Position numbers and translations under genes: made by a program | Shown here: piece after piece, positions 1 to 64,000 of the stretch | How positions within the stretch are numbered: position 1 is the first letter of the stretch | Layout of the letters: every line of letters begins with the position of its first letter | Virus record (IMG/VR): IMGVR_UViG_3300009593_000016 | Coordinates: 1-64,000 of that record | DNA: 64,000 nucleotides | Reading direction: 5' to 3' (one strand) | From: an uncultured virus (IMG/VR IMGVR_UViG_3300009593_000016) | Lineage: Duplodnaviria; Heunggongvirae; Uroviricota; Caudoviricetes | The notes under the pieces: generated by a model | The model's input: only the letters and a program-made list of their open reading frames with translations | Database searches by the model: none | Told to the model about the DNA's origin: nothing

Positions 1-1
1 A

Positions 2-562
2 TTAGAATGGTCCTGCAATTTGATCAGTTGTAGTTCCGTGTCCCAACTCAGGAAGTGGATCACCTACACTAGGTTCTATGACATCATCGATGTCTGGTGG
101 TGGAGGTAGTGTACCTAGTTCGTATCTAATATCTCTTAACTCTTGAAAATCTTTTTGCTTTGTACCTCCATCATATGCCCAAGCATATCCTTCTTCGATC
201 ATCTGTTCATTCAAAGAAACTAATTCCTCATTAATATACAACCAGCCAAGGAGTCTACCATACTTACCCATACCACCTTTAAGTTCAGTACGGATTGTAA
301 GTTCATCTCCATCACCTGCAATAGTATCTTCTAACTTCTGCTTTAACCAATTAGTAGCATCAATTCCTAATGCTTTCTCTTCTAAATCCCTTGTCCTCTT
401 CTCTGGGGTGTCTACTCCCGCAATTCTTACCCGTTCTTTCTTGTATAAATCGAATCCAAGATCTATGGTGACATCTATCGTGTCTCCGTCCAGTACCTTG
501 TTGATCTCCGTCACTCGGAAGTTGTAACAACTCTTCCTTGATGGGGGGGTCATCGCTCCCAT
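2..562 (-). CDS. Thermonuclease (staphylococcal nuclease, SNase-like) family protein
   Basis: Motifs KVLDGDTIDV, ERVRIAGVDTPE, GKYGRLLG, LNEQMIEEGYA; exact late promoter TATAAATA at 590-597 upstream. Confidence 0.85.
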   Translation of the reverse strand: MGAMTPPSRKSCYNFRVTEINKVLDGDTIDVTIDLGFDLYKKERVRIAGVDTPEKRTRDLEEKALGIDATNWLKQKLEDTIAGDGDELTIRTELKGGMGKYGRLLGWLYINEELVSLNEQMIEEGYAWAYDGGTKQKDFQELRDIRYELGTLPPPPDIDDVIEPSVGDPLPELGHGTTTDQIAGPF

Positions 563-716
563 AATCTAGCTCCAAATTATCTATCGCACTATTTATACTC
601 TGTTCTACTGGTGTCCTATTCTGCTCCGACTGGTAGTCCCTGATCTTCTGCTGCCATTCGTTCCCCAGTTGAGTGGGGCTGGTCGCTAATAACGGGATTA
701 GGATACCAATCATCAT
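360..716 (-). CDS. Hypothetical protein with hydrophobic N-terminus; overlaps the nuclease gene by about 200 nt in another frame
   Basis: 118-aa ORF MMIGILIPLLATS...; long overlaps on both sides make its status uncertain. Confidence 0.4.
   Translation of the reverse strand: MMIGILIPLLATSPTQLGNEWQQKIRDYQSEQNRTPVEQSINSAIDNLELDYGSDDPPIKEELLQLPSDGDQQGTGRRHDRCHHRSWIRFIQERTGKNCGSRHPREEDKGFRRESIRN
590..597 (-). promoter_or_regulatory. T4-type late promoter TATAAATA
   Basis: Exact gp55 consensus about 28 nt upstream of the nuclease ATG. Confidence 0.75.
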
Positions 717-795
717 ACTTGAAAATTATGTAGATACAAATAGATACACCGATTAGGAGAATCCCAATCATAATGTTAATCGACCATAGTATCAT
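616..795 (-). CDS. Small single-pass membrane protein (59 aa, not in ORF track)
   Basis: Manual translation MILWSINIMIGILLIGVSICIYIIFKYDDW...GAE*; ATGA overlap with the stop of the 792-974 ORF. Confidence 0.6.
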   Translation of the reverse strand: MILWSINIMIGILLIGVSICIYIIFKYDDWYPNPVISDQPHSTGERMAAEDQGLPVGAE

Positions 796-974
796 AGCAC
801 GGAAGAGTAATCGTTTCCTTCCTTAAAAATACTATACACGCTATGCGGGTGATTGTGAATATATTCAACGTCTTCTACGGCAATCATTCTTGCTTCGAAG
901 GAATCTTCGGCAGTTACACAAACCTCTTGTCTGTGTCTGGTATCGTCAAGATAACCAACGGTATAATGGGACAT
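792..974 (-). CDS. Hypothetical protein (60 aa)
   Basis: ATG start, stop coupled to the next gene, late promoter variant AATAAATA near 998-1005. Confidence 0.7.
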   Translation of the reverse strand: MSHYTVGYLDDTRHRQEVCVTAEDSFEARMIAVEDVEYIHNHPHSVYSIFKEGNDYSSVL

Positions 975-1000
975 TACGATCTTTCGAGTGTCCCAATTAT

Positions 1001-1099
1001 TTATTCCTTCTTAGGGCATTGTGTGGAAATATGGTCATAGCTTCCACACTTCTTACAGCAGTCTTTTTTCTCTGCTATGAACTCCTTAAAGGACTTCAT
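1001..1099 (-). CDS. 32-aa peptide: capsid-targeting-like leader plus CCHC zinc knuckle (not in ORF track)
   Basis: MKSFKEFIAEKKDCCKKCGSYDHISTQCPKKE*; ATGA overlap with the upstream stop; C-x2-C-x4-H-x4-C. Confidence 0.75.
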   Translation of the reverse strand: MKSFKEFIAEKKDCCKKCGSYDHISTQCPKKE

Positions 1100-1812
1100 T
1101 TTCCTGATACTGCTTTGTATGCTTTCTTAGCAAATGATACTGTGTCCTTGACACCTTCCTTTGCTCCTTTAGCAAATTCCTTAGCACGTTTCTCAGGTGC
1201 TTTACCCTTAGCACGTTGCTTCTTGTATGCTGCTTTAGCATCTCCTACTGCTTTGTTATGCTTCTCAACACCCTTCTTAACATAGGATGTTACCTTACTT
1301 AGAACACCTTCTTTCTTAGCAGGTTTCTTAGGTTGCTTAGCTTTCACTGTCTTAACAGTAGCAACAACCTTCTTCTGTGTAGCAGCTTTCTTCTTAGCAG
1401 GAGCCTTCTTGACAGCAGCTTTCTTAGGTGCGTCATCTTCATAATTTGTATTGTCTTCGTCACCATACTTATTCTTGGCAGCAGTGGTCTTAGCATACTC
1501 ACCTTTACCTGCTGTCTTACGTGCAGCATCACCAGCATCAACCTTTGCTTTAACCTTCTCATATGAAGGTGCATTTGCTGCTGCTTTCTTTGCTGCTCTT
1601 ACTGCTTCCTCAAGATATTCTGTTGGAGGATTTACTACAAAGTCAGTAAATTCTTCTAGTCCAATCTCTTCTACGATGAGATCGATACCTTCTTCGTTTA
1701 TACCTTCCTCAACAAAGAAATCAGTAGCTACTTCTATGCTTGATTGTACCCATTCCTCAGTCAATACTGCCTCAGGATTAGAGTCTACTAGGTACCGTGA
1801 AAAACTTTTCAT
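1096..1812 (-). CDS. Acidic N-terminal, Lys/Ala-rich (histone H1-like composition) C-terminal protein; putative head internal protein
   Basis: Start re-assigned to ATG 1812 (TAATG overlap; MKSFSRYLVD); KKAAVKKAPAKKKAA low-complexity basic tail. Confidence 0.75.
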   Translation of the reverse strand: MKSFSRYLVDSNPEAVLTEEWVQSSIEVATDFFVEEGINEEGIDLIVEEIGLEEFTDFVVNPPTEYLEEAVRAAKKAAANAPSYEKVKAKVDAGDAARKTAGKGEYAKTTAAKNKYGDEDNTNYEDDAPKKAAVKKAPAKKKAATQKKVVATVKTVKAKQPKKPAKKEGVLSKVTSYVKKGVEKHNKAVGDAKAAYKKQRAKGKAPEKRAKEFAKGAKEGVKDTVSFAKKAYKAVSGK

Positions 1813-1958
1813 TAAGCTGCTCCTTTGTTGTGGTCTGGGTGTCTGGGACAATTCTTTTCGTGTTTATCTATCCAAGCCTTAGAGTTCCAATGATTCTTTG
1901 GAGACTTAAGACCGCAGTATACACACTCGTACTGTCCACTTTCTAACAGTTTAGCCAT
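1812..1958 (-). CDS. Small putative C2HC zinc-binding protein (48 aa)
   Basis: Start re-assigned to ATG 1958 (MAKLLE); CVYC...HEKNC. Confidence 0.6.
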   Translation of the reverse strand: MAKLLESGQYECVYCGLKSPKNHWNSKAWIDKHEKNCPRHPDHNKGAA

Positions 1959-2187
1959 TAGCCAATTCCTCTGCTTTCTGATTCCATTCGGCAAATGATG
2001 AACTGCAATCAGGGGGTTGTGGGTATTTATATCCTTTCATCTTCCTCCATTTATTATGGAGTGCTCCCATCATCCAAGACTGACTGAGACTCTTTGGTCC
2101 ATTCTCAAGAAGATCTAGTTCGTACCTACTGCTAGTGTACCCTTTATACTCTTCTCTCCAATTGGAATCGTCCCACTCAGTTGTCAT
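1951..2187 (-). CDS. Hypothetical protein (78 aa, MTTEWDDSNWREEY...)
   Basis: Start re-assigned to ATG 2187, overlapping the end of the upstream gene; Trp-rich. Confidence 0.7.
   Translation of the reverse strand: MTTEWDDSNWREEYKGYTSSRYELDLLENGPKSLSQSWMMGALHNKWRKMKGYKYPQPPDCSSSFAEWNQKAEELANG
2024..2031 (-). promoter_or_regulatory. T4-type late promoter TATAAATA (intragenic)
   Basis: Exact consensus about 65 nt upstream of the 48-aa/238-aa/32-aa gene run. Confidence 0.55.
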
Positions 2188-2962
2188 AATGAAAGCTCCT
2201 TTTCTTAGTGTTTTTAGGATGTTTAGCACTTCTGACTTTATTGTCAGTAGTTTCACCATCTCCTCTAGGATGCTGACCTGCTTTTGTCTTACCTATATTG
2301 TAAGATGAACCAGGTTTCTTGGACTGAGTATCGTGTAAGCGTGCAGGTTTGTCCTTATCTTTTGTGATAACAGATTCCTGTCCGTGTTTTCTACCAAACC
2401 TACGAATGAGTTTGCCGTGCTTACGCTTTGACATTCCCTTACCAGGAGTGGTATGATACGATACTTCACTGCCCTGTTTGCCATCATCGTACTTATACTT
2501 TCCAACACTCTTCTTGTAACCGATACCCTTCTTCTTAAGATCTTTCTCAAGACCCTTTCGTTTCTTGCGGTTCTCGGTCTCACTGTCACCACGGTCAGCA
2601 GAAATGTGACCAGTGACTTGAGTCTTGGATTTGCTTACGGCTCTGGCTAGTCCTCCTTCGGAGATGAACTTCCCAAATGATAGCATACTATACCCCTGAG
2701 TGTGAAGGTTCATATCCACCCCCTTGACATCATTCCCCTTCTGGGCTTGCTGTACCTTAAGTCTTTGCTGTTGAATTTTCTTAATATTTAACATTAGCTG
2801 CCTTCTATCAAGCATCGCACCCTTCTTCTGGATGAGATTCAATCTTGCACTTGAACTAGATGGTGCTGCATTATTAGATGCTGCCCTAGCAGGAGGACGC
2901 TTTTCCTTCTGTGGTTTGATTGTTAAATTTTCTGTGGGTGATTTACCGTTAGCGTCTGGCAT
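2177..2962 (-). CDS. Highly basic protein with a possible internal in-frame start at 2686 (MLSFGKFISE)
   Basis: 261-aa ORF; C-terminal part has an ISADRG...G-YKK-VG-Y...E-S...GRKHGQESV pattern; K/R-rich. Confidence 0.75.
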   Translation of the reverse strand: MPDANGKSPTENLTIKPQKEKRPPARAASNNAAPSSSSARLNLIQKKGAMLDRRQLMLNIKKIQQQRLKVQQAQKGNDVKGVDMNLHTQGYSMLSFGKFISEGGLARAVSKSKTQVTGHISADRGDSETENRKKRKGLEKDLKKKGIGYKKSVGKYKYDDGKQGSEVSYHTTPGKGMSKRKHGKLIRRFGRKHGQESVITKDKDKPARLHDTQSKKPGSSYNIGKTKAGQHPRGDGETTDNKVRSAKHPKNTKKRSFHYDN

Positions 2963-2963
2963 A

Positions 2964-3509
2964 TCAGCCTCCCACTACTTGTACCTGTTCTACTACAACA
3001 CCACCGCTTCCAGATCCTGCGGTTAGTTTAACCACTCTGGAAATTACAGGTATGTTACCAGCAGTAGCATCAGCAGCAGATAATGCATAATCACCTGACG
3101 ATGAAGATGAATCAATATCAGTTGTAATAGTAGTGGCAGTAATAGCAGTTACTTTCTTTCCGTCAGCAATAGCAGATTCATATGCAGCGACAAACCCATC
3201 AGTATCTCCACCGTCTAGGGTCTCTACATAATCTCCAACACTAAATGTGTGGCGACCACCATTCGAATATCCTTCAACGGTTATTACTGAACCGTTAGCA
3301 TCAGTTGCACCAACAATCTTGGAGTGCTTTGCTTTACCTGCAGAAATTAATAATGCTTCTCCAGCTGCAAGTGTGATAGCAGGACCCGCGTCAACTTGAA
3401 TACTAGATGCTGCAGCGCAGTAACATCGTAGTGTACCCGTCTTCACTTTGATATAACCAGAACCTGAGGCACTGATTGTTTGCGTATCTAATACATTTAA
3501 TACTGACAT
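2964..3509 (-). CDS. Putative virion structural protein (181 aa, beta-rich)
   Basis: G/A/T/S-rich; late promoter variant GATAAATA at 3532-3539. Confidence 0.7.
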   Translation of the reverse strand: MSVLNVLDTQTISASGSGYIKVKTGTLRCYCAAASSIQVDAGPAITLAAGEALLISAGKAKHSKIVGATDANGSVITVEGYSNGGRHTFSVGDYVETLDGGDTDGFVAAYESAIADGKKVTAITATTITTDIDSSSSSGDYALSAADATAGNIPVISRVVKLTAGSGSGGVVVEQVQVVGG

Positions 3510-3530
3510 CGATTTCCTACCTATACTAGA

Positions 3531-3956
3531 TTATTTATCCTGTTGGGACTTTAGAAATTTAGCAAGATCAGCTGTGCTCCCAACGAACATAGTATTATTT
3601 GTAACTGGACCAGAGATTTTAGCTGGACCCTCCTCAAGTTCTTGCATTTTCTTTTGGAGATCTATTAACTTATCCGTGGTATCTGCCACGTTCTTGATTA
3701 AGTTACCAGCAACTTCATATGATCTAGGTGAATCAGTCTGTCCAGCAACTTCAAGAATACCATCAACAGCCTCCTGTCCTTTCTCTATAAGAGAATAGAG
3801 ATTGCCTCTAGTGTACTCATAATCTTTGCTGACCTGTTCCTGCTTCTGTAAGATGCTAGGGTCTGGTCCGACATCAACGATATCAGTCTTTTCTTTAGGT
3901 ATAATAGATGTTTCTATATCGAGAGCATCTTCCATACCCTTAAACTTATTCGTCAA
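3531..3956 (-). CDS. gp16: Terminase small subunit (T4 gp16-like); start uncertain (TTG 3956 or the ATG of MEDALD near 3935)
   Basis: DYEYTRGNLYSLIEKGQEA, SPRSYEVAG, VTNNTMFVGSTADL; follows gp15. Confidence 0.88.
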   Translation of the reverse strand: MTNKFKGMEDALDIETSIIPKEKTDIVDVGPDPSILQKQEQVSKDYEYTRGNLYSLIEKGQEAVDGILEVAGQTDSPRSYEVAGNLIKNVADTTDKLIDLQKKMQELEEGPAKISGPVTNNTMFVGSTADLAKFLKSQQDK

Positions 3957-4755
3957 CTCCTGTGACTGGGTTTCTTGAGAGTCCATCCTGGAAATCACTA
4001 GTTAGTTCATTAAATCCGAAGTTATCATCTGGGTCTGCATCAACAGGATCAGGTGTAACAGTATACCTGACTTCTCTTGCAGCAGTTACCTTACTGTCGG
4101 TTGCAGTATCGACAATAGCCTTCTTAATAAGTCCTCCAGCAGATGTGACAGGACCGTATAAGTATGTCTTACAGGTAAAGGACATTGTATATATCAGAGT
4201 TCTTCTCGTTGTATAGTCACCTTCGTAATCATCTTCATAAGAACAAGAGTTTAATACAACTGGGAAGTCTTTAACATCACCAAGTTCAGGTACCAACTTA
4301 ATAGTTAGACTGAATACTGGTTGAAAATATGGTAAGATCTGCTCAATAATTTGCAGACCATCATCCTGATTCTTAGCAAGAATTGCTAATTCAAAATCTA
4401 TATTATAAGGTACTGGCATAAATGCCTTCTTCACTGCAGCAGTACCTTGTGTTTCTGGCGGTGAATACCTTATAGTTTGTGTTGGTGAAACCTTTCTTGT
4501 ACTATCATATGCAAAGTTTGTTATCTCAAATGATATTCTAGGTAAGGTAATCTGTGTAGCTTGCTTACCAGTAAGGTTTCCAGTTTGTTGGAGACGTGCT
4601 AAAAACTTTTGCTTTGGACCATATGCCAAAGGCACTTTCATATATTCATAATCCGTAGCAGTTTTCTTCCTACGTATTTCAATATTATTGAATAGTGTAC
4701 CGAAGGCGACAACGGTCTTTCTGAATATTTCGTTGTATGTATACGTACCTAACAT
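3946..4755 (-). CDS. gp15: Tail sheath stabilizer and completion protein (gp15)
   Basis: FGTLFNNI, VPLAYGPKQKFLARL, LPRISFE, QIIEQILPYFQP; synteny. Confidence 0.93.
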   Translation of the reverse strand: MLGTYTYNEIFRKTVVAFGTLFNNIEIRRKKTATDYEYMKVPLAYGPKQKFLARLQQTGNLTGKQATQITLPRISFEITNFAYDSTRKVSPTQTIRYSPPETQGTAAVKKAFMPVPYNIDFELAILAKNQDDGLQIIEQILPYFQPVFSLTIKLVPELGDVKDFPVVLNSCSYEDDYEGDYTTRRTLIYTMSFTCKTYLYGPVTSAGGLIKKAIVDTATDSKVTAAREVRYTVTPDPVDADPDDNFGFNELTSDFQDGLSRNPVTGVDE

Positions 4756-4757
4756 AG

Positions 4758-5624
4758 TTAATTAGCCTGTCCGAATTCGCCAAATGGATTTCCTTCACTA
4801 AAGTCAAGGATACCATCTGCCTGTGTTTCAAGTGTAAAGTTCTGATCAAAGTCAGAGCTAGTATTATTTAGGGTATTATATGAAGCTGTAGTCCAAGCAG
4901 CACCAGATGTTTGACCAGTAATGGTCTCTGGTATTGAGAATATTCCAGTTCTATTAAACAATTGAAGTTGTCTATTAGTACTATCCCAAGCCTTAACTTC
5001 AGCAGTTACATTAGATGTACCACCAGCAACTACCTCACCAACAGTGAAGTCATTGGTACCACCCTCAGCAAAGTTGACTGTAATAGCAACAGAGAAGTCC
5101 TGTTCGATCTTATCTATAGCAGCAACACCAGTTGCAATGGTCTCATCACCGAACTCGAAGAGTTCACAACGTAATGTCCAAGTATGGATCTTACCTAACT
5201 GGAAGAACGGTTGCTCATAATCAACGTATTGTATTTGAAATAATTTATTTGCTAGAGGGAAGTAAACTAAATCTCCTTCATTTGGTCTACCCTCTACTAT
5301 TAATGTAGCATTATCATCAACTGCAGCAGTGAATCTAGTACGTGATATAACAAAGTTAACCTGATCTGATATACGTACACCAAACTTACTGTACATATCT
5401 CCATCACCACCAAACCCATTCACACTCTCTACGTATGCTTCTATTTCATATGCAGCATTAAACGCAGATAAACTATCCTCAGTAAATACCGTATTCTGGT
5501 TTACTAAGGATCGTGGCATATAGTACACATTTTTACCGAACATTTTTATCTGTTCTATAACAAGTTCTCCAACGAGATCCTGTTCACCAGTAGTACCTTG
5601 TGTAAAATAAGTGTTAGTTGCCAT
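4758..5624 (-). CDS. gp14: Neck protein gp14
   Basis: EQIKMFG-NVYYMPR, RPNEGDLVYFP, PFFQLGK, DFSEGNPFG. Confidence 0.93.
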   Translation of the reverse strand: MATNTYFTQGTTGEQDLVGELVIEQIKMFGKNVYYMPRSLVNQNTVFTEDSLSAFNAAYEIEAYVESVNGFGGDGDMYSKFGVRISDQVNFVISRTRFTAAVDDNATLIVEGRPNEGDLVYFPLANKLFQIQYVDYEQPFFQLGKIHTWTLRCELFEFGDETIATGVAAIDKIEQDFSVAITVNFAEGGTNDFTVGEVVAGGTSNVTAEVKAWDSTNRQLQLFNRTGIFSIPETITGQTSGAAWTTASYNTLNNTSSDFDQNFTLETQADGILDFSEGNPFGEFGQAN

Positions 5625-6424
5625 TAGCCAATCATATCTAGTGGTGGAGTTTCATAAGTAAGTCTCAACTCTTCTTCTAACTTAGTAAGTTCCTCTACTG
5701 CATCACTATAAATCTTTTCACCGTTAAGAGTAACTCCGCCAGGAAGTTGTACATTCTGGAATTTAGTGAGGTTCATTCCCCACTGCTTCTTAATCATAGA
5801 AGTCGAATAATCCTTTAACCAAACTGCATTGTATATCTTAGTCCAGTTAGTAGGATCTAATGCACGTACACAATCTATAATTACATAGTCACCTTCTATC
5901 ACATCAGTGTCAGCATCAAAGTCCATATAGAGACGACCTTGAGTTGGCATAAATCTGGTAGGTTTCATTCCTTCTAAGAGGAAGTTAATAGTTTCCAAAT
6001 GAGTTTGGATCATAAAGTAATGATAGAACTGTGTAGATGTAAAATCATACAAGTCATTCAATCTTATCTGATACCTAATATCAAACATATTAGGTGTACC
6101 CTTATCTTGGAAAGTAAATATGCCATTCACACTTCTAATATGATCAGGCATTATTATGTAATTATTCTGAGTTTTAAACTCAGTAGTATTATCAGCACCA
6201 AGTTCAGTAGTATCAGCAGCAAAATTAGCTACATCAGCTGCTGTAAATTGATGTTTTAAATAAACTTTTTCAGCACCTTCGTAATGAAATTCTTGGAATT
6301 TTTCAATAGAATAATCTAGAGCATCATCTATCTGGTCATCGGAAACATTAATCTCCAATACTGGTTTACCCAGTCTCCGAAGACAATACTCCTTAAGAGT
6401 TGCTTTTGAATTTGGTTGTGCCAT
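5624..6424 (-). CDS. gp13: Neck protein gp13
   Basis: LKEYCLRRLGKPVLEINV, KKQWG-NL-KF--VQLPGGVTLNG. Confidence 0.94.
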   Translation of the reverse strand: MAQPNSKATLKEYCLRRLGKPVLEINVSDDQIDDALDYSIEKFQEFHYEGAEKVYLKHQFTAADVANFAADTTELGADNTTEFKTQNNYIIMPDHIRSVNGIFTFQDKGTPNMFDIRYQIRLNDLYDFTSTQFYHYFMIQTHLETINFLLEGMKPTRFMPTQGRLYMDFDADTDVIEGDYVIIDCVRALDPTNWTKIYNAVWLKDYSTSMIKKQWGMNLTKFQNVQLPGGVTLNGEKIYSDAVEELTKLEEELRLTYETPPLDMIG

Positions 6425-6428
6425 TTAC

Positions 6429-9400
6429 TTATCTTGTGAGAGCAGCGAGTGCAGCCTTAATATGTGCAACGGTTGTTACACTAGCGTCATTACCAATAGC
6501 ATTTAATTCAGTGTAAATTGCGTCAATGTCAGTGTCGTTAGTACCTGACTGAGTACCTTGTGCAGCAGTTGCATATGCAGTTGCAGCAGTGGTAGCAGCA
6601 GTGCCGAGTCCAAGGGTTGTCCTTGCAGCAGCAGCGTCTGCGTCATCAATTAAAGTTCCACCAAAGGTGCTTACAGCAGATGCAGCAAGAGCATTATCAG
6701 CAGTGGTACCCTGTGCAGCAGTAGCGAAGTCTCCTGTAGCAGAAACAGCAGCAGTTCCAAGACCAAGAGTGGTTCTGGCAGCAGCAGCGTCTGCGTCATC
6801 AATTAGAGTTACACCGAATGCACTGACAGTAGAAGCAACGAGTGCATTGTCTGCCTTAGTACCTTGAGCAGCAGTTGCGTATGCAGTGCTTGCAGTGGTA
6901 GCAGCAGTGCCTAAACCAAGAGTGGTTCTAGCAGTAGCAGCGTCAGCATCATCAATCAGAGTGCCACCGAAGGTGCTTACAGCAGACGCAGCGAGTGCGT
7001 TGTCAGCAGTGGTACCTTGAGCAGCCGTTGCATAACTGGATGCAGCAGCAGCGACCTTAAGGTCTGCTCTTGCATCAGCACGTGCGTTGGTGTAGTAAAG
7101 ATTGGTTGACCCTTCTGATAGATCATCAGTGTCAGCAGCAGCAATTCTTGCGTCTGCCCTAGCATCTGTATAGTAAAGGTTACTACCCTCACTAAGATCT
7201 CCAGTATCAGCAGCAGCAATACGTGCGTCTGCTCTTGCGTCGGTGAAGAATATGTTAGTAGATCCTTCAGTAACGTTATCAGTATTGATGTCTCCCTGAG
7301 TAACACTTAGAGTACCAGAACTGTGTGTGATACCTGTGCCGTATGTAAAGTGTGTCCTCGTGCGAGCAGCAGTAGTGAATAGATTTGTGCTTCCCTCTGT
7401 TACATTGTCTGTATCAATATCTGCCTGTGTGACAGTAATAGTTCCAGAAGAAATACCAATACCAGTACCGCCTGTAAAGTGTGCCCTTACTTCAGCAGCA
7501 GATGGTCCTGTATATGTAATTACACCTGATGTACTGTTATATGCAAGTGATCCGTCTCCACCACCATCTGTAACTGAAACAGATGCTCTTGCTCGTGCAG
7601 TTGTATGGAATAGATTTGATGTTCCTTCTACTACATCGTCAGTGGTAAATTCACCAAAGTCTGCAGATAATGTATATGTACCAGCAGTATCATCATATAC
7701 TTTAGCGATACCAGCACCAGCAACAAATAGGGCATCAATCCTATCATCCACTCTTTCGTTAGTGAAGTATAGATTTGTAGAACCCTCACTCAAAGCATCT
7801 GTATCGTGGTTAGCAATACTACCAACCTCTGACTCGTGGAATGTTAAGTTACCAGTAACGTTTAAGTTACCCTGAACCTCAAAGTTCGTAATTGAAACGA
7901 AGTTAGAAACTTCAAGTGTGTTAGAACTTGGATTGTACTTTAAGTTATCTGAGTCAGTACGTACCTCAGTGTATCCTGATGTAGCAGATACAAATGTTGG
8001 ATAGTAAGTAAGGTTAGTAGAAGTGGTGTTTGTAATATCAACTAGGTCTGACTTATCTGCAGTACCAGTTAAATCACCAGTTACATTACCCGTGATCTGT
8101 CCCGTTACACCGAGTGTTCCACCGATAGTGGTGTTACCTGTAACGCCAAGAGAACCAAGAGTTGAAGCACCAGTAATCTCAGCATTACCACTTGTTGAAT
8201 GGAATGTAATCTTATCTTGGCTTGATCCATTTTGTAATATTAAAGTCTTAGATGCACCACGTAGGACTACATTGTCCTTAAAGAGTGATGTACTGTTCTG
8301 TGTGATAGTTCCATTAAAGGTGGAGTTGCCATCTACATTCAGAGTGGTATCAAAGTCAACTGCACCTGTTACATTAAGGTCAGCAGTGACTGTTGTGTTC
8401 TCATCAACATCAAGTGTACCATCGATAACTGTGTTACCAGTTGCAGAAGCAATAGTAAACTTGGTACCGTTAACGGCAAAGTTACCACCAACAGTTAAGG
8501 TAGAATCAAGTACGGCAGTAGAAGTTACATTTACTGATGATAATGTTGTTGCTTGAGTTACTCCAAGAGTACCAGCAATTAATGTGTTACCTGTGTTTCC
8601 AACAACAGTAAAGTTACCAGCACCGACATTCAAGTCTGTACCAATATATGCTTTCTTAGTTACTGCAATACCACCAGCAGTGAATACAGAAGCAGAGTTA
8701 TTATTTGCTGCTGTAGCATCTGAGGTATTATCAAATCTAGATTTACCTGTATGAGTCTGTGTTCCTTCGGTGTCAACGTTACCATCTAGTTTCGTTGTAC
8801 CATATACTCTTAAATTTGTACCAAGGTTAAGGTTCTTAGCAATAGATATACCACCAGCAGTCTGTATTGCACCACTAGCAGCGTATGTTCCTGCTGCTAT
8901 TGAAGCGTCTGCAGTATTTGTTACCGTTGCAACACCAGTAACATCGAGAGTGTTGGTTACATTTGTTGCACCGTTTACATCCAAAGTTCCATCAACTGCT
9001 GTATTACCAGTAGCAGATGCAACCGTAAACTTAGTTGCGTTAATACTAAAGTCACCTGTGATAGATCCAGTACCACCAACAGTTAAGTTAGAAGATCCAC
9101 CAACAATATTAACTGTAGAATTTAATGTAGAAACACCAGTAACACCAAGGGTTCCTGATGATAGTACATTACCAGATGAAGCAGCAACACTAAACTTATT
9201 AGATACTGCGAAGTCATTTGTGACATCTAAGGTACCTGTGATATCTACGTCACCACCAACGGATGCATCATCAGTTACTACGAGATCATCACCCACATAC
9301 AGATCAAGACCAATAGAAGCACCACCCCCGACAATGAGAGCACCACTTGAGTTATTAGTTGCATTAGTGGTATCAAAAAGTTTAATACTACCTGCATCAA

Positions 9401-12400
9401 TACCTGAACGATTACCAGAGAATACTTCAGAAGAGTTAGTAGCACCGTCATAAAGTGCGAACCTAGATGCTGACTCATCCCATCCAAAGAAACCAATACG
9501 TGCTTGTGAATCATAATATCTAAATTCTATACCACGATCTTTCTGATCATTAGAACCAGGAGCAGTATCTCCACCCAAAGTCATTATAGGATCATCAACC
9601 GTGATTACAGTGCTGTTAAATGTAGTAGTGGTACCTTGAACTGTAAGGTTACCTGTTATTTCTGCGTTACCACCTACTAATAAATTCTGTCCAGCAGCAA
9701 GAGTTACGGGGGAATTAAACGTAGAAGTCGCTTCTACTGTTAAAGCATCACCAGTTGCATCACCAATAGTGACTTGAGATCCGTTAAATGATACTTCACG
9801 GTTAAATGTTGCATCACCGTGTACAAGTAAAGTACCAGCAGATGATGTACCCTGTCCTGTACGTCCAATTGTTGTATTACCAGACTCACCTAATACTTCA
9901 AATTCGTATGTATCAGTAGTAAGATCCTTACCAATATAAAGATCATCACCCACATAGAGGTCAGTACGTATACCAGCACCACCTTGTACTACCAAGTTGT
10001 TTGCTGTATCAGATGCGAACGTACCTGTATGTGCTGTACCAGAACCAATGCGTACCTTATAACGTACATCGTTATAGTTAGAGGTATTAAAGTTCTCAGT
10101 ATTTCCTAGGTCCTTTTCAGAAATGACCCCATTCAGACTTACGTTTCCATTAAGAAGTAAGTTACCAGCAACGTAACCACCACCATCTAATCTGAATGTA
10201 CCATAATCACCACCACTAATTACAAAATTATCGCTTCCATCTGTACTGATAGTAGGATCATCAACCTTCTCAAAGTGGATCAATCCAGCAGCATTAATGG
10301 AACCTTCTATGTCAGTATTACCATTGGTACTACTAACAACAAACTTGTTTGCACTACCATTTGTGATAGTAAATGTCTTTCCAGTGACATCCATTAGGAA
10401 GTCATTATGGAATACTACATCACCATCTACATCTAATTCTGCATTGAGGGTAACATTGTTATCTACATCCAACGTGCTGTTGAATGTTACTCCACCGTCT
10501 ACGTCAAGAGTACCATCACTATGTGTGTTACCGTTGTCAGTATCTACATCAAATACGCTAACACCAGCAGCAGTTTGAATATCAAATTTCTTATTGTCTG
10601 CTTTGATAATAAGGTTGTCTGTGATCTCAGTTTCTAACTGAACATCTAGTGTACCTTCTATTACTGTATTACCATTATCATAATCAACAGTAAACTTATC
10701 TACTCCAGCAGCAGTCTGTATATTAAATGACTTATTATCTGCTTTTAATAGGAAGTTATTATTAATCTCGGACTGTCCTGCAGTAGTAACAGTTCCACCA
10801 ATATGAACATTCTCAGAGAAACCTGCACCACCTGTTACGACAAGAGTACCTGAAGTGGTGGACGTGGATCCTGTGTTAGTGGTAAGCCTGAGGTTACCAG
10901 CGATAAGAGGAGAGTCTGTGCCAGCGAATACTTCAGAGGTGTTAGTGGCAGAGTCGATAAACCTATATCCACCAGTGCCAGACCATAAATTAGCGTCTGC
11001 ATAGTCCTCATCCCATCCAAAGAAACCTATCTTAGCAGATCCATCATAGTATCTGAACTCAATACCACGGTCTTTATTATCATCTGAACCTGGAGCAGTA
11101 TCACCACCCAGTGTAAAGATAGGATCATCAATGGTTACAACAGTTGAATTAACTGTAGTTGTTGTACCATCTACCTGTAAATCTCCACGGACTTGGACTA
11201 GACCTGAGACAGCATCGTCATCATTAGGGTCTAATACTAGAGTAGCATTAGTACTACTTAAAGTATTATCTTGGAATTGGAATCCTTCTACATTAACTCT
11301 ATTACTTACATTAGTAGCAGAGATTGTAATGTCATTATCTGCAGTAATATTTAAAGCTGCAGTACCACCACCTGCATTTGTGATAGCAATATCAAATGTA
11401 CGTGCAGATCCAGAGTTCTGAGTTGACTGGAATGTTAAGTTACCGTCTCCAGTCTTGTCTAGAGTTTGGTTAACCCCTCCGTCGAGGGTAATGTCCGCAT
11501 CACTGAAATAAAGTCTCGCGTTAATATCAACCTCTCCAGCACCACCATCACCCGTATTATTTGCCCCAAACAGTAGATTACCACTGGTGTCATTAACTTT
11601 AACATAATTAAGATAGTTGAAACCTCTGTAACCAGTACTAGCATCTAGTTCCTGGTCTAATTCAAAGTCTTCCTTGGTGTTACCATCTGCAAAGGAAACT
11701 CTATTGTTTTGAAGTTGAGTGTTATCAACACCCATTAATGCAATGCCTACGTGTCCGTTAGCATCAACATCAAAATCTTCTTGTGCAAAGGATGCTAATC
11801 CTTTCTGTTCTACAGCAACGTTATTGCAGAATCTCCAACTGCCTACGGTACCACTGGTATGAGATGGTTCTCCACCACCAGCAGCGATGTCAGCAATTGC
11901 TTGATATACTTTACCGTTTGCTTCTAATATATCATATCTACTATATGTCGTACCAGCACCATAAGTATCGTACTTAGAACCTTCTGTTGCTGTGGCAATA
12001 GGTACGTTAGTTGCTGTAGTAATTCTTCCGTATCTGTCTACACTAAATTTAACAGCGTTAACAGTTTCGGTACCATATGGTTCACCGTTTGAACCACCTG
12101 CAGCTACAGATATTAATGCTTCTGTATTATAGTTACCAACAACAACTGCTGTGTCAGCAAGATCAATAAATGGGTTTGATGTAGCACCGTCAGCATCAGT
12201 AAATATAACTCTACCAGCACCACCAGTTAGATTTCTAGTTACAATTTGACCTGCAGCTTGTCTAGCAAGAAGACCAAATGTGGTCATTCCAGCAAGAGAA
12301 GTTAGATCAGTATCTAAAGGCTGTGCGTCAATAATACCATATTCAGATAACGTAGCAGCAAGAGATGCACCAACTACCCTACCTCTTGAGTCAACCGTAA

Positions 12401-12833
12401 CCATCGAATAGTTAGCAGTTGCATCAGGATCATTAGGATTATAATGAGGTAATGATGGTACCAGTTCTAAGTTAGTCGCAAGGTTTAAGTTAGCAGAACC
12501 ATCAAACGATCCTGAACCTGTAATAGAACCAGTTAATTGAATTTGGCGAGCGTTGGCAAGACGTGTCGCAGTAGAGGCATTACCAATTAATGTAGCAGAT
12601 ATTGCACCAGCTTCGAAGTTACCGTCAGCGTCTCTCTTTACAAGTGTATTAGCAGCGTTTGATTCTGTCTCCAAAGGTCGCTCATATTTTAATGAGTTCC
12701 AAGGGGTTACTCCATCACCAATTTTGATACGTGACGTATCTATCTCAATTCCAAGTTCTCCTTGGGCTAGTATCGGGTTAATGTTTGCCCACTGCTGAGC
12801 ACCATCACGCCTTAATTGAATTCTATTTGCCAT
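6429..12833 (-). CDS. Long fibre protein (2134 aa) with Mtd_N-like N-terminus, beta repeats and an Ala/Thr-rich C-terminus
   Basis: RIQLRRD---W---NPILAQGELG-E-DT---KIGDG-T-WN-L-Y; repetitive G/T/V; sits where T4 has wac, just before g13. Confidence 0.85.
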   Translation of the reverse strand: MANRIQLRRDGAQQWANINPILAQGELGIEIDTSRIKIGDGVTPWNSLKYERPLETESNAANTLVKRDADGNFEAGAISATLIGNASTATRLANARQIQLTGSITGSGSFDGSANLNLATNLELVPSLPHYNPNDPDATANYSMVTVDSRGRVVGASLAATLSEYGIIDAQPLDTDLTSLAGMTTFGLLARQAAGQIVTRNLTGGAGRVIFTDADGATSNPFIDLADTAVVVGNYNTEALISVAAGGSNGEPYGTETVNAVKFSVDRYGRITTATNVPIATATEGSKYDTYGAGTTYSRYDILEANGKVYQAIADIAAGGGEPSHTSGTVGSWRFCNNVAVEQKGLASFAQEDFDVDANGHVGIALMGVDNTQLQNNRVSFADGNTKEDFELDQELDASTGYRGFNYLNYVKVNDTSGNLLFGANNTGDGGAGEVDINARLYFSDADITLDGGVNQTLDKTGDGNLTFQSTQNSGSARTFDIAITNAGGGTAALNITADNDITISATNVSNRVNVEGFQFQDNTLSSTNATLVLDPNDDDAVSGLVQVRGDLQVDGTTTTVNSTVVTIDDPIFTLGGDTAPGSDDNKDRGIEFRYYDGSAKIGFFGWDEDYADANLWSGTGGYRFIDSATNTSEVFAGTDSPLIAGNLRLTTNTGSTSTTSGTLVVTGGAGFSENVHIGGTVTTAGQSEINNNFLLKADNKSFNIQTAAGVDKFTVDYDNGNTVIEGTLDVQLETEITDNLIIKADNKKFDIQTAAGVSVFDVDTDNGNTHSDGTLDVDGGVTFNSTLDVDNNVTLNAELDVDGDVVFHNDFLMDVTGKTFTITNGSANKFVVSSTNGNTDIEGSINAAGLIHFEKVDDPTISTDGSDNFVISGGDYGTFRLDGGGYVAGNLLLNGNVSLNGVISEKDLGNTENFNTSNYNDVRYKVRIGSGTAHTGTFASDTANNLVVQGGAGIRTDLYVGDDLYIGKDLTTDTYEFEVLGESGNTTIGRTGQGTSSAGTLLVHGDATFNREVSFNGSQVTIGDATGDALTVEATSTFNSPVTLAAGQNLLVGGNAEITGNLTVQGTTTTFNSTVITVDDPIMTLGGDTAPGSNDQKDRGIEFRYYDSQARIGFFGWDESASRFALYDGATNSSEVFSGNRSGIDAGSIKLFDTTNATNNSSGALIVGGGASIGLDLYVGDDLVVTDDASVGGDVDITGTLDVTNDFAVSNKFSVAASSGNVLSSGTLGVTGVSTLNSTVNIVGGSSNLTVGGTGSITGDFSINATKFTVASATGNTAVDGTLDVNGATNVTNTLDVTGVATVTNTADASIAAGTYAASGAIQTAGGISIAKNLNLGTNLRVYGTTKLDGNVDTEGTQTHTGKSRFDNTSDATAANNNSASVFTAGGIAVTKKAYIGTDLNVGAGNFTVVGNTGNTLIAGTLGVTQATTLSSVNVTSTAVLDSTLTVGGNFAVNGTKFTIASATGNTVIDGTLDVDENTTVTADLNVTGAVDFDTTLNVDGNSTFNGTITQNSTSLFKDNVVLRGASKTLILQNGSSQDKITFHSTSGNAEITGASTLGSLGVTGNTTIGGTLGVTGQITGNVTGDLTGTADKSDLVDITNTTSTNLTYYPTFVSATSGYTEVRTDSDNLKYNPSSNTLEVSNFVSITNFEVQGNLNVTGNLTFHESEVGSIANHDTDALSEGSTNLYFTNERVDDRIDALFVAGAGIAKVYDDTAGTYTLSADFGEFTTDDVVEGTSNLFHTTARARASVSVTDGGGDGSLAYNSTSGVITYTGPSAAEVRAHFTGGTGIGISSGTITVTQADIDTDNVTEGSTNLFTTAARTRTHFTYGTGITHSSGTLSVTQGDINTDNVTEGSTNIFFTDARADARIAAADTGDLSEGSNLYYTDARADARIAAADTDDLSEGSTNLYYTNARADARADLKVAAAASSYATAAQGTTADNALAASAVSTFGGTLIDDADAATARTTLGLGTAATTASTAYATAAQGTKADNALVASTVSAFGVTLIDDADAAAARTTLGLGTAAVSATGDFATAAQGTTADNALAASAVSTFGGTLIDDADAAAARTTLGLGTAATTAATAYATAAQGTQSGTNDTDIDAIYTELNAIGNDASVTTVAHIKAALAALTR
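6552..7034 (-). repeat. Tandem 153-nt (51-aa) coding repeat, 3 copies plus a partial
   Basis: YATAAQGT-ADNAL-AS-VS-FG-TLIDDADAA-ARTTLGLGTAA; Tyr codons at 7034 and 6575 are exactly 3x153 apart. Confidence 0.9.
7070..7805 (-). repeat. Six copies of the T-D-x-x-x-EGS-x-NL-Y/F-x-T-x-AR motif in the fibre
   Basis: Read directly from the translation. Confidence 0.8.
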
Positions 12834-12876
12834 TGTTTATACTGTGAACCGTACGGATGGGTAGTAGCCTCTGAGA

Positions 12877-12884
12877 TATTTATA
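12877..12884 (-). promoter_or_regulatory. T4-type late promoter TATAAATA for the fibre-gp13-gp16 run
   Basis: Exact consensus, intergenic, immediately after a terminator. Confidence 0.85.
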
Positions 12885-12889
12885 ACCGT

Positions 12890-12915
12890 AAAAAAGGGAC
12901 TTCGTAGAGTCCCCC
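12890..12915 (-). terminator. Rho-independent terminator
   Basis: Minus strand GGGACT-CTACGA-AGTCCC-TTTTTT just after the stop at 12920. Confidence 0.85.
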
Positions 12916-12919
12916 TTGA

Positions 12920-13138
12920 TTATTCTGTTGTTTCTTCTTGAGTTACAGGTTCAGGAGACTCTTTTTGCTTAAGATAATTTAAGGTCTCCATTGCACCTTG
13001 CAACTTTAACATCTGTTGTTCGTTTTCTCGAACCTTATTTGCAAGTTGACCATTCTCTTCTCGGAAGGCATTAAACCTATCGGTGAAATCCTTCAATAAA
13101 TCCTCTTGGGACATAAATTCACTATCGGTTGCTGGCAT
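12920..13138 (-). CDS. Small coiled-coil protein (72 aa), possibly a fibre assembly chaperone
   Basis: Heptad-like, LKLQGAMETL; position next to fibre genes. Confidence 0.7.
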   Translation of the reverse strand: MPATDSEFMSQEDLLKDFTDRFNAFREENGQLANKVRENEQQMLKLQGAMETLNYLKQKESPEPVTQEETTE

Positions 13139-13361
13139 AATTAGACTCCATCATTTGTTTTAGTAAAGACTTGATCTCAGTCATTTCAGATTTTAGCACA
13201 TCTAGATCACTTTTCATAGTGTCGATACGCATTTCCTTTTTAGCTCTCGCTTGTTTCAAGAGACCAGTTGGGCTGTCTTTAGTATTTAGTACCGCTTGAG
13301 AATGGGTATCCCGAACCCATTCGGGGTGCCCTTCAACAAACTGAAATTTAGGTTTCGTCAT
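13122..13361 (-). CDS. Small coiled-coil protein (79 aa)
   Basis: VEGHP-WVRD--S-AVLN, LKSEMTEIKSLL; start re-assigned to ATG 13361. Confidence 0.75.
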   Translation of the reverse strand: MTKPKFQFVEGHPEWVRDTHSQAVLNTKDSPTGLLKQARAKKEMRIDTMKSDLDVLKSEMTEIKSLLKQMMESNYASNR

Positions 13362-13521
13362 ATTCAGGAGCAAGAAAGGATTTATAATCGAGCTGTTCAG
13401 TGAGGAAGGCTATTTCCTCCTTCAGCTCTTTCTTTTCTTTTTCTAAGGTGGAGATTTCTTCTTGGTAGATGATAATCATATCTTGAAGTTTAGAATTTTC
13501 CAGCTCTAAGTCCCAGTCCAT
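13348..13521 (-). CDS. Small acidic coiled-coil protein (57 aa, not in ORF track)
   Basis: Manual translation MDWDLELENSKLQDMIIIYQEEISTLEKEKKELKEEIAFLTEQLDYKSFLAPEYDET*. Confidence 0.7.
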   Translation of the reverse strand: MDWDLELENSKLQDMIIIYQEEISTLEKEKKELKEEIAFLTEQLDYKSFLAPEYDET

Positions 13522-13563
13522 AACGAGACGGAACCCCTTGCACTAAAAGGGTTAAGTCTCAAT

Positions 13564-13571
13564 TATTTATA
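13564..13571 (-). promoter_or_regulatory. T4-type late promoter TATAAATA followed by a 5-prime hairpin
   Basis: Exact consensus overlapping the upstream stop; GAGAC..AACCC/GGGTT..GTCTC stem at 13525-13560. Confidence 0.8.
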
Positions 13572-16500
13572 GATCGGAGAGTGCAATCACTCTCAAGTTC
13601 TTAACTATAGGAACGAAAGATTGGTTGGAAGAACTAAGTAAGATCTTAATCTGAGCTATTGTAAACTCTGGTGTATCTAAAGAATATTCGAAGTCTCTAT
13701 ATAAAAGATCTTCGGTCTTCTGTATACTCTTATCTTCTAAACCATTACCATTGAAGTATGTAAAACCTATTTCATCTACAGAGAGTGTAGTTCCGATAGG
13801 TACTATCTTATACATTACACGAATCTCAGTAGCAGGATGCCTCCAAGCTTCGAAACGTACCTTCAATGAGTTTGCTGGATTGAGCAAGTTAATAAGTTTG
13901 GTAATGTAGACTGCATCAGTCTTATCACCAGTATTCTTCTCAGCATCATTCTCACCAATTCCAAGGTTATTAACCCTGTTCATAGTGGTGATTAGAGAAC
14001 AACGGTCTGTATCAATAACAGGAGAAATACTCTTGTTAGTGGTTGTTAAAAGCATCTGAACGTTCAGAGACTTAGAACCAGACAGTCTAGCGTCCTCGTT
14101 TACTTGAGAGCATACCAATTTAGGAGAATCAAAATAATTATCCTCATTGGCAATCATATCATAATATACACCATCATTAATAAATGATGCCTCGTCAAGA
14201 TTAGATCCATTTCTAATTGAGGTACCACTAACAATATTAATTCTAGGATCAATAGTTGTTTCAGGATACACTGTCATTTGAAGTTGTGGATACACCTGAT
14301 CGATCTGTACGTTCTGTGTAGCAGTTACATTACCACCACCAGTTGTAATACCAGATGTAGATACAGATGTTACAGCTAATTTATAGGAGTCTATAGTTGG
14401 AGCTCCAATTGCAGTGTGCAATTTGTTAATCTCCGTTAATGGAATACCATCTAAGTTATAACATTCAATAATACTAGATGAACTATGTGCCAAAGCAGCA
14501 GTTCCACCTAATCCTCTTGAACCTGAAGGTAGAGTTATGATCTTACCGTCAGCAGAGATAGCACTATACTCACAGATCTCCCAATGCTGTGTTGGAATCT
14601 CAGGATCCCTAATAATAATAAAACCTTTGTTTGATGATCCAATTACTTCACCATTAATAATGGTATGGAAAGCAGCTGCATCAGCAACGTGAAGGGAGAA
14701 TGTACTAGACACACCATCCGTGGCAGTAATACCATTGGTATGATATGCAGAGTCAATTACTGTTGGTGAGACTTCAGAAACAACTCCTTCTAACTTAACT
14801 GAGTTAGAAACATCGTGCATACAATGGTTTGCGTGACGTACTGTAACTTCTGTTGCCTTATTGTAGTAAGAAATTGGAGCAGAAGGATACCTATTAATAT
14901 CATCGCCACCAGCAACAACACCACTGGAAGCGATGGTACCCGATGCAACGGTTACTGAATCTACAACTTGTGTGATTGGATCTGCGTCAGCGAATGTACC
15001 AGTTACAGACTTGATAGTTACCTTAGAGGTACCAGCATCCCAAGCAGTAACGGTACCAGATGCACCAGATCCATTAGTAATTTGTTCAGCTAACTGGAAT
15101 GTACCAGATACACCAGTTAACGTAATCTCAGCAGTTGATCTAGAAGATACCAAACGATAAATGTATGTTGAACCTGATGCAACACCTTGACGGAATGCTC
15201 CGACTAGATCATCAAGAATCAAATATGCATTAGATGAACCAGATACACCCTGCACAACCTCTCTGACAATAGCAGATGGTGCAGGTGAAGTATCAGTCTG
15301 TGTAAGTTCAGCACCAATAGTGAAGTTAGCTAAGTGATTATCAAGGATAACCTTAACTTCTGGTTTAGTAGTCTCAACTGGATTGAGTCTTAATGGAGCA
15401 ATACCACCGTTACCAATTGCTAGTTCAGCATTATTGAACCACGCTGTACCAGTCTGGTTTGGTGTAAACTCCGCTTTATATAATATAAACTTAAGGTCTT
15501 CGTACTGGTCAGCAGTCCAAGTAGATGCGTTCTGTGACTTGAATAGTACACCAGCATAAGGCTGTTCAGATATGGTTCTATCACTGGTTACATCGTCTTC
15601 ACCCATTCGAGAGATCCAAAGCTTATACTCGTTGGAGTCAGATAGAACAACAACGCAATAATCACGATTCTCTGTAGTATAGACTGGAGAAGGGAAGGTA
15701 AACTTCGTAGGAATTGTACCATTTTCTGATAGATTTATTTGGCTAGGAAGTAGAGTAACGTCAGAGAAAGCAAGAACTTTAGTGGTAGGATAACCATTAG
15801 CCATTTCCCTAACCTGTACCGAGACAGGAATTCTTTCATCTCTTGTTCTGAAGTAAAGGTCTACTGATGTTATGAATGCACCACCCTTAGATTCAACCAA
15901 GAATGATTGTGCAAGAGGGTCATACCAACCTGTGTCTCTAACACTGGTTGTTGTAGCATTAACAACTCTATCCTGAGTTACTGTATCTCTTACAATATCT
16001 GCATTTCTAACTGCAAGGATGGTCTGTTGCTTGGTCTCGATAACTCCAGATGCAACATAATTGTGTTGTGCAGCAGAATCAACTTCACCAGGTACTCTAG
16101 AGTCAGTAGGAGAAGTGGTAATACGTACAACACGAGTACCAGTTGCAAATCTTGGGTTAGTAGATACAGCAGGATTAGGAATCCAGATAATACCATCAAG
16201 GTTACCATTAGTATCTGATATCAAACGCTTAGGTTTAACAACAGAACGAGCACCAGAGGTAGAACCAACTAGGATCTCACCCTCTAATGGGTTACCATAA
16301 TATGCACCAGCAACTGTCTCAGACATTGTTTGTATATCAATGTTGAGTAATGGTGTAGTAGATGCATAAGATGTTGGTAGATCTGAAGTATCGTATGGTG
16401 ATTTACCATCATCAAATCCTGTCTCAGGACTGATCAACTTCAATCTACATCCAGATGTCTGTCCAACAACTGTCTCTCCAACAACATAAGGAGTATCATT

Positions 16501-19500
16501 TGTTCTAATATCCTCGACAGTATTCTTAATAACCTCAATCAACTTAGGAGTTGTATAGAAGTTAATATTAACGTTATCAATAAATGCGTAGAACCTAGTA
16601 TTAGGCTTCAAACGCTGAATCTTATATGCAATATTTCTTGAACGTACAAATGGTACTACTGTTCTTTCAATAGTTCTATCACCTAATGACTGTCTGTCAA
16701 TACGTGGTGTAACACGAGTCCTTAAACCAGAACGTACTTGTGAACTTGTAGTTCTTGTAGTTGTAGTATGAATCCATCTGATTCCTGGTCCTCTAAAGAA
16801 CTGAGAGTTAGTTGAAGATGTAGAAGCAGACCACTGTGTCCTCCAAGAGTTCCACTGTGTAGGAACAAGACCTGTGTTAACATCTCCACCAAGACGTTGA
16901 ATCTGTGCGTTGAAGTCACCTTCTATATTAACAACACGATCTCCTGCACGTCTTGTATCAATCCAGTCATCTGATGATGGATATAAATCAAGTCTACCAA
17001 TATAAGCAAACACGTTGAATGGGTTTACATTCTCAACACGTGATGCATATGGTTGTTTAATAAAGACAGTTTCAGTATATGGAAGTAATATTGTACCTGT
17101 TTCAGTTAAGGTTACACCAGAAGAACCAGCAGCATTATATTTTAAAGATACGTTAGTAGTATAATGAGAAGGACGTAGTGTACCTTCCTTAAAGTCTAAT
17201 GCAGCAGAGAAATCTTCGTGTGTCTTTGCTGTAGAGTCGAAAGAAGTAAAGTTGTCAACTAAGAAACCATTCTTAAATTTATCGAAACCATCAGCATCCT
17301 TAATAGGTAATGATGATGTTTCTAACTCAAGCATTGACAGTGAGGTATAGAACTCTAATTGGTCAACACGTTTTTCAATAGCACCGATATCACGCATAGT
17401 GAATCGTCTATTATTCTCTCTAGAAATAGCAACATCTTCAGGACCATATCCATATGGTTTGTGAACCATCGTTGCTAGTAACATAGCATTATCAATATTT
17501 GCTGGAAGTTCACCAGCTTCACCAGATATACCCTTAACGATCTTAAATGTTTGCTGATCAGTTAGGAATAGTTTATCTGTACGTCCAAGATAGAAATCAT
17601 AGTCACAACGGAAGTCAGACTCTGGCTTAGGAATGTCAATAATAGTAGCGTTATTTGCAACACCACCTGACGCAAATCCCCTATCTTTAAAGTCTAAGGA
17701 TGCACAGTTAACAAAGTAAGGTGCTGTTACAGTACCTGAACCAGATAGTACAGGTGTTACAGCAGGTCTAAAGTCAAGAACATCTCTTAATTGCTTAGTC
17801 TCACCATCCTGTGTGAATGATGGGATCTTATCATAATCAATACCAATGTAAGATTCGGAAGCAAAGTAGTCACCAGTTGTTTCGTGAACGAATCTATCAA
17901 ATACAATCATCAATTTCCTTAGAGGTTTGGTTGATGATGCATATCTAATTAGTTTACCAATATCATAATAGTGACCTTGCTGGTTAGAATCAAGGAAGAA
18001 TGATGGAGTAATATTCTTACTACCATTAACAATAGATCCTTCAGCATCATTAACAATACCAGTTAATGTAGCATCGTTAGCATCAAAACCACGTACACTC
18101 TCACCTAAGAGGAAGAACTGATCGTTCTCATATACGTAATGACAGACATACGAAACAGGGTTAAAGTTGATAACACGAGCTTTTGCCTTGGATGTAAGTC
18201 CCTCAATGATAGTTCCTTTTTTAAAGATTGTTGCGTCCTGGAATGTTGCATTAGGAATCTGTGCAGCATTATCATCGAGTGACTCGTAGACGGCGTGTAC
18301 TTTGTAGACATCAGTAGCTCCCAATGAAATTTCTTCGTCTTCAATACGGGTACCATAAAGTGAACCGTATGACAGACCATATTTCTGAGCATCAGAAGAA
18401 ATAGCGGTTCTCTCAACCTTCATTACTTCCATCTCAGTAGCATTCTTTAACTTCTTCTCTGCCTGGTTCTTGGAAACAGATGTATGTAAACGACAAGAAG
18501 TGATACCTGTTAAACCCGTAACCGTTAGAGAGGTTCTAGGTGTACCAGTAGTGTTAAATGTTAAGTTAGGTTCTATATCAATAGTTGTACCAGTAGCAAC
18601 AGATCCTCCAAGAACTGTCAAACTATAATGATCCTTATCATATGAAAGGAACTGTTCATCTGCTGGTAGTGAGATCGTAAAGTCACTAGCACCAGTAACA
18701 GTTATATCATCAAAGGTACGTGCAATGATTGCTGATTCGTCAGCAATAGATTTAATAGACTCTTTAGGCATCTCAATCAGCATATCTGCTGTTGCCTTAT
18801 CATATATCTGTGCTCTCGTTCTAATAAGTGCAGGGAAATCTCCATTACCTACACCAGTGGCAGTACCAGATGCTGTTAAAGCACTAGTTACTTCACCCTG
18901 GATACTACCACCAGTAGTATCAATACGGTTTATAGTGTATGTATTTGTACCATCAGGAGTTAAGATATCACCAGGACGTAGGTCGATGGTGAAGTTTGAC
19001 TTGGTACCAGTAAGTGTACCAGTATTAATATTGAATGATGTACCTGAAATAACTCTTACATCATCAAGTACTAAGTCTCCAGAGAAGATGATTGCGTTAG
19101 TATCAGGATCTCTACCTGTTACACCTTTAGCATCAGTAAGCTGGAACTGGAAATGGTTGGTTAATGAACCTACTTCAACACCATCTCTCTCAATTATTTC
19201 ACTATCACGGAATGTACCATAGACCTGGTACACCATAAAAATATCATTGTTAACAACATCATTAACAACAAATGCTTTTGCTTTTGATGTTCTTCCACGA
19301 ATGACAGCACCCTGACTCATTGTGGCATTCTGATTCAAATGGAATGCTGTTAATGGTTGAATATCAAATAGATAAGTCTTATAAACACAATCTGCTGCAG
19401 TTACATTAGTACCACTATGATATTCAAATGCAGCAGTACGAGCATATCCAACGATCTGTCCTGAAGCATTCAAACCATTAGGTCTTACATCACGAAATTC

Positions 19501-20760
19501 AAGTACCTGATAGTTAGCAGTAATACTATCACCATTAAGAATAGGATTACCTTTAATATTATTCATCAACATATAGTTACCGAGTTCGAACGGTACTATA
19601 GAGTTCTGAAGTGCTTTAGTTTCTCTTGGTTTTGCTAAGTCTAGGTAGCTAGGAGTTAAAGTTTCAACTTCATATCCTCTTACATATGCTTTACCTGGAC
19701 TTGCTTCTAGTGCATAGTAGGCAGAACTAGATGCGGTACCTTGTTTAGATATCTCTCCTGGAAGATATACACCACCATTCAAACCATCATTCTGGTGCTC
19801 TCTTATACGAACATCAAAATCTCTAACAGTATAGTCACCTGACTCATCAAAAGTACGACGTGCTAATTCTTTAGCAAATTCATTATATGCAGTTCTGTCT
19901 ACGAAACTTTCTATAGTTGCATTATTAATACGCAACAATTCTAAGAAGTTCTTATCAGTATCGTCATCGATTACCTTCTTAGTTAAGGTAGCACGTACCC
20001 TAAAACGGTGTCCACCTGGAGCAGAGTAGTTAGATGTACCAGTCGCATTATCATTCAGACTAGGATCATCTTCAGGAGTTACAATAGATTCAAATACTTC
20101 TAAACCAATTCTATAAGATGGGTTGTTTGTATACTGATCAAGTATGATTGTTTGTTCTGCAATATCAACGAAATAACCACGAATGAAATAAACACCATTA
20201 GCTACTGTAGCAGTAGAACCAACTGCTGTTGCTTCTGTAGGAAGTAACTGTGCAAATGGAGTTCCGATCTCAATTAGTGTACTACCAAACGTTAATTCTG
20301 CATCGCAAACTAACTGTTCATTGTTTACGAACGTATTGGTATCACTATCGTCACCACCAGAAGTAATGTACTTAAGATATAGTGTGATATAACCACGATC
20401 AGATGTAGTAGCTGATATAGAAGATATAATTTTTGCTTTAATTCCTGTAGTTAGACCAGTTATAATACGTCCATCCAACTGTTCACGATATAATTCAACA
20501 CTTGTACCTAAGAAATTACCTTGTAGTAGAACTGCTTTAGCATCTAAGTCATAACCAACCTGACCAGGAATGACCATTGCGCCATCCTTGAACATATGAG
20601 ATCCCATCGACTCCAGCTGATTCTGCAGAAGGGATTGCATCGTAGTAAGTTCCCTAGCTTGGATAGGATATCCAGGTCTATAGAGAACTTTATAGAAGTT
20701 ATTTTCCTTATTGAAATCATCAAAATAAGGAGATATATTCAGATTGGTATTCTGTGGCAT
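13567..20760 (-). CDS. Large virion structural protein, VrlC/DUF4815-like (2397 aa)
   Basis: TNLNISPYFDDF, LYRPGYPIQARELT-MQS-LQ-Q, LARRTFDESGDY, DPLAQSF, GVLFKSQNASTW. Confidence 0.85.
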   Translation of the reverse strand: MPQNTNLNISPYFDDFNKENNFYKVLYRPGYPIQARELTTMQSLLQNQLESMGSHMFKDGAMVIPGQVGYDLDAKAVLLQGNFLGTSVELYREQLDGRIITGLTTGIKAKIISSISATTSDRGYITLYLKYITSGGDDSDTNTFVNNEQLVCDAELTFGSTLIEIGTPFAQLLPTEATAVGSTATVANGVYFIRGYFVDIAEQTIILDQYTNNPSYRIGLEVFESIVTPEDDPSLNDNATGTSNYSAPGGHRFRVRATLTKKVIDDDTDKNFLELLRINNATIESFVDRTAYNEFAKELARRTFDESGDYTVRDFDVRIREHQNDGLNGGVYLPGEISKQGTASSSAYYALEASPGKAYVRGYEVETLTPSYLDLAKPRETKALQNSIVPFELGNYMLMNNIKGNPILNGDSITANYQVLEFRDVRPNGLNASGQIVGYARTAAFEYHSGTNVTAADCVYKTYLFDIQPLTAFHLNQNATMSQGAVIRGRTSKAKAFVVNDVVNNDIFMVYQVYGTFRDSEIIERDGVEVGSLTNHFQFQLTDAKGVTGRDPDTNAIIFSGDLVLDDVRVISGTSFNINTGTLTGTKSNFTIDLRPGDILTPDGTNTYTINRIDTTGGSIQGEVTSALTASGTATGVGNGDFPALIRTRAQIYDKATADMLIEMPKESIKSIADESAIIARTFDDITVTGASDFTISLPADEQFLSYDKDHYSLTVLGGSVATGTTIDIEPNLTFNTTGTPRTSLTVTGLTGITSCRLHTSVSKNQAEKKLKNATEMEVMKVERTAISSDAQKYGLSYGSLYGTRIEDEEISLGATDVYKVHAVYESLDDNAAQIPNATFQDATIFKKGTIIEGLTSKAKARVINFNPVSYVCHYVYENDQFFLLGESVRGFDANDATLTGIVNDAEGSIVNGSKNITPSFFLDSNQQGHYYDIGKLIRYASSTKPLRKLMIVFDRFVHETTGDYFASESYIGIDYDKIPSFTQDGETKQLRDVLDFRPAVTPVLSGSGTVTAPYFVNCASLDFKDRGFASGGVANNATIIDIPKPESDFRCDYDFYLGRTDKLFLTDQQTFKIVKGISGEAGELPANIDNAMLLATMVHKPYGYGPEDVAISRENNRRFTMRDIGAIEKRVDQLEFYTSLSMLELETSSLPIKDADGFDKFKNGFLVDNFTSFDSTAKTHEDFSAALDFKEGTLRPSHYTTNVSLKYNAAGSSGVTLTETGTILLPYTETVFIKQPYASRVENVNPFNVFAYIGRLDLYPSSDDWIDTRRAGDRVVNIEGDFNAQIQRLGGDVNTGLVPTQWNSWRTQWSASTSSTNSQFFRGPGIRWIHTTTTRTTSSQVRSGLRTRVTPRIDRQSLGDRTIERTVVPFVRSRNIAYKIQRLKPNTRFYAFIDNVNINFYTTPKLIEVIKNTVEDIRTNDTPYVVGETVVGQTSGCRLKLISPETGFDDGKSPYDTSDLPTSYASTTPLLNIDIQTMSETVAGAYYGNPLEGEILVGSTSGARSVVKPKRLISDTNGNLDGIIWIPNPAVSTNPRFATGTRVVRITTSPTDSRVPGEVDSAAQHNYVASGVIETKQQTILAVRNADIVRDTVTQDRVVNATTTSVRDTGWYDPLAQSFLVESKGGAFITSVDLYFRTRDERIPVSVQVREMANGYPTTKVLAFSDVTLLPSQINLSENGTIPTKFTFPSPVYTTENRDYCVVVLSDSNEYKLWISRMGEDDVTSDRTISEQPYAGVLFKSQNASTWTADQYEDLKFILYKAEFTPNQTGTAWFNNAELAIGNGGIAPLRLNPVETTKPEVKVILDNHLANFTIGAELTQTDTSPAPSAIVREVVQGVSGSSNAYLILDDLVGAFRQGVASGSTYIYRLVSSRSTAEITLTGVSGTFQLAEQITNGSGASGTVTAWDAGTSKVTIKSVTGTFADADPITQVVDSVTVASGTIASSGVVAGGDDINRYPSAPISYYNKATEVTVRHANHCMHDVSNSVKLEGVVSEVSPTVIDSAYHTNGITATDGVSSTFSLHVADAAAFHTIINGEVIGSSNKGFIIIRDPEIPTQHWEICEYSAISADGKIITLPSGSRGLGGTAALAHSSSSIIECYNLDGIPLTEINKLHTAIGAPTIDSYKLAVTSVSTSGITTGGGNVTATQNVQIDQVYPQLQMTVYPETTIDPRINIVSGTSIRNGSNLDEASFINDGVYYDMIANEDNYFDSPKLVCSQVNEDARLSGSKSLNVQMLLTTTNKSISPVIDTDRCSLITTMNRVNNLGIGENDAEKNTGDKTDAVYITKLINLLNPANSLKVRFEAWRHPATEIRVMYKIVPIGTTLSVDEIGFTYFNGNGLEDKSIQKTEDLLYRDFEYSLDTPEFTIAQIKILLSSSNQSFVPIVKNLRVIALSDL

Positions 20761-20764
20761 TGTT

Positions 20765-22300
20765 TTAGAACTCTACTACGATCTTGATGTCTTCAATTTG
20801 GTCGCCAGCACGGGAGATTGCTCTCCTATTGTCTATGTAGATGACTTTTCCAGAGTCCTTTTTCACTTCAGGTTTGGCGTAACCAGAGGTGAATGACATA
20901 CCGAGATCGTACTCAGTGTTATTAATAACACGAGTTGCTTCACCAGGTACCACAGGGAAGTTAATGTCTGGATCAACGGATGTACCAGATCCAGAACCTA
21001 CAATGGTGTTACCACCAGAGAATTCCACTTTGTTACCTGTAATTTCAGGGAAGATACCATCAACCCTGTTTTGGAAATACTTTAGAACTTTAGTAACACT
21101 GTTCCAGGAAACAACTCGACCACGAGCAGTAACCTGTTGTCCACCAACAGTTCTTGTTTGTGTGATAATTTCATCAGTGTTAAATGTACCTGTAAAATCT
21201 GGGGAGAATATTACAGCATTTGTAACTGACAATGTAATAGCATCTGCTAATTCTTCAGTACCGTACTTGAATGGATTAAGTGTTAATCCAATACGACGAT
21301 AATCGTTGTCAGTTGGGAAGTCACCTGAACCTTCAGAGTAGGTAAACTTCGTGTTAATCATTACACGAAAACCACCCAGTTCGATTGAGGGGGATGATCC
21401 GTGTCCTCCCTTCGGAGCGATGATGACATCGATAGCACCACCGCTACCAGTACCAGCACCAATACCATTGACTTCATCAATAATTACCTTACCAAAGGAA
21501 TAATTAGAACCACCAGAGGTTACAGTAGCACTAACAATGCGACCGCCGTCCACAACGATACTAATCCGACCGCCCGTGCCATCTCCCTTGATCGTAATAT
21601 TTTCGTATGTACCATTGTTGTAACCAGAACCAGATGATTGTATAACCACTGTATCTATCTCACCACCAACGGCATCAGATTGTACAGCAGTATCAACTAA
21701 CACAGGCATATAATCGCCTGAGAAGAATTTCAGTACCTGACCAACAGGGATCGTAAACATATACTTCCAACGGTAACCGTCAGCAGTTGTGATAATCGAA
21801 GTGGAGGTGCCAGTAGGCTCAACAGTACTAGGTTTACCGTTAGGATCAGAAGGACTTGTCCCGTTGTAGATACACTTGTAAACCTGATAAGACGAGTTAA
21901 CAACATAGAAATCAGCATCATATAGTTTAGTAGCACCAGAAGAAGCAGTCTTACTGGAACTATAATCGTGACGGTACATATCGTACACGTAACCCAAACC
22001 ACCAGTGGTTTGTTCTGGGGGTATCCAGTCTATACGACGTATGACTTGAATAGAGTCATTAGCTAAGACTCTCTTCATAGAGATCATATCATCATATGAG
22101 TCTGAAAATTCTTGGAAAGAATCAATAGGAGTAGGAGGATTGTTCTCATTGTCCCACTCTTGCGGTCTACCAATGAAAACATACAGACGATCACGATTTG
22201 CACCAGCAGCTATATCGCTCTGAGTTTTATCGGGACCTTCCAGCGATTTGATGAATTTTTCTGCGGTGAAAATTCTAAATTGATCGGTAAGTAATGCCAT
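20765..22300 (-). CDS. gp8: Baseplate wedge subunit gp8
   Basis: LYVFIGRPQEW, YDMYRHDY, FYVVNS-YQVYKC--NG, DGYRWKYMF, YIDNR-AISR--DQ-EDIKIVVEF. Confidence 0.9.
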   Translation of the reverse strand: MALLTDQFRIFTAEKFIKSLEGPDKTQSDIAAGANRDRLYVFIGRPQEWDNENNPPTPIDSFQEFSDSYDDMISMKRVLANDSIQVIRRIDWIPPEQTTGGLGYVYDMYRHDYSSSKTASSGATKLYDADFYVVNSSYQVYKCIYNGTSPSDPNGKPSTVEPTGTSTSIITTADGYRWKYMFTIPVGQVLKFFSGDYMPVLVDTAVQSDAVGGEIDTVVIQSSGSGYNNGTYENITIKGDGTGGRISIVVDGGRIVSATVTSGGSNYSFGKVIIDEVNGIGAGTGSGGAIDVIIAPKGGHGSSPSIELGGFRVMINTKFTYSEGSGDFPTDNDYRRIGLTLNPFKYGTEELADAITLSVTNAVIFSPDFTGTFNTDEIITQTRTVGGQQVTARGRVVSWNSVTKVLKYFQNRVDGIFPEITGNKVEFSGGNTIVGSGSGTSVDPDINFPVVPGEATRVINNTEYDLGMSFTSGYAKPEVKKDSGKVIYIDNRRAISRAGDQIEDIKIVVEF

Positions 22301-22321
22301 TGCTAGCTTGTGCCTTCTTTT

Positions 22322-22329
22322 TATTTATA
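22322..22329 (-). promoter_or_regulatory. T4-type late promoter TATAAATA for gp8
   Basis: Exact consensus, intergenic. Confidence 0.85.
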
Positions 22330-22335
22330 CTGGGT

Positions 22336-24210
22336 TTAATCAGGCTCGTTTCGAACGGATGATGGATATACAATTCCACTTAGAGTGCCTGACGCTCCAG
22401 AGGCTTGTCCATTGATAGATTCATTCTTATTCCAGAGGTAATTACCACCGTTAGCAACAGGGTCTTTACACACTAGTACCTTATTTGATGAGTCCCAAGA
22501 GACTACAGTTGCCTGTACACCACTAAGACTACCAAGGACAGTTTCACCAATGCCAAAGTTATATGCATTTGCCATTGTCATAAATGTAAACTCAATAGTT
22601 GATAAATGCAATTCACCATCACCTAGAGCACCAGCAACAGAAACTGTTGGGGATCTAGAAGGTAAACTAGCATCACTCATCTGATCACCATTAGCAAACA
22701 GAGAAGTATTCTGTCCACCAAGGGTCTCTTCTAATCCATATAAAGATGTTGCAATACCACCATCTAGGTTAATTGCACCTTCAAAATCTGTACCCGTATT
22801 AACTAAGTCAGGTATACCATCACCAGCACCAGATAATTCATCATCATCTTCAAATGCCTTATCTTGTATGATCTGTATAGGATCTGTTAACTGGTATATC
22901 TTTGAACCAATTTCATCAACTAGAACGTGTGGTTCGATACCAGTAGCACTAGATGCTGCAATACCAGCAGTAAAGTCAATAACCTGTGATGTTACCATTG
23001 ATGACCCACCATCAATGAACGCTAGTTTATCAACCTCAAATACCAGGTACAATGCTTTCTCAGCAGGTACCCAGTCATATACACGTGCAATCTTATTACT
23101 AGAACTCTCAGATGTTCTAATGACACGATCTCCTACATTAAATATGTAAGTTGAAATGCCAGTATTAGGATCATCTGCTAATGCATCAAGAGTTATCTTT
23201 TGATCATACCTAAAGTTAACTGCTCTATCACATCCAGTAAATGATGTAGATGTCTTACCTGTGTATCTTATTACTTCTCTTCCAATAAGGATTTTTCCAG
23301 ATCCAGGAAACGGATCTGTAGTTTCAACATATATTGACTGGTCTGTAATTCCAACATCTGTAAGTAACCCTGTAAGGTTATAGATAGTCGAGTTAAACGC
23401 TTGTCTGTTGCGACTCTTTTTGATGAGATCAGTTTTTCTTGTAAATATAACTTGTGGTGCAACAGCATAACCGCCCCCAGGGTCAAGTATGTCGATGCCC
23501 GTGATAGCACCCAAATTAACCGTCGCTTGAGCTCTGGCACCACCTCCACCACCTCCATTTAGCAAGATAACAGGTGGAGTTTCAAAGAATTCACCAGCAT
23601 TAGTTACATTGACCTGTTTGATAATACCAAACTGATCAACATCAGCAACACCAGTAGCACCTTGTCCACCACCTCCAGAAACAATTAAATTTATATCTCC
23701 ATTTTCATAGTTAGCACCAGCCTGTTCTAATGACAAACCAGTAACCAAACCTGTGACAGGTCGTAGTTCAGCACCAGATCCACCACCACCATTTATGACA
23801 GCAGTAGTTTCACCTGTAAAAAAGTTGTCTCCATTAGACAACATTTGAATATAATTAATAGATCCAGCAGGTGCTAGTACATTTCCCTGTGTATCTATTT
23901 GATCTTCTGCCCAAAGGAATGCCTTTGCATTTGCACCATATCCTCCTCCATCATTATTAATATTAATTCTGAATGGATCATATCCTTCTCCAGGATGCAG
24001 TACCTTAACAGCAGCAATCTGACCATTAGTAATTATCGGCTCCAAAATAGCCTCAACAAGAGGCGTACCGCAATTTCCTATAGTTAATTTTGGTGGATCT
24101 GTGGCAACATATCCTGAACCACCATCTTCTACAAATACGTCCTTTACACCATACGTACTGTTAAAGACTGGTTCGATTACTGCACCTGACCCTGGGACTG
24201 TTCTTGTCAT
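22336..24210 (-). CDS. Baseplate-associated structural protein (624 aa) with GxGY...P beta repeats
   Basis: DGGSGY---PP, PGEGY, PGGGY repeats shared with the gp7-like protein. Confidence 0.75.
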   Translation of the reverse strand: MTRTVPGSGAVIEPVFNSTYGVKDVFVEDGGSGYVATDPPKLTIGNCGTPLVEAILEPIITNGQIAAVKVLHPGEGYDPFRININNDGGGYGANAKAFLWAEDQIDTQGNVLAPAGSINYIQMLSNGDNFFTGETTAVINGGGGSGAELRPVTGLVTGLSLEQAGANYENGDINLIVSGGGGQGATGVADVDQFGIIKQVNVTNAGEFFETPPVILLNGGGGGGARAQATVNLGAITGIDILDPGGGYAVAPQVIFTRKTDLIKKSRNRQAFNSTIYNLTGLLTDVGITDQSIYVETTDPFPGSGKILIGREVIRYTGKTSTSFTGCDRAVNFRYDQKITLDALADDPNTGISTYIFNVGDRVIRTSESSSNKIARVYDWVPAEKALYLVFEVDKLAFIDGGSSMVTSQVIDFTAGIAASSATGIEPHVLVDEIGSKIYQLTDPIQIIQDKAFEDDDELSGAGDGIPDLVNTGTDFEGAINLDGGIATSLYGLEETLGGQNTSLFANGDQMSDASLPSRSPTVSVAGALGDGELHLSTIEFTFMTMANAYNFGIGETVLGSLSGVQATVVSWDSSNKVLVCKDPVANGGNYLWNKNESINGQASGASGTLSGIVYPSSVRNEPD

Positions 24211-24214
24211 CTAG

Positions 24215-25885
24215 TTATCTAACATCAATTGAACCAGTCATATTAGTGTGAGCTGTACACTGATAATATAAGGTAGTTGGTGCGTCAAAAGGTACCGTCC
24301 AAGTCTGTAGAGCTTCCTTATCACCTGAAACACCTGTAGTATATTCAGTACCAGATGTACCAGTTGTAGACTGAATTCTTAATGGGTGTGCAGAACCTGA
24401 TTGATTGTCAAGGTCATATGTAAATCCTCTGTACACAATAAGAGTAACGTTATTGGTACCAGCAACAGGAAGTCCAGGTCCTTTAACATTATAGTTATTC
24501 ATATCAGGAGCAGTAAACCTATACAACGTTGTTGGAGAAGGTTTAAAGATGGTTGTGTTGTTATGTCCTTTAATAATGGATGCACCAGCAGGAGCATTAC
24601 CAATTTGAGTCTGGAATCCACCACCAACTTCATTGAAGTTAGTACCATCATTTGCAACATCAAGTGTACCGTTAGTACCAATCTTTAGTCTCTTAGTACC
24701 AATCTTGATCTCACCATCAGCAGCAAGTTCAAGGTTTCCACTAGCATCAACTTTAATCGTTCTACCAGCAGCACCGAAACGCAATTCAGCATCAGGTAAC
24801 GTTAGGTTACCACTTGCATCCATACTAAGTTTATTGGCAGCAGTAGAACCAAACTGTATCTCAGTACCTTGAGCAAGTACTACATTGTCGTTACCATCAA
24901 AATCGATAGTCTTATTAGATCCAGTAGCACCAAATCTAATACCACCTGCAGATGGAAGTTCTAATATACCGTCACCATCAATTTCTAAAGACTTACCACC
25001 ACCGAAATCAAGTTTCTGTCCAATATCAACCTTACCAGTTTCATCCTCACTTACAATTCTACTCTTAGATGTAATGTGAATATCAGCTGCTGTTGAAATT
25101 GCTTGTGATTGGTTAGCACCAGCAGCAGTAACAGTAATGAAACCACGTGCACCACCATTCTCAGCAGTAAATGCAGCAAACTCAACTTCTGCTTTAGCAC
25201 CAAGAGAGTCTTCAACATCTAGCTTAGTACCAGCCTTCATATCAACGAAACGAAGACGGAACTTCTCTTCTTGTGTTGAGTTCTCAGATGCTAGTTTTGA
25301 ACTTATAGTACGAGTAGCACCAGTGTCTATACTTTGTACAGTATGTACCTGCTTCTTCTTTCTTTGGAATTCTTGTGTGGTCTCATCACTTGAGATAGCA
25401 GTATCACCAAGCCATAGAGAAGCATTGACTAAGTATGCATCCCTGAAACGTAGTGTACTAGAACCTAAGTCATAAGTATTGTCACTATTAGGAAGGAAGT
25501 TTGTAGAAATAACAACCTCATCACTACCATTGTTGGTAAGATTATTGATAGAAGAACCACCGCCACCACCGCCTTGCAAGTCATCCCCTGGCTGAAAGCG
25601 TGAGTTAGCAGTATTCCACTTAAGTACTTGTCCGTTAGTTATACCTGAAATATCAACGTCTGTTAAATTCGCAGCAGCAAGTTGTCCCTCAGTAAATACT
25701 GAACCATTCCATTTAAGGACTTGATTGGTTGAAGGAGATCCTACTGAGATCTGGAGGTTCGTCTGGTCTCCAAGGTAATCATACAACTCATTAATAACAT
25801 TATTGAGTTTGATAGCACCGTCTCGTAAGGTATCACCAGTTCCATCATTGGCACTTACACCAATGTTTACATTTTGCTTAGCCAT
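24215..25885 (-). CDS. gp9/gp10-like N-terminal domain fibre protein with a C-terminal cupredoxin-like domain
   Basis: MAKQ-VNIG--ANDGTGDTLR-G--K-N----ELY; GQVLKWN repeats; HPL...YYQCTAHTNM-G-I; promoter variant CATAAATA 25910-25917. Confidence 0.8.
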   Translation of the reverse strand: MAKQNVNIGVSANDGTGDTLRDGAIKLNNVINELYDYLGDQTNLQISVGSPSTNQVLKWNGSVFTEGQLAAANLTDVDISGITNGQVLKWNTANSRFQPGDDLQGGGGGGSSINNLTNNGSDEVVISTNFLPNSDNTYDLGSSTLRFRDAYLVNASLWLGDTAISSDETTQEFQRKKKQVHTVQSIDTGATRTISSKLASENSTQEEKFRLRFVDMKAGTKLDVEDSLGAKAEVEFAAFTAENGGARGFITVTAAGANQSQAISTAADIHITSKSRIVSEDETGKVDIGQKLDFGGGKSLEIDGDGILELPSAGGIRFGATGSNKTIDFDGNDNVVLAQGTEIQFGSTAANKLSMDASGNLTLPDAELRFGAAGRTIKVDASGNLELAADGEIKIGTKRLKIGTNGTLDVANDGTNFNEVGGGFQTQIGNAPAGASIIKGHNNTTIFKPSPTTLYRFTAPDMNNYNVKGPGLPVAGTNNVTLIVYRGFTYDLDNQSGSAHPLRIQSTTGTSGTEYTTGVSGDKEALQTWTVPFDAPTTLYYQCTAHTNMTGSIDVR

Positions 25886-25912
25886 AATTGGGGACTATTT
25901 CTACAGGAGTAT

Positions 25913-27286
25913 TTATGTCATATCAAAGTTTTCTGAGGTATTGTCAAATCTTACGTTATTTCTTGTAAAATCAGGGTTGTTATTATCCCTTGATACATCA
26001 ACTGGAGTCATATCAAATGTACCAACGTTACTATCCCATTTTTGGATAGAAGCATAATCAATTCCAGAACCAGAACCTGTAACAGTAAGAATTGCCAAAT
26101 TAGATGCAAGTGGTGAGTTGTCTGCAGGAGTTGCAGCACCAACTGGACCCGTCAATATGCATCTATAACGATAACCTGTCATATAGGCTACCGCTAAAAT
26201 AGTTAGTGTACTATTAGTATCACCACTAAGGTTTGACCACGCAAATCCACCATCAGTTGATACTTGCCATTGATATGCAATAGTACCATCTTCGGGTTGA
26301 ATTTCTGCGACTACATTAAAGTTTTGTGTATTACCAGCAGCAACTGTTGCATTAACAGGCTGGTAAGTAATAACAAGAGTTGGAGTTTGAGTACCTCCTC
26401 CTCCATCGTCGCCACCACCTTGTTCAGGAGGGGCTGCATAGCCATCATTATCAGGTTTATCTAATGCTTGCTTCGAAGTAAACCCAACCATAAATGGAAA
26501 AATAGGATTACCACTTCCGTCCTCAGTGACGAAATATGCAAACGTACCACTTGGAAACTCAGGTGTCTTACACCATCTACCATTATGTGTATCTAATGCA
26601 CCAGCATTAGCACCTGTGTACTCCCAATCTTCTACAAAACAACCTGCAGGGTATGTTAGATCATACGCAGGTCTGCTAGGAGCTTCCGCTACTCTTATAC
26701 TGTATCCACTTACCATCCTCTGTACAGCAGATGTATTGATATTAGGGTCTTGATAACCCCAAGGACCGTAAACTGGATATCCATCAAAACAAAAACCTAT
26801 AATTTTTGAATGTCCATCAGGATGACGCATATTATCGCCATTGTATTGTGATGTACCATAATAATCATTGTAACCAGATATGATCTGATTATTTTTAAAG
26901 CATTCTATAAATCTACTATCATCATAAAAATACTGGTTATTGGTATTAGGTGTACCACCACAGGAGTCTTCTCCTAAGTTTATAGGAGCATTATTACCTG
27001 CTGCCACATAGTGAAATCCAGCAGGAGGAGAACCAGCATCACCCCCAGAAGGGTTGAAAATGACTACACCATTAGAAGCAACACCAATGGCACCTATTTG
27101 TACCGTAGTTGCTCCTGAAGTATTCTCACCACCACGATATACAAAATCGTGGTTAAACGTATATGCTGCAATAGTATTTGCGTTATTTCCATTAGGAAAT
27201 GTACCAGCAGATACTGGGGTGGGCATACCATCCCCTGTAACTGTCAGCACTTTTGTCCCTGGATTGTAAGAACCTGTGGCTGCCAT
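25913..27286 (-). CDS. YHYH-like domain plus Ig-like domain structural protein (457 aa)
   Basis: IGVASNGVVIFNP, HSKIIG--FDGYPVYGP-GY, LD-HNGR---TPEFP-G--AYF; Ig-like YQWQ...YRYRC; promoter variant ACTAAATA 27292-27299. Confidence 0.8.
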   Translation of the reverse strand: MAATGSYNPGTKVLTVTGDGMPTPVSAGTFPNGNNANTIAAYTFNHDFVYRGGENTSGATTVQIGAIGVASNGVVIFNPSGGDAGSPPAGFHYVAAGNNAPINLGEDSCGGTPNTNNQYFYDDSRFIECFKNNQIISGYNDYYGTSQYNGDNMRHPDGHSKIIGFCFDGYPVYGPWGYQDPNINTSAVQRMVSGYSIRVAEAPSRPAYDLTYPAGCFVEDWEYTGANAGALDTHNGRWCKTPEFPSGTFAYFVTEDGSGNPIFPFMVGFTSKQALDKPDNDGYAAPPEQGGGDDGGGGTQTPTLVITYQPVNATVAAGNTQNFNVVAEIQPEDGTIAYQWQVSTDGGFAWSNLSGDTNSTLTILAVAYMTGYRYRCILTGPVGAATPADNSPLASNLAILTVTGSGSGIDYASIQKWDSNVGTFDMTPVDVSRDNNNPDFTRNNVRFDNTSENFDMT

Positions 27287-27294
27287 ATGTTTAT

Positions 27295-30200
27295 TTAGTT
27301 GTCATCAAAGATTTGATCAGGTGTGAAGTTATCAACGGTTGATGCACCGACGTTAACTGTGAGGACTGCGGCAGTAGATAGAACTGGAACTGCGCCAGGT
27401 GATGTAATACCAACACGATATTCATCTCCACCATCACCCTGTTGAGTAGATGTAATACTGATTGAATCAGTTGTTGCTCCATCAACGTTGAGCCAGCTAT
27501 CGGTACCGTATTCCTTCTTCTGCCACTGGTAGGAGAGGGTAGAACCGTTAGAGGAAGTAGCAATTATTACGAATGCAGCACTCTGACCTTGGTTAACTGT
27601 TACACTAACAGGTGGGGTACTAATGGTAATAAATTGCTCGTCAGGAGTTGAACCGCCCTCAGGATCTTGCCAGCCTGGATCGTAGATGTCTATACCACCG
27701 TTTAGAGCAGCACCTGTAGGTCCGAGGAAACTATCTTCAACAGTTGTTTCTACTTGAACAATTGGTTGTACATAACCTTGACCTGCGTTCTTAACATCAA
27801 TACGTGCGAGACCAACTAATGCTTTAATCTTAGCTCCGAATCCAGAGGAAGAAATAACATCAACGTTTGGACGTGTACTATAACCATCACCAGATCCAGT
27901 AAGAACTGCCTTGGTAACACGACCCTTCTCTATAGTTGCGAGAGCGTCTGCGTTACGTCCCTTAACTGCACCAGAGTATTCGAAGGTAATTAGTGAGTTA
28001 GAAGACTCAATTAGAGCAACAGTTCTGTTCTCTTCCTCACCCTCAATTATTAGATCGTCACCAGCTTCAATTGGAGGTACGACTGTAGCAGCGATAACGT
28101 CAACGTCAGAACCAATGTAGGAGAATGCAACGAATGTTGAACCTGCACGAGGTACTTCAGAGAAGATTATACGTGAACCAACGATCTCAAAACCGATACC
28201 TGGTTCCTGTATAACACCGTTCAACTGACAAATAATGTTGTTCTCAGGTCTAATCGTGTTGGACTGTACACCTTCAGTCAATGTTAGTGAGTAGAATACT
28301 CCACCTAACTTCAAGTTGAAGGAGTTACGTAATGAATCAAAGTCGAATCCAATATCATCTAACTGTCTTAACTTACCAACGTATACACCGTGGAAACTAG
28401 ATCCAGCAGCAGGTGCTTCAGTGAACTGAACGTTATCAGAGAATGCAGTGAAGGAGTAATCAGCGCCAGGTGGCTGCAAGATTCCGTTCACGAAGATCAT
28501 CATATGACCTGCGGGATCTGGGAAGTATGGGGTACCGTTATTCTCAGTTAACTTGAAGTTCATCTGAGTTCCATCAAATCCTCTGAAGTATCTTCTTACA
28601 CGACCACGTAAAGTTCTAGCAGCAGAACAAGCACCTTGGAATCCATTGTCACCAATGATTTGTGCGTTCTTCTGGAAGCTTCCCTCACTATCACCTAGGT
28701 GTAAGGTTGCCTTAGTACCTAACTGAGTAATCTTCTCGATTCTACCGTACGCTGTGGTAGAAGTAACCTGAGCAGCAGCAATAAGAGTCCAAACACTTGG
28801 GAAGTTAGAACCTTCAGGTAACTTACCTAAAGTGTACTGTGAGTTACTTGCGATATCAGAAACAGTAACACCCTCAGGAGCGTTGGTACTATTACATACG
28901 AAGAGGTAATTATTGTCCTCATTCTTCTCAGTTATAGTAACTGTCCAGTTAGGAGATAGAACAGCACCACCAGAGAAGACCTGACATACATCACCAACCT
29001 CAATACTATCTGTTACACCAGTATCAGTAATGAATGCAGAGTAAGTTAACCTTGTAATATCTCTTGCGTGTACATACTCACCGAAGTTTGGTAGAGAAGC
29101 GAACGCTTCAATCTCAATAATCTGATCAGTAACTGAACCGTAGATAACATCGTTAGGAGCAAACTCACCAGTAATTGTATCGATATCGAATGTAACACGA
29201 CCTCTTTGGTTATCAAGTAGTGCACCATTGTTATTTCTAACGATCAATGCATTTGCCTTAGAACCAGAATCAGCAGAGTATATCTTATCATTAGCGAAGA
29301 ACTCACCCTGACGGAAGTTAACTAGGATTCTACTATGTGTAGAAACTACAGTTGCGGTACCACCAGATGTTACACCTTCTAGTACGTCTGCTGCATTGAA
29401 TGAACCTACAGGGTTAACAACCTTGATGTAAGTAGCATTATCTGTAGCAAGAACAGATGCAGTATTACCTGTTGCACCTTGTACAACAACTGCTTCACCA
29501 TTAACCAACTTAGGAGATGCTGAGAAGGTGTTACACTCAATGTAAGTAACAACGTAGTAAATGTCTGCGTGATTATCTGCAATTCTTACAATCTCACCAG
29601 TTGCACCAGTGGTTGTACCGTAACATACGTCAGCGAGGTTAATACCACCGTTAATAGGAGTAGGAACATCACGTGAACCGTAAGTTGTTGGTATTCTATC
29701 AATTCCATCAACCCTTGTTAACGCAAGACTATGAGTCTCACCAGTTTGACCAGGATTAATATAAACTGCTTCACCATCAATATACTCGCATAAGAATACT
29801 CTATCTGCAGTAGTATGTGGGTGTACATAATAGTTTTCTCTATCAAGTTCTGCTATCATTGCACCCAATGCAATATACTTGACTTGATCGTAAGCTTCAA
29901 ACCTATGTCCAACAATATCAATACCACCGTTAGATACACTGTTACCAGGATCAAAAGTATGTGATACGTAAGTTGTTGGGTAAGTTGATCTGTTTAAAGC
30001 AACATCTATTAAGTGACACAACGAGTTGAGTTTATCTACAGCAGTCTTTGAAACACGAAGTTCTTTGTCAGTATATGCAGGGGTATTCTCAAAAGCACCA
30101 GGATCTATAGCATCTTGCTCTAGAACATTGATCATATATCTCTTGACAGCTTCAAAGTGGAAGATAACACGAGTTCTGAATAGTTCAGGGAATGCAATGA

Positions 30201-33200
30201 AGGTACCTTCAGAGTCAAACCAGCTACTTACTAATCCAAGTGTCTTAGCATTACCAGCAGTAATAAAGTCGTAAATGAATGCCTTAAGAATATCATCGGA
30301 GAATGTATTGACTCCAGCGTACCCAGGATAGGTACCTAAAGTCTCTGACATAGACTCATCTCTGATATAAACATTGTTATACATCAACAGACGTGCTGCC
30401 TGTTTACCCATTTCAGTACCACCACCAAGTGTATCAAGGATGATATTGAATAATGTGTGTGATGCAGAGGTAACGTTATAGCAGGTACCACCAATATAAT
30501 TTGTGTTGGTAGTAGTAGGAGCAGTTCTAGTTACAGTACTAAGATGACTTGAGTTACCTTGTGCTGCCTGATCCACAGTGTTGATAACTATATCCCACAG
30601 GGTATTAACTGCAGATTGCTCTGTCTGGCAGAATGAAGTACCATCATAGGTTATTGATATGTCTCTACGTACAGCACGATCACCAGTAGTAGGCCACTCA
30701 CCTGGGATGGTCTTCGTAATACCAGCCATATAAGAGTTAGGATTAGAAGCACCAGAACCAAATAGATTGATAGGAATACCCATCAATGTTGTAATACCAG
30801 AAGCTTCATTACTACATCTAGTACCACCAGCATTAGCATAAGTTGTAATAGAGTTGTTATTAGAACTAATGAATGTGTGTGAATAATTACCACCAGTAAT
30901 TACAGATGCCTTAGTTACACAATGTGCTTCAGCAGATATGAATGTATGTGCGTCTGTGTTTGTGGAAGGAGCAGATGCAAGAACCTGTACACTAATATTA
31001 TCCTGATCAACAACAGTGATAGGCATAAATGAGTTGCTAGCTGGGTCAGTAGAACGAGGATATGACTTGTTAACCTGTCCTCCTCCACCAAATCCACAAC
31101 TGAATACTAGTGAATTGTCAGCAATCTTAATATAATCACCAGCAACCATTCCGTGACCATTAATGGTCAATGTCATTACACCTGTTGTTGGGTTATATGC
31201 AGCATCTCTAGGTGTCTTAGTTACATTTGCTTCAAACTCGTGTGAGTAAGCACCACCAGAACGTACTGGGAATTTCTCAGCTCTTATAAACTTATGAGTA
31301 TAAGATCCACCAGCAATGATTGCATTAGCTGTTGCACTCTGCCAAGTATGTGGAGATACGTTAGAAGATGTACCAACGTTAATTTGTATAGTACCATCAG
31401 GTCTTGTAATACCACCAGAGGTAGCAGATACAAATGTATGAGGTGTCTTATCTAAGTTTGCACGACCAACAAATACATCAAACTGATGAGTAGACACATT
31501 AGAAAGTGGTAACCACTCATTATGTGAAGGATCTGTTGCTCTTGGATATGCGTGATCTGTAGCATAATCATCTTTACCACATCTGAATGTGATAGATCCG
31601 TCTGCCATCTTGATCTTATCATTTGCCTTCTCAATACCATCTGTTGTAGCAGATACGAATGTATGAGTTGTGGTATTAGAGATTGGACCTTGACCGAAGA
31701 AGTAACCTACATTGACATCAAATTCATCAGTACCATTCTGATTCATTACAGTCAACCACTTATTACTTGCAGGGTCGGTTGTACGTGGATAAGAATGATT
31801 ACCACCTGCCTGTGTGCAAGTAAAGGTTAATCCATTATCAGCAATCTTAATCTTGTCACCATTAACGAATCCGTGGTTATTGGTTGTCTTAATAGTAAGA
31901 ATACCAGTAGTAGGATTGTAAGAGGTACCTGTAGTTGCAGTCTTCGTAGTAGTAGCACTGAATCCGTGACTTGGGATGGTGAGAGTCATCACACCAGTCT
32001 CAGGTCTGTAGATAGCGTTAGTTAATGTGTGTGAACTAGTTCCAACATTAGTAATTCTTTGTCCTTTCTCGAAGGATGGGTCTCTCTTCTGCTTAACACA
32101 GTTAGTAGCAGCACCAACATAAGTGTGATTGTAAATACCACCACCCTTAATAGCTCCTCTACTAATACTATGAGCAACACCAGATTTGAATGTGTGTACT
32201 GTCTGGTTGGTAGAAGGAATAACATCTAGGACGTTAATATCAAATCCACTGGATGTTACGTTCTGAACCTTAATCCAGTTACCACTAACAGGGTCGTGTG
32301 CTCTAGGATATGTGTGATCAGTCTGATGACCATCCTGTGCACAAGTAAATGTAAGTGCATCGTTATCAATTCTAATATGATCTCCATTCTTAACCCAGTG
32401 GTTACCAACAGTCAGTGTCATAAATCCTGTTGTTGGATTGTACACTGCATTTGTTGGACTCATCTTCTCATATCCAGGTTGGAATGTATGAGTATAACCA
32501 GCACCACCAGCTACAACTGCACCAGATAAAGCACTCTGGAATACGTGAGTTGTTATGTTTGAAGAAGGTGCTTCCTTCAGTACATTAATAACAATCTGAT
32601 TATTAGTAGGAACATCAACAATAGGAATTGATGTATCGTACATTGAGTCACGCTTTTGCTTAATAGCGTTAGTTGCACCAGATATAAAGATGTGTGGAGT
32701 TGTATTAGACTGAGGTACAATCTTATTAACTACAACCTTAAAGGTGTCAGATGTTACATCAAATACCTGTATCCACTTACCTGCAAATGGGTCAGAAGGA
32801 CGTGGATAAGTATGGTTTGTTTGATGATTATCTTGAGCACAAGTAAATGTTAATGCATTGTTATCAAACTTAACCCAGTCTCCATTACCCATTGCGTGAG
32901 CAGCAGATGTCTTAATCTGTAGTACACCTGTCTGTGGGTTATGGTAAGTACCACCAGTGATTACTGCACCAGCATCAGCACTTGACCAAGTGTGAGTATA
33001 GTTACCACCAGTAATTACTGCACCAGCAGTTGCTGAAATAAAGTTGTGAGTTGTAAGGTCAGTAATAGGACCTTGACCACCGTTAACATTAATAGTAATT
33101 GTAGTATCAGTTGCTGCAATAATTGGTAGAGCAGTTCTGTATGCGTAGTCTTCACCATCTCCAGTAGCAGCACCAGAAGCACGTGGATAAGTCTTCTGAG

Positions 33201-36200
33201 TCTGATAGTTATTCAACTGATAGTCACAAGTGAATGTCAATGAATCATCAGCAAGTCTAATACTATCTCTGTTAGCAGTTAAGGTATGAGCACCAATAGT
33301 AAGTACTAAATTACCACCTTGAGGATCGTAAACTGCATTAGAAACGTTGTAACTTACAATAGGTGAAGTACCAACGAATACTGTTACTGTATTACCAGCC
33401 TTAGCAATAATTTCATACTCGTGACCGTAAGTTGGATCAGTAGAACGTGGATAAGACTTAATAGTACTATTACCATCCATCTCACAAGTAAACTTGATAG
33501 CCTCTTCATTAATTCTGATCCTATCTCCAATTGCTAATGAGTTAGATCCAAGGTCAAGTACCAAGTTACCAGTTGTGGCATCATAAGAACCATCAGTAGG
33601 AGTGAAGGAAGTACCAACAATTGCAGTATGTGTATCCTCTAAGTTTCTAGGATATGCGTGATCTGAACTCTGTCCATCCTCATCGCAACGGAATGTTAAT
33701 GCATTAGGAAGTAACTTAATACTATCAACTTCCTTCATAATACCGTTAGTGAGACCACTTACGAATGTATGGGCAGTAGTGTTAGTAGAAGGTATAGCAG
33801 GTAGAACTTGAACTTCAAAACTATTTGATAATACATTATGAACCTGCATCCACTCACCGTGTACCCTATCTGTAGGTCTTGGGTAAGCGTGGTTGGTTTG
33901 ATGACTGTCCTTAGCACAAGTAAATGTTACTGCATAATCATCCATTTTAATTCTGTCACCTGCAACCAAACCGTGTGTAACTGCAGTTTGAATCTTCATT
34001 ACACCTGTAGTTGGGTCGTAAGTAGTGCCAGAAGATGCTGTAATTCTTGTACCACCAACTAAACCGTGTACACCACCAAGAGTAAGAGTCATATCACCCG
34101 TTGTAGGATCATATGCTGCATTAGTTACATCGTGTGAAACTGTAGGAGTTGACCCAACGTTCACAGTGATCGTACTATCAGTCTTAGCAATGATAGGTAC
34201 TCTTGTGTTATGAACAGGATCAGTAGGACGTGGATATGAGTGTACACTATAGTGATCATCCATTGAGCAAGTAAATGCTAAGGAATGATCTCCAATCCAT
34301 ACACTATCACCAACTTCCCAATCGTGAGCACCAATGGTCATTTCTAAGTAACCATTAGAGGGATTAAACGTAGCCGCTGACGGATCGAAAATTCTAGTAG
34401 GTGTTTTACCAACGAAGATATCGAATCCATTTGTACTTACATTCTGAATCTGAATCCATCTGTCTGCGATAGGATCATCAGCACGAGGATAAGGATGGTT
34501 AGTAGCGTGACCGTCCATATCACAAGTAAATGTGATACATTCTTGGTTTAACTTAACCCAGTCACCTGTACCCATTCCGTGATTGGTAATGTTAAGACTT
34601 AATATACCTGTCTCACCATCATAAGAAGCACCAGTTGGTGTATGAGTTAATAAAGCAGCACGAGGATAAGCGTGATCCGTTTGGTAGTTATCCATACCAC
34701 AACGGAATACTAATGAATCAGGAGCAACTCTAATGTTGTCACCTTCATTTAACCAATGGTTACCAAGGGTTAACTGCATTACACCTGTGAGGGGAGTAAA
34801 GACTCCAGTGCTCGGAGTGTAATTTACTGTAGGAGTTGAACCAACGTTAACAGTTACAGTACCTGTCTGTCTCTTAAGTCCATTAGCTGCGAATGCCTGA
34901 TATGTATGTGTTCCTGTGTAAGAAGATATACCAACATCAACAGTGAATGTATTTGTATCAGCAGCTGCAACTTCTAACCATTCTCCAGAAGCAGGGTCAG
35001 TAGGACGAGGATATGTATGGTCACTACCGTAACTATCCTTAGCACATCTGAATGTTATAGCATTATCTTCGAATCTTACATAATCACCAGCAACAGTAAT
35101 ACCATTAGTGGTAGCACCATAGAATCTATGACTTGTAGTATTAGAAGATGTACCAACATTAACTTCAAACTTATCTTGAGAAGCGTTAGTAACAACTAAC
35201 CAGTTACCACTAGCAGGGTCTGATGCTCTTGGATATTGGTGATCGGTAGAGTACTGGTCTTGTGAACATCTGAATGTGATACCAGCATCTTGAATCTTAA
35301 TACTTTGACCGTTCTGAAGACCGTGATTCTTAATGAAGATCTCCATTACACCACTAGTAGTGGTGAATCTTGCACCCTCAGGTGTCATATGAGACTTAGT
35401 TTTAAAGTCGTGTCCATTTAAGGTACAAACTAAGTGACCATTTGAAGGATTATATGTTGCATCAGTTATACTATGCTGTGACTCAGATACATCTTTAATT
35501 ACTAATGCTTCACCTGCAGATGGATCAGTAGCTCTAGGATAAGTATGCTCACTATTGTGATCATCCATATCACAGGTATAGATCAATGAATCATTTGCAA
35601 TCTTGAGGGTGGTACCTTCCTTAAGATGGTGAGTACCAACAGTTAATGTTAAATCACCTGTAGCAGCATCATAAGTAGAATTTTGTACATTATAATGATT
35701 CTCTGGAGTAGTACCAACGTTGACAGTAACAGATCCGTTCTGTAGTTCTACACCGTGATCAACAGCACTAACAAATATATGGTCATAATTACCACCAGTA
35801 ATAACAGCACCTGGAGTTGCAGATACAAATGTATGCTGTGTCTCATTGGTAGATGGTATACGTCCTTCAGCAAGAACCTTAATACTAATAGTAGATAGTG
35901 TGGTACCGATTATTTCAAGAGGATAATCATATGCGATATCCTTCTTCCAAGTGATACCATTGGTAGATGATGAAACATATGTATGATCGTAGTTACCACC
36001 AGCCTTAATAGCACCAGAGGTAGCAGAAACAAATATATGTGGTGTGATATTAGAAGCAATACCAACGTTAAGAGTTATTGTATTATCTTTTCTTATAATT
36101 CCGTTAGCTGTTCCAGAAACGAATGTATGAGCAGTTACGTTTGTGGAAGGAATGTTGTCTAGAACCTGAACTTGGAATGTTGTGTTAGTTACATTAGATA

Positions 36201-39200
36201 CCTGTACCCACTCACCGTTAATTGGGTCAGAAAGACGAGGATAAGAATGATTACCACCACCTTGAGTACAAGTAAAGGTTACTGAATCAGTTCTGAACTT
36301 GACGTAATCACCATCAACCATACCGTGATAACCACTGGTTGTAATGGACATAATACCTGTATTAGGATCATATGTTGTACCAGATACAGCAGTTAATGGG
36401 GTACCTTCATAAACAACATCAACTGATTGATCGAATGATCTATCTTGCTTAGAACTTAATGAACCAGCAACAGCAGATACAAATGCGTGAGTATAGTCAC
36501 CACCAGTCTGTACAGCGTTAGCAGTAGCAGAAACGAATGTATGGGCAGTAGTATTAGTAGAAGGAATCGAGTTAAGAACCTGTACACTGATTGTCGTTGC
36601 AGTTACAGCAGTGATTGGACAAGCAGTATCATAGAATGGGTCAGTAGCACGAGGATATGTATGGTTAGTCTGATGATCGTCCTCTGCACAAGTGAATGTT
36701 AATCCGTTTGCAGCAAACTTAATGCTATCACCAATAATATGGTTATGAGCACCAATGGTCATCTCCATAATACCTGTAGTAGGATTATAGTTAATACCAG
36801 TTGGTTGATAGTTTACTATAGGTGAAGTACCTACATTTACATCAAATGTTGTAGAACCTACGTTAGAAATCTCAAGATACTTACCACTAACAGGGTCAGT
36901 AGATCTTGGATATGTCTTATTAGCTGTACCACCATCCATCGTACAAGTCATTGTGATGGCACCATCAGCAAACTTGACGTAATCTCCTGCTAATAAGCTG
37001 TGAGCAGCAGTAGTTGTAACAGATAAGACACCAGTTGTTGCTGTATAGGAAGCAGTCTGAATATCGTGTGTATTAATCTGATTTCTAGGATATGGGTGTA
37101 GAGTCTGATGACTATCCTGATTACAAGTAAATGTTAATCCACCTTCCTCAATCTTAACGTTATCACCCTCTGTCAAATGGTGTGGTCCAATTGTAAGCTT
37201 CAATTCACCTGTTGTAGGCTCATAAGCAGCATCAGTTGGAGTAAATGGTACTATAGGTGAAGTACCAACATTAACTTTAAACTGATCTGTACCCACCCAA
37301 GTAATTGGTAACCAAGCACCAGATGCAGGGTCAGATGATCTTGGATATGCGTGATCAGTTGCGTGACCATCCATAGCACAAGAGAAGGTCATTGAGTTAT
37401 CAGCGAACTTAACGTGATCGCCTTTAACGAATGTGTGACCAGGTACCCATACGGTCATTAGACCAGTAGCAGCATCATAGTCACCACCAGTAGCAGTATG
37501 TTGTGTTGTAGTAGTTCTAGGATAGGAGTGATTAGTTTGGTTATCGTCCTCTTCACAAGTAAATGTGACAGCGTTGGGTAGTAAACGAATCTTCGCTCCA
37601 GAATTTAAACTATGAGATCCTATAGTAAGAATCATAGTACCCGTAGTTGGGTTGTATGATGCATTACTTACTGCATAGTTAGAGATAGGAGTTGATCCTA
37701 CGTCAATAGTAAATGAATTATGAGTTACACCAGTAGCAGTTAACCAAGTACCAGATGCATCATCAGTTGATCTTGGATAAGAATGTAAGGTATAGTTACT
37801 ATCCATACCACAACTGAATACAAGAGAATTATCAATAAGTCTTACTTTGTCACCATTAGCGAATCCGTGATCAGGAACAGTAACAGTCAAACGACCATTA
37901 ACAGGATTATAATCAGCGTGAGTAGCTGTATGGGACGTAGCACCAATACTTACAATATCTAATGCTTGTTGTGAAGCAGGGTCAGTTGCTCTTGGATAAG
38001 AGTGAATAGTACGATAGTTATCTTGTGAACATCTGTATAGTAATGAATGATCTGAGATGTTTAGAGTTGTACCTGCTTTCAACTTATGGGATCCAACATC
38101 TAATGTTAGAAGACCTGTAGCAGGATCATAGGTAGAATTAGAAACACTGAATGGTACTGTTTCAGTAGGTCCAACGTTAACCTTGAAGTTATTAGCATCA
38201 ATTACCTGTGTAACTGGTAGTATTGCTGTAGATGCAGGGTCACTAGCACGAGGATATGCGTGAGTAGTTTGATGTTGGTCTTGACTACAAGTAAAGATTA
38301 ATGAATTGGTAGCAATTCTAATAGTATCATTAGTAGACAAGTTATGCTGAGGTACATTGATTATCAAATCACCTGTAGCAGGATCATAGGTAGCACCACT
38401 AGGAGTATACTGTACACTAGCAGTTTGTTGATCGATAGTAATTGTCTGATCGTAATCAGCATCACCTTCTGTATAACCGTTCTTAGTAATAAGTAACTGT
38501 CTAACTACCTCAATAGCAATGTCTCTTGCTTGCTCAAAGATGTACTTAACCTCTGCAGATTGACCAGATACGTGCTGTACAGCATTAGCATCGGTAACAT
38601 AAAGTTCAGTTGCATATAAAGTCTTATTATTACCACCGTGCTTAAGGTTGAATGCCATTGCTTCAAGCATATCAACAACGTCATCAACACAAGACTGATA
38701 ACCATATCCAGCAAATGCTAGTGAAGGATACTGTGAAACACCACGTCCAACAGCAGTGGTAGCAATGAATCTTAGGTTATTAAGGATTTCATTACCAGCA
38801 TCATAGAACTTGTTACCAGAAGCATTATCATAGTAATCAGGTCTGAATGTTTGCTGTCCTTGACCAGTTTGTCCCTCATCTTCGTAGGGTAGGAAACCAA
38901 ATTTGTTCTTGACGGCGAGTTGTGACATATCTCTTGCTACCTTGAAGGCATAGAGAGTCTCAGCAGATTGGTCAGTAACGTGCTTCAAACCAGCAGTAGT
39001 ATTAAGGTACAATGCAGAAGCATCCCACATTGAACTGTTACCACCGAAACGAAGGTCGTGAGCAATAGATTCTAGCAAATCTACTATGTCATCTTCACAA
39101 TTATGCTTACCACCTTTAACTCTAAAGTTATAATGCTGGAATGCACTAAGTTTTGTGGTTAGATCAACTGCTTCACCAGCAATTGCACGAGCATTTGTAA

Positions 39201-42200
39201 CAAGAATATCAGCAGCATCTAGTGCTTTATCAGTACCAGTGTATGCTTTAGGATCTTTAACGATCTGATCATCACGATGAACTGCCTCATCAGACCACTG
39301 CATCTGATAATAATCAGAGAAATCAGCAGCAACATCAGCAGGGTTCTCGTTTCTAGCGATTAAGAGGTTACTAATTGCCTTTTCAGCCAACATTTTGGCA
39401 AACTCGATAGCATCGAGCATAGGAAGTAACTCATCTTCAACGTGATTGATATTATCTTGATTATCAATATAGTAATCAATCTGAGCATTTGTCTGATTGT
39501 TACCACCAGTTAGCAAGTCACCAGAAATAGCAGGTAAAATATGATCCCTAAGGTCTCTTACACACTTATTTCTATCAGGGATTTGTAGCTTCTGATCCTG
39601 ACTGAATCCAACAGTAATGTTATATTTGTTTTCGATATGGTAAACTGCTTCATCAGCAATTACCTTTCTGTTAAAGTATATTAAATCAGCACCATCTCTG
39701 AATCTTTGTCCTGTAGGACCGAGAAGATCTAATAGATCAGAAATCAGATTATTAATAAAATCTTGTACAGGTTGTGATGCAGGAGTTGCGAAGTAGTTAG
39801 GAACACGTACTCTAGTCGAATATGTACCAGTTAGAGTAGTCTCATCCTGTGTAATAACATCAATACAGAGTTTTGCAACCTCACCCCAAGTGTAAATTGA
39901 TTGTAGAACTTCACCATTAATATGCTGTAGAGCACCAGATCCTGTTAGATATGCTCTTGCCTGTACAACAGTGTTATAGTTACCACCATCAATAAGGTCT
40001 TGAATAATAGCAGGAATAATATACTCTCTAGTATCACGTAAACATACGTTAGTACCATAATTAGATTGTCCACCATCACCAGGGATGATAAAGTCTGGAT
40101 ATCTAACCTTCAGACGACCAACTGCTTCTTCAGCAATCCAGTCACGGTTCTTATAGATGATATCAGCACAATCTCTATATTCTGATCTACCTAAGTCAAC
40201 ACCCTCACATTGCAATTCTTGTTCGAATAGTTCAACGTAATCAACGTCTGCACTAGAAATAGTAGTAGCAACCCAGTTAGCATAGATGGCACCAACTTCT
40301 AAAGGCATTGGTGCGTCACCAAGAAGTGCCCAAGAGATAGTATTATCATTAGTAGGATAAACTACGGGGGCATTAAAGGTTCCAGAGTACTGGGCGATTC
40401 CTTTGCGGATAATGATACTATCAATGTTACCTGCGAAAGTATCACCAGCATTCCAAGAAGAACCTATTCTAATAGTACTATCAGTGTAATTATTAGTATC
40501 AGTGTAGTTAGCACCAACCTGAACACCAGCAACAAACAGTTTAGTTACGCTGGAGGAACGAGATAGTGCAAAATGATACCAAGCATCAGCAGCACCTATT
40601 TGAGCAGAACTGATTTGATCGGTTCCTGCAATAGCAAGCTTGATACTAGTACCAGAAAGTAAAACTTGTACCTTGGTATCAGAAGTAGATCCACGAAGAT
40701 CTATTAAAGTCTGAGTACCAGCAACTGTTGAAGGTCTAAACCAACCTTCAATTGTATAATCACCAGTACCAAAAGCAACCTTATCACTTGATGGATATAG
40801 TAAATTGGTAGCAGTTCCACTAAATGCTAGTGATCCAGTACCAGTTCTAAAGATTAATGAGTCTGCTACAACGTTAGAGTTGGTAATCTTAGAGTTAGTG
40901 ATGTATTCATCAGCTTGGAAGACACCAGTAACATCCTTAGAGTAGATCCACTTGTTACCAGCATTAGATCCAATAACATCGAATGATGCACCAGATGTTA
41001 CACCCTTAACGTTATCTTCAAATACGAAGAATCCACCAGATGACTTACCCTTATAAGCGTGCTTAGTACAACGAATTGTCTCTTCTTGGAACGCATAAGG
41101 AGGTTCAACACGAGATACATTACCAATAGACCACTGATAAGTAGCAGGATCAGCGAATGTAGGATCTTGTAAAGTATCTGTAATTATGTTGATGAAACTT
41201 GTAATTGCAGATGACTGGTTCATACATCCATTTACATATCCAGTCTTAGCAGTAGATGGAACAGTATTTGTATAAGCAGCTTCAAATGTTGCAACGGTTC
41301 CAGGAGATGCAGTAGTACCAAGTCCAGCGATAATGATATCGCACAAAGTACCAATAGTTGATGCTACACCGTTACAAACAGGTGATCCAGTATCAACAGT
41401 GATTCCACTATCAGTTACCTGAACCCAACCGTGTGAACTATCTGCTTTAGCAACAGCAACGTTCTTCATAATATCAAGTGCCATAGCCTTCGCTTTAGTG
41501 TAAGCGTGAACCATAGTATCAATATCACCAGTTACAGTACCGTACTGTACAATTCTATGACCAGCTTCATAGATGAAGTTATTACCACCGTGAGCAGTGT
41601 TATATGCTAATGCTTCAATAACATCTACTACGTCAGATAAACAATGAACATCTCCACCAGTTACGTTATAACCTGGGTTCTGCTGCTTGGCATAGTATAA
41701 AGATTCGTGAGCAATATACCACTTGTTAGCAAGAAGTAAAGATCTAGCGTCAGCGTGACTGTTATCTACAGGATCATACTCATTAGTAACAGTAGGATCT
41801 CTATATTGCTGTATTCCAGTGTATAGTGCAGTATGTACTTCATTACGGATACACTTAATCATTAGATCACGTGCAGCATTCATTGTATAGACAACTTGAG
41901 GTACTTCACCATCAATATGGTAAATTACTCCACTTTGAACATACTTGTATGCAGTATCCCAAACTTCAGAGTTACCATCGTACTCTAACTGCCAAGCAAT
42001 AACATTACAGATATCAACGATGTCATCGTGGCAATCTTTGTCGTGGTTTAGACCAGGAACGGTAAATGAAGGATAGTAATTCTTCATAATACCTACTGCT
42101 TCCTCAGCAATGAATAAAGCATTCTTACGTAGAAGAACAGCAGCATCATAGGAACGGTTATCGTGTACCGTTCTCATTGAAGAGTTAGCAAAGTAAAGCT

Positions 42201-45200
42201 TCTTATTTCTAATTGAGTCGCCAATAACGAACTGAGAACCCTGTAAGTTCTTATATCTAATTTCTTGGTTCCTTACTTCTTCAAAGTCAAGGAAATCTTG
42301 GTTATTTGCTGTCTCACTGTATAGTTCAGTTGGATTAACAACAGTTTCAGAGATATTATCAAGAATCTTATTAGGGAAGGTAATTGAAGGTACTCTCTGG
42401 AATACTAGACCAAAGAAGAATGATGGAGGTGATAAGTCAACAGTATCAATGATTTGCTGTGTATTATCATCTTGATAAGGTGCAATAGTAGTAATTCTTG
42501 CACATATCTTAGAACGTGCAGAATATACAATGTCATTGTACTTAAGATCAAACTCACCAGTTTCAAACTCAGAAGTACCAGATGTACGAGAAACAACTAA
42601 GTCAGTAGTTACAGTACCATCTATTAGGTTAGTTTCTTCAATAACTGCGAAATCAGGGATAGTATCAAGGTTTGTGATTGTTTCACCCTGTTCAAAGATA
42701 GTATTGCTAGTAAGTGGAGTTACAGAAGCTAAAACACCATCAAAACCAGTTGCAGAAGATAAAACATTATCATTTGTCAAGAATGAACCTGATATATCAA
42801 CAACATCAATAGAATCTACAAGTGAGTCAATTACAATAGCTGTACCTTCATTCTGAAGACTACGTACAATCTTACCTGCAGGAGGGAAGATACCACTAGT
42901 AGAACTAAAGGTAAAACGAGTAATATTAATCTGACTGAAGCCTATTTCACGGAATTTGATCCTAGAAGGTGCTTTAGGTGGTTCATCAAATACAATACTA
43001 GGTCCAGAAGTAGTAAATGATACTCCAGGAGACTGTGCAATACCATTAATCAGAATCATCATCTGATCATCAGTTGCTGTGATTGATTCACCCTCAACAG
43101 TTAGAGGGAACTGGGTTTTAATCCCATCAAAATCATCAGAGATATTATCAAGTTTCTTAACGATAGAAGTTAAGATTTCCTCTGAGTTAGTCAGTCTCTT
43201 CTGTCTGAACAGTACCTCAGTATTGTTGAACTGAGTGTATATTGGTTGTGCGTTAGCAAAAGAGGTAATCTTATTAATATTAGTTGCACTAAAGATATTA
43301 ACTTCCTTAACTAGGTCAGAAACGACCTTTCTTCCTGAAATATCCTTACCACCAGTAAGTGCTAGTTCACCAAACATATTGAAACCAACTGGGTGGTTAG
43401 TTTCAAGGATTGACTTCCTCCAACTATTAATAGGTGTCTGAGACTTAATAACGTAAGAGAAGTTCTGATAGAAGTAAGAGTCTTGGATCTTCTGTACAAT
43501 TTCAGATGGTTTACCAACGTCATCGATAAATTGACCAGTAGTTGTTGTTAAAGCATCAATATTCAGTGTACCCTTAGCGATTGATAGATTATCAATCAAA
43601 CCAGATGCACGAGATACCTCACCAGTTACCCTCTCACCAATAGTCCAATTACCTGTATAGTTCTCAAGTTTAAGAATTCTAGGTCCAATCTGCCATCCTT
43701 GGTTCTCAGAAACATATCCTACAGCAGATGCAGTTTCAATAAAACTTCCTTGATAAACCTTTTCACCTTGTAAGAAACGAGAAGTTTCTACAACAGCTGT
43801 TGCTTTACCACCGAATACCTCGGTTAGTAGTACCTGTCTACCATCACCCTGTGTTAAGAAGGTAATGAAGCTACCAGATTCAGCATCAACAGGGGTTAGT
43901 GCGATCCTTAACTGGTCTGGTTCAAGTGAATTTGCCTCACCAGCAATAGCATAATAAGTAGTGTTCTCACTTAAACTGATCAAACCTGCAGAAGCTGGTT
44001 TTGGTAGGATACCTACAGTAGATCCAAGGTCTTCTGCACGTAAATTAACAGCAGCACCGTTTGTGATACCGTGTGGGAAGTTAAACTGTAAATATCCTAA
44101 GTCAATGTTAACAACGTAGTTAAATTCTGATTTAAGGGTAACTATTGGTTCAGAACTGTATCCTGAGCCTGGTTCCTTAACTTGAATCTCAGAAAGACGA
44201 TTATTCTTAACAATCGCTAATGCTTCAGCACCTATACCTCCACCACCTTCAATTACAACACGAGGAACGCTAGTATATCCAGAACCTGGGTCAGTTATTT
44301 TAATTTCTGTTAGAATAGCGGTATTAAATAACTGAAGGTTCACAGGGAAAGTTATTTCAGGTCTCAACGTATAGTCGTGAGAGTACCCGAAACCAAATTC
44401 GTTGTTCTTCAGTTTCTTAATCTTACCAATGCTTAGACCTTGTAAGAATACAGATGCACCTGATCCTTCAGCAGGAATGATAACATCTAATACTCCACCA
44501 GAACCTTGTAGTAAACTACCTAATATTCCAGGAATACCATCAATATCTACAGATGCAAAGGTATATCCCTTACCAGCAGATATAAGTTCTACTCCAGTAA
44601 TAACACCTTCTAGGTCACCATCATCAGCAACTGTGATGTTACATAGAGCACCTTCACCGTCTCCAGCGATAGGAACGTTGAAATAGGTACCATTTACATA
44701 CTCAGTACCACCAGAAGTTATCTTAATCTTCTCAATTTCTCTGTTTGAAGCAATATCAGTAACAATTGGTAGTTTCTGATAGAATCCACCTGGGTTTACC
44801 AGTTTAATAGATGAAATAGGACCAACTGCCTTAACAGAAGTGGTAGAGTATGATGATCTTGGAATACCAACCTCAGTGTTACCTAATGGTGCAGTTGTAT
44901 TCTCTGGCTCACGAAGTAATGGGAATTTAAACTCCTTATCGTCTGGTACACTAGAAATTGTAAATATACCCTTATATGGAGTCTGAACAACGTCAATAAA
45001 GGAATCTATACCAACTGGATTATCATTAACACTTGTTCTTGAAGGGTCAAAGTAGTAAGAAATATTAGTTACAGCGTCTGTAACCAAGAATTTAACCAAT
45101 GGAGTAGGTGAACTCTCATCAGTCATACCTGGTGTACCTTCTCTAATGATGTTTGTGAATGGATATTCTAGTTTATACTGATTATCCTTAGAGAAACTCA

Positions 45201-48200
45201 AGAAATATCCTGCGTTTGAAGTGTCATCAAGGTCAAATACGTACTGATGACCTCTTACAAAGAGTAATTTAGGATGTTTTGCGTAAATATTGACACTAGC
45301 AATCACACCTTGACTGAATACAGGGTCTTGAATCGCTGTAGATCTCAATCTATAGGTAAATTGCCTTGAACTGAACAGTTCTTCAACAAAGAATGAACCA
45401 TTATACTCATTTGTGGAGAATCCTTCGACAAATATGATCTCATTTGTTTCAAAATTGTTCTTAGTAGTAGCATTAGCAAATACTAAGTCGGTATATGTTA
45501 GTGCACCTGTAGGAATAATGTCCTTATCAAGGTTAGCAGTCAGTTTAAACTCTTTAACACCAACTAAATTACCAAATGTTGCTATATTTCCTGTCGCATC
45601 AACACTAAATGTTAGACCAACAGCATCAGCATCGATGATATCACCCTTAATGTAGGTAGAATCTTCATAAATCTCCTCAATCTTGATGATATAATCAGAT
45701 CCAGAGAATGCTTTCCACCTAGCAAACTGATCTAATGTACCACTACTATAAGAAGTATTAACTAAATCAACATCAAATGATCCAGCAACTCTGGTATATA
45801 CCCAGTTTACGGTACCATCAGAGACAGTTCCTACATTATGTACAGGAGCAGTAGCACCAGAAGTACCAGCACTAGATGCTGTATAGATCTTTCCAGCGTT
45901 ATATACTTCATCACTGACAGCATATACAGTATTTGTAGTCCACTGAGGAATAGTGGTTGTTACTGTAAAGTCATATGCAATGACGTTGATGTCATTTCCA
46001 GTAGATTTAATTAGTTTTGTAGTATCAAATGTACCAACAATATTACCAATCTTACAATTATTAGTTCCAGCTTCAACAATGGTACCGTATGCACTAATAA
46101 CATCAGCTCCACCAATTACAGAATATTGTTGTAATCTATCACCTTTAGTGAAGGTAGCATTCTGATTGAATGTAATAGTCTTAACAGCGTCAATAGTAGT
46201 ATACTTGGCATCTCTTAGGTAGAACTTAGGAATAACTGTTGTTGACATCAACAGTTTCTTACCATTTGGAGTAGGAATGGTTGCTGTTCTAGTAGCATAA
46301 GGTTCATCAGTAGAAGTGAACGTATATGAACCTTCAACGTTGTTTGAGATAACATCAGCATAATCAAGGATCTGAATACCAGCAGGACCCAATACCCAAT
46401 CATTTGATGTGGTAGCAAGGGCATTAAAGGTGAAATCGTTGATGGCAGCGGCGTTTGTTACCTGAATACCTGTCTCTACGTTATTGAGAGTAAAGGTTCC
46501 AAGTTTTGTCTGATCCTTATCAATCTTGTAAGTAAATGCGTGAGTAATCTTTGTGCTACCAACTGCCTGAGCAGGAGTGAAGTTAGCATCATATTTGGTG
46601 ACAGTAGATATTGAAAGGTTATCTAACCATCCACCAACAGATGTTGTTGTAGCAGGAGTCTCTAAACCAAGAACAATTGCTTTCTTAATAGCAGTGTTAA
46701 CTGTTGTACTGGTATGAGAAATCTCTTCGTTACCGTTAATATACACTTTATAAGTGTAATTACCAACACCAATGTTCTGCTTAACGTATGCTACGTGTAC
46801 AAATGCTTCTGCAGCAAATCTAGTCCAGTTAGTAGTTGTAGTGGAGAAATATGTACCTGATCCAACATCTATACTTAACTTTCCAAAGTTAGGACTTGTA
46901 GAATCACCATCTACAGACAATACAGTTGCATCACCAGTATTAGGTGTAATTTTGAATAGAGTTGGTTTGGAAGACTGTGCATTGTACTGTGACTGTCCAA
47001 TAGCAATATATCCTTCAATTGTCCAATCTGTACCTTGATCAGCAGCCCAATCAATCTCTAAAGCGTTGGCAGCAGCAGTTGTTGCAACTGAACTGTTACC
47101 AAACTTGGGTTTTGCATTATCAAGTGCTTCACCTGTACCTTTCCAAGCAATAGTTGAAATATCGTTATATGTGTCATCACCACTAACATCTGTATCAAAG
47201 TTTAGGATTGCAATCTCATTTGCTTCTACTTTGTTACCAACAACTATAGTATCAGCAGAACTATCATTAGTAATAGCAATAGGATGGAATCCAATACCAG
47301 AAGTCTCCTTAACAGAAGCTGCTGTTATAACATTATCGGTATTCCAAGAAACCTTCCAAGCAATAATACGGTTATCATTGAATGCATATCTAACATAAGC
47401 ACCAACATCAATGTTACCAAAGAGGTCAAATTTAACTCCAGTAGATTGAATTTCTTCAAATGCTGTATTTGGAGCAAATAATTTCTGTGCAGCAGGTGTT
47501 TGTAAGTTAGATGAAAGGAATTTCCAATATGCAACACCAGCAGTCTTACCAGTAGCTACAGTAGTAGCAGTAGCTGTAATGTATACAGTACCATAATCAT
47601 CTACAGTTAATTTTGGATTAGAGTACCTATAGGCAGTATTGGAGAATTTACGAGTCCAATTAACCTCAATAGTGGCACTATCATAGTATGTTTCACCAAA
47701 TATGATATTACCAGAACCAGTAGGATCCTCAATACCAACAAACAATACCTTATTATTACCAATAAATTTAATATCATTTAACTGCTCATCACCAGCAGCA
47801 GAAGCAATCTTACGTTTTTCTTCTAAAGCACCATCAGTATTCAACAAACCAATCCACATATCACTTGGATTTGGAGAGTTTGTATCAGTAGTACCAGCAA
47901 TATATAAGTATCCGTTAGAATCTAAATCAACTGAAGAAATATAGTCTCTACGAGTAGATCCAGATATACCAGCAAGTTCTCTCTGCCACTTAATTACAGC
48001 AGTTGGATTGTTGTTTGCATCAAATCCTGACTCAAACTTAGCAACAACAAGATCTGGGTTGTAAGCAAGGTTTGCTGTATGAGGAATAGTTTCACCAACA
48101 ACGTATATTGTATGAGGATTAGTATTAGCAACGTGAATACTATTAAATACACACCTCTTATCACCTGCAGCAGGTTGAATAGGTAACATTGTACGTGTCC

Positions 48201-51200
48201 ACAGCAATCTACCATCACTGTTAAACTTAGCAATCATACCTGCTGAATCACCAGTAGAATCATCTGCTTCACCTACAACGTAGAAAGTACGATCATCAGC
48301 AATGGCGACATCTTTAATTTTTGTTACAGTGGTATTCTCTTTCAAGAATGACAGTGCATATGCAGCTTTCTTATACCTTTGTGGGTGACTGACGCGAATC
48401 TCTGGTGGAGAATCCTTATCATATGCAGAACCTGAGTTTATAATGTTAACCTTATTAACCGCACCAGACTCTTCTCTTACAATATTAAGTTTGAAATCTT
48501 GACCTTGACCACTAATAATCTCGTATGTAGGTGGAATATCCTCTGAATATCCTAATCCTTGCTGTAAAACATCAATTCTTTCAACACCAGCAACAACCTT
48601 TACCTTAAATGTCTTATTAGTTGAATCGATTTGAGGTATACTTTCAACAATAACCTCATCACCAGCTCTAAGATCGTGTTCTTCAGTAGTTGTTATTGTA
48701 CCGAAAGATACGTCATTTTCTAATGTGGAACTGTAAGATAGGACATCTTGTCCCTTAACTGACTCAACTTTAGCAGAAGCACCATATCCACCAGTGTCTG
48801 TATTGTCAAAATATAGTTTATCAGTAACTTTATAAGAGGTACCTGGGTTCTCAACAACAAATCCACTAACTTTAGCGTCTTCAAACTTGGTAGTAGTCTC
48901 AACTTCAATATCAACCTGTGATCTAGTAGAGACTCTAGGGTAGTAATCAAATAATTGCAGTACAGGTTCTTCCGAGATGTATGTTAAAGCAACCGCCTCT
49001 TCTGCATCTAAGATACCATCTTTGTTTAAATCTTCAAGTTCAAATACAAATTCTTCACCGAACTCAGTTACAAGAGTATCAGTTGCCTTATTTGGTTGAC
49101 GCTCAATATCAATGTCAACATCCTCATAAGGATCACGGAATCTAACAACACCTGAAGGAATATTAGTCTGTATAGCATCTTGACTATAGTTCCACTTATC
49201 AGGTACTGAGTATAGTTGAGGACCACAAACATAAGGGAATACAGGTAAACCTGCTTCAGATGCATCAATAGAAACGAAATAAGCATACACACCTTCTGGG
49301 TATTGAGGTGTCTTACAATATCTACCGTTATATTGGTCTAAATCACCATTTTGGAAGACATATTCATAGTCTTCAATGAATGTACCAGCAGCATACTCAC
49401 TTAACAAAGGACCATCAGCACGAATTGGAGTTGGGTTCGTTGCTTCGTCATATATCAATGCTAATTTAATTCTATAAGAAGATACAATCCTTTTAATACC
49501 AGAAGACTGATCATCTGCTTTAATGTACCCATAAGGACCGTAAATTGGGTTTCCATCAAATGACCAACCTATAATTGGTGAGTGTGATAATCCAGCATCC
49601 AATTCTCTAAGATTGCCTGTAGCAGGATCTCTATAGACATTATCACCAAGAACAAATCTTAATTGTTTAGGATCGGATACGTGTGCGTATTCACCACCAT
49701 ACTGAGTGTTATATCCAGCAAATACGTATCCTCTAGCAGGGTCTAAGTTACCATATTGCTCTGTTTCTAAGTTCTTAGTCCACTCAAATACATTTGCAGT
49801 AAATGTGGCAAGTTCACCAACTGCTTCTAATCTAATAGTTGTTGTACCAGTATTATATCCAACACCACGGTTTTCAACGGAAACAGTAAGTACCTTACCT
49901 TTATCTTCTCCACTAGTACCAATAGTTGCTTTACCAACAGCACCATATCCTTCACCATTAATAATAACTTTTGGAGGTGAAGTATATCCATCACCAGAAG
50001 CAATAACAGCGATTGAAACAATACGACCGTTAATAACGATTGGTTGTGCAACAGCACCTTCACCAGAGTTCAGTTTGATTGTTGGTGAAGAAGTATATGA
50101 TTGTCCTGCATTAGTGACTGCAATGCTCTTAATAGGACCACGTACAGCAGCACTTGCAGTTGCACCTGCTCCATCACCACCAGATATAGAAACTAGTGGT
50201 TCTGAAGTGTACTCTTGACCAGGATCTCCGACAAGAATCTTAGTTACTACACCATTAGTAATAACAGCAGTAGCAGTAGCACCAAATCCACCACCACCTA
50301 CAATACTAACAAGAGGACTAGAAGTGTACCCAGTACCACCTGAGGTGACATCAATTTCATATAGTGAACCATTTACTACAACAGAAGCAGCAGCACCAGC
50401 TCCACCACCACCTGTAATTTCGATAGCAGGAGTCGCTGCAGCGTCATATCCTTTACCAACATTGGTAATATCGATACCTGTAACACCACCATACTTAATC
50501 TTGCTCTCAGACTTATAAGACCAAGCAGCAACACCATTAACCCAGGTACCTATAGGTCCAAATTCAGTTAAGGGACGTTCTGATACAGTTTCTACTATTC
50601 TTGGAATTCTACTTAATTTTCTTTGGTTACCTGGAATTAGGGCAGATCCTATGAAAGGTCCAACCTTATAGTTTGGTATACCAGTCGTTGCAACATAAGA
50701 ATAGTTGTCATTGAAGAAAACATTCTGTATATTGGTAGTAAAGTCTTTTATAGTACCACTAATACTCTCAACATCAGACTTACCTCTGTTCAAGTCAACT
50801 GACATCAAGATATTACCCTGTGGAGGGTTCGGTGAAGGAGCCTCTATCTGATAGGAGAACGTAGTAGCATTAATACGTGATGTTACTTCAAACGTACCAT
50901 TGAAGATCGTTGGGTTAGCACCATAGATGGTTACAGCATCTCCAACTAACAAACCGTGATTATTAACGCTATAAACGGTTGCAGTCTGATTATTCAGACC
51001 ACCTGGCTCAATATTAGTAACTGAGATCAGTTTCTTGACGTTATAAAGCCAAGATGTTATCTTTTTATCAGTAGTAGAAGAACCAAGCGATGCAACGTTT
51101 AGTTTATCACCAGCCAAGTAATAAGAACCAGTGTCAGACAGAACGGTTCCAGTTGCTTCAGCAATACCCAAAATACGAAGTTTTACTTCAGTATCAAGCC

Positions 51201-53883
51201 CTCGATCAACATAACAGAAAATATCTGAGTAAATCGTCGTACCACTATCCCAATCCTCAACAATACCGTTCTTAGAACGTGTACACTCAATAAACTGGTT
51301 TAATGATTTCTCTTTGTACTGTACATACTCACTATCACCCATTATGATAAGACCATTTCTCTCTGGCCAACCAATAGTAGAGTCAACAGTAATGATTGAA
51401 TCTATTGTATCAATTGGTTCTACAAGAGTAGTTTTGTAGGGTATGGTGAATTTACCAAGTAAAGTTTCTTCAGATATGGATAATTCGTATATTGTACCTA
51501 CACCAGTATTGATTGCAATTACGTTTTCAACCAAACAACTAGCATCTTTTACGCTAGTGTCTACAGCATCAGCAAATTGGAATAACTGAGAATCCTGGAT
51601 ATTTCTTGAATCACCACTAATAAGTTCAACACGAATAATTGTGTCTACACTCCAAGTAGCAGCAGATGGAGTAATTAACTCATTTTTAGGATAAGATACA
51701 TCAACTGTCTCAGAAAATAGTATTTTAAAGAGATACTCTGTAGCAGTTTTGGTACCTTTTGAGATATAAAAGTCCTTGATCGTTTTAATGATCTGAGGAG
51801 CATTTACCTTAGTATAATCAATTGGAGCATTAGGTAAAAACTGATTTACAAAACGCTGATACAATTCCTTAGAGAATAAAGAATCTAAGTTAGTAATTGC
51901 AGTATCTTTAGTATGAGAAGACTGAGTACTATCAACTTCTTTAGTGAATATTTGATTTCCTCTCTGATCAAACTCAGTTACACCAGAAACCCCTCTCTTA
52001 CAGTCTCTAAACTGAGATGGTTGGTATTCTTCACCTGGGTTATGAATAGTAAATCCTGTTACTTCACCAAATCCAACATCACAAGATGCTGCAGCAGATT
52101 TTGGTTCAGCAATAACAACTGTTGGAGGCTCAGTAGATGAATATCCACTTCCAAAACTGGTTATATTAATATCAGTAATCTCACCATTAAAGATGGTAGC
52201 AACAGCAGTTGCACCTATACCACCTACAGGATTTCCAGAAAGATCCTTTCTATTATCAACAATATAAACAGAAGGAGGATCAGTGTACCCTCTACCACCA
52301 AATAATAATTCGATATCAACTAATTTACCACCACTTACTGATACATCAAGAATTTGAGCACCAACAGGGTCGATTATACGGCATCTAGGAGGAGTTGTAT
52401 AACCTTTACCTGGAGCAACGATAGTTACACCATTTACCCTACCAACAGCGTCTAGAGTCGATATAGCAGATGCCTGGATAGAGTTAACAGCAGTAGGAGC
52501 TTCAATCCAAACTGTAGGAGCAGTCTTATAATTTAAACCACCTTCAGTTACAGTAATAGACCCAGGATTTACTGATCCTTCAGCATCAATAGTTGCATCA
52601 GATATCTTTGCACCTGATGGGTTTGTAAATGAGATAGATGGAATAGTATCATATCCAGAACCTGAAGAAGTTACATTTATTGTAGATACTTGTCCAGTTT
52701 CAGAATCAACAACTACAGTTGCTTTTGCTAAAACTCCTGAACTGTCTGCAGGAGGGTCAAATATTACTATAGGAGGGTTATCTGGTGTATAACCTTGTCC
52801 ACCATCAATTAAACTAATATCCTTAATACCATTAACAAGTGCTTCAGCAGTTCCTAAAGTACCTTTTGTACCAGCAGGAGATAGAATAGTCGTCTTTGGA
52901 GTGAAGTTTAACCTATATCCACTACCACCTTTCTTTACAATTATATCGTTTATCTTACCATCTTCAACTTTAGTGATTGCAGCAGCACCTTTACCGAATT
53001 CTGGAGCAATTAGTTCTACAGCACGTACTGCAATCTTATCATCTAGATCTAATCCTGTATTGAAGATTATTTGATCTTCATAAACAGTAAAATCAATAAA
53101 TGGATTTTTTGGAACTCCATTTATAGCAACTAAACAAGAAACAGTAGAAAGTGGAGTATATTTTGATGTATTCTCCTTTAAATGAAATATCTTCTGATAT
53201 GCTGTACCTACTGTAATGGTATCCAGTACTATTACAGGTACACTGGTATAACCAATCAAGTATTCTATAGTAGTTGGAGCACTAGACCCTTGAGGGATGC
53301 TTGGAGCGGTGTCTCCTATGAACCGTATAGTAGCACCTTCTACCACATACTGTGTGGTAGGCTCATACTGAATACCATTAATAATTACACGAAGATATTC
53401 AGGAGCAGATGGCGATATTGGAGTACCAAGAAGATTCAGATTGAATTGTGTCTTTACACCATCAACTTGAGTTGCAATACTCTCAAGTAATTGAATCTTT
53501 CTATTAAATTCTAAGTTATTAACACCAGGAGTGAAAACTACCTCTGGTGACTTTGTTGTGGTCTCATAATATATGATCTCATCGTCAATCTTTATAGTAC
53601 CATCTCTGTCTAAGAAATAGTCAACAGTTTCTACGGTTATATTGTTATCAGTCGGTGTTATATCCGATAATACTACCGATGATGAAGATATGAAATTAGG
53701 ATCATATTCATCGGAACTGATATCAGTATAACTGAGAATATTGTTCAGAACATCATAAGGTCTACCAGACTTTTCTTGCGATTTGTAGTATTGAACCATC
53801 AAATCGACAAAAGCCTGATCCTCCTCCTTTATAAATGCAGGAATCTGATCCTGGAGTCTTTGGGAAACCTTAACTGCCTTCAT
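27295..53883 (-). CDS. gp7: Giant baseplate wedge initiator, gp7-like (8862 aa), multidomain
   Basis: Uninterrupted 26.6 kb ORF between gp6 and gp8; QIPAFI-EE, IIKTIKDFY-SKGT---Y-LFKILF, IQDSYFYQNFSY-IKS, HPVGF--FG; contains YHYH-like, beta-propeller-like, LamG-like and Ig-like segments. Confidence 0.85.
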   Translation of the reverse strand: MKAVKVSQRLQDQIPAFIKEEDQAFVDLMVQYYKSQEKSGRPYDVLNNILSYTDISSDEYDPNFISSSSVVLSDITPTDNNITVETVDYFLDRDGTIKIDDEIIYYETTTKSPEVVFTPGVNNLEFNRKIQLLESIATQVDGVKTQFNLNLLGTPISPSAPEYLRVIINGIQYEPTTQYVVEGATIRFIGDTAPSIPQGSSAPTTIEYLIGYTSVPVIVLDTITVGTAYQKIFHLKENTSKYTPLSTVSCLVAINGVPKNPFIDFTVYEDQIIFNTGLDLDDKIAVRAVELIAPEFGKGAAAITKVEDGKINDIIVKKGGSGYRLNFTPKTTILSPAGTKGTLGTAEALVNGIKDISLIDGGQGYTPDNPPIVIFDPPADSSGVLAKATVVVDSETGQVSTINVTSSGSGYDTIPSISFTNPSGAKISDATIDAEGSVNPGSITVTEGGLNYKTAPTVWIEAPTAVNSIQASAISTLDAVGRVNGVTIVAPGKGYTTPPRCRIIDPVGAQILDVSVSGGKLVDIELLFGGRGYTDPPSVYIVDNRKDLSGNPVGGIGATAVATIFNGEITDINITSFGSGYSSTEPPTVVIAEPKSAAASCDVGFGEVTGFTIHNPGEEYQPSQFRDCKRGVSGVTEFDQRGNQIFTKEVDSTQSSHTKDTAITNLDSLFSKELYQRFVNQFLPNAPIDYTKVNAPQIIKTIKDFYISKGTKTATEYLFKILFSETVDVSYPKNELITPSAATWSVDTIIRVELISGDSRNIQDSQLFQFADAVDTSVKDASCLVENVIAINTGVGTIYELSISEETLLGKFTIPYKTTLVEPIDTIDSIITVDSTIGWPERNGLIIMGDSEYVQYKEKSLNQFIECTRSKNGIVEDWDSGTTIYSDIFCYVDRGLDTEVKLRILGIAEATGTVLSDTGSYYLAGDKLNVASLGSSTTDKKITSWLYNVKKLISVTNIEPGGLNNQTATVYSVNNHGLLVGDAVTIYGANPTIFNGTFEVTSRINATTFSYQIEAPSPNPPQGNILMSVDLNRGKSDVESISGTIKDFTTNIQNVFFNDNYSYVATTGIPNYKVGPFIGSALIPGNQRKLSRIPRIVETVSERPLTEFGPIGTWVNGVAAWSYKSESKIKYGGVTGIDITNVGKGYDAAATPAIEITGGGGAGAAASVVVNGSLYEIDVTSGGTGYTSSPLVSIVGGGGFGATATAVITNGVVTKILVGDPGQEYTSEPLVSISGGDGAGATASAAVRGPIKSIAVTNAGQSYTSSPTIKLNSGEGAVAQPIVINGRIVSIAVIASGDGYTSPPKVIINGEGYGAVGKATIGTSGEDKGKVLTVSVENRGVGYNTGTTTIRLEAVGELATFTANVFEWTKNLETEQYGNLDPARGYVFAGYNTQYGGEYAHVSDPKQLRFVLGDNVYRDPATGNLRELDAGLSHSPIIGWSFDGNPIYGPYGYIKADDQSSGIKRIVSSYRIKLALIYDEATNPTPIRADGPLLSEYAAGTFIEDYEYVFQNGDLDQYNGRYCKTPQYPEGVYAYFVSIDASEAGLPVFPYVCGPQLYSVPDKWNYSQDAIQTNIPSGVVRFRDPYEDVDIDIERQPNKATDTLVTEFGEEFVFELEDLNKDGILDAEEAVALTYISEEPVLQLFDYYPRVSTRSQVDIEVETTTKFEDAKVSGFVVENPGTSYKVTDKLYFDNTDTGGYGASAKVESVKGQDVLSYSSTLENDVSFGTITTTEEHDLRAGDEVIVESIPQIDSTNKTFKVKVVAGVERIDVLQQGLGYSEDIPPTYEIISGQGQDFKLNIVREESGAVNKVNIINSGSAYDKDSPPEIRVSHPQRYKKAAYALSFLKENTTVTKIKDVAIADDRTFYVVGEADDSTGDSAGMIAKFNSDGRLLWTRTMLPIQPAAGDKRCVFNSIHVANTNPHTIYVVGETIPHTANLAYNPDLVVAKFESGFDANNNPTAVIKWQRELAGISGSTRRDYISSVDLDSNGYLYIAGTTDTNSPNPSDMWIGLLNTDGALEEKRKIASAAGDEQLNDIKFIGNNKVLFVGIEDPTGSGNIIFGETYYDSATIEVNWTRKFSNTAYRYSNPKLTVDDYGTVYITATATTVATGKTAGVAYWKFLSSNLQTPAAQKLFAPNTAFEEIQSTGVKFDLFGNIDVGAYVRYAFNDNRIIAWKVSWNTDNVITAASVKETSGIGFHPIAITNDSSADTIVVGNKVEANEIAILNFDTDVSGDDTYNDISTIAWKGTGEALDNAKPKFGNSSVATTAAANALEIDWAADQGTDWTIEGYIAIGQSQYNAQSSKPTLFKITPNTGDATVLSVDGDSTSPNFGKLSIDVGSGTYFSTTTTNWTRFAAEAFVHVAYVKQNIGVGNYTYKVYINGNEEISHTSTTVNTAIKKAIVLGLETPATTTSVGGWLDNLSISTVTKYDANFTPAQAVGSTKITHAFTYKIDKDQTKLGTFTLNNVETGIQVTNAAAINDFTFNALATTSNDWVLGPAGIQILDYADVISNNVEGSYTFTSTDEPYATRTATIPTPNGKKLLMSTTVIPKFYLRDAKYTTIDAVKTITFNQNATFTKGDRLQQYSVIGGADVISAYGTIVEAGTNNCKIGNIVGTFDTTKLIKSTGNDINVIAYDFTVTTTIPQWTTNTVYAVSDEVYNAGKIYTASSAGTSGATAPVHNVGTVSDGTVNWVYTRVAGSFDVDLVNTSYSSGTLDQFARWKAFSGSDYIIKIEEIYEDSTYIKGDIIDADAVGLTFSVDATGNIATFGNLVGVKEFKLTANLDKDIIPTGALTYTDLVFANATTKNNFETNEIIFVEGFSTNEYNGSFFVEELFSSRQFTYRLRSTAIQDPVFSQGVIASVNIYAKHPKLLFVRGHQYVFDLDDTSNAGYFLSFSKDNQYKLEYPFTNIIREGTPGMTDESSPTPLVKFLVTDAVTNISYYFDPSRTSVNDNPVGIDSFIDVVQTPYKGIFTISSVPDDKEFKFPLLREPENTTAPLGNTEVGIPRSSYSTTSVKAVGPISSIKLVNPGGFYQKLPIVTDIASNREIEKIKITSGGTEYVNGTYFNVPIAGDGEGALCNITVADDGDLEGVITGVELISAGKGYTFASVDIDGIPGILGSLLQGSGGVLDVIIPAEGSGASVFLQGLSIGKIKKLKNNEFGFGYSHDYTLRPEITFPVNLQLFNTAILTEIKITDPGSGYTSVPRVVIEGGGGIGAEALAIVKNNRLSEIQVKEPGSGYSSEPIVTLKSEFNYVVNIDLGYLQFNFPHGITNGAAVNLRAEDLGSTVGILPKPASAGLISLSENTTYYAIAGEANSLEPDQLRIALTPVDAESGSFITFLTQGDGRQVLLTEVFGGKATAVVETSRFLQGEKVYQGSFIETASAVGYVSENQGWQIGPRILKLENYTGNWTIGERVTGEVSRASGLIDNLSIAKGTLNIDALTTTTGQFIDDVGKPSEIVQKIQDSYFYQNFSYVIKSQTPINSWRKSILETNHPVGFNMFGELALTGGKDISGRKVVSDLVKEVNIFSATNINKITSFANAQPIYTQFNNTEVLFRQKRLTNSEEILTSIVKKLDNISDDFDGIKTQFPLTVEGESITATDDQMMILINGIAQSPGVSFTTSGPSIVFDEPPKAPSRIKFREIGFSQINITRFTFSSTSGIFPPAGKIVRSLQNEGTAIVIDSLVDSIDVVDISGSFLTNDNVLSSATGFDGVLASVTPLTSNTIFEQGETITNLDTIPDFAVIEETNLIDGTVTTDLVVSRTSGTSEFETGEFDLKYNDIVYSARSKICARITTIAPYQDDNTQQIIDTVDLSPPSFFFGLVFQRVPSITFPNKILDNISETVVNPTELYSETANNQDFLDFEEVRNQEIRYKNLQGSQFVIGDSIRNKKLYFANSSMRTVHDNRSYDAAVLLRKNALFIAEEAVGIMKNYYPSFTVPGLNHDKDCHDDIVDICNVIAWQLEYDGNSEVWDTAYKYVQSGVIYHIDGEVPQVVYTMNAARDLMIKCIRNEVHTALYTGIQQYRDPTVTNEYDPVDNSHADARSLLLANKWYIAHESLYYAKQQNPGYNVTGGDVHCLSDVVDVIEALAYNTAHGGNNFIYEAGHRIVQYGTVTGDIDTMVHAYTKAKAMALDIMKNVAVAKADSSHGWVQVTDSGITVDTGSPVCNGVASTIGTLCDIIIAGLGTTASPGTVATFEAAYTNTVPSTAKTGYVNGCMNQSSAITSFINIITDTLQDPTFADPATYQWSIGNVSRVEPPYAFQEETIRCTKHAYKGKSSGGFFVFEDNVKGVTSGASFDVIGSNAGNKWIYSKDVTGVFQADEYITNSKITNSNVVADSLIFRTGTGSLAFSGTATNLLYPSSDKVAFGTGDYTIEGWFRPSTVAGTQTLIDLRGSTSDTKVQVLLSGTSIKLAIAGTDQISSAQIGAADAWYHFALSRSSSVTKLFVAGVQVGANYTDTNNYTDSTIRIGSSWNAGDTFAGNIDSIIIRKGIAQYSGTFNAPVVYPTNDNTISWALLGDAPMPLEVGAIYANWVATTISSADVDYVELFEQELQCEGVDLGRSEYRDCADIIYKNRDWIAEEAVGRLKVRYPDFIIPGDGGQSNYGTNVCLRDTREYIIPAIIQDLIDGGNYNTVVQARAYLTGSGALQHINGEVLQSIYTWGEVAKLCIDVITQDETTLTGTYSTRVRVPNYFATPASQPVQDFINNLISDLLDLLGPTGQRFRDGADLIYFNRKVIADEAVYHIENKYNITVGFSQDQKLQIPDRNKCVRDLRDHILPAISGDLLTGGNNQTNAQIDYYIDNQDNINHVEDELLPMLDAIEFAKMLAEKAISNLLIARNENPADVAADFSDYYQMQWSDEAVHRDDQIVKDPKAYTGTDKALDAADILVTNARAIAGEAVDLTTKLSAFQHYNFRVKGGKHNCEDDIVDLLESIAHDLRFGGNSSMWDASALYLNTTAGLKHVTDQSAETLYAFKVARDMSQLAVKNKFGFLPYEDEGQTGQGQQTFRPDYYDNASGNKFYDAGNEILNNLRFIATTAVGRGVSQYPSLAFAGYGYQSCVDDVVDMLEAMAFNLKHGGNNKTLYATELYVTDANAVQHVSGQSAEVKYIFEQARDIAIEVVRQLLITKNGYTEGDADYDQTITIDQQTASVQYTPSGATYDPATGDLIINVPQHNLSTNDTIRIATNSLIFTCSQDQHQTTHAYPRASDPASTAILPVTQVIDANNFKVNVGPTETVPFSVSNSTYDPATGLLTLDVGSHKLKAGTTLNISDHSLLYRCSQDNYRTIHSYPRATDPASQQALDIVSIGATSHTATHADYNPVNGRLTVTVPDHGFANGDKVRLIDNSLVFSCGMDSNYTLHSYPRSTDDASGTWLTATGVTHNSFTIDVGSTPISNYAVSNASYNPTTGTMILTIGSHSLNSGAKIRLLPNAVTFTCEEDDNQTNHSYPRTTTTQHTATGGDYDAATGLMTVWVPGHTFVKGDHVKFADNSMTFSCAMDGHATDHAYPRSSDPASGAWLPITWVGTDQFKVNVGTSPIVPFTPTDAAYEPTTGELKLTIGPHHLTEGDNVKIEEGGLTFTCNQDSHQTLHPYPRNQINTHDIQTASYTATTGVLSVTTTAAHSLLAGDYVKFADGAITMTCTMDGGTANKTYPRSTDPVSGKYLEISNVGSTTFDVNVGTSPIVNYQPTGINYNPTTGIMEMTIGAHNHIIGDSIKFAANGLTFTCAEDDHQTNHTYPRATDPFYDTACPITAVTATTISVQVLNSIPSTNTTAHTFVSATANAVQTGGDYTHAFVSAVAGSLSSKQDRSFDQSVDVVYEGTPLTAVSGTTYDPNTGIMSITTSGYHGMVDGDYVKFRTDSVTFTCTQGGGNHSYPRLSDPINGEWVQVSNVTNTTFQVQVLDNIPSTNVTAHTFVSGTANGIIRKDNTITLNVGIASNITPHIFVSATSGAIKAGGNYDHTYVSSSTNGITWKKDIAYDYPLEIIGTTLSTISIKVLAEGRIPSTNETQHTFVSATPGAVITGGNYDHIFVSAVDHGVELQNGSVTVNVGTTPENHYNVQNSTYDAATGDLTLTVGTHHLKEGTTLKIANDSLIYTCDMDDHNSEHTYPRATDPSAGEALVIKDVSESQHSITDATYNPSNGHLVCTLNGHDFKTKSHMTPEGARFTTTSGVMEIFIKNHGLQNGQSIKIQDAGITFRCSQDQYSTDHQYPRASDPASGNWLVVTNASQDKFEVNVGTSSNTTSHRFYGATTNGITVAGDYVRFEDNAITFRCAKDSYGSDHTYPRPTDPASGEWLEVAAADTNTFTVDVGISSYTGTHTYQAFAANGLKRQTGTVTVNVGSTPTVNYTPSTGVFTPLTGVMQLTLGNHWLNEGDNIRVAPDSLVFRCGMDNYQTDHAYPRAALLTHTPTGASYDGETGILSLNITNHGMGTGDWVKLNQECITFTCDMDGHATNHPYPRADDPIADRWIQIQNVSTNGFDIFVGKTPTRIFDPSAATFNPSNGYLEMTIGAHDWEVGDSVWIGDHSLAFTCSMDDHYSVHSYPRPTDPVHNTRVPIIAKTDSTITVNVGSTPTVSHDVTNAAYDPTTGDMTLTLGGVHGLVGGTRITASSGTTYDPTTGVMKIQTAVTHGLVAGDRIKMDDYAVTFTCAKDSHQTNHAYPRPTDRVHGEWMQVHNVLSNSFEVQVLPAIPSTNTTAHTFVSGLTNGIMKEVDSIKLLPNALTFRCDEDGQSSDHAYPRNLEDTHTAIVGTSFTPTDGSYDATTGNLVLDLGSNSLAIGDRIRINEEAIKFTCEMDGNSTIKSYPRSTDPTYGHEYEIIAKAGNTVTVFVGTSPIVSYNVSNAVYDPQGGNLVLTIGAHTLTANRDSIRLADDSLTFTCDYQLNNYQTQKTYPRASGAATGDGEDYAYRTALPIIAATDTTITINVNGGQGPITDLTTHNFISATAGAVITGGNYTHTWSSADAGAVITGGTYHNPQTGVLQIKTSAAHAMGNGDWVKFDNNALTFTCAQDNHQTNHTYPRPSDPFAGKWIQVFDVTSDTFKVVVNKIVPQSNTTPHIFISGATNAIKQKRDSMYDTSIPIVDVPTNNQIVINVLKEAPSSNITTHVFQSALSGAVVAGGAGYTHTFQPGYEKMSPTNAVYNPTTGFMTLTVGNHWVKNGDHIRIDNDALTFTCAQDGHQTDHTYPRAHDPVSGNWIKVQNVTSSGFDINVLDVIPSTNQTVHTFKSGVAHSISRGAIKGGGIYNHTYVGAATNCVKQKRDPSFEKGQRITNVGTSSHTLTNAIYRPETGVMTLTIPSHGFSATTTKTATTGTSYNPTTGILTIKTTNNHGFVNGDKIKIADNGLTFTCTQAGGNHSYPRTTDPASNKWLTVMNQNGTDEFDVNVGYFFGQGPISNTTTHTFVSATTDGIEKANDKIKMADGSITFRCGKDDYATDHAYPRATDPSHNEWLPLSNVSTHQFDVFVGRANLDKTPHTFVSATSGGITRPDGTIQINVGTSSNVSPHTWQSATANAIIAGGSYTHKFIRAEKFPVRSGGAYSHEFEANVTKTPRDAAYNPTTGVMTLTINGHGMVAGDYIKIADNSLVFSCGFGGGGQVNKSYPRSTDPASNSFMPITVVDQDNISVQVLASAPSTNTDAHTFISAEAHCVTKASVITGGNYSHTFISSNNNSITTYANAGGTRCSNEASGITTLMGIPINLFGSGASNPNSYMAGITKTIPGEWPTTGDRAVRRDISITYDGTSFCQTEQSAVNTLWDIVINTVDQAAQGNSSHLSTVTRTAPTTTNTNYIGGTCYNVTSASHTLFNIILDTLGGGTEMGKQAARLLMYNNVYIRDESMSETLGTYPGYAGVNTFSDDILKAFIYDFITAGNAKTLGLVSSWFDSEGTFIAFPELFRTRVIFHFEAVKRYMINVLEQDAIDPGAFENTPAYTDKELRVSKTAVDKLNSLCHLIDVALNRSTYPTTYVSHTFDPGNSVSNGGIDIVGHRFEAYDQVKYIALGAMIAELDRENYYVHPHTTADRVFLCEYIDGEAVYINPGQTGETHSLALTRVDGIDRIPTTYGSRDVPTPINGGINLADVCYGTTTGATGEIVRIADNHADIYYVVTYIECNTFSASPKLVNGEAVVVQGATGNTASVLATDNATYIKVVNPVGSFNAADVLEGVTSGGTATVVSTHSRILVNFRQGEFFANDKIYSADSGSKANALIVRNNNGALLDNQRGRVTFDIDTITGEFAPNDVIYGSVTDQIIEIEAFASLPNFGEYVHARDITRLTYSAFITDTGVTDSIEVGDVCQVFSGGAVLSPNWTVTITEKNEDNNYLFVCNSTNAPEGVTVSDIASNSQYTLGKLPEGSNFPSVWTLIAAAQVTSTTAYGRIEKITQLGTKATLHLGDSEGSFQKNAQIIGDNGFQGACSAARTLRGRVRRYFRGFDGTQMNFKLTENNGTPYFPDPAGHMMIFVNGILQPPGADYSFTAFSDNVQFTEAPAAGSSFHGVYVGKLRQLDDIGFDFDSLRNSFNLKLGGVFYSLTLTEGVQSNTIRPENNIICQLNGVIQEPGIGFEIVGSRIIFSEVPRAGSTFVAFSYIGSDVDVIAATVVPPIEAGDDLIIEGEEENRTVALIESSNSLITFEYSGAVKGRNADALATIEKGRVTKAVLTGSGDGYSTRPNVDVISSSGFGAKIKALVGLARIDVKNAGQGYVQPIVQVETTVEDSFLGPTGAALNGGIDIYDPGWQDPEGGSTPDEQFITISTPPVSVTVNQGQSAAFVIIATSSNGSTLSYQWQKKEYGTDSWLNVDGATTDSISITSTQQGDGGDEYRVGITSPGAVPVLSTAAVLTVNVGASTVDNFTPDQIFDDN
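30847..38409 (-). repeat. 24 nested copies of an approximately 105-aa beta domain (Y-x-P-x-TG...H...GD...F-x-C..D...YPR..DP...VNVG...HTF)
   Basis: 24 YPR motifs counted in the translation; copies are interleaved rather than tandem. Confidence 0.9.
38435..42170 (-). repeat. Six helical repeats DA--L---N---IA-EAV...P...C-x-x-D...I--DL--GGN (a seventh degenerate copy at about 30040-30415)
   Basis: Read from the translation; interrupted by a LamG-like domain at about 40350-40850. Confidence 0.85.
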
Positions 53884-53897
53884 TTGTTGTTATCGTC

Positions 53898-55991
53898 TTA
53901 GAAGCAGGTATCGAAGTCTGGATATTCGAATACCGTGGTTGGATAATCAATGATATTTATCGAGGTTCCATCGAAGTTAATTGCGGTAAAGTCGAATGGA
54001 TCGAATGTTGGAATATTACTTCCATCAATTGTGTAATCAATAGTAATTACTTGTGGGTTAAAGATAGTAGGATCGACACCTGTACCGATGTTGACATTAC
54101 CAGCAGAAAGAATTACTGTAATGGGAATACGATCTGTACCATCTGGAGTTTGCTGTACACTTATAGGACCCAAACAAACTTGTCCAGTCTTATAGTTAAC
54201 TGTTCCAACCCCTTGCTTCAAAACAACTTCTGCCTCATCCAGTTTAGTAACCATAATCAAAGAACCTTTACCGTCATCGCGAACGTTGACAGGTAAAAGT
54301 GCTGAAGTATCATTCTCAATGAATGTACTTGTACTTAAAACAGAATTGGTAGTAAGTTGTTGACTCTGTACGGCAAGATTAAGTAAATTCTCCGTATATC
54401 CTGTAGAATAGAAAATACCTGATTTAACAGCCGAGAATTTGGGTTCACAGGTAGATCCTGTACCACCTGCACCAGTAGTACCACCTGAAACATCACTAGG
54501 ATTCAAAATTTCATTACCAAAGTCAACGCACTGAGTAAATGTTGACCCAAATGGGAACCCAGTAACGTTCATACCCAATGTCATCGTAGTAGTATTACCA
54601 CTGATAGCATTATCAGAAGAATCAACCATAGTCTGAAATGCAGAACCATCGATTCTTCCATTAAATCTATTCGCTGACCCTTGAGAATTGTATTGATCTA
54701 TAGCACCCAGTACCTTCGTAGCAACTTCGTTATTGGATTGTGCTGTCTTAGTTCCGTCAAAGAAGACATAAGACTTAGGACGAATGTACAATGTTGTAGG
54801 ATCAATGATGACTGGCTCAATAGCAGCCATTGAATACTTCAAAAGATCTGTTTTTATGCGCTTCTTGGTAGTTTCGTTTAAATTTGCACCGCTCTTAGTT
54901 CTTATGGCAATGTAAACCTTCCCATATACGGGTGGATATACACGCTCACCACCATATGCCGTTACAGACTTTGCTGATGGATAAACGTTTTTAGTGATAT
55001 ATTCGTAGTCAGACTCTGTGACTGCCCTATTCTGGGATGAATATGCCCTTGGAGCGTTATACTTGATGCTTATAATATCTTCTCCTTCTTCACCAGACTG
55101 TGACGCATCTACAGTTGCCAATGATATGTTACCAGCTGGTACTAAGCGTCCTGTATTGTCAACTACGCGCCCAATAAAGTTAAATTTCTTACATCCGTTT
55201 GCTGCTGAACCATCTGTGCGTACATAGCGCATCTTAATAACTTCACCTGCAATCAGTTCGCGGCAAATAATACCATCTCCGAAAATAACCTGATATCTAA
55301 GGTCATCAGTTTCCTCAAGGAAGTAACCACGAGTAGTTCCATCGACATTAACAATGTTGGTAACACGATTATAAGTGTCGATCTCCTCTGACTGTGCGTT
55401 AGGTGAGATAGAAACATACAGTAACTCTGTATCAACATTATCAACAGGAATCTCATACTTACGTTGTTTTACATCAGTTACGGTATACTTGTATTCTAAT
55501 AGGTTACCTTGATATATTACTGTCTTCTTGAAATTAGCAATACCACTAGATTGATCTACAGCAGCACTAATATCATTAGGTACAGTAAAGATGTATGATT
55601 GACCATCTACCGCAGACATAAAGACATCTCCTTTAGGGAGTGTACACTGTGCGGGATATATGGCACTATCACCAACAAATGTTGTTTGTACAGAGAAATT
55701 GATACACGCTTTAGATGCTTTAATAGATCTTGGTGTGTAATTTAACTGCTTTGCTATCTTAACTACGTTATCACGAATAGTGGCAGACTCAAGGAATGCC
55801 TCGTTCATACTCATATTCGCGTTAAACGAAGAGTAGTATGTGTTATATGCTAAAACATCTAATAGGTATGAAGCGGCTGAACCATCAAAGTCGTAATCGG
55901 TAAACTCTGTTCTAGTTCGAAGGTACGACCTAATAGACTCTTTAATTTCACTAAAGTCTAGGGATGTTAAATTGGATGGTATCGCAGCCAT
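53898..55991 (-). CDS. gp6: Baseplate wedge subunit gp6
   Basis: LDF-EIK-S---YL, FTDYDFDGS, LLDVLAYNTYY, NEAFLESAT-RDNVV, QNRAVT--DY, YGKVYIAI. Confidence 0.94.
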   Translation of the reverse strand: MAAIPSNLTSLDFSEIKESIRSYLRTRTEFTDYDFDGSAASYLLDVLAYNTYYSSFNANMSMNEAFLESATIRDNVVKIAKQLNYTPRSIKASKACINFSVQTTFVGDSAIYPAQCTLPKGDVFMSAVDGQSYIFTVPNDISAAVDQSSGIANFKKTVIYQGNLLEYKYTVTDVKQRKYEIPVDNVDTELLYVSISPNAQSEEIDTYNRVTNIVNVDGTTRGYFLEETDDLRYQVIFGDGIICRELIAGEVIKMRYVRTDGSAANGCKKFNFIGRVVDNTGRLVPAGNISLATVDASQSGEEGEDIISIKYNAPRAYSSQNRAVTESDYEYITKNVYPSAKSVTAYGGERVYPPVYGKVYIAIRTKSGANLNETTKKRIKTDLLKYSMAAIEPVIIDPTTLYIRPKSYVFFDGTKTAQSNNEVATKVLGAIDQYNSQGSANRFNGRIDGSAFQTMVDSSDNAISGNTTTMTLGMNVTGFPFGSTFTQCVDFGNEILNPSDVSGGTTGAGGTGSTCEPKFSAVKSGIFYSTGYTENLLNLAVQSQQLTTNSVLSTSTFIENDTSALLPVNVRDDGKGSLIMVTKLDEAEVVLKQGVGTVNYKTGQVCLGPISVQQTPDGTDRIPITVILSAGNVNIGTGVDPTIFNPQVITIDYTIDGSNIPTFDPFDFTAINFDGTSINIIDYPTTVFEYPDFDTCF

Positions 55992-55994
55992 TGA

Positions 55995-56408
55995 TTATGC
56001 ACGTTCTAGTAGGAATTCAACAGATTGTACGAGAGTTTCACCTATAATTGTATAATCAATCTCTATATGTAGTGTGTTTTCGTCTGACCTGTCTGGAAAT
56101 AGTCTGACCTGATTTAAACCTACTCTTGGTTCGAATCTAGTGACAACGTTCTTGATTTCCTCTTTAATTTCTTCAGCTACGAAGACATCAAAGGGTTCAA
56201 ACAACATTTCTCTTAGACGAGAACCTTTCTTAGGTTGAAAAGGTCTTTCTGTATATCCTGTACTGACAAGATTACGAATAGACTGTTTTATGGCATTCTC
56301 GTTTTTCACCATAGAGAAGTCTTCGGTATTAGGGTTTGGTTTGAAACCAATGCTAAAATCCCGAAATGCTCTGCTGAGAGATCTATCTGCCCTAAAGCGA
56401 TATGCCAT
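55995..56408 (-). CDS. gp25: Baseplate wedge subunit gp25
   Basis: NENAIKQSIRNLV-T---ERPFQP--GS----LFE, RFEPRV; promoter variant GATAAATA 56434-56441. Confidence 0.92.
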   Translation of the reverse strand: MAYRFRADRSLSRAFRDFSIGFKPNPNTEDFSMVKNENAIKQSIRNLVSTGYTERPFQPKKGSRLREMLFEPFDVFVAEEIKEEIKNVVTRFEPRVGLNQVRLFPDRSDENTLHIEIDYTIIGETLVQSVEFLLERA

Positions 56409-56573
56409 TTAGTCTTTGTTATGTTTTTGCAGATATTTATCTGATCTTGGATCAGTTATTAGATACTTGCAATGTTCCCACCCATTCTCCTTGAATTCCT
56501 CACTCATATCGACAGGTCGCCTTACGGGACCTTTTGTCCATTCTGGAGGTACTTCTGGTTTAGAATTCTTCAT
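56409..56573 (-). CDS. Hypothetical protein (about 54 aa)
   Basis: VDMSEEFK-NG----LITDPRSDKYL; start re-assigned to ATG 56573; CTAAATA at 56592-56598. Confidence 0.6.
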   Translation of the reverse strand: MKNSKPEVPPEWTKGPVRRPVDMSEEFKENGWEHCKYLITDPRSDKYLQKHNKD

Positions 56574-56637
56574 AATTACCACACTCCACACTATTTAGCG
56601 AGTTCTGTGCTATAGTACCTATAGTTAGTTAGAGAAA

Positions 56638-56790
56638 ATGCCAGTTAAGTCAAAAGCAGGATCTTGGGGTTCAAACATTTACATTGATCCACCAGCCAAA
56701 AAGACCAGACAAGGAAATAGCAAAAATACAAAATATGCTGCTACTAGCCGAAATAGTGCTAGAAAAGCATATAAAGGGCAGGGACATTAA
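56638..56790 (+). CDS. Small basic protein (50 aa, not in ORF track); the only convincing plus-strand gene
   Basis: MPVKSKAGSWGSNIYIDPPAKKTRQGNSKNTKYAATSRNSARKAYKGQGH*; fills the intergenic gap; extended -10 TGCTATAGT at 56608-56616. Confidence 0.7.
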   Translation: MPVKSKAGSWGSNIYIDPPAKKTRQGNSKNTKYAATSRNSARKAYKGQGH

Positions 56791-57320
56791 CCTGCCAGTA
56801 CTGTAGCAGAGCCAAAAGCAACTACAGAACTACAAGGCCAACTCAATTTAGGTTTACCTGCTCCCAGAGGGTCGATTATTCGTATCACACGCCTCTTTAA
56901 GGCGAATACGGTAAAAGTAGTCGATTCAGCTACTCGGACGTGTCCTACGCCTCCCATATCCTCCATTGTGAGCAATCCACATAGTATAGGTGTTGGAATG
57001 ATACAAGTTAACTTACCACAAGGACACAGATAGTTAATAATATTAGTTGTAACCGAAATGTGAGGTGTAAACGTATCCATTTCGAGCATAATCGGTAGTC
57101 TATGGACTAAAACCGTTGCTCGGAGTGGATTCATTGCTTCTAGAGGTATTAGTGGTTGTGGTGGCCACCAACAAGTCTTATCTTTTATCGTAATACTATA
57201 TGGAATCGGTGGAGATCCACAAGGTTGTGTACTATGAATAGTCGCAGGAATAGGTATCCCGTGTCCCGAACACGGAAGTCCATTATGAAATGAAACTGGT
57301 CGTAAAACTCCTAATGCCAT
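56787..57320 (-). CDS. PAAR-like spike tip protein (gp5.4-like), extended and Cys/Pro-rich
   Basis: CSGHG, D-FTPH, GH-R-----TVF----V-RI-DP, C---VA-GS-TVLAG; position before gp25. Confidence 0.65.
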   Translation of the reverse strand: MALGVLRPVSFHNGLPCSGHGIPIPATIHSTQPCGSPPIPYSITIKDKTCWWPPQPLIPLEAMNPLRATVLVHRLPIMLEMDTFTPHISVTTNIINYLCPCGKLTCIIPTPILCGLLTMEDMGGVGHVRVAESTTFTVFALKRRVIRIIDPLGAGKPKLSWPCSSVVAFGSATVLAG

Positions 57321-60300
57321 TACTTAACGTCAAATGTTAAATCGCACTCATCAAAATATGGGTTACCAAAAGTATTTAGTGAATCGTCTAATAATGTTGC
57401 ACCTGCGCCGCCCCAGTTCCTATAGTTGAGAGACCCCTCATAAGGTCCCATTTCCATATGATTCTCTGCATTAACCAATTTAGGGGGAACAGCAATTGCA
57501 GCGTGTGTAACCTCTTCTAGTGCCTTTCCACAAGGTGATGCTACAACAGGTGGTGAAGAACAAGGATTATCTGCTGCTATTGCATTACCATCGCTATCAT
57601 AACCTGCATTTACATCCAAAACACCATCTACAACAAAATTGTGCCAGCACGGATTAGGGAATTTACCACCAGAACAACTTGATAAGGTTACACTATTGTA
57701 GGTTACCTCATTAGTTTGTCCCGTAGGTTGACCGTTACCATCAACTTCTTGCTGTGTAATAGTCTGTGTAGCCCATCCAGTGTAATTTCCCGCACCAGCC
57801 CACGTCTCAAACTGCTCAAGTTCGGTCATATTTGAAAGTCCGTAATCATATGTCTGCTCATCCCCTCCAATTGGAGCAAAAGTGTACTGTCCTGGAGAAG
57901 ATTCGTAACATCTTCCCTTTGCTTGACCATTACTACAAGGGTGTGAGTTCTTAATATCACCTGAAATCTCGGTAACACGTGGTCTTAATGTGGCAGGATC
58001 ACCCATACTCTTCAAGAAATTAAGAAAAGCGGTGTTTGTAGCTGCTCCAGCACCAGAAACATCACCTTCAAATTGTATACTAACTCGAATTCTTGCCATT
58101 TCTCGCTTAGAACCGCAATATTTAAAGGGCATATACCCAAATACCTTCTCAACTCCGTTCTCATCTAATGAAGTATATGGACAAGGTATGTCAAAAAAGC
58201 GTCTAACCTGATACATTTTAGGTTGTCCCACCTCTACACATCCGCTAGGGTAGATTCCTGCCATCCCAGAAGACATTTTTTTCTCTACGGTACCTGAAAC
58301 TGGTGCAGATTGCTTCCAAGTATTGCCAATCCACTCATTATTGGTGTTCCAATCTGGCGCAAGTGTCCTTAGTTGTCCAAAAACTGCCTCTTCATCCCAA
58401 TTTCTAGCCCAATCTGTCCAACCTACACCTGAATCTGGCTGAAAACAGTTATTTGGAATAACTTCACCACAGAATTTCGTCTTTTCTTCTGTATCAACAT
58501 CCGTCATTGTCAAATATCCACGCTTTACACTCGTTTCTTTGTTCTTATTGTACTCTTCGAACATACCTTGCATATCTTTTCTGTTCGATTCTAGTTTTTG
58601 GTTGGCTTCAGGAGCATCTCCACCAAATTTCTCAGTAGATTTAGCAAATTCTTCCTCATATGGCATATTTGCTTCACCCACAAAGGTATCAACACGGGTA
58701 TCTGACTCTCTATCAACCACAACAATACGAGGTACAAAGTTAGGAGGGTACCCATCACCAGCATCCGTAATTATAACTTGATCAATACAACCTAATTCAT
58801 CCACTGTTGCTCTAACTTTAGCTTGTTTTAGCACTCCAGTGAAGTCTGACTCAGTAGTGTACTGTTGATTACTAATATCTGCAGCAGTTTGACGGAAATT
58901 ATCTTCAGAACGTCCGTAATCAAGTGTATTAGTCATCTCTAACTGCACTTCTGTCGAAGAATCGCTAGTAAAAGACTCATTTACGTTTTTTGCGGGATCT
59001 ATGAACCCCTGATCACGTAAAACTTCGGGAATTTCAATAGAAATCTCTGGAGACTTGTATCCAGACCCCGCATTAATGATTTGTATACTCGCTAACTTAC
59101 CCTGAGCATTTGTAATTCCGTGCATTTCTGCTACATCAATAGATCTTTGAGGAATTAGTGCATCTGGGTCAACATTGACTCTAGTATATGCTACTTTCTT
59201 CGGAAATTCATATACACCAAATACTGCACCTTTATCTTGTATACCAAAACCAGCTAGCGCAATAATAGTACCACTATTTTGTGAGGTATACGTATTATTG
59301 TACACAAATGCGCCACCATTGCCTTCTGCTTGTAATTGTGTCAATTCCATATACCCACAATTCATCTCATCACCAAAATATCGCACTGCAGTAATCATCC
59401 ATCCGTTAATACGCTCTCCTATAGCAAAGAATCCCGTAGATGAAGTATATCTGAAGAATAAACGATGATCATCAGTACCAGCAGTCCAAAATGACTCTGC
59501 TCCACCTGGAGTTTGGTCTGGAACGTCCACAAATAGCCTTGTTTTCTTCGTTACCCACGCAGATTCCTTAATTTGGTAATTATATGAGTGAAAATCACGT
59601 GTTACTGTACAAGGATCTTGATCATAATTTTGTTCGCAACAATTTGCATCAGAAGTAACCATATTGATGCCATATATGGGTCCATTCCACGGATATGACG
59701 CATCATAGAGGTAATATACGAATTGACCCTCAAAAGCGTCGTGAAAACCGAGGAATTTGGGCACAGCTGCCTTAACTGCCCCATTTTTGCCATAAAACCA
59801 CTCAAAATGGGCAGAATCGGTCAATATTTCGGCATTATCGGGGTCTCCCCACCCTTTTACGCAAGGAACGTCCCCTTTTTCGAGCAAATAGTCGTCTTCA
59901 GTGAAGGTTCCGTTCTGTTGGTAGTCCCAATCGTACCATCCACTCCTATTAACTTCACCAGTGTCGTGTGGTTTTCCAACTTCTATGATTCTTGCACTCT
60001 TTCTTGGTCCAGTTGAAGTCATCACATAACCCACTATCCCAACATATTGGTACTCTTCATTCATAGGCTCTTTGGGGTCAGCGACACCAGGAACACCTGT
60101 CTGAAGGTTAACCTCGAATTGTGGTCTTAGAGTATAGAAGTGATCTGGACCTTTGTAGTTGGCAGGAGCAAGGTACTCGTATAATGGTAAGACTTGTTCT
60201 CCTGGTACCAGTGTCCCAGATGCTACTGCTGCTGCTTCAGATGTGAAAATATGTCCTAGTAGTTCTTGTCCTGATCCTGTGGTCATATATGTGTCATTGC

Positions 60301-61096
60301 CTGTACCATTCCAATTATTGTATAACGGTGTAGTACCGCCTATTGGTTCATCCTCTACAGTGAAATAGAATTTACTCTTTTGTCTGGGTTCTCTATTGTA
60401 TGATCTATGTTCGTGTTTGACCTCTCTTACCTCCTTCTCCTTATAGTATGCGTGATCTCTTAGCAATCCACTGTAGTAACGGTATATTACTGTACGCTCT
60501 GTACCACACGTGTTACCAACACCTACGATCATTACTCGCGCATTACAATCACTGCCGTGGTTATCTTTGAAGCATAATTTCTTATTACTGTCCTGCACCA
60601 GAAGACCACCATAGCCTGTACCACCAGTTATAGTAGCATTGTATGTTGTACCACCTACTACGTTCATAGTAGCCGAAGCAGAACCAGAGTAGTTACTGCC
60701 TTGGGTAAATGTTATATCTCCGACTTGATACGTACCTAAAGCGGTACCTGCTGTATTTGGGTTATCACTCCACGCGAAATCCAGTTGTATTGTACTATTA
60801 CCAGTACCACCACATACAAGATTACCACTAGCATCAAATGTAGCGGTAACGTTAGTAGCATTATTACCAGGTAAGGGTAAGCATATCTCTTCCTTCTCTC
60901 CAATATAAAACACTTCATCTTTACCTAGGCGATATCCTCCCTCACCTTCTCCATCAAAGGTAATCTTATAATTTGCGGGTACGTTCTTTAATCCGTCATT
61001 AGGACCACCGCCACCATCATTATAGGTGACTTTATAGTCCTGTGAATCAATCGGGTTCTTGAAGCTCCTGCCCGTCTCTAGGATGTACGCTGGCAA
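57320..61096 (-). CDS. Large putative virion protein (1258 aa)
   Basis: TTG start; IYRYY...DH, PLYEY...DHFYT repeats (DUF5648-like); NAGSGY/DAGDGY modules; ACTAAATA at 61121-61128. Confidence 0.8.
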   Translation of the reverse strand: MPAYILETGRSFKNPIDSQDYKVTYNDGGGGPNDGLKNVPANYKITFDGEGEGGYRLGKDEVFYIGEKEEICLPLPGNNATNVTATFDASGNLVCGGTGNSTIQLDFAWSDNPNTAGTALGTYQVGDITFTQGSNYSGSASATMNVVGGTTYNATITGGTGYGGLLVQDSNKKLCFKDNHGSDCNARVMIVGVGNTCGTERTVIYRYYSGLLRDHAYYKEKEVREVKHEHRSYNREPRQKSKFYFTVEDEPIGGTTPLYNNWNGTGNDTYMTTGSGQELLGHIFTSEAAAVASGTLVPGEQVLPLYEYLAPANYKGPDHFYTLRPQFEVNLQTGVPGVADPKEPMNEEYQYVGIVGYVMTSTGPRKSARIIEVGKPHDTGEVNRSGWYDWDYQQNGTFTEDDYLLEKGDVPCVKGWGDPDNAEILTDSAHFEWFYGKNGAVKAAVPKFLGFHDAFEGQFVYYLYDASYPWNGPIYGINMVTSDANCCEQNYDQDPCTVTRDFHSYNYQIKESAWVTKKTRLFVDVPDQTPGGAESFWTAGTDDHRLFFRYTSSTGFFAIGERINGWMITAVRYFGDEMNCGYMELTQLQAEGNGGAFVYNNTYTSQNSGTIIALAGFGIQDKGAVFGVYEFPKKVAYTRVNVDPDALIPQRSIDVAEMHGITNAQGKLASIQIINAGSGYKSPEISIEIPEVLRDQGFIDPAKNVNESFTSDSSTEVQLEMTNTLDYGRSEDNFRQTAADISNQQYTTESDFTGVLKQAKVRATVDELGCIDQVIITDAGDGYPPNFVPRIVVVDRESDTRVDTFVGEANMPYEEEFAKSTEKFGGDAPEANQKLESNRKDMQGMFEEYNKNKETSVKRGYLTMTDVDTEEKTKFCGEVIPNNCFQPDSGVGWTDWARNWDEEAVFGQLRTLAPDWNTNNEWIGNTWKQSAPVSGTVEKKMSSGMAGIYPSGCVEVGQPKMYQVRRFFDIPCPYTSLDENGVEKVFGYMPFKYCGSKREMARIRVSIQFEGDVSGAGAATNTAFLNFLKSMGDPATLRPRVTEISGDIKNSHPCSNGQAKGRCYESSPGQYTFAPIGGDEQTYDYGLSNMTELEQFETWAGAGNYTGWATQTITQQEVDGNGQPTGQTNEVTYNSVTLSSCSGGKFPNPCWHNFVVDGVLDVNAGYDSDGNAIAADNPCSSPPVVASPCGKALEEVTHAAIAVPPKLVNAENHMEMGPYEGSLNYRNWGGAGATLLDDSLNTFGNPYFDECDLTFDVK

Positions 61097-61391
61097 GTTG
61101 GTCTATACGCTGTTCAAGAGTATTTAGTCTGTCGAATAGAGTATCAAATAACTGAGTTAGGTTACTATGTTTATCATCTCCAGGTATCTTATACTGTATC
61201 ATATCTGCACCACGTCCTAACATCTGCTCCATACCTGCTATACGTTCAGCTAGGTTAGTTGCAGTCTTTGCTATCATCTCAAATCTCCATTCGTTCTCTT
61301 CCTCTATATTAGCGAACTCAGGGATCTGTACCTGGGGTTGAGCAGGTTGTTGGTAGTTTGGTTGTTGATCACTAGGATACTTTATGTCCAT
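61047..61391 (-). CDS. Hypothetical protein (114 aa, helical)
   Basis: TAATG-coupled to the upstream oxygenase gene. Confidence 0.7.
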   Translation of the reverse strand: MDIKYPSDQQPNYQQPAQPQVQIPEFANIEEENEWRFEMIAKTATNLAERIAGMEQMLGRGADMIQYKIPGDDKHSNLTQLFDTLFDRLNTLEQRIDQLASVHPRDGQELQEPD

Positions 61392-61963
61392 TAGAAATAA
61401 TTAATGTTGAGTACAACACGGAATTTCTCATCCGTGCAAGATGTTCCAGCGTGCGGAGTACCTACGGGGAACTTAATCACCCTATTAGCAACCGACTCTA
61501 CCTTGGGACCATCCTGGAAGAATGTATATCCATTATTATCATTTAGGTAGAAGATTGCTGTTGTAGCACCACAAAACTCATCTGAACCATACTCTCCACA
61601 GTCAGTATGGTAATCATATTCTATCATATTATCAGTATGGTGGTTTAGGTTTGCTTTTATTCTTATCAGTGCTCTGGGCTTCAATGCATTAATTATAGGT
61701 AACAGGTATTCGTAAAACTCGTTCTGGGGTTGTCCTCCTGCATACAGATAGTTTACCATCTGCCAATTATAGATCTCCTTCGCTTGTAACTCAGGATCTA
61801 CCATACGTGCTACGTGCATCACCTTCGCTTGGTTCACATACCACGGAAAGTCCTGCCCACAGAAGCACGCTTGCATCTTAAGAAACTCTTCCGTTTTAAG
61901 GAAGTTATCTTTCTTCAGGATAATATTATCCTTTACTATATCAACAGTTTCGAAAATTTCCAT
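61391..61963 (-). CDS. 2OG-Fe(II) oxygenase superfamily protein
   Basis: H-x-D (YHTD), TAIFYLN-NNGYT-F, distal His (PHAG), RVVLNINYF; start likely ATG 61963. Confidence 0.88.
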   Translation of the reverse strand: MEIFETVDIVKDNIILKKDNFLKTEEFLKMQACFCGQDFPWYVNQAKVMHVARMVDPELQAKEIYNWQMVNYLYAGGQPQNEFYEYLLPIINALKPRALIRIKANLNHHTDNMIEYDYHTDCGEYGSDEFCGATTAIFYLNDNNGYTFFQDGPKVESVANRVIKFPVGTPHAGTSCTDEKFRVVLNINYF

Positions 61964-62006
61964 AATAGTTACGACGCTCGCGGGGTACACTTCAAAGGGT
62001 ATTAGT

Positions 62007-62192
62007 TTATTCTAAGAAATCATCGCCAGCCTCCAATTTCTCTCGTATACTTCTCCACGTTGCTTGTACCTTTCTAAGGGGGTTTCCACCACAAACTTCA
62101 GCCTTATACAACAGACACCACTTGCCTGAATTGCAAATAAGCTGACGTTCTTCCTTTGTAAAAGTGGCTGTCCACTCAGTCTGGTCGGGCAT
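62007..62192 (-). CDS. Hypothetical protein (61 aa)
   Basis: ATG with AAAGG just upstream and its own sigma70-like promoter. Confidence 0.6.
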   Translation of the reverse strand: MPDQTEWTATFTKEERQLICNSGKWCLLYKAEVCGGNPLRKVQATWRSIREKLEAGDDFLE

Positions 62193-62213
62193 CCTTTAAA
62201 CAATCACAGAATC

Positions 62214-62242
62214 ATTATAACACATAATTGAGTGTTAGTCAG
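62214..62242 (-). promoter_or_regulatory. Sigma70-like early promoter CTGACT-N17-TATAAT with extended TG
   Basis: Spacer counted as 17 nt; intergenic. Confidence 0.65.
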
Positions 62243-62399
62243 TATCTTTGACAAATTTGGCAGTACTGTCATCAATCTCATATGTGAGGACATCAGATGG
62301 TAACCATCCCAAATCTTCGGTTAAGTCATCTGGTAGAATGATGTACAATTCGCCTGTGTGATCGTTTTCTTGGATTGTAGTAGTAAATCTTCTAGACAT
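62235..62399 (-). CDS. AbrB/MazE-like small DNA-binding protein (54 aa, not in ORF track)
   Basis: MSRRFTTTIQENDHTGELYIILPDDLTEDLGWLPSDVLTYEIDD...; G---I-LP-----LG---D-L pattern. Confidence 0.65.
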   Translation of the reverse strand: MSRRFTTTIQENDHTGELYIILPDDLTEDLGWLPSDVLTYEIDDSTAKFVKDTD

Positions 62400-62811
62400 T
62401 CTTTTTTCGTATTACATACCTGATCAAAGGTATATAGGTATCTATCTTTTCAACTTTACTGATATCATATGCTTTATGGTGTATCATATACCTGTCTCCG
62501 ATATACGCTGCACCGTGTGAAACTCTTTTTCCTGTGAAGTCCATTAGCAACAAATCGAAGACGTTAAGAGAATCTACGTCTAGGGTATCCTTCGAACTGT
62601 CATAGGTACACTCCCAGTCTTCTCCTTCCCACAGATCCTTCATAAAACGTCTAGCGGTGAAAGAGTAGTCTTCTTTACATTCGTGGTAACCGAGGTCTAC
62701 ACCCATATCGTACAATAGCGTGAAGCATCCCCCACCCTTCTGTTTCTTCCAAGGGCGACCAAGGTACTTCGAGTACTGCTCCTCATATTTTTTGATTAAC
62801 TTATCTGACAT
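62392..62811 (-). CDS. NlpC/P60 (C40) family peptidase-like protein
   Basis: YLGRPW...GCFTL (catalytic Cys), DLLL, HGAAYIG---MIHH. Confidence 0.75.
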   Translation of the reverse strand: MSDKLIKKYEEQYSKYLGRPWKKQKGGGCFTLLYDMGVDLGYHECKEDYSFTARRFMKDLWEGEDWECTYDSSKDTLDVDSLNVFDLLLMDFTGKRVSHGAAYIGDRYMIHHKAYDISKVEKIDTYIPLIRYVIRKKNV

Positions 62812-62955
62812 TTTTTACCCTGGGAAATTTTTTTGTATATAGGGGGACCCTAATCGCGATTTCGATAATATGCTCGTCCCTATACTTTTGTAGGTTACAC
62901 TAATGCAACTTTTTTAATATGCCAAAATGTTACTTAGTGCCTACACGAGTTTGTG

Positions 62956-63189
62956 TTACTCTGCCTCATCATATTGCACGTCATAACATAACCCTTCCGC
63001 TATGAAATAGTCACACAGTTGTTGATACTGAAGGAGTTCATTATGTAGGTCACAATCTATTAAGAACTGTGCACACTCTATTTGTTCATCAGGTGGCAAA
63101 TTACCCTCATCAAGTAACTCTAACCACACTGCAATCTTACTGGGAATGTGTGTAGTCAATGTCCAAATCTCCAAAGGATTGATCTTCAT
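62956..63189 (-). CDS. Hypothetical acidic protein (start possibly TTG 63159)
   Basis: ORF in a tightly packed run behind an early promoter. Confidence 0.6.
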   Translation of the reverse strand: MKINPLEIWTLTTHIPSKIAVWLELLDEGNLPPDEQIECAQFLIDCDLHNELLQYQQLCDYFIAEGLCYDVQYDEAE

Positions 63190-63283
63190 ATTCTATCATA
63201 GATTGTCCATCTTCGCTATCATCTTCATCTAACATATTGTCAATCCAATCTTTACTATTAATAAGGCGTAATTTGTCATCCAT
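63137..63283 (-). CDS. Hypothetical acidic protein (48 aa, MDDKLRLIN...)
   Basis: ATG 63283 overlaps the end of the upstream gene. Confidence 0.55.
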   Translation of the reverse strand: MDDKLRLINSKDWIDNMLDEDDSEDGQSMIEYEDQSFGDLDIDYTHSQ

Positions 63284-63461
63284 TTGTGTTACCCTCAGTG
63301 TTGTAATTAGTGTTTGATTGTTGATACTCACTGCTCTCATAATGCGTGGAGTTTGTGTTAGTAACTCGACCCTTATTACGGTTCGAATTGTTTCTCTTTT
63401 CCCTCAAAGATTTAGGTCTATTTGACTTATACGTGTCGTTACGTTTGTAAGTCCTTCCCAT
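63276..63461 (-). CDS. Hypothetical basic protein (61 aa, MGRTYKRND...)
   Basis: First ATG downstream of the sigma70-like promoter. Confidence 0.6.
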   Translation of the reverse strand: MGRTYKRNDTYKSNRPKSLREKRNNSNRNKGRVTNTNSTHYESSEYQQSNTNYNTEGNTNG

Positions 63462-63503
63462 TGGAAATTGTGCCACTATGTGACATTGTAGTGTACAACG
63501 CTA

Positions 63504-63532
63504 ATTATACAGAATTAAAGGCATATTGTAAA
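63504..63532 (-). promoter_or_regulatory. Sigma70-like early promoter TTTACA-N17-TATAAT
   Basis: Near consensus, 17-nt spacer, upstream of the small-gene run. Confidence 0.75.
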
Positions 63533-63567
63533 CCCTTTTGTGTCATTTTGTGTACATCCCCTATGTG

Positions 63568-63596
63568 TTGACAACTCGTGCGTTACTAGATAGACT
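63568..63596 (+). promoter_or_regulatory. Sigma70-like promoter TTGACA-N17-TAGACT firing into non-coding DNA
   Basis: Perfect -35, 17-nt spacer, -10 retains T-A---T. Confidence 0.6.
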
Positions 63597-63679
63597 CCTA
63601 AGGTTGCTAATCCTCCGCTAGTTTATAACATTTAGTATGACCTTATTGTAGTGCTTATTATATACTTAATAGTACATAG

Positions 63680-63723
63680 TTTTCCACAATTAGATGATAC
63701 TTTTCCACACATATTGTGGAAGA
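63680..63723. promoter_or_regulatory. Cluster of three DnaA-box-like 9-mers
   Basis: TTTTCCACA at 63680 and 63701; inverted TGTGGAAGA (one mismatch) at 63715. Confidence 0.55.
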
Positions 63724-63800
63724 GATAAAATTACATAGTATATTTAATTTACCATTTATTTATTATAGCGGGGGATACTAATATGGGGGTCTATTTGATA

Positions 63801-64000
63801 CTAACTCCACTTGAGATTGTTATAATTATCATTCAATTTATCACCGTCTATATGTAAAACATTCCTGCAATCGTTCGTAGTTGGTATAAATGCGGAAGCA
63901 CATAATCGGGCAATTCTTCTTACTACGGTCTTACCATTTTGTCTTAATGTAACACGTCTATATCCATTTTCATTTAAATGTGTCTTTAATTGCCTCCATT
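63801..64000 (-). CDS. HNH endonuclease-like protein, 3-prime part (5-prime end outside the window; not in ORF track)
   Basis: Manual translation ...NGYRRVTL...IARLCASAFIP...VLHIDGDKLNDNYNNLKWS*. Confidence 0.75.
   Translation of the reverse strand, partial: WRQLKTHLNENGYRRVTLRQNGKTVVRRIARLCASAFIPTTNDCRNVLHIDGDKLNDNYNNLKWS

Follow-up and report, generated by a model that had tools for sequence, protein, structure and literature searches.

Does an open reading frame (ORF) of only 32 codons, lying at the end of a run of phage genes, encode a peptide that is loaded into the phage head by means of a tag known from phage T4? The question arises at positions 1001..1099 of the window, by which we mean the whole stretch of DNA analysed: 64,000 nucleotides of an uncultured virus, positions 1 to 64,000 of IMG/VR record IMGVR_UViG_3300009593_000016. 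As judged from its genes, the window is part of a T4-like, Kyanoviridae-like cyanomyovirus. The initial annotation had described a 32-residue product at this locus, in which a T4 capsid targeting sequence (CTS) is fused to a retroviral-type zinc knuckle and whose translation is coupled to that of the gene before it. The ATG start, the minus-strand location and the translation are exactly as first quoted, and the arrangement for coupling is present as well, since the ATG of the ORF (1099..1097) and the TGA that closes the upstream ORF at 1096 share the letters ATGA. Such ATGA overlaps are an ordinary coupling device in phage operons. The features of the ORF are the following:

1001..1099, minus strand: ORF of 32 codons plus stop, encoding a leader and then a single CCHC zinc knuckle
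1096..1099, minus strand: stop-start overlap ATGA with the upstream gene
1070..1099, minus strand: leader, residues 1-10, MKSFKEFIAE, a T4 CTS-like propeptide with F4, F7, I8 and E10
1004..1069, minus strand: predicted mature peptide of 22 residues, if cut after I-A-E (putative cleavage)
1058..1060, minus strand: an additional cysteine, C14, just before the knuckle
1016..1057, minus strand: the knuckle, C15-x2-C18-x4-H23-x4-C28

Genomic setting and conservation of the ORF

Around the ORF, the window carries the following genes and promoter-like motifs:

2..562: staphylococcal-nuclease-type endonuclease
998..1004, minus strand: ATAAATA motif overlapping the stop of the knuckle ORF, 23 nucleotides before the ATG of the next gene (974..792)
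1096..1812, minus strand: upstream Lys/Ala-rich gene, 238 residues from the ATG at 1812, with leader MKSFSRYLVD
1812..1994, minus strand: small Cys/His ORF, probably starting with the Met at 1958 and conserved in S-SZBM1, as gp083
2024..2030, minus strand: ATAAATA motif in front of a three-gene unit, in the order Cys/His ORF, Lys/Ala-rich gene, knuckle ORF
2177..2686, minus strand: SAM-lyase-like gene (T4-GC110 family), 169 residues, with leader MLSFGKFISE
3531..3998, minus strand: gp16, terminase small subunit (phrog_445, E 4.8e-54)

The gp16 product is 62.7% identical to gp16 of S-SZBM1, and its gene forms one border of the variable gp16-gp17 region, where the gene order parallels that of P-SSM7. 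In the parts of Sullivan et al. 2010 (PMC3037559) that deal with this stretch, it is called a hot spot of variable genes. The Lys/Ala-rich protein is 53.5% identical to part of P-SSM7 PSSM7_106 and matches phrog_3477; its L-T-E occupies residues 17-19, as does the I-T-E of T4 IPI. The SAM-lyase-like protein was recognized by PF23780 (31.9 bits versus 28) and by phrog_26015 and phrog_12788. The ATAAATA motif, which we take to resemble the T4 late promoter consensus, occurs 11 times in the window, always on the coding strand. Eight of the 11 copies lie 21-43 nucleotides before the next ATG, which in seven cases is the start of a listed ORF; after the eighth copy (2030) the next ATG is out of frame. 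The Cys/His ORF is the first gene after this motif at 2030, and the copy at 998..1004 is conserved in both of the alleles compared. The knuckle ORF probably ends a late transcription unit in the variable region after gp16.

As expected of a gene, the frame is conserved in relatives. All nine IMG/VR contigs found with a back-translated knuckle pattern keep the 32-codon length and the ATGA overlap, and a slightly looser knuckle pattern found the 32-codon ORF at six of 15 metagenome loci. In a protein collection we found one cluster of three 32-residue sequences, present on 17, 7 and 5 contigs (NCBI, ENA) and bearing no protein names. The start, the frame and the ligand residues are intact in all alleles (nine IMG/VR and six metagenome loci, 15 together, and the three cluster members), and across the known alleles the only variable positions are I8V, D13E, T26S and K31E, with every Cys and His fixed. 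Among four DNA alleles, pN/pS was 0.09-0.28 in the four allele pairs with a non-synonymous change, the sampled alleles being 87-99.6% identical over 1.3 kb. The most distant pair, the window and allele L028, differs by six synonymous and three non-synonymous changes (probability of three or fewer out of nine, 8.6e-4 under neutrality). The 26-nucleotide spacer 3' of the stop codon is almost fully diverged between alleles, except for the ATAAATA motif.

When 600..2300 was compared with the phage collection by megablast, a single record matched, with 10% of the query covered, and tblastn with the 32-residue peptide gave one useful match (L002). PHROGs held no family for the 32-mer and the protein atlas no usable match. 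A search for longer homologous proteins with the window's 41-codon open frame found none, a weak negative; embedded forms were later recovered by DNA pattern. AlphaFold2, run without an alignment and without metal, modelled residues 4-18 as a helix (mean pLDDT 69.7 overall) and had little confidence in the knuckle. Contigs from RNA libraries (four runs, three studies) fall on parts of 700..2300, the remaining parts being uncovered; one of them (X16; 151 nucleotides, depth 2, seven differing letters) covers 986..1100 and with it the whole ORF. Such contigs reveal no strand and may stem from carried-over DNA, and they do not establish expression. On balance, 1001..1099 is very probably a real gene.

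The leader and the genes that carry it

The resemblance of the leader to the start of T4 IPIII, seven of ten residues identical to MKTYQEFIAE, was confirmed from the T4 record (NC_000866), in whose translation both ipII and ipIII start with this sequence. T4 ipI starts with MKTFKEF, six of seven residues identical to the start of the window peptide; F4 is also present in IPI, and its I-T-E is at residues 17-19. According to the passages on the CTS in PMC9026906, T4 propeptides are 10-19 residues long, residues 4 and 7 matter chiefly to targeting, 8 and 10 to processing, and an Asp at position 10 stops processing and leaves targeting unaffected. All four determinant positions given in those passages are filled in the window leader (F4, F7, I8 and E10). 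By every sequence criterion tested, the leader is a T4-type tag.

The likeness to IPI, IPII and IPIII extends from the N-terminal propeptide, with its aromatic residues at 4 and 7, I8 and E10, to the basic character of the cargo and to a T4-like phage with a gp21-type protease. As in published descriptions of the T-even relatives, the leader-bearing genes are diverse and clustered. There are differences as well. The window phage infects cyanobacteria, unlike T4; the T4 internal proteins lack a CCHC motif in translation, and the window cargo shares no sequence with any of them. Packaging and cleavage, established for the T4 proteins, are predictions here. The T4 precursors have 95-193 residues, whereas the cargo here is 22 residues with one zinc knuckle (computed pI 8.8, charge +2.8, 2.5 kDa). 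A peptide of 2.5 kDa might leak from the prohead, a point against packaging.

In all six frames of the 77-kb contig to which the window belongs, a loose regular expression for the leader had only three matches, each at the start of one of three neighbouring genes: the knuckle ORF, the Lys/Ala-rich gene (MKSFSRYLVD) and the SAM-lyase-like gene (MLSFGKFISE). Back-translated and searched in IMG/VR, the leader was found at 36 loci, yielding 22 distinct complete ORFs, 20 of them without a knuckle (38 to 389 residues). The motif stands at the start of the ORF at 35 of the 36 loci (at most 37 in-frame open codons upstream), and the cargo has a pI above 8 in 17 of the 22 distinct ORFs. One of these ORFs, L023 on a 116-kb contig, served as a positive control: it belongs to phrog_8111, 'internal virion protein', which indicates that the leader pattern retrieves true T-even internal proteins.

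We also scanned whole cyanophage genomes. A strict leader pattern gave one match in P-SSM2 (PSSM2_115) and two in S-SZBM1 (gp084 and gp085), that is, one locus per genome, adjoining the SAM-lyase-like gene of that genome, and the reversed pattern gave no match in the same genomes. In P-SSM2, PSSM2_114 also bears the leader. A relaxed pattern recovered T4 ipII and ipIII, T4 gene 61.1 and P-SSM7 PSSM7_194, and found no ORF with a leader in Syn9, S-PM2 or S-SM1. Given that the annotation of T4 gene 61.1, which has a leader-like start, is merely 'hypothetical', the leader alone is no proof of packaging. The gp21-type protease (PF03420, Peptidase_S77) is encoded in four of the five longest leader-bearing contigs and in two of the five contigs carrying the knuckle ORF (E 6e-35 and 6e-36), the other three being fragments of 7-11 kb; the 77-kb contig of the window stops short of the head genes, and gp22 is absent from it. 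These comparisons support the leader as a shared N-terminal tag, found on cargo that is unrelated and for the most part basic, in phages encoding a gp21-type protease.

The zinc knuckle and its modular family

Pfam zf-CCHC (PF00098) aligned to residues 14-30 and passed marginally, scoring 21.0 bits where the cut-off is 20.8 (E 3.5e-4). In six-frame translation, the 77,079-base contig contains the motif C-x2-C-x4-H-x4-C a single time, versus a mean of 0.08 and a maximum of 1 in 50 mononucleotide shuffles. In 14 of 14 phage-like metagenome loci, the fourth ligand is a Cys at H+5, although the search pattern did not demand it. The closest solved chains are the nucleocapsid (NC) proteins of Rous sarcoma virus (2ihx, E 0.0019) and HIV-2 (2ec7 and 2e1x). 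The description of the knuckle as retroviral-type stood in part: the motif and its spacing are genuine, with a Gly after the second Cys as in retroviral NC knuckles and a basic flank that ends in C-P-K-K as in 2ihx, but the aromatic residue after the first Cys is missing. Where the three best aligned retroviral chains have Tyr or Trp, the window peptide has Lys, and where the aligned retroviral knuckles have Gly before the His, it has Asp. It also differs from retroviral NC in having an extra Cys ahead of the motif, one knuckle and no flanking domains. In retroviral knuckles, the aromatic after the first Cys stacks on bases. With Lys in place of Tyr or Trp and Asp in place of Gly, retroviral-style binding of single-stranded nucleic acid is not implied. 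In marine virus AG-345-P14 and at seven metagenome loci, the knuckle is embedded in Lys-rich ORFs 239-357 residues long; judging by this distribution, the knuckle is a mobile, self-contained module that recurs in several architectures.

One of the longer relatives, L060, is an ORF of 191 residues that starts with the leader MKTLKQFQIE followed by the knuckle and is ATGA-coupled to an upstream Lys-rich gene. It has 320 homologues at E up to 0.001, and the figures that follow are from the 120 listed of these 320. A leader-like N-terminus was present in 57 (strict) to 65 (loose) of the 120, and ten start with leader and knuckle. All 120 share a common C-terminal module, and short modules are shuffled between members. 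Glu directly precedes the shared C-terminal module in 120 of the 120, and in 114 the residue two places before that Glu is V, I or L, so that the junction has the form of a gp21 site, [VIL]-x-E; in one member (P0018), the leader's F-L-S-E is joined straight to the C-terminal module. These junctions could be gp21-type cleavage sites, or simply part of the module. At position 8 of the leader, the window gene has I and its full-length knuckle relatives have Q (as in MKSLKQFQKE), and cleavage after residue 10 would therefore not be family-wide.

We assign to this modular Lys-rich cyanophage family the L060 set (L060/P0011-P0130), P-SSM7 PSSM7_106 and PSSM7_194, Syn9 gp114, the S-SM1 T4-GC119 protein and phrog_3477. 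The C-terminal module is rare in cultured phages (three records, with S-CRM01 counted twice), and the DUF6321 module of the wider family is also found in phages with short genomes of 35-45 kb. The window gene resembles the family in its type of leader, its N-terminal knuckle (present in ten of the 120 listed), its ATGA coupling to an upstream Lys-rich gene and its genomic region, after gp16; it differs in ending right after the knuckle, without any of the further modules. The 143-residue member P0015 aligns to the window at 1099..1004 over its residues 1-32 only (68.8% identity, E 5e-11), and tblastn found no match to the C-terminal module (ELNRY ... RDTRGT) anywhere in the 77-kb contig, which together indicate that the window gene is the truncated head of the family design. 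It had first been read as a fusion of leader and knuckle; the gene held up, but its kinship to a longer modular family had been overlooked. Given that all compared alleles are already truncated and that the differences among them are mostly synonymous, the stump appears to be kept for a function. We propose that the ORF has been retained under purifying selection since its truncation.

Packaging, alternative readings and significance

Taken together, these observations lead us to give about an even chance (a probability near 0.5) to the following reading of the sequence: that the gene product is a T4-type capsid-targeted peptide, taken up into the head, cut down to 22 residues and passed on to the host. 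The gene would derive from a longer leader-knuckle member of the family that lost its C-terminal module. Its translation would be coupled to that of the preceding gene. Residues 1-10 would be a CTS or propeptide of the T4 type, and residues 11-32 a lysine-rich peptide folded round one zinc ion through the CCHC knuckle. The leader would direct the peptide to the prohead's scaffolding core, and the phage gp21-type protease would cleave after I-A-E; the basic 22-residue knuckle would then remain with the packed DNA and enter the host alongside it. There the peptide, or already in the head, may serve as ballast bound to the DNA, bind nucleic acid or act as a decoy for some host factor; the chaperone or anti-defence role suggested in the initial annotation would be a further conjecture.

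Virion proteomes bear on packaging, and Lys-rich proteins yield few useful tryptic peptides. In Table S8 of Sullivan 2010 (PMC3037559), T4-GC119 is listed as detected in S-SM1 virions with 13 peptide counts, and T4-GC403, a homologue of which is encoded at 2964..3509 of the window, has 60 counts. The P-SSM7 member of T4-GC119 starts with MKTYSQFIEE, and the S-SM1 virion protein has no N-terminal leader. As the virion proteomes of that table are those of Syn9, S-PM2 and S-SM1, whose genomes have no leader-pattern ORF, they give no test of the leader. For S-SZBM1, Table 1 of PMC9146016 has 30 virion proteins, which include S-SZBM1_195, S-SZBM1_190 and S-SZBM1_197. Absent from that list are S-SZBM1_194, S-SZBM1_192 and S-SZBM1_191, which we mapped via gene order and lengths (265, 87 and 424 residues) to the leader-bearing gp082, gp084 and gp085; in gp082 the leader-like motif is internal and without Met, a fused form. 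The depth of that proteome, as described in the same source, was modest (24 of 32 predicted structural proteins identified). Despite the modest depth and the lysine-rich digestion, the missing leader-bearing proteins are, as far as that table goes, a real negative.

Several other explanations of the locus have to be weighed, of which three concern whether it is a working gene at all. That the ORF and both of its motifs are a chance product of AT-rich DNA is next to inconceivable: the ORF is very short, its Pfam score is at the threshold and AlphaFold confidence over the knuckle is low, but shuffled contigs average 0.08 CCHC motifs, the back-translated leader has by our own arithmetic a chance of about 2^-45 per site and yet was found at 36 loci, the ORF is conserved with a synonymous bias, and it is homologous to the N-terminus of a family of 143-191 residues. 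Chance origin was refuted by the same-length ORF across loci, the synonymous bias and the P0015 homology. It is very improbable that the 32 residues are a C-terminal extension of the Lys/Ala-rich protein with no cistron of their own, made when ribosomes slip by -1 on the A-run where the two genes meet. The two frames do overlap at GGAAAATGA, the frame of the small ORF is open for nine codons upstream of its own ATG, and the knuckle lies within larger Lys-rich proteins in other phages; however, the overlap site is not a canonical X-XXY-YYZ heptamer, the ORF retains its own ATG and a complete leader of N-terminal type, and the same ATGA stands before the 191-residue relative L060, plainly a separate gene. 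The ORF might also be a decaying stump, its C-terminal module deleted and its 32 codons useless or untranslated, with an apparent conservation that reflects close sampling. This would fit the alignment of P0015 over residues 1-32 only, the absence of the C-terminal module from the 77-kb contig, the 87-99.6% identity of the alleles over 1.3 kb and the failure of PHROGs and the protein atlas to recognize the ORF. Still, we consider it unlikely, because already-truncated alleles differ mostly synonymously (three non-synonymous changes of nine, P 8.6e-4) next to a spacer that is almost wholly diverged, because start, frame and ligands were never lost in the 15 loci and three cluster members, and because the knuckle is self-contained and recurs in several architectures.

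A working gene need not encode a packaged peptide. The product might instead be a small zinc-binding protein that acts in the infected cell, for instance on nucleic acid or a protein of phage or host. The leader would then be the usual N-terminus of the family and carry no capsid address. Three leader-bearing S-SZBM1 proteins are missing among the 30 virion proteins in the table cited above, the leader-bearing T4 gene 61.1 is labelled only 'hypothetical', the full-length knuckle relatives have Q at position 8, and the leader-like motif of S-SZBM1 gp082 is internal and has no Met; the last of these implies that, in fused forms, the motif could be a structural element of the module. Against these points, the leader matches all four T4 determinant positions as given in the passages on the CTS, heads unrelated cargo that is basic in 17 of 22 cases in contigs with a gp21-type protease, and is the same pattern that recovered a bona fide 'internal virion protein' family. 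Moreover, [VIL]-x-E is found at 114 of the 120 listed module junctions, and the gene lies among late-type promoter motifs and neighbours virion genes. We regard action inside the cell as a somewhat doubtful, if serious, alternative to packaging in the head.

The preferred reading, packaging in the head, leads to a broader one that we put forward tentatively, as possible rather than probable: that the T4 CTS is an address tag kept from coliphages to oceanic T4-like cyanophages, and that the variable region following gp16 constitutes an array of tagged cargo, packaged in the head and injected. In the window, this cargo may comprise a SAM-lyase-like enzyme, a histone-like Lys/Ala-rich protein and the 22-residue zinc knuckle, and longer members of the family may be polyproteins that the prohead protease cuts at their [VIL]-x-E junctions. 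In the literature searched, we found no paper linking a capsid targeting sequence or internal proteins to cyanophages, and none on a zinc knuckle in a phage virion. The term 'internal protein' is absent from Sullivan 2010, Clokie 2010 and Petrov 2010, and 'CTS' or 'capsid targeting' from the latter two.

T4-like cyanophages are among the most abundant marine viruses, and SAM lyases are the class of enzyme that phage T3 uses against restriction. If the T4 tag is inactive in cyanophages, the strong conservation of the motif still wants explanation. If it works in them, a motif of ten residues would identify injected proteins from sequence alone, a SAM-lyase-like enzyme included, and could be exploited to load foreign cargo into the heads of cyanophages. 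If packaged, a zinc knuckle of 22 residues would be a new kind of head content; should the region after gp16 indeed be an array of injected cargo, no smaller packaged phage effector than this knuckle would be known, and the injected proteome of uncultured marine phages could be predicted by scanning for the leader. As such, the conserved leader-knuckle gene suggests that phages of the ocean may use the head-loading tag of T4 for small, possibly injected proteins.

Candidate late promoters and large reading frames

All 11 ATAAATA motifs in the whole window lie on the minus strand, which is the coding strand, and their total is lower than the shuffle mean of 20.5. For eight of them the next ATG follows 21-43 nt downstream, and in seven of these eight cases that ATG starts a catalogued ORF. 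These motifs are likely to be late promoters. The structural region also holds three giant ORFs.

Window 590, 998, 2024, 3532, 12877, 13564, 22322, 25910, 53954, 56434, 63757 (-): ATAAATA motifs
Window 6429..12833 (-): giant ORF, 2134 residues
Window 13567..20760 (-): giant ORF, 2397 residues
Window 27295..53883 (-): giant ORF, 8862 residues

The 32-codon ORF occurs twice in a single 366,152-base metagenome contig, at loci L055 and L065, about 193 kb apart. A concatemer, a misassembly, or the joining of two related genomes during assembly could account for the double copy.

Modular and Cys-rich proteins

Shuffled short modules make up the proteins of one large family found in marine phages.

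P0011-P0130; L001 3302..5200; L051 (S-SZBM1) 887..3010; L070 7133..8464; L079 235..1722: shuffled-module family
L051 622..885: S-SZBM1 gp081, hypothetical, 87 residues, immediately after gp16
Window 1812..1994 (-) and L051 3003..3140 (S-SZBM1 gp083): another small Cys/His protein, with C-x2-C ... H ... C
L051 3137..3634 (S-SZBM1 gp084) and L078 1447..1965 (PSSM7_194, P-SSM7): leader, Cys-rich and DUF6321 genes

Among the 120 members listed (P0011-P0130), a Glu directly precedes the shared C-module in every one, and V, I or L occupies P3, two residues before that Glu, in 114. Judged from these sequences, family members look like polyproteins whose joints would be protease sites. S-SZBM1 gp081, which we equate by length mapping with S-SZBM1_195, ranks third by emPAI (2.66) in the virion proteome table of that phage.

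The small Cys/His protein of the window is conserved in S-SZBM1 and its gene is flanked by leader-bearing genes. Both gp084 and PSSM7_194 combine a leader with a short stretch rich in Cys and with a DUF6321 domain; the Cys-rich stretch in gp084, C-x2-C-G-S-C-x4-C, is possibly an all-Cys cousin of the CCHC knuckle.

Leaders on other genes

Window 1096..1812 (-): Lys/Ala-rich protein, 238 residues, acidic N-domain, leader MKSFSRYLVD
L077 (T4) 667..831: gene 61.1, hypothetical, 54 residues, CTS-like leader MKTFKEFIKE
Window 2177..2686 (-): SAM-lyase-like gene (PF23780, T4-GC110 family)

Position 10 of the Lys/Ala-rich protein's leader is Asp, and L-T-E occupies residues 17-19, matching in position the I-T-E of the T4 IPI propeptide, which is 19 residues long. 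Its P-SSM7 homologue forms one portion of a 632-residue ORF. The N-terminus of T4 gp61.1 was retrieved with a pattern that also recovers ipII and ipIII.

The leader type of the 32-codon ORF is also present on the SAM-lyase-like gene, which has homologues in 31 cyanophage records. The S-SZBM1 version of the module forms the C-terminal end of a 707-residue protein, in which a leader-like motif ending in REFIAE is internal and has no Met. A SAM lyase, if packaged in the head, would be an injected anti-restriction enzyme.

Follow-up and report, generated by a model that had tools for sequence, protein, structure and literature searches.

Predicted Nested Phycobiliprotein-like Domains with Putative Bilin Sites in a Giant gp7-Position Protein of a T4-like Cyanophage

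Gene Context and Domain Organization

The window, i.e., the whole stretch of 64,000 nucleotides of viral DNA analysed here, contains an open reading frame (27295..53883, minus strand, as are all features described below) encoding, without interruption, a giant virion protein of 8862 amino acids (PHROG 701, E = 0). It lies in the position of gp7, the baseplate wedge initiator: the gp6 gene is located upstream, and genes for a gp9/10-like protein and for gp8 follow downstream. Relatives of the protein bear the annotation gp7 or baseplate wedge initiator, and the baseplate-wedge profile PF23786 matches it at E = 3.7e-5 with 23.8 bits, below the cut-off of 27. In this T4-like marine cyanophage, the protein likely belongs to the tail baseplate.

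A full profile scan revealed the domain order a-b-a-b-c-c, a-b-c, a-b-a-b-a-b-[insert]-c-c-c, a-b-c, i.e., seven openers (O1–O7) and seven closers (C1–C7). The first block comprises O1 (41785..42165, residues 3907–4033), O2 (41389..41766, residues 4040–4165), C1 (41317..41379), and C2 (41167..41229). A LamG/concanavalin-like domain (40384..40896, limits approximate; PF13385, E = 2e-14) lies between domains 1–2 and domain 3 (39718..40188), which is unsplit and consists of O3 (residues 4566–4700) and C3. The third block contains O4 (39268..39714, residues 4724–4872), O5 (38866..39237, residues 4883–5006), and O6 (38428..38820, residues 5022–5152), followed by an insert of 2535 residues (30820..38427), C4 (30757..30819), a linker with C5 (30571..30672), and C6 (30424..30486). 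Domain 7 (29992..30420; O7, residues 7822–7945, and C7), assigned from sequence, is again unsplit. This map agrees with the first-pass annotation, which had described repeats 4–6 (about 39710–38435) as lacking a final helix, three closing helices (about 30820–30427) beyond the β insert, two closers after repeats 1–2, and one each after repeats 3 and 7. The five closing helices that it quoted were located at residues 7689 (nucleotide 30819), 7751 (30633), 7800 (30486–30427), 4169 (41379), and 4219 (41229). In total, the domain is present in 352 phage records, all of them cyanophages.

Predicted Fold of the Helical Repeats

The phycobiliprotein family PF00502 scored 33.3 bits summed over a stretch of 1261 residues (cut-off 22.2), which includes a match to domain 3; the best single domain reached 17.4 bits, below that cut-off. 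All 60 listed PDB profile matches are phycobiliproteins or their derivatives, the best E value among the matches listed being 6e-4. For structural comparison, a three-deep model of an insert-less relative with 64% identity was used (mean pLDDT 73, pTM 0.61). In that relative, domain 3 could be superimposed on residues 34–177 of a phycoerythrin β subunit with a Z-score of 17.4 and an RMSD of 2.3 Å over 139 residues. Phycobiliproteins (Z = 12.8–16.0) outranked other globins (Z up to 11.8) in a comparison with the homolog model, and the O2+C1 portion of the window's own model gave Z = 13–15 to β subunits; the phage domain models thus match β subunits best, in comparison to other globins. A Foldseek search with an 869-residue model returned nothing at E ≤ 0.001 and phycobiliproteins at E = 0.09–0.4, and a protein atlas search gave no usable match. 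In hhalign comparisons with β subunits, only O2C1 aligned well (E = 1.5e-5 for O2); for O6C4 the probability was 9.6% and helix H was misregistered, and O3C3 could not be aligned. The N-terminal X/Y helices, which serve α–β pairing, are absent, and single-domain alignments begin at β residues 32–34. From the models, the seven helical repeats are predicted to be diverged phycobiliprotein β-type (globin-fold) domains, of which the openers supply helices A–G and the closers the displaced helix H.

Closers and Their Openers

The closers were examined with a leave-one-out profile scored over 8704 positions. Each of the three distal closers ranks first among all 8704 positions, with 25.7, 27.8, and 31.6 bits against 6.5–7.7 for the best other site, and remains first after removal of the Cys column. 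C1, C2, and C3 likewise rank first, while C7 is weak (rank 26, or 52 without the Cys column). A word-based protein search yielded four relatives only. Among 44 family proteins with Cys-type closers, every closer follows its opener in all 44 (11.2 expected under shuffled order), and 26 of them have precisely as many closers as openers, the two numbers differing by at most one in 40. An arrangement with self-sufficient openers, in which the three helices make up a bundle of their own or belong to the β region, had been named by the first-pass annotation as the case that would overturn its proposal. It is extremely improbable, and no observation favored it: C4–C6 are retained in relatives in which the β insert is absent, they match helix H of real β subunits, and closer number tracks opener number across the 44 proteins.

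The same annotation had proposed reverse-order pairing. In the eight insert-less relatives, C4 follows O6 directly, and the Cys spacing from O6 to C4 is 92 in seven of the eight, comparable values being 89 for O2–C1 and a family median of 97. Pairing was further read from the first and last aligned residues of AlphaFold models of natural single chains, not from contacts. In the homolog model, aligned ranges of 454–459..611–616 correspond to O6+C4 (ranges ending within 609–616 for C4), and one of 320..676 (Z = 9.3) to O5+C5. In the window's own O1-O2-C1-C2 model (pTM 0.72), O2+C1 spans 135..284, equivalent to β residues 34..172/177, and O1+C2 spans 2..334, equivalent to residues 32..158 of 9i1r_A (Z = 13.6); 27 of the 50 rows span O1–C2, and 12 span O2–C1. 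Domain 2 would thus lie inside the G–H loop of domain 1. No row of the homolog model shows O4+C6. For O5–C5, a G–H linker motif adds a sequence marker, as it occurs before C5 in 22 of 22 relatives and at the O5 end in none of 28; a simple pattern finds it at the O4 end in 5 of 28. The models accordingly support O6–C4, O5–C5, O2–C1, and O1–C2, and O4–C6 is assigned by elimination only. C4, C5, and C6 are therefore predicted to be helix H of repeats 6, 5, and 4, respectively, with O4 outermost, O5 in the middle, and O6 innermost.

Completion of the openers in some other way, either in forward order or by a swap between neighboring copies in the six-fold baseplate, is improbable. The linker-motif pattern fits forward and reverse order alike and fixes O5–C5 alone, and swapping between chains would be invisible to single-chain models; yet the insert-less relatives run from O6 straight into C4 with normal spacing, the models give O6–C4, O2–C1, and O1–C2, and no row that starts at helix A of O1 ends at C1. 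The first-pass annotation had further envisaged a two-stranded helical stalk completed by the returning chain, which would hold the branched β array away from the baseplate. The model ranges and the insert-less relatives support the split domains, their completion by the returning chain, and the reverse order. In place of the stalk, a nested globular stack is predicted, because the units are globin-fold domains lacking only helix H.

The β Insert and Growth by Nesting

The insert in the G–H loop of O6 contains about 24 small β units, marked by 24 YPR motifs; PF16190 matches it weakly, below the cut-off. The units are themselves apparently nested. Among 28 non-redundant relatives, the insert measures 0 residues in eight, 112 in three, 538–539 in seven, 748 in two, and 2191–2660 in eight, with 0, 1, 5, 7, or 20–25 β units.

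In the proposed history, an existing copy received whole domains in its G–H loop, and helix H would thereby have been shifted downstream each time. The B–E loop would have been used likewise in relatives; indeed, both loops serve as insertion sites, and nesting reaches about 10 levels there. Since the chain would pass twice through each outer domain, the stack may be a rigid support on which the tip module can be exchanged. Nested insertion would be a way in which a very long virion protein grows and swaps its tip. Taken jointly, the sequence pattern, the model-predicted fold and pairing, and the proposed insertion history are highly probable.

Putative Bilin-Attachment Sites

In the hhalign register, the phage Asp, Cys, and closer Cys fall on Asp39, Cys82, and Cys153 of the β subunit, and both pairs, Cys82/Asp85 and Cys153/Asp39, are in register between phage domains and β subunits. 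Conversely, in 86 of 110 real β chains the closer profile scores best at the Cys153 register (28 of 110 without the Cys column). Cys and Asp of the C-x-R-D motif are present in six of the seven window domains, two of which also have the Arg, and the second site (Cys153/158 with Asp39) is present in five of the seven. These residues include Asp3913 and Cys3951-x-x-Asp in O1, Asp4730 and Cys4774-x-Arg-Asp in O4, Cys4170 in C1 (at the β-153/158 position), Cys4220 in C2, Cys7690 in C4, Cys7752 in C5, and Cys7801 in C6. Domain 3 keeps C-x-R-D, has a helix H without Cys, and has two other invariant cysteines (Cys4572 and Cys4673); domain 7 has lost the equivalents of Asp39, Cys82, and Cys153 all together. 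The opener Cys and Asp of C-x-R-D are invariant in 22–28 relatives per domain, and the closer Cys, including those of C4 and C6, in 22 of 22. In close relatives, Asn replaces Asp39 in 15 of 25 O1 and 7 of 28 O6 copies, with the closer Cys retained.

Asp39 is found in 209 of 209 domains of the Cys-closer class and in 21% (Asn in 79%) of a tandem class without a helix-H Cys, a comparison from which 38 of 151 proteins lying between the classes were omitted; this overstates the coupling, because a profile-free motif count gave 74% versus 10%. In the tandem class, the C-x-R-D Cys is kept in about 100% of 762 copies and is mostly unpaired, as a Cys occurs in just 41 of 615 following segments. If the hosts of tandem-class phages are non-cyanobacterial, something other than bilin may account for the retention of C-x-R-D.

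The β-82 and β-153 sites lie far apart in one subunit, and so no Cys–Cys bond could form between them inside a domain. A general opener–closer disulfide is unlikely given this distance and the unpaired tandem-class cysteines. Bilin attachment is a better fit for the cysteines than such disulfides, O1–C2 being a possible exception. During infection, bilin would attach at the β-82 site, and a T-type lyase, for example phage CpeT, would probably load the β-153 site; the latter site would exist only after pairing, because the opener contributes Asp39 and the closer Cys153. In known proteins, β-Asp39 binds the pyrrole nitrogens of the β-153 chromophore (PMC6614406), and T-type lyases serve Cys-β155 (PMC2327270). 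In phycocyanin, α-chain residues hold ring D of the β-153 bilin (PMC6614406), which counts against a bilin role here. Bilin attachment to the phage domains has about an even chance, and the virus particle may carry pigment.

Association with Phage cpeT

Phage cpeT and the domain tend to occur together, with exceptions. cpeT is present in all eight cultured phages picked for carrying the domain. Ten further phages comprise five with both, four with neither, and one with the domain only (Fisher's p = 0.024, a value that ignores kinship). Overall, 13 of 14 domain-bearing cultured phages and two of three near-complete relatives carry cpeT, which lies 3–4 genes upstream of the gene for the domain-bearing protein in S-PM2 and S-MbCM7. 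In S-SKS1, the domain is complete and all four residues are present, yet cpeT gave no match; none was found in G003 (94% complete) or in the window's own record (43% complete). A protein search for cpeT in G003, G010, S-SKS1, P-SSM2, and S-SM2, run without a positive control, returned nothing. A link to bilin reductases was rejected, because their genes do not track the domain: they occur in 10 of 21 genomes, among them P-SSM2 and S-SSM7, which have no domain, and are missing from 9 of 14 domain-bearing cultured phages.

Two other readings of the conserved cysteines were weighed. The same nested stack could be purely structural, its fold having come from a host β subunit and now working free of pigment, with the cysteines serving packing, remaining free thiols, or forming inter-domain disulfides after lysis; this is rather unlikely. 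In its favor, phage tail-fibre proteins carry up to 34 copies in tandem, as if the domain were a building block, Asp39 is replaced by Asn in O1 and O6 of relatives, helix G of O1 ends with an extra invariant Cys (Cys4011) close to the expected C2 Cys, a further pair of invariant cysteines occurs in O3, and cpeT has its exceptions. Against it, cysteines occupy both bilin positions with acidic partners, and the Cys of helix E stays invariant in the tandem class as well, where a partner is rare. A scarcely probable alternative is that, in the infected cell, the domains act as a pigment sink or decoy by binding bilin, or host antenna and lyase proteins, with no pigment role in the released particle. 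The retained bilin-site residues and the co-occurrence of cpeT would suit a sink, but all copies were seen within large virion-type proteins, and the nesting and variable tip suggest a mechanical role. On balance, the reading of a nested stack that carries a variable β insert on its innermost loop and whose conserved cysteines likely bind bilin is, as a whole, slightly more probable than not.

A bolder extension of the bilin reading is doubtful: cyanomyovirus particles would be biliproteins in which CpeT loads host-made bilin onto nested baseplate and fibre domains, at a site formed only once opener and returning helix have paired, and the stack, now pigmented, would give light-responsive control of the distal β array and of adsorption. 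The benefit of phage bilin genes has been called unclear (PMC2984593), and some cyanophages need light for adsorption independently of host photosynthesis, with the host receptor and/or the tail fibre left open as the cause (PMC6628666). If true, the extension would explain both phage cpeT and this photosynthesis-independent, light-dependent adsorption. P-HM1 and P-HM2, which have the domain and cpeT, do not adsorb in the dark, in contrast to P-SSM2, in which neither was found. The target of CpeT and light-dependent adsorption become testable with a 150-residue fragment.

Comparison with Known Systems

The order gp6, giant gene, gp9/10-like gene, and gp8 is shared with T4 gp7 and with the gp7-position giants of cyanomyoviruses (PHROG 701; S-WAM1, S-RIM8, and P-TIM40), and the S-WAM1 protein has the same three-plus-three block as the window, without the insert. 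In the annotations seen, these giants are called just structural protein or baseplate wedge initiator, with no mention of the domains described here, and a literature search found no description of the nested domains. A fold and an assembly logic are now proposed for a protein that ranks among the largest unexplained structural proteins of cyanomyoviruses.

Like phycobiliprotein β subunits (CpcB, CpeB, and cryptophyte β; PF00502), the phage domains are predicted to have a globin-type core comprising helices A–H. They differ in having 14–19% identity to them, no X/Y helices, and a longer G–H loop that accepts whole domains; moreover, they are repeated within a virion protein, often lack the Arg of C-x-R-D, and have bilin sites that are putative. 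Bilin-biosynthesis-associated globins (BBAGs) and photoglobins are, in the sections of PMC10151467 consulted, globins with C-x-R-D or C-x-Q-D, like the phage domains, and BBAG-1 and BBAG-3 are described there as binding bilins without lyases. The globins in those sections belong to cellular organisms and lie beside bilin genes, phages being mentioned only for bilin reductases. Finally, the phage closer Cys occupies the site served by the CpcT/CpeT class of T-type lyases (PF06206; Cys-β153/155); in comparison to the known substrates of these lyases, the putative substrate here would be a structural protein of the phage itself.

Overall Architecture of the Giant Protein

The 8862-aa product of the giant ORF (53883–27295, minus strand) contains seven helical repeats (openers, O1–O7) and seven single helices that complete them (closers, C1–C7), in the order O1 O2 C1 C2, O3 C3, O4 O5 O6, insert, C4 C5 C6, O7 C7. 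The first-pass annotation had described repeats 4–6 as lacking a final helix and as being closed by three helices beyond a beta insert; every helix it quoted was found in place, and the split is real. When held out singly, C4, C5, and C6 each ranked first among 8704 positions (25.7–31.6 bits; at most 7.7 elsewhere) and kept this rank without the Cys column in the profile, while C7 was weak in this test (rank 26). The insert (30820–38427, minus strand) is 2535 aa long, and a small beta unit recurs 24 times in it. Of the 28 non-redundant relatives in which both ends are present, 8 lack the insert; it is 112 aa long in 3, 538–539 aa in 7, 748 aa in 2, and 2191–2660 aa in 8, and relatives hold 0, 1, 5, 7, or 20–25 beta units per insert. 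In the window, the 24 units carry a YPR motif and are interleaved with about 21 later H-x-F closing strands, an arrangement consistent with nesting inside the insert itself.

The ORF matches PHROG 701 and belongs to a minus-strand cluster of T4-like tail and baseplate genes, together with gp6 (53898–55991, minus strand), a gp9/10-like gene, and gp8; its orthologs are annotated as gp7 or baseplate wedge initiator. The parent virus record is 77 kb long and 43% complete. The region is present at 99% identity on three IMG/VR contigs and therefore does not come from an assembly fault in this record. A tblastn search with three openers matched 352 phage records, every one named Synechococcus phage, Prochlorococcus phage, or Cyanophage. 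YHYH domains (PF14240) occur in the giant protein (about 49260–49710, minus strand) and in the next gene (25913–27286, minus strand), and a 2134-aa structural protein (6429–12833, minus strand) has Ala/Thr-rich repeats in its last 250 aa.

Fold of the Repeats

The O1–O6 stretch matched PF00502 with 33.3 bits summed over the repeats (cut-off 22.2; best single domain 17.4), and the best 60 of 71 matches of a domain 3 profile to PDB sequences were all phycobiliproteins or their derivatives. The region from O3 to C7 was modeled with AlphaFold (27-row alignment; pLDDT 73, pTM 0.61) for the insert-less relative L088, which is 64% identical to the window. In this model, domain 3 with its closer could be superimposed on phycoerythrin beta 34–177 (Z 17.4, RMSD 2.3 Å for 139 residues), and against 48,161 representatives the top eight chains were phycobiliproteins (Z 12.8–16.0), followed by other globins. 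From this superposition and ranking, the openers are predicted to be helices A–G, and the closers helix H, of a phycobiliprotein-type domain. The X/Y helices of phycobiliproteins are missing from the phage domains. In a model of O1-O2-C1-C2 (m0c2573aeb5c7; 41317–42168, minus strand), the alignment of several cryptophyte beta chains extends over their residues 4–177 (RMSD 2.8–3.3 Å), and part of O1 occupies the place of X/Y beside O2. Judging from the model, neighboring domains may pack in the positions that X/Y normally take.

Order of Pairing

Openers and closers were proposed to pair in reverse order; in the models, pairing was read from aligned residue ranges only. In eight relatives without the insert, O6 continues straight into C4, and the Cys-to-Cys spacing is 92 in seven of them, the eighth having an extra Cys; this compares with 89 for O2-C1 and a family median of 97 (n = 177). 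Globin matches to the L088 model span 454–459..611–616, i.e., O6+C4, and a single row spans 320..676, i.e., O5+C5 (Z 9.3). The window's own O1-O2-C1-C2 model (25-row alignment; pLDDT 80, pTM 0.72) gave 135..284 for O2+C1 and 2..334 for O1+C2 (Z 13.6); in a wide structure search, 27 of 50 rows ran from O1 to C2 and 12 from O2 to C1. Rows spanning 1..284 could be read as a forward O1-C1 pairing. However, they start at beta residues 1–16 and therefore add X/Y to O2+C1, so the forward reading was rejected. The models support reverse pairing of O6-C4, O5-C5 (one row), O2-C1, and O1-C2; no row among the globin matches to the L088 model covers O4+C6, a pair that follows by elimination. A short G-H linker motif is found before C5 in 22/22 relatives and at the end of O5 in 0/28, as well as before C2 in 0/25 and before C6 in 0/22, a pattern that fixes O5-C5 and leaves the outer two pairs free.

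A family scan covered 180 sequences, 151 of them with at least three core pieces: 44 with Cys-type closers, 69 tandem arrays, and 38 intermediates, which were left out. A closer preceded its opener in none of the 44 (11.2 expected from shuffled order), although this is not a formal probability because the class was defined by the presence of closers and consists of related proteins. Opener and closer counts were equal in 26/44 and within one in 40/44. S-WAM1 has a three-plus-three block without an insert, S-MbCM7 is nested four deep, and the tail-fibre-type proteins P0045, P0032, P0011, and P0018 show B-E loop nesting 6–10 deep with matched counts. In P-TIM40 (L154; aa ~4975–5400 in the frame starting at locus base 3), the O6-equivalent carries an insert of ~320 aa between its helices B and E rather than in its G-H loop, which makes this a second insertion site. 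The phage tail-fibre-type proteins P0006, P0007, P0010, P0012, and P0024 have 20–34 un-nested tandem copies that keep C-x-R-D, have lost the helix-H Cys, and have mostly lost Asp39. Sixteen tRNA features annotated inside the S-PM2 fibre gene (L157; NC_006820.1 168556–173383) are probably an annotation coordinate error.

Cysteines and Candidate Bilin Sites

O2+C1 was aligned by hhalign with 110 beta-subunit sequences from cyanobacterial genomes (probability 57%, E 1.5e-5). The Asp of the phage domain fell on beta Asp39, its helix-E Cys on Cys82, and the Cys of its closer on Cys153; the O3C3 comparison failed and O6C4 was out of register. The model ranges, taken ungapped, agree with this mapping (model 284 = beta 172 or 177). 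Among these 110 beta-subunit sequences, the closer profile chose the Cys153 register in 86, and in 28 without the Cys column. Asp39 binds the pyrrole nitrogens of the beta-153-site bilin, and alpha-chain residues hold ring D of this bilin (PMC6614406); T-type lyases serve Cys-beta155 and CpcS serves Cys84 (PMC2327270), and C-x-R-D is the common bilin attachment motif (PMC10151467).

Neither the Cys and Asp of helix E in O1–O6 nor the closer Cys in C1, C2, and C4–C6 varies among relatives; O7 has lost all three residues. Family-wide, Asp39 is present in 209/209 cases with Cys-bearing closers versus 21% without. The tandem class retains C-x-R-D, and no Cys comes after it in 574/615 segments. Three observations point the other way: a profile-free count of Asp39 gave 74% versus 10%, Asn replaces Asp39 in 15/25 O1 and 7/28 O6 copies of close relatives, and among the openers the Arg of C-x-R-D is found only in O3 and O4. 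O1 has one more invariant Cys where helix G ends, and O3 has a second invariant Cys pair; these may form disulfides. The possible disulfide pairs, aa 4011/4220 and 4572/4673 of the giant protein, are close to the beta-153 pocket and belong to the two domains in which Asp39 is most variable.

Association with CpeT

The lyase gene cpeT (PF06206) is present in 8/8 cultured phages fetched for having the domain and in two of three near-complete close relatives, and was not found in the window's partial record. Close relatives (L170–L173; G007, G006, G001, and G002) have two short cpeT-like genes side by side. Ten further phages were hand-picked, with absence judged by a loose first-look search: P-SSM4, P-HM2, Syn9, P-SSM7, and Syn1 have both domain and cpeT, S-SKS1 carries a single complete domain without cpeT, and neither was found in P-SSM2, S-SM2, S-SSM7, and S-CRM01 (p = 0.024, uncorrected for kinship). 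A link to bilin reductases was rejected, as these do not follow the domain. Phage CpeT reportedly binds PEB, without a demonstrated target (Gasper et al. 2017). P-HM1 and P-HM2 fail to adsorb in the dark, P-SSM2 does adsorb, and light-dependent adsorption of S-PM2 is independent of host photosynthesis (PMC6628666). The match with domain and cpeT covers three or four phages and is anecdotal.

Proposed Mechanism and Comparison with Known Systems

A whole domain would have been repeatedly inserted into the G-H loop of another copy, leaving helix H behind. This would yield stacked, nested domains, the outer ones each completed by the chain on its way back, with the innermost loop as a socket that takes between zero and about 25 beta units. 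The role of the nested stack is probably that of a stiff support for this variable beta tip. The bilin sites are probably used, though the balance is close to even; a light-sensing role, one step further, appears unlikely. No use of this fold or nesting in a virion protein was found in the literature searched; a PF00502 match could be listed in the supplementary annotation tables of genome papers. The fold and the nested insertion are each of known kinds.
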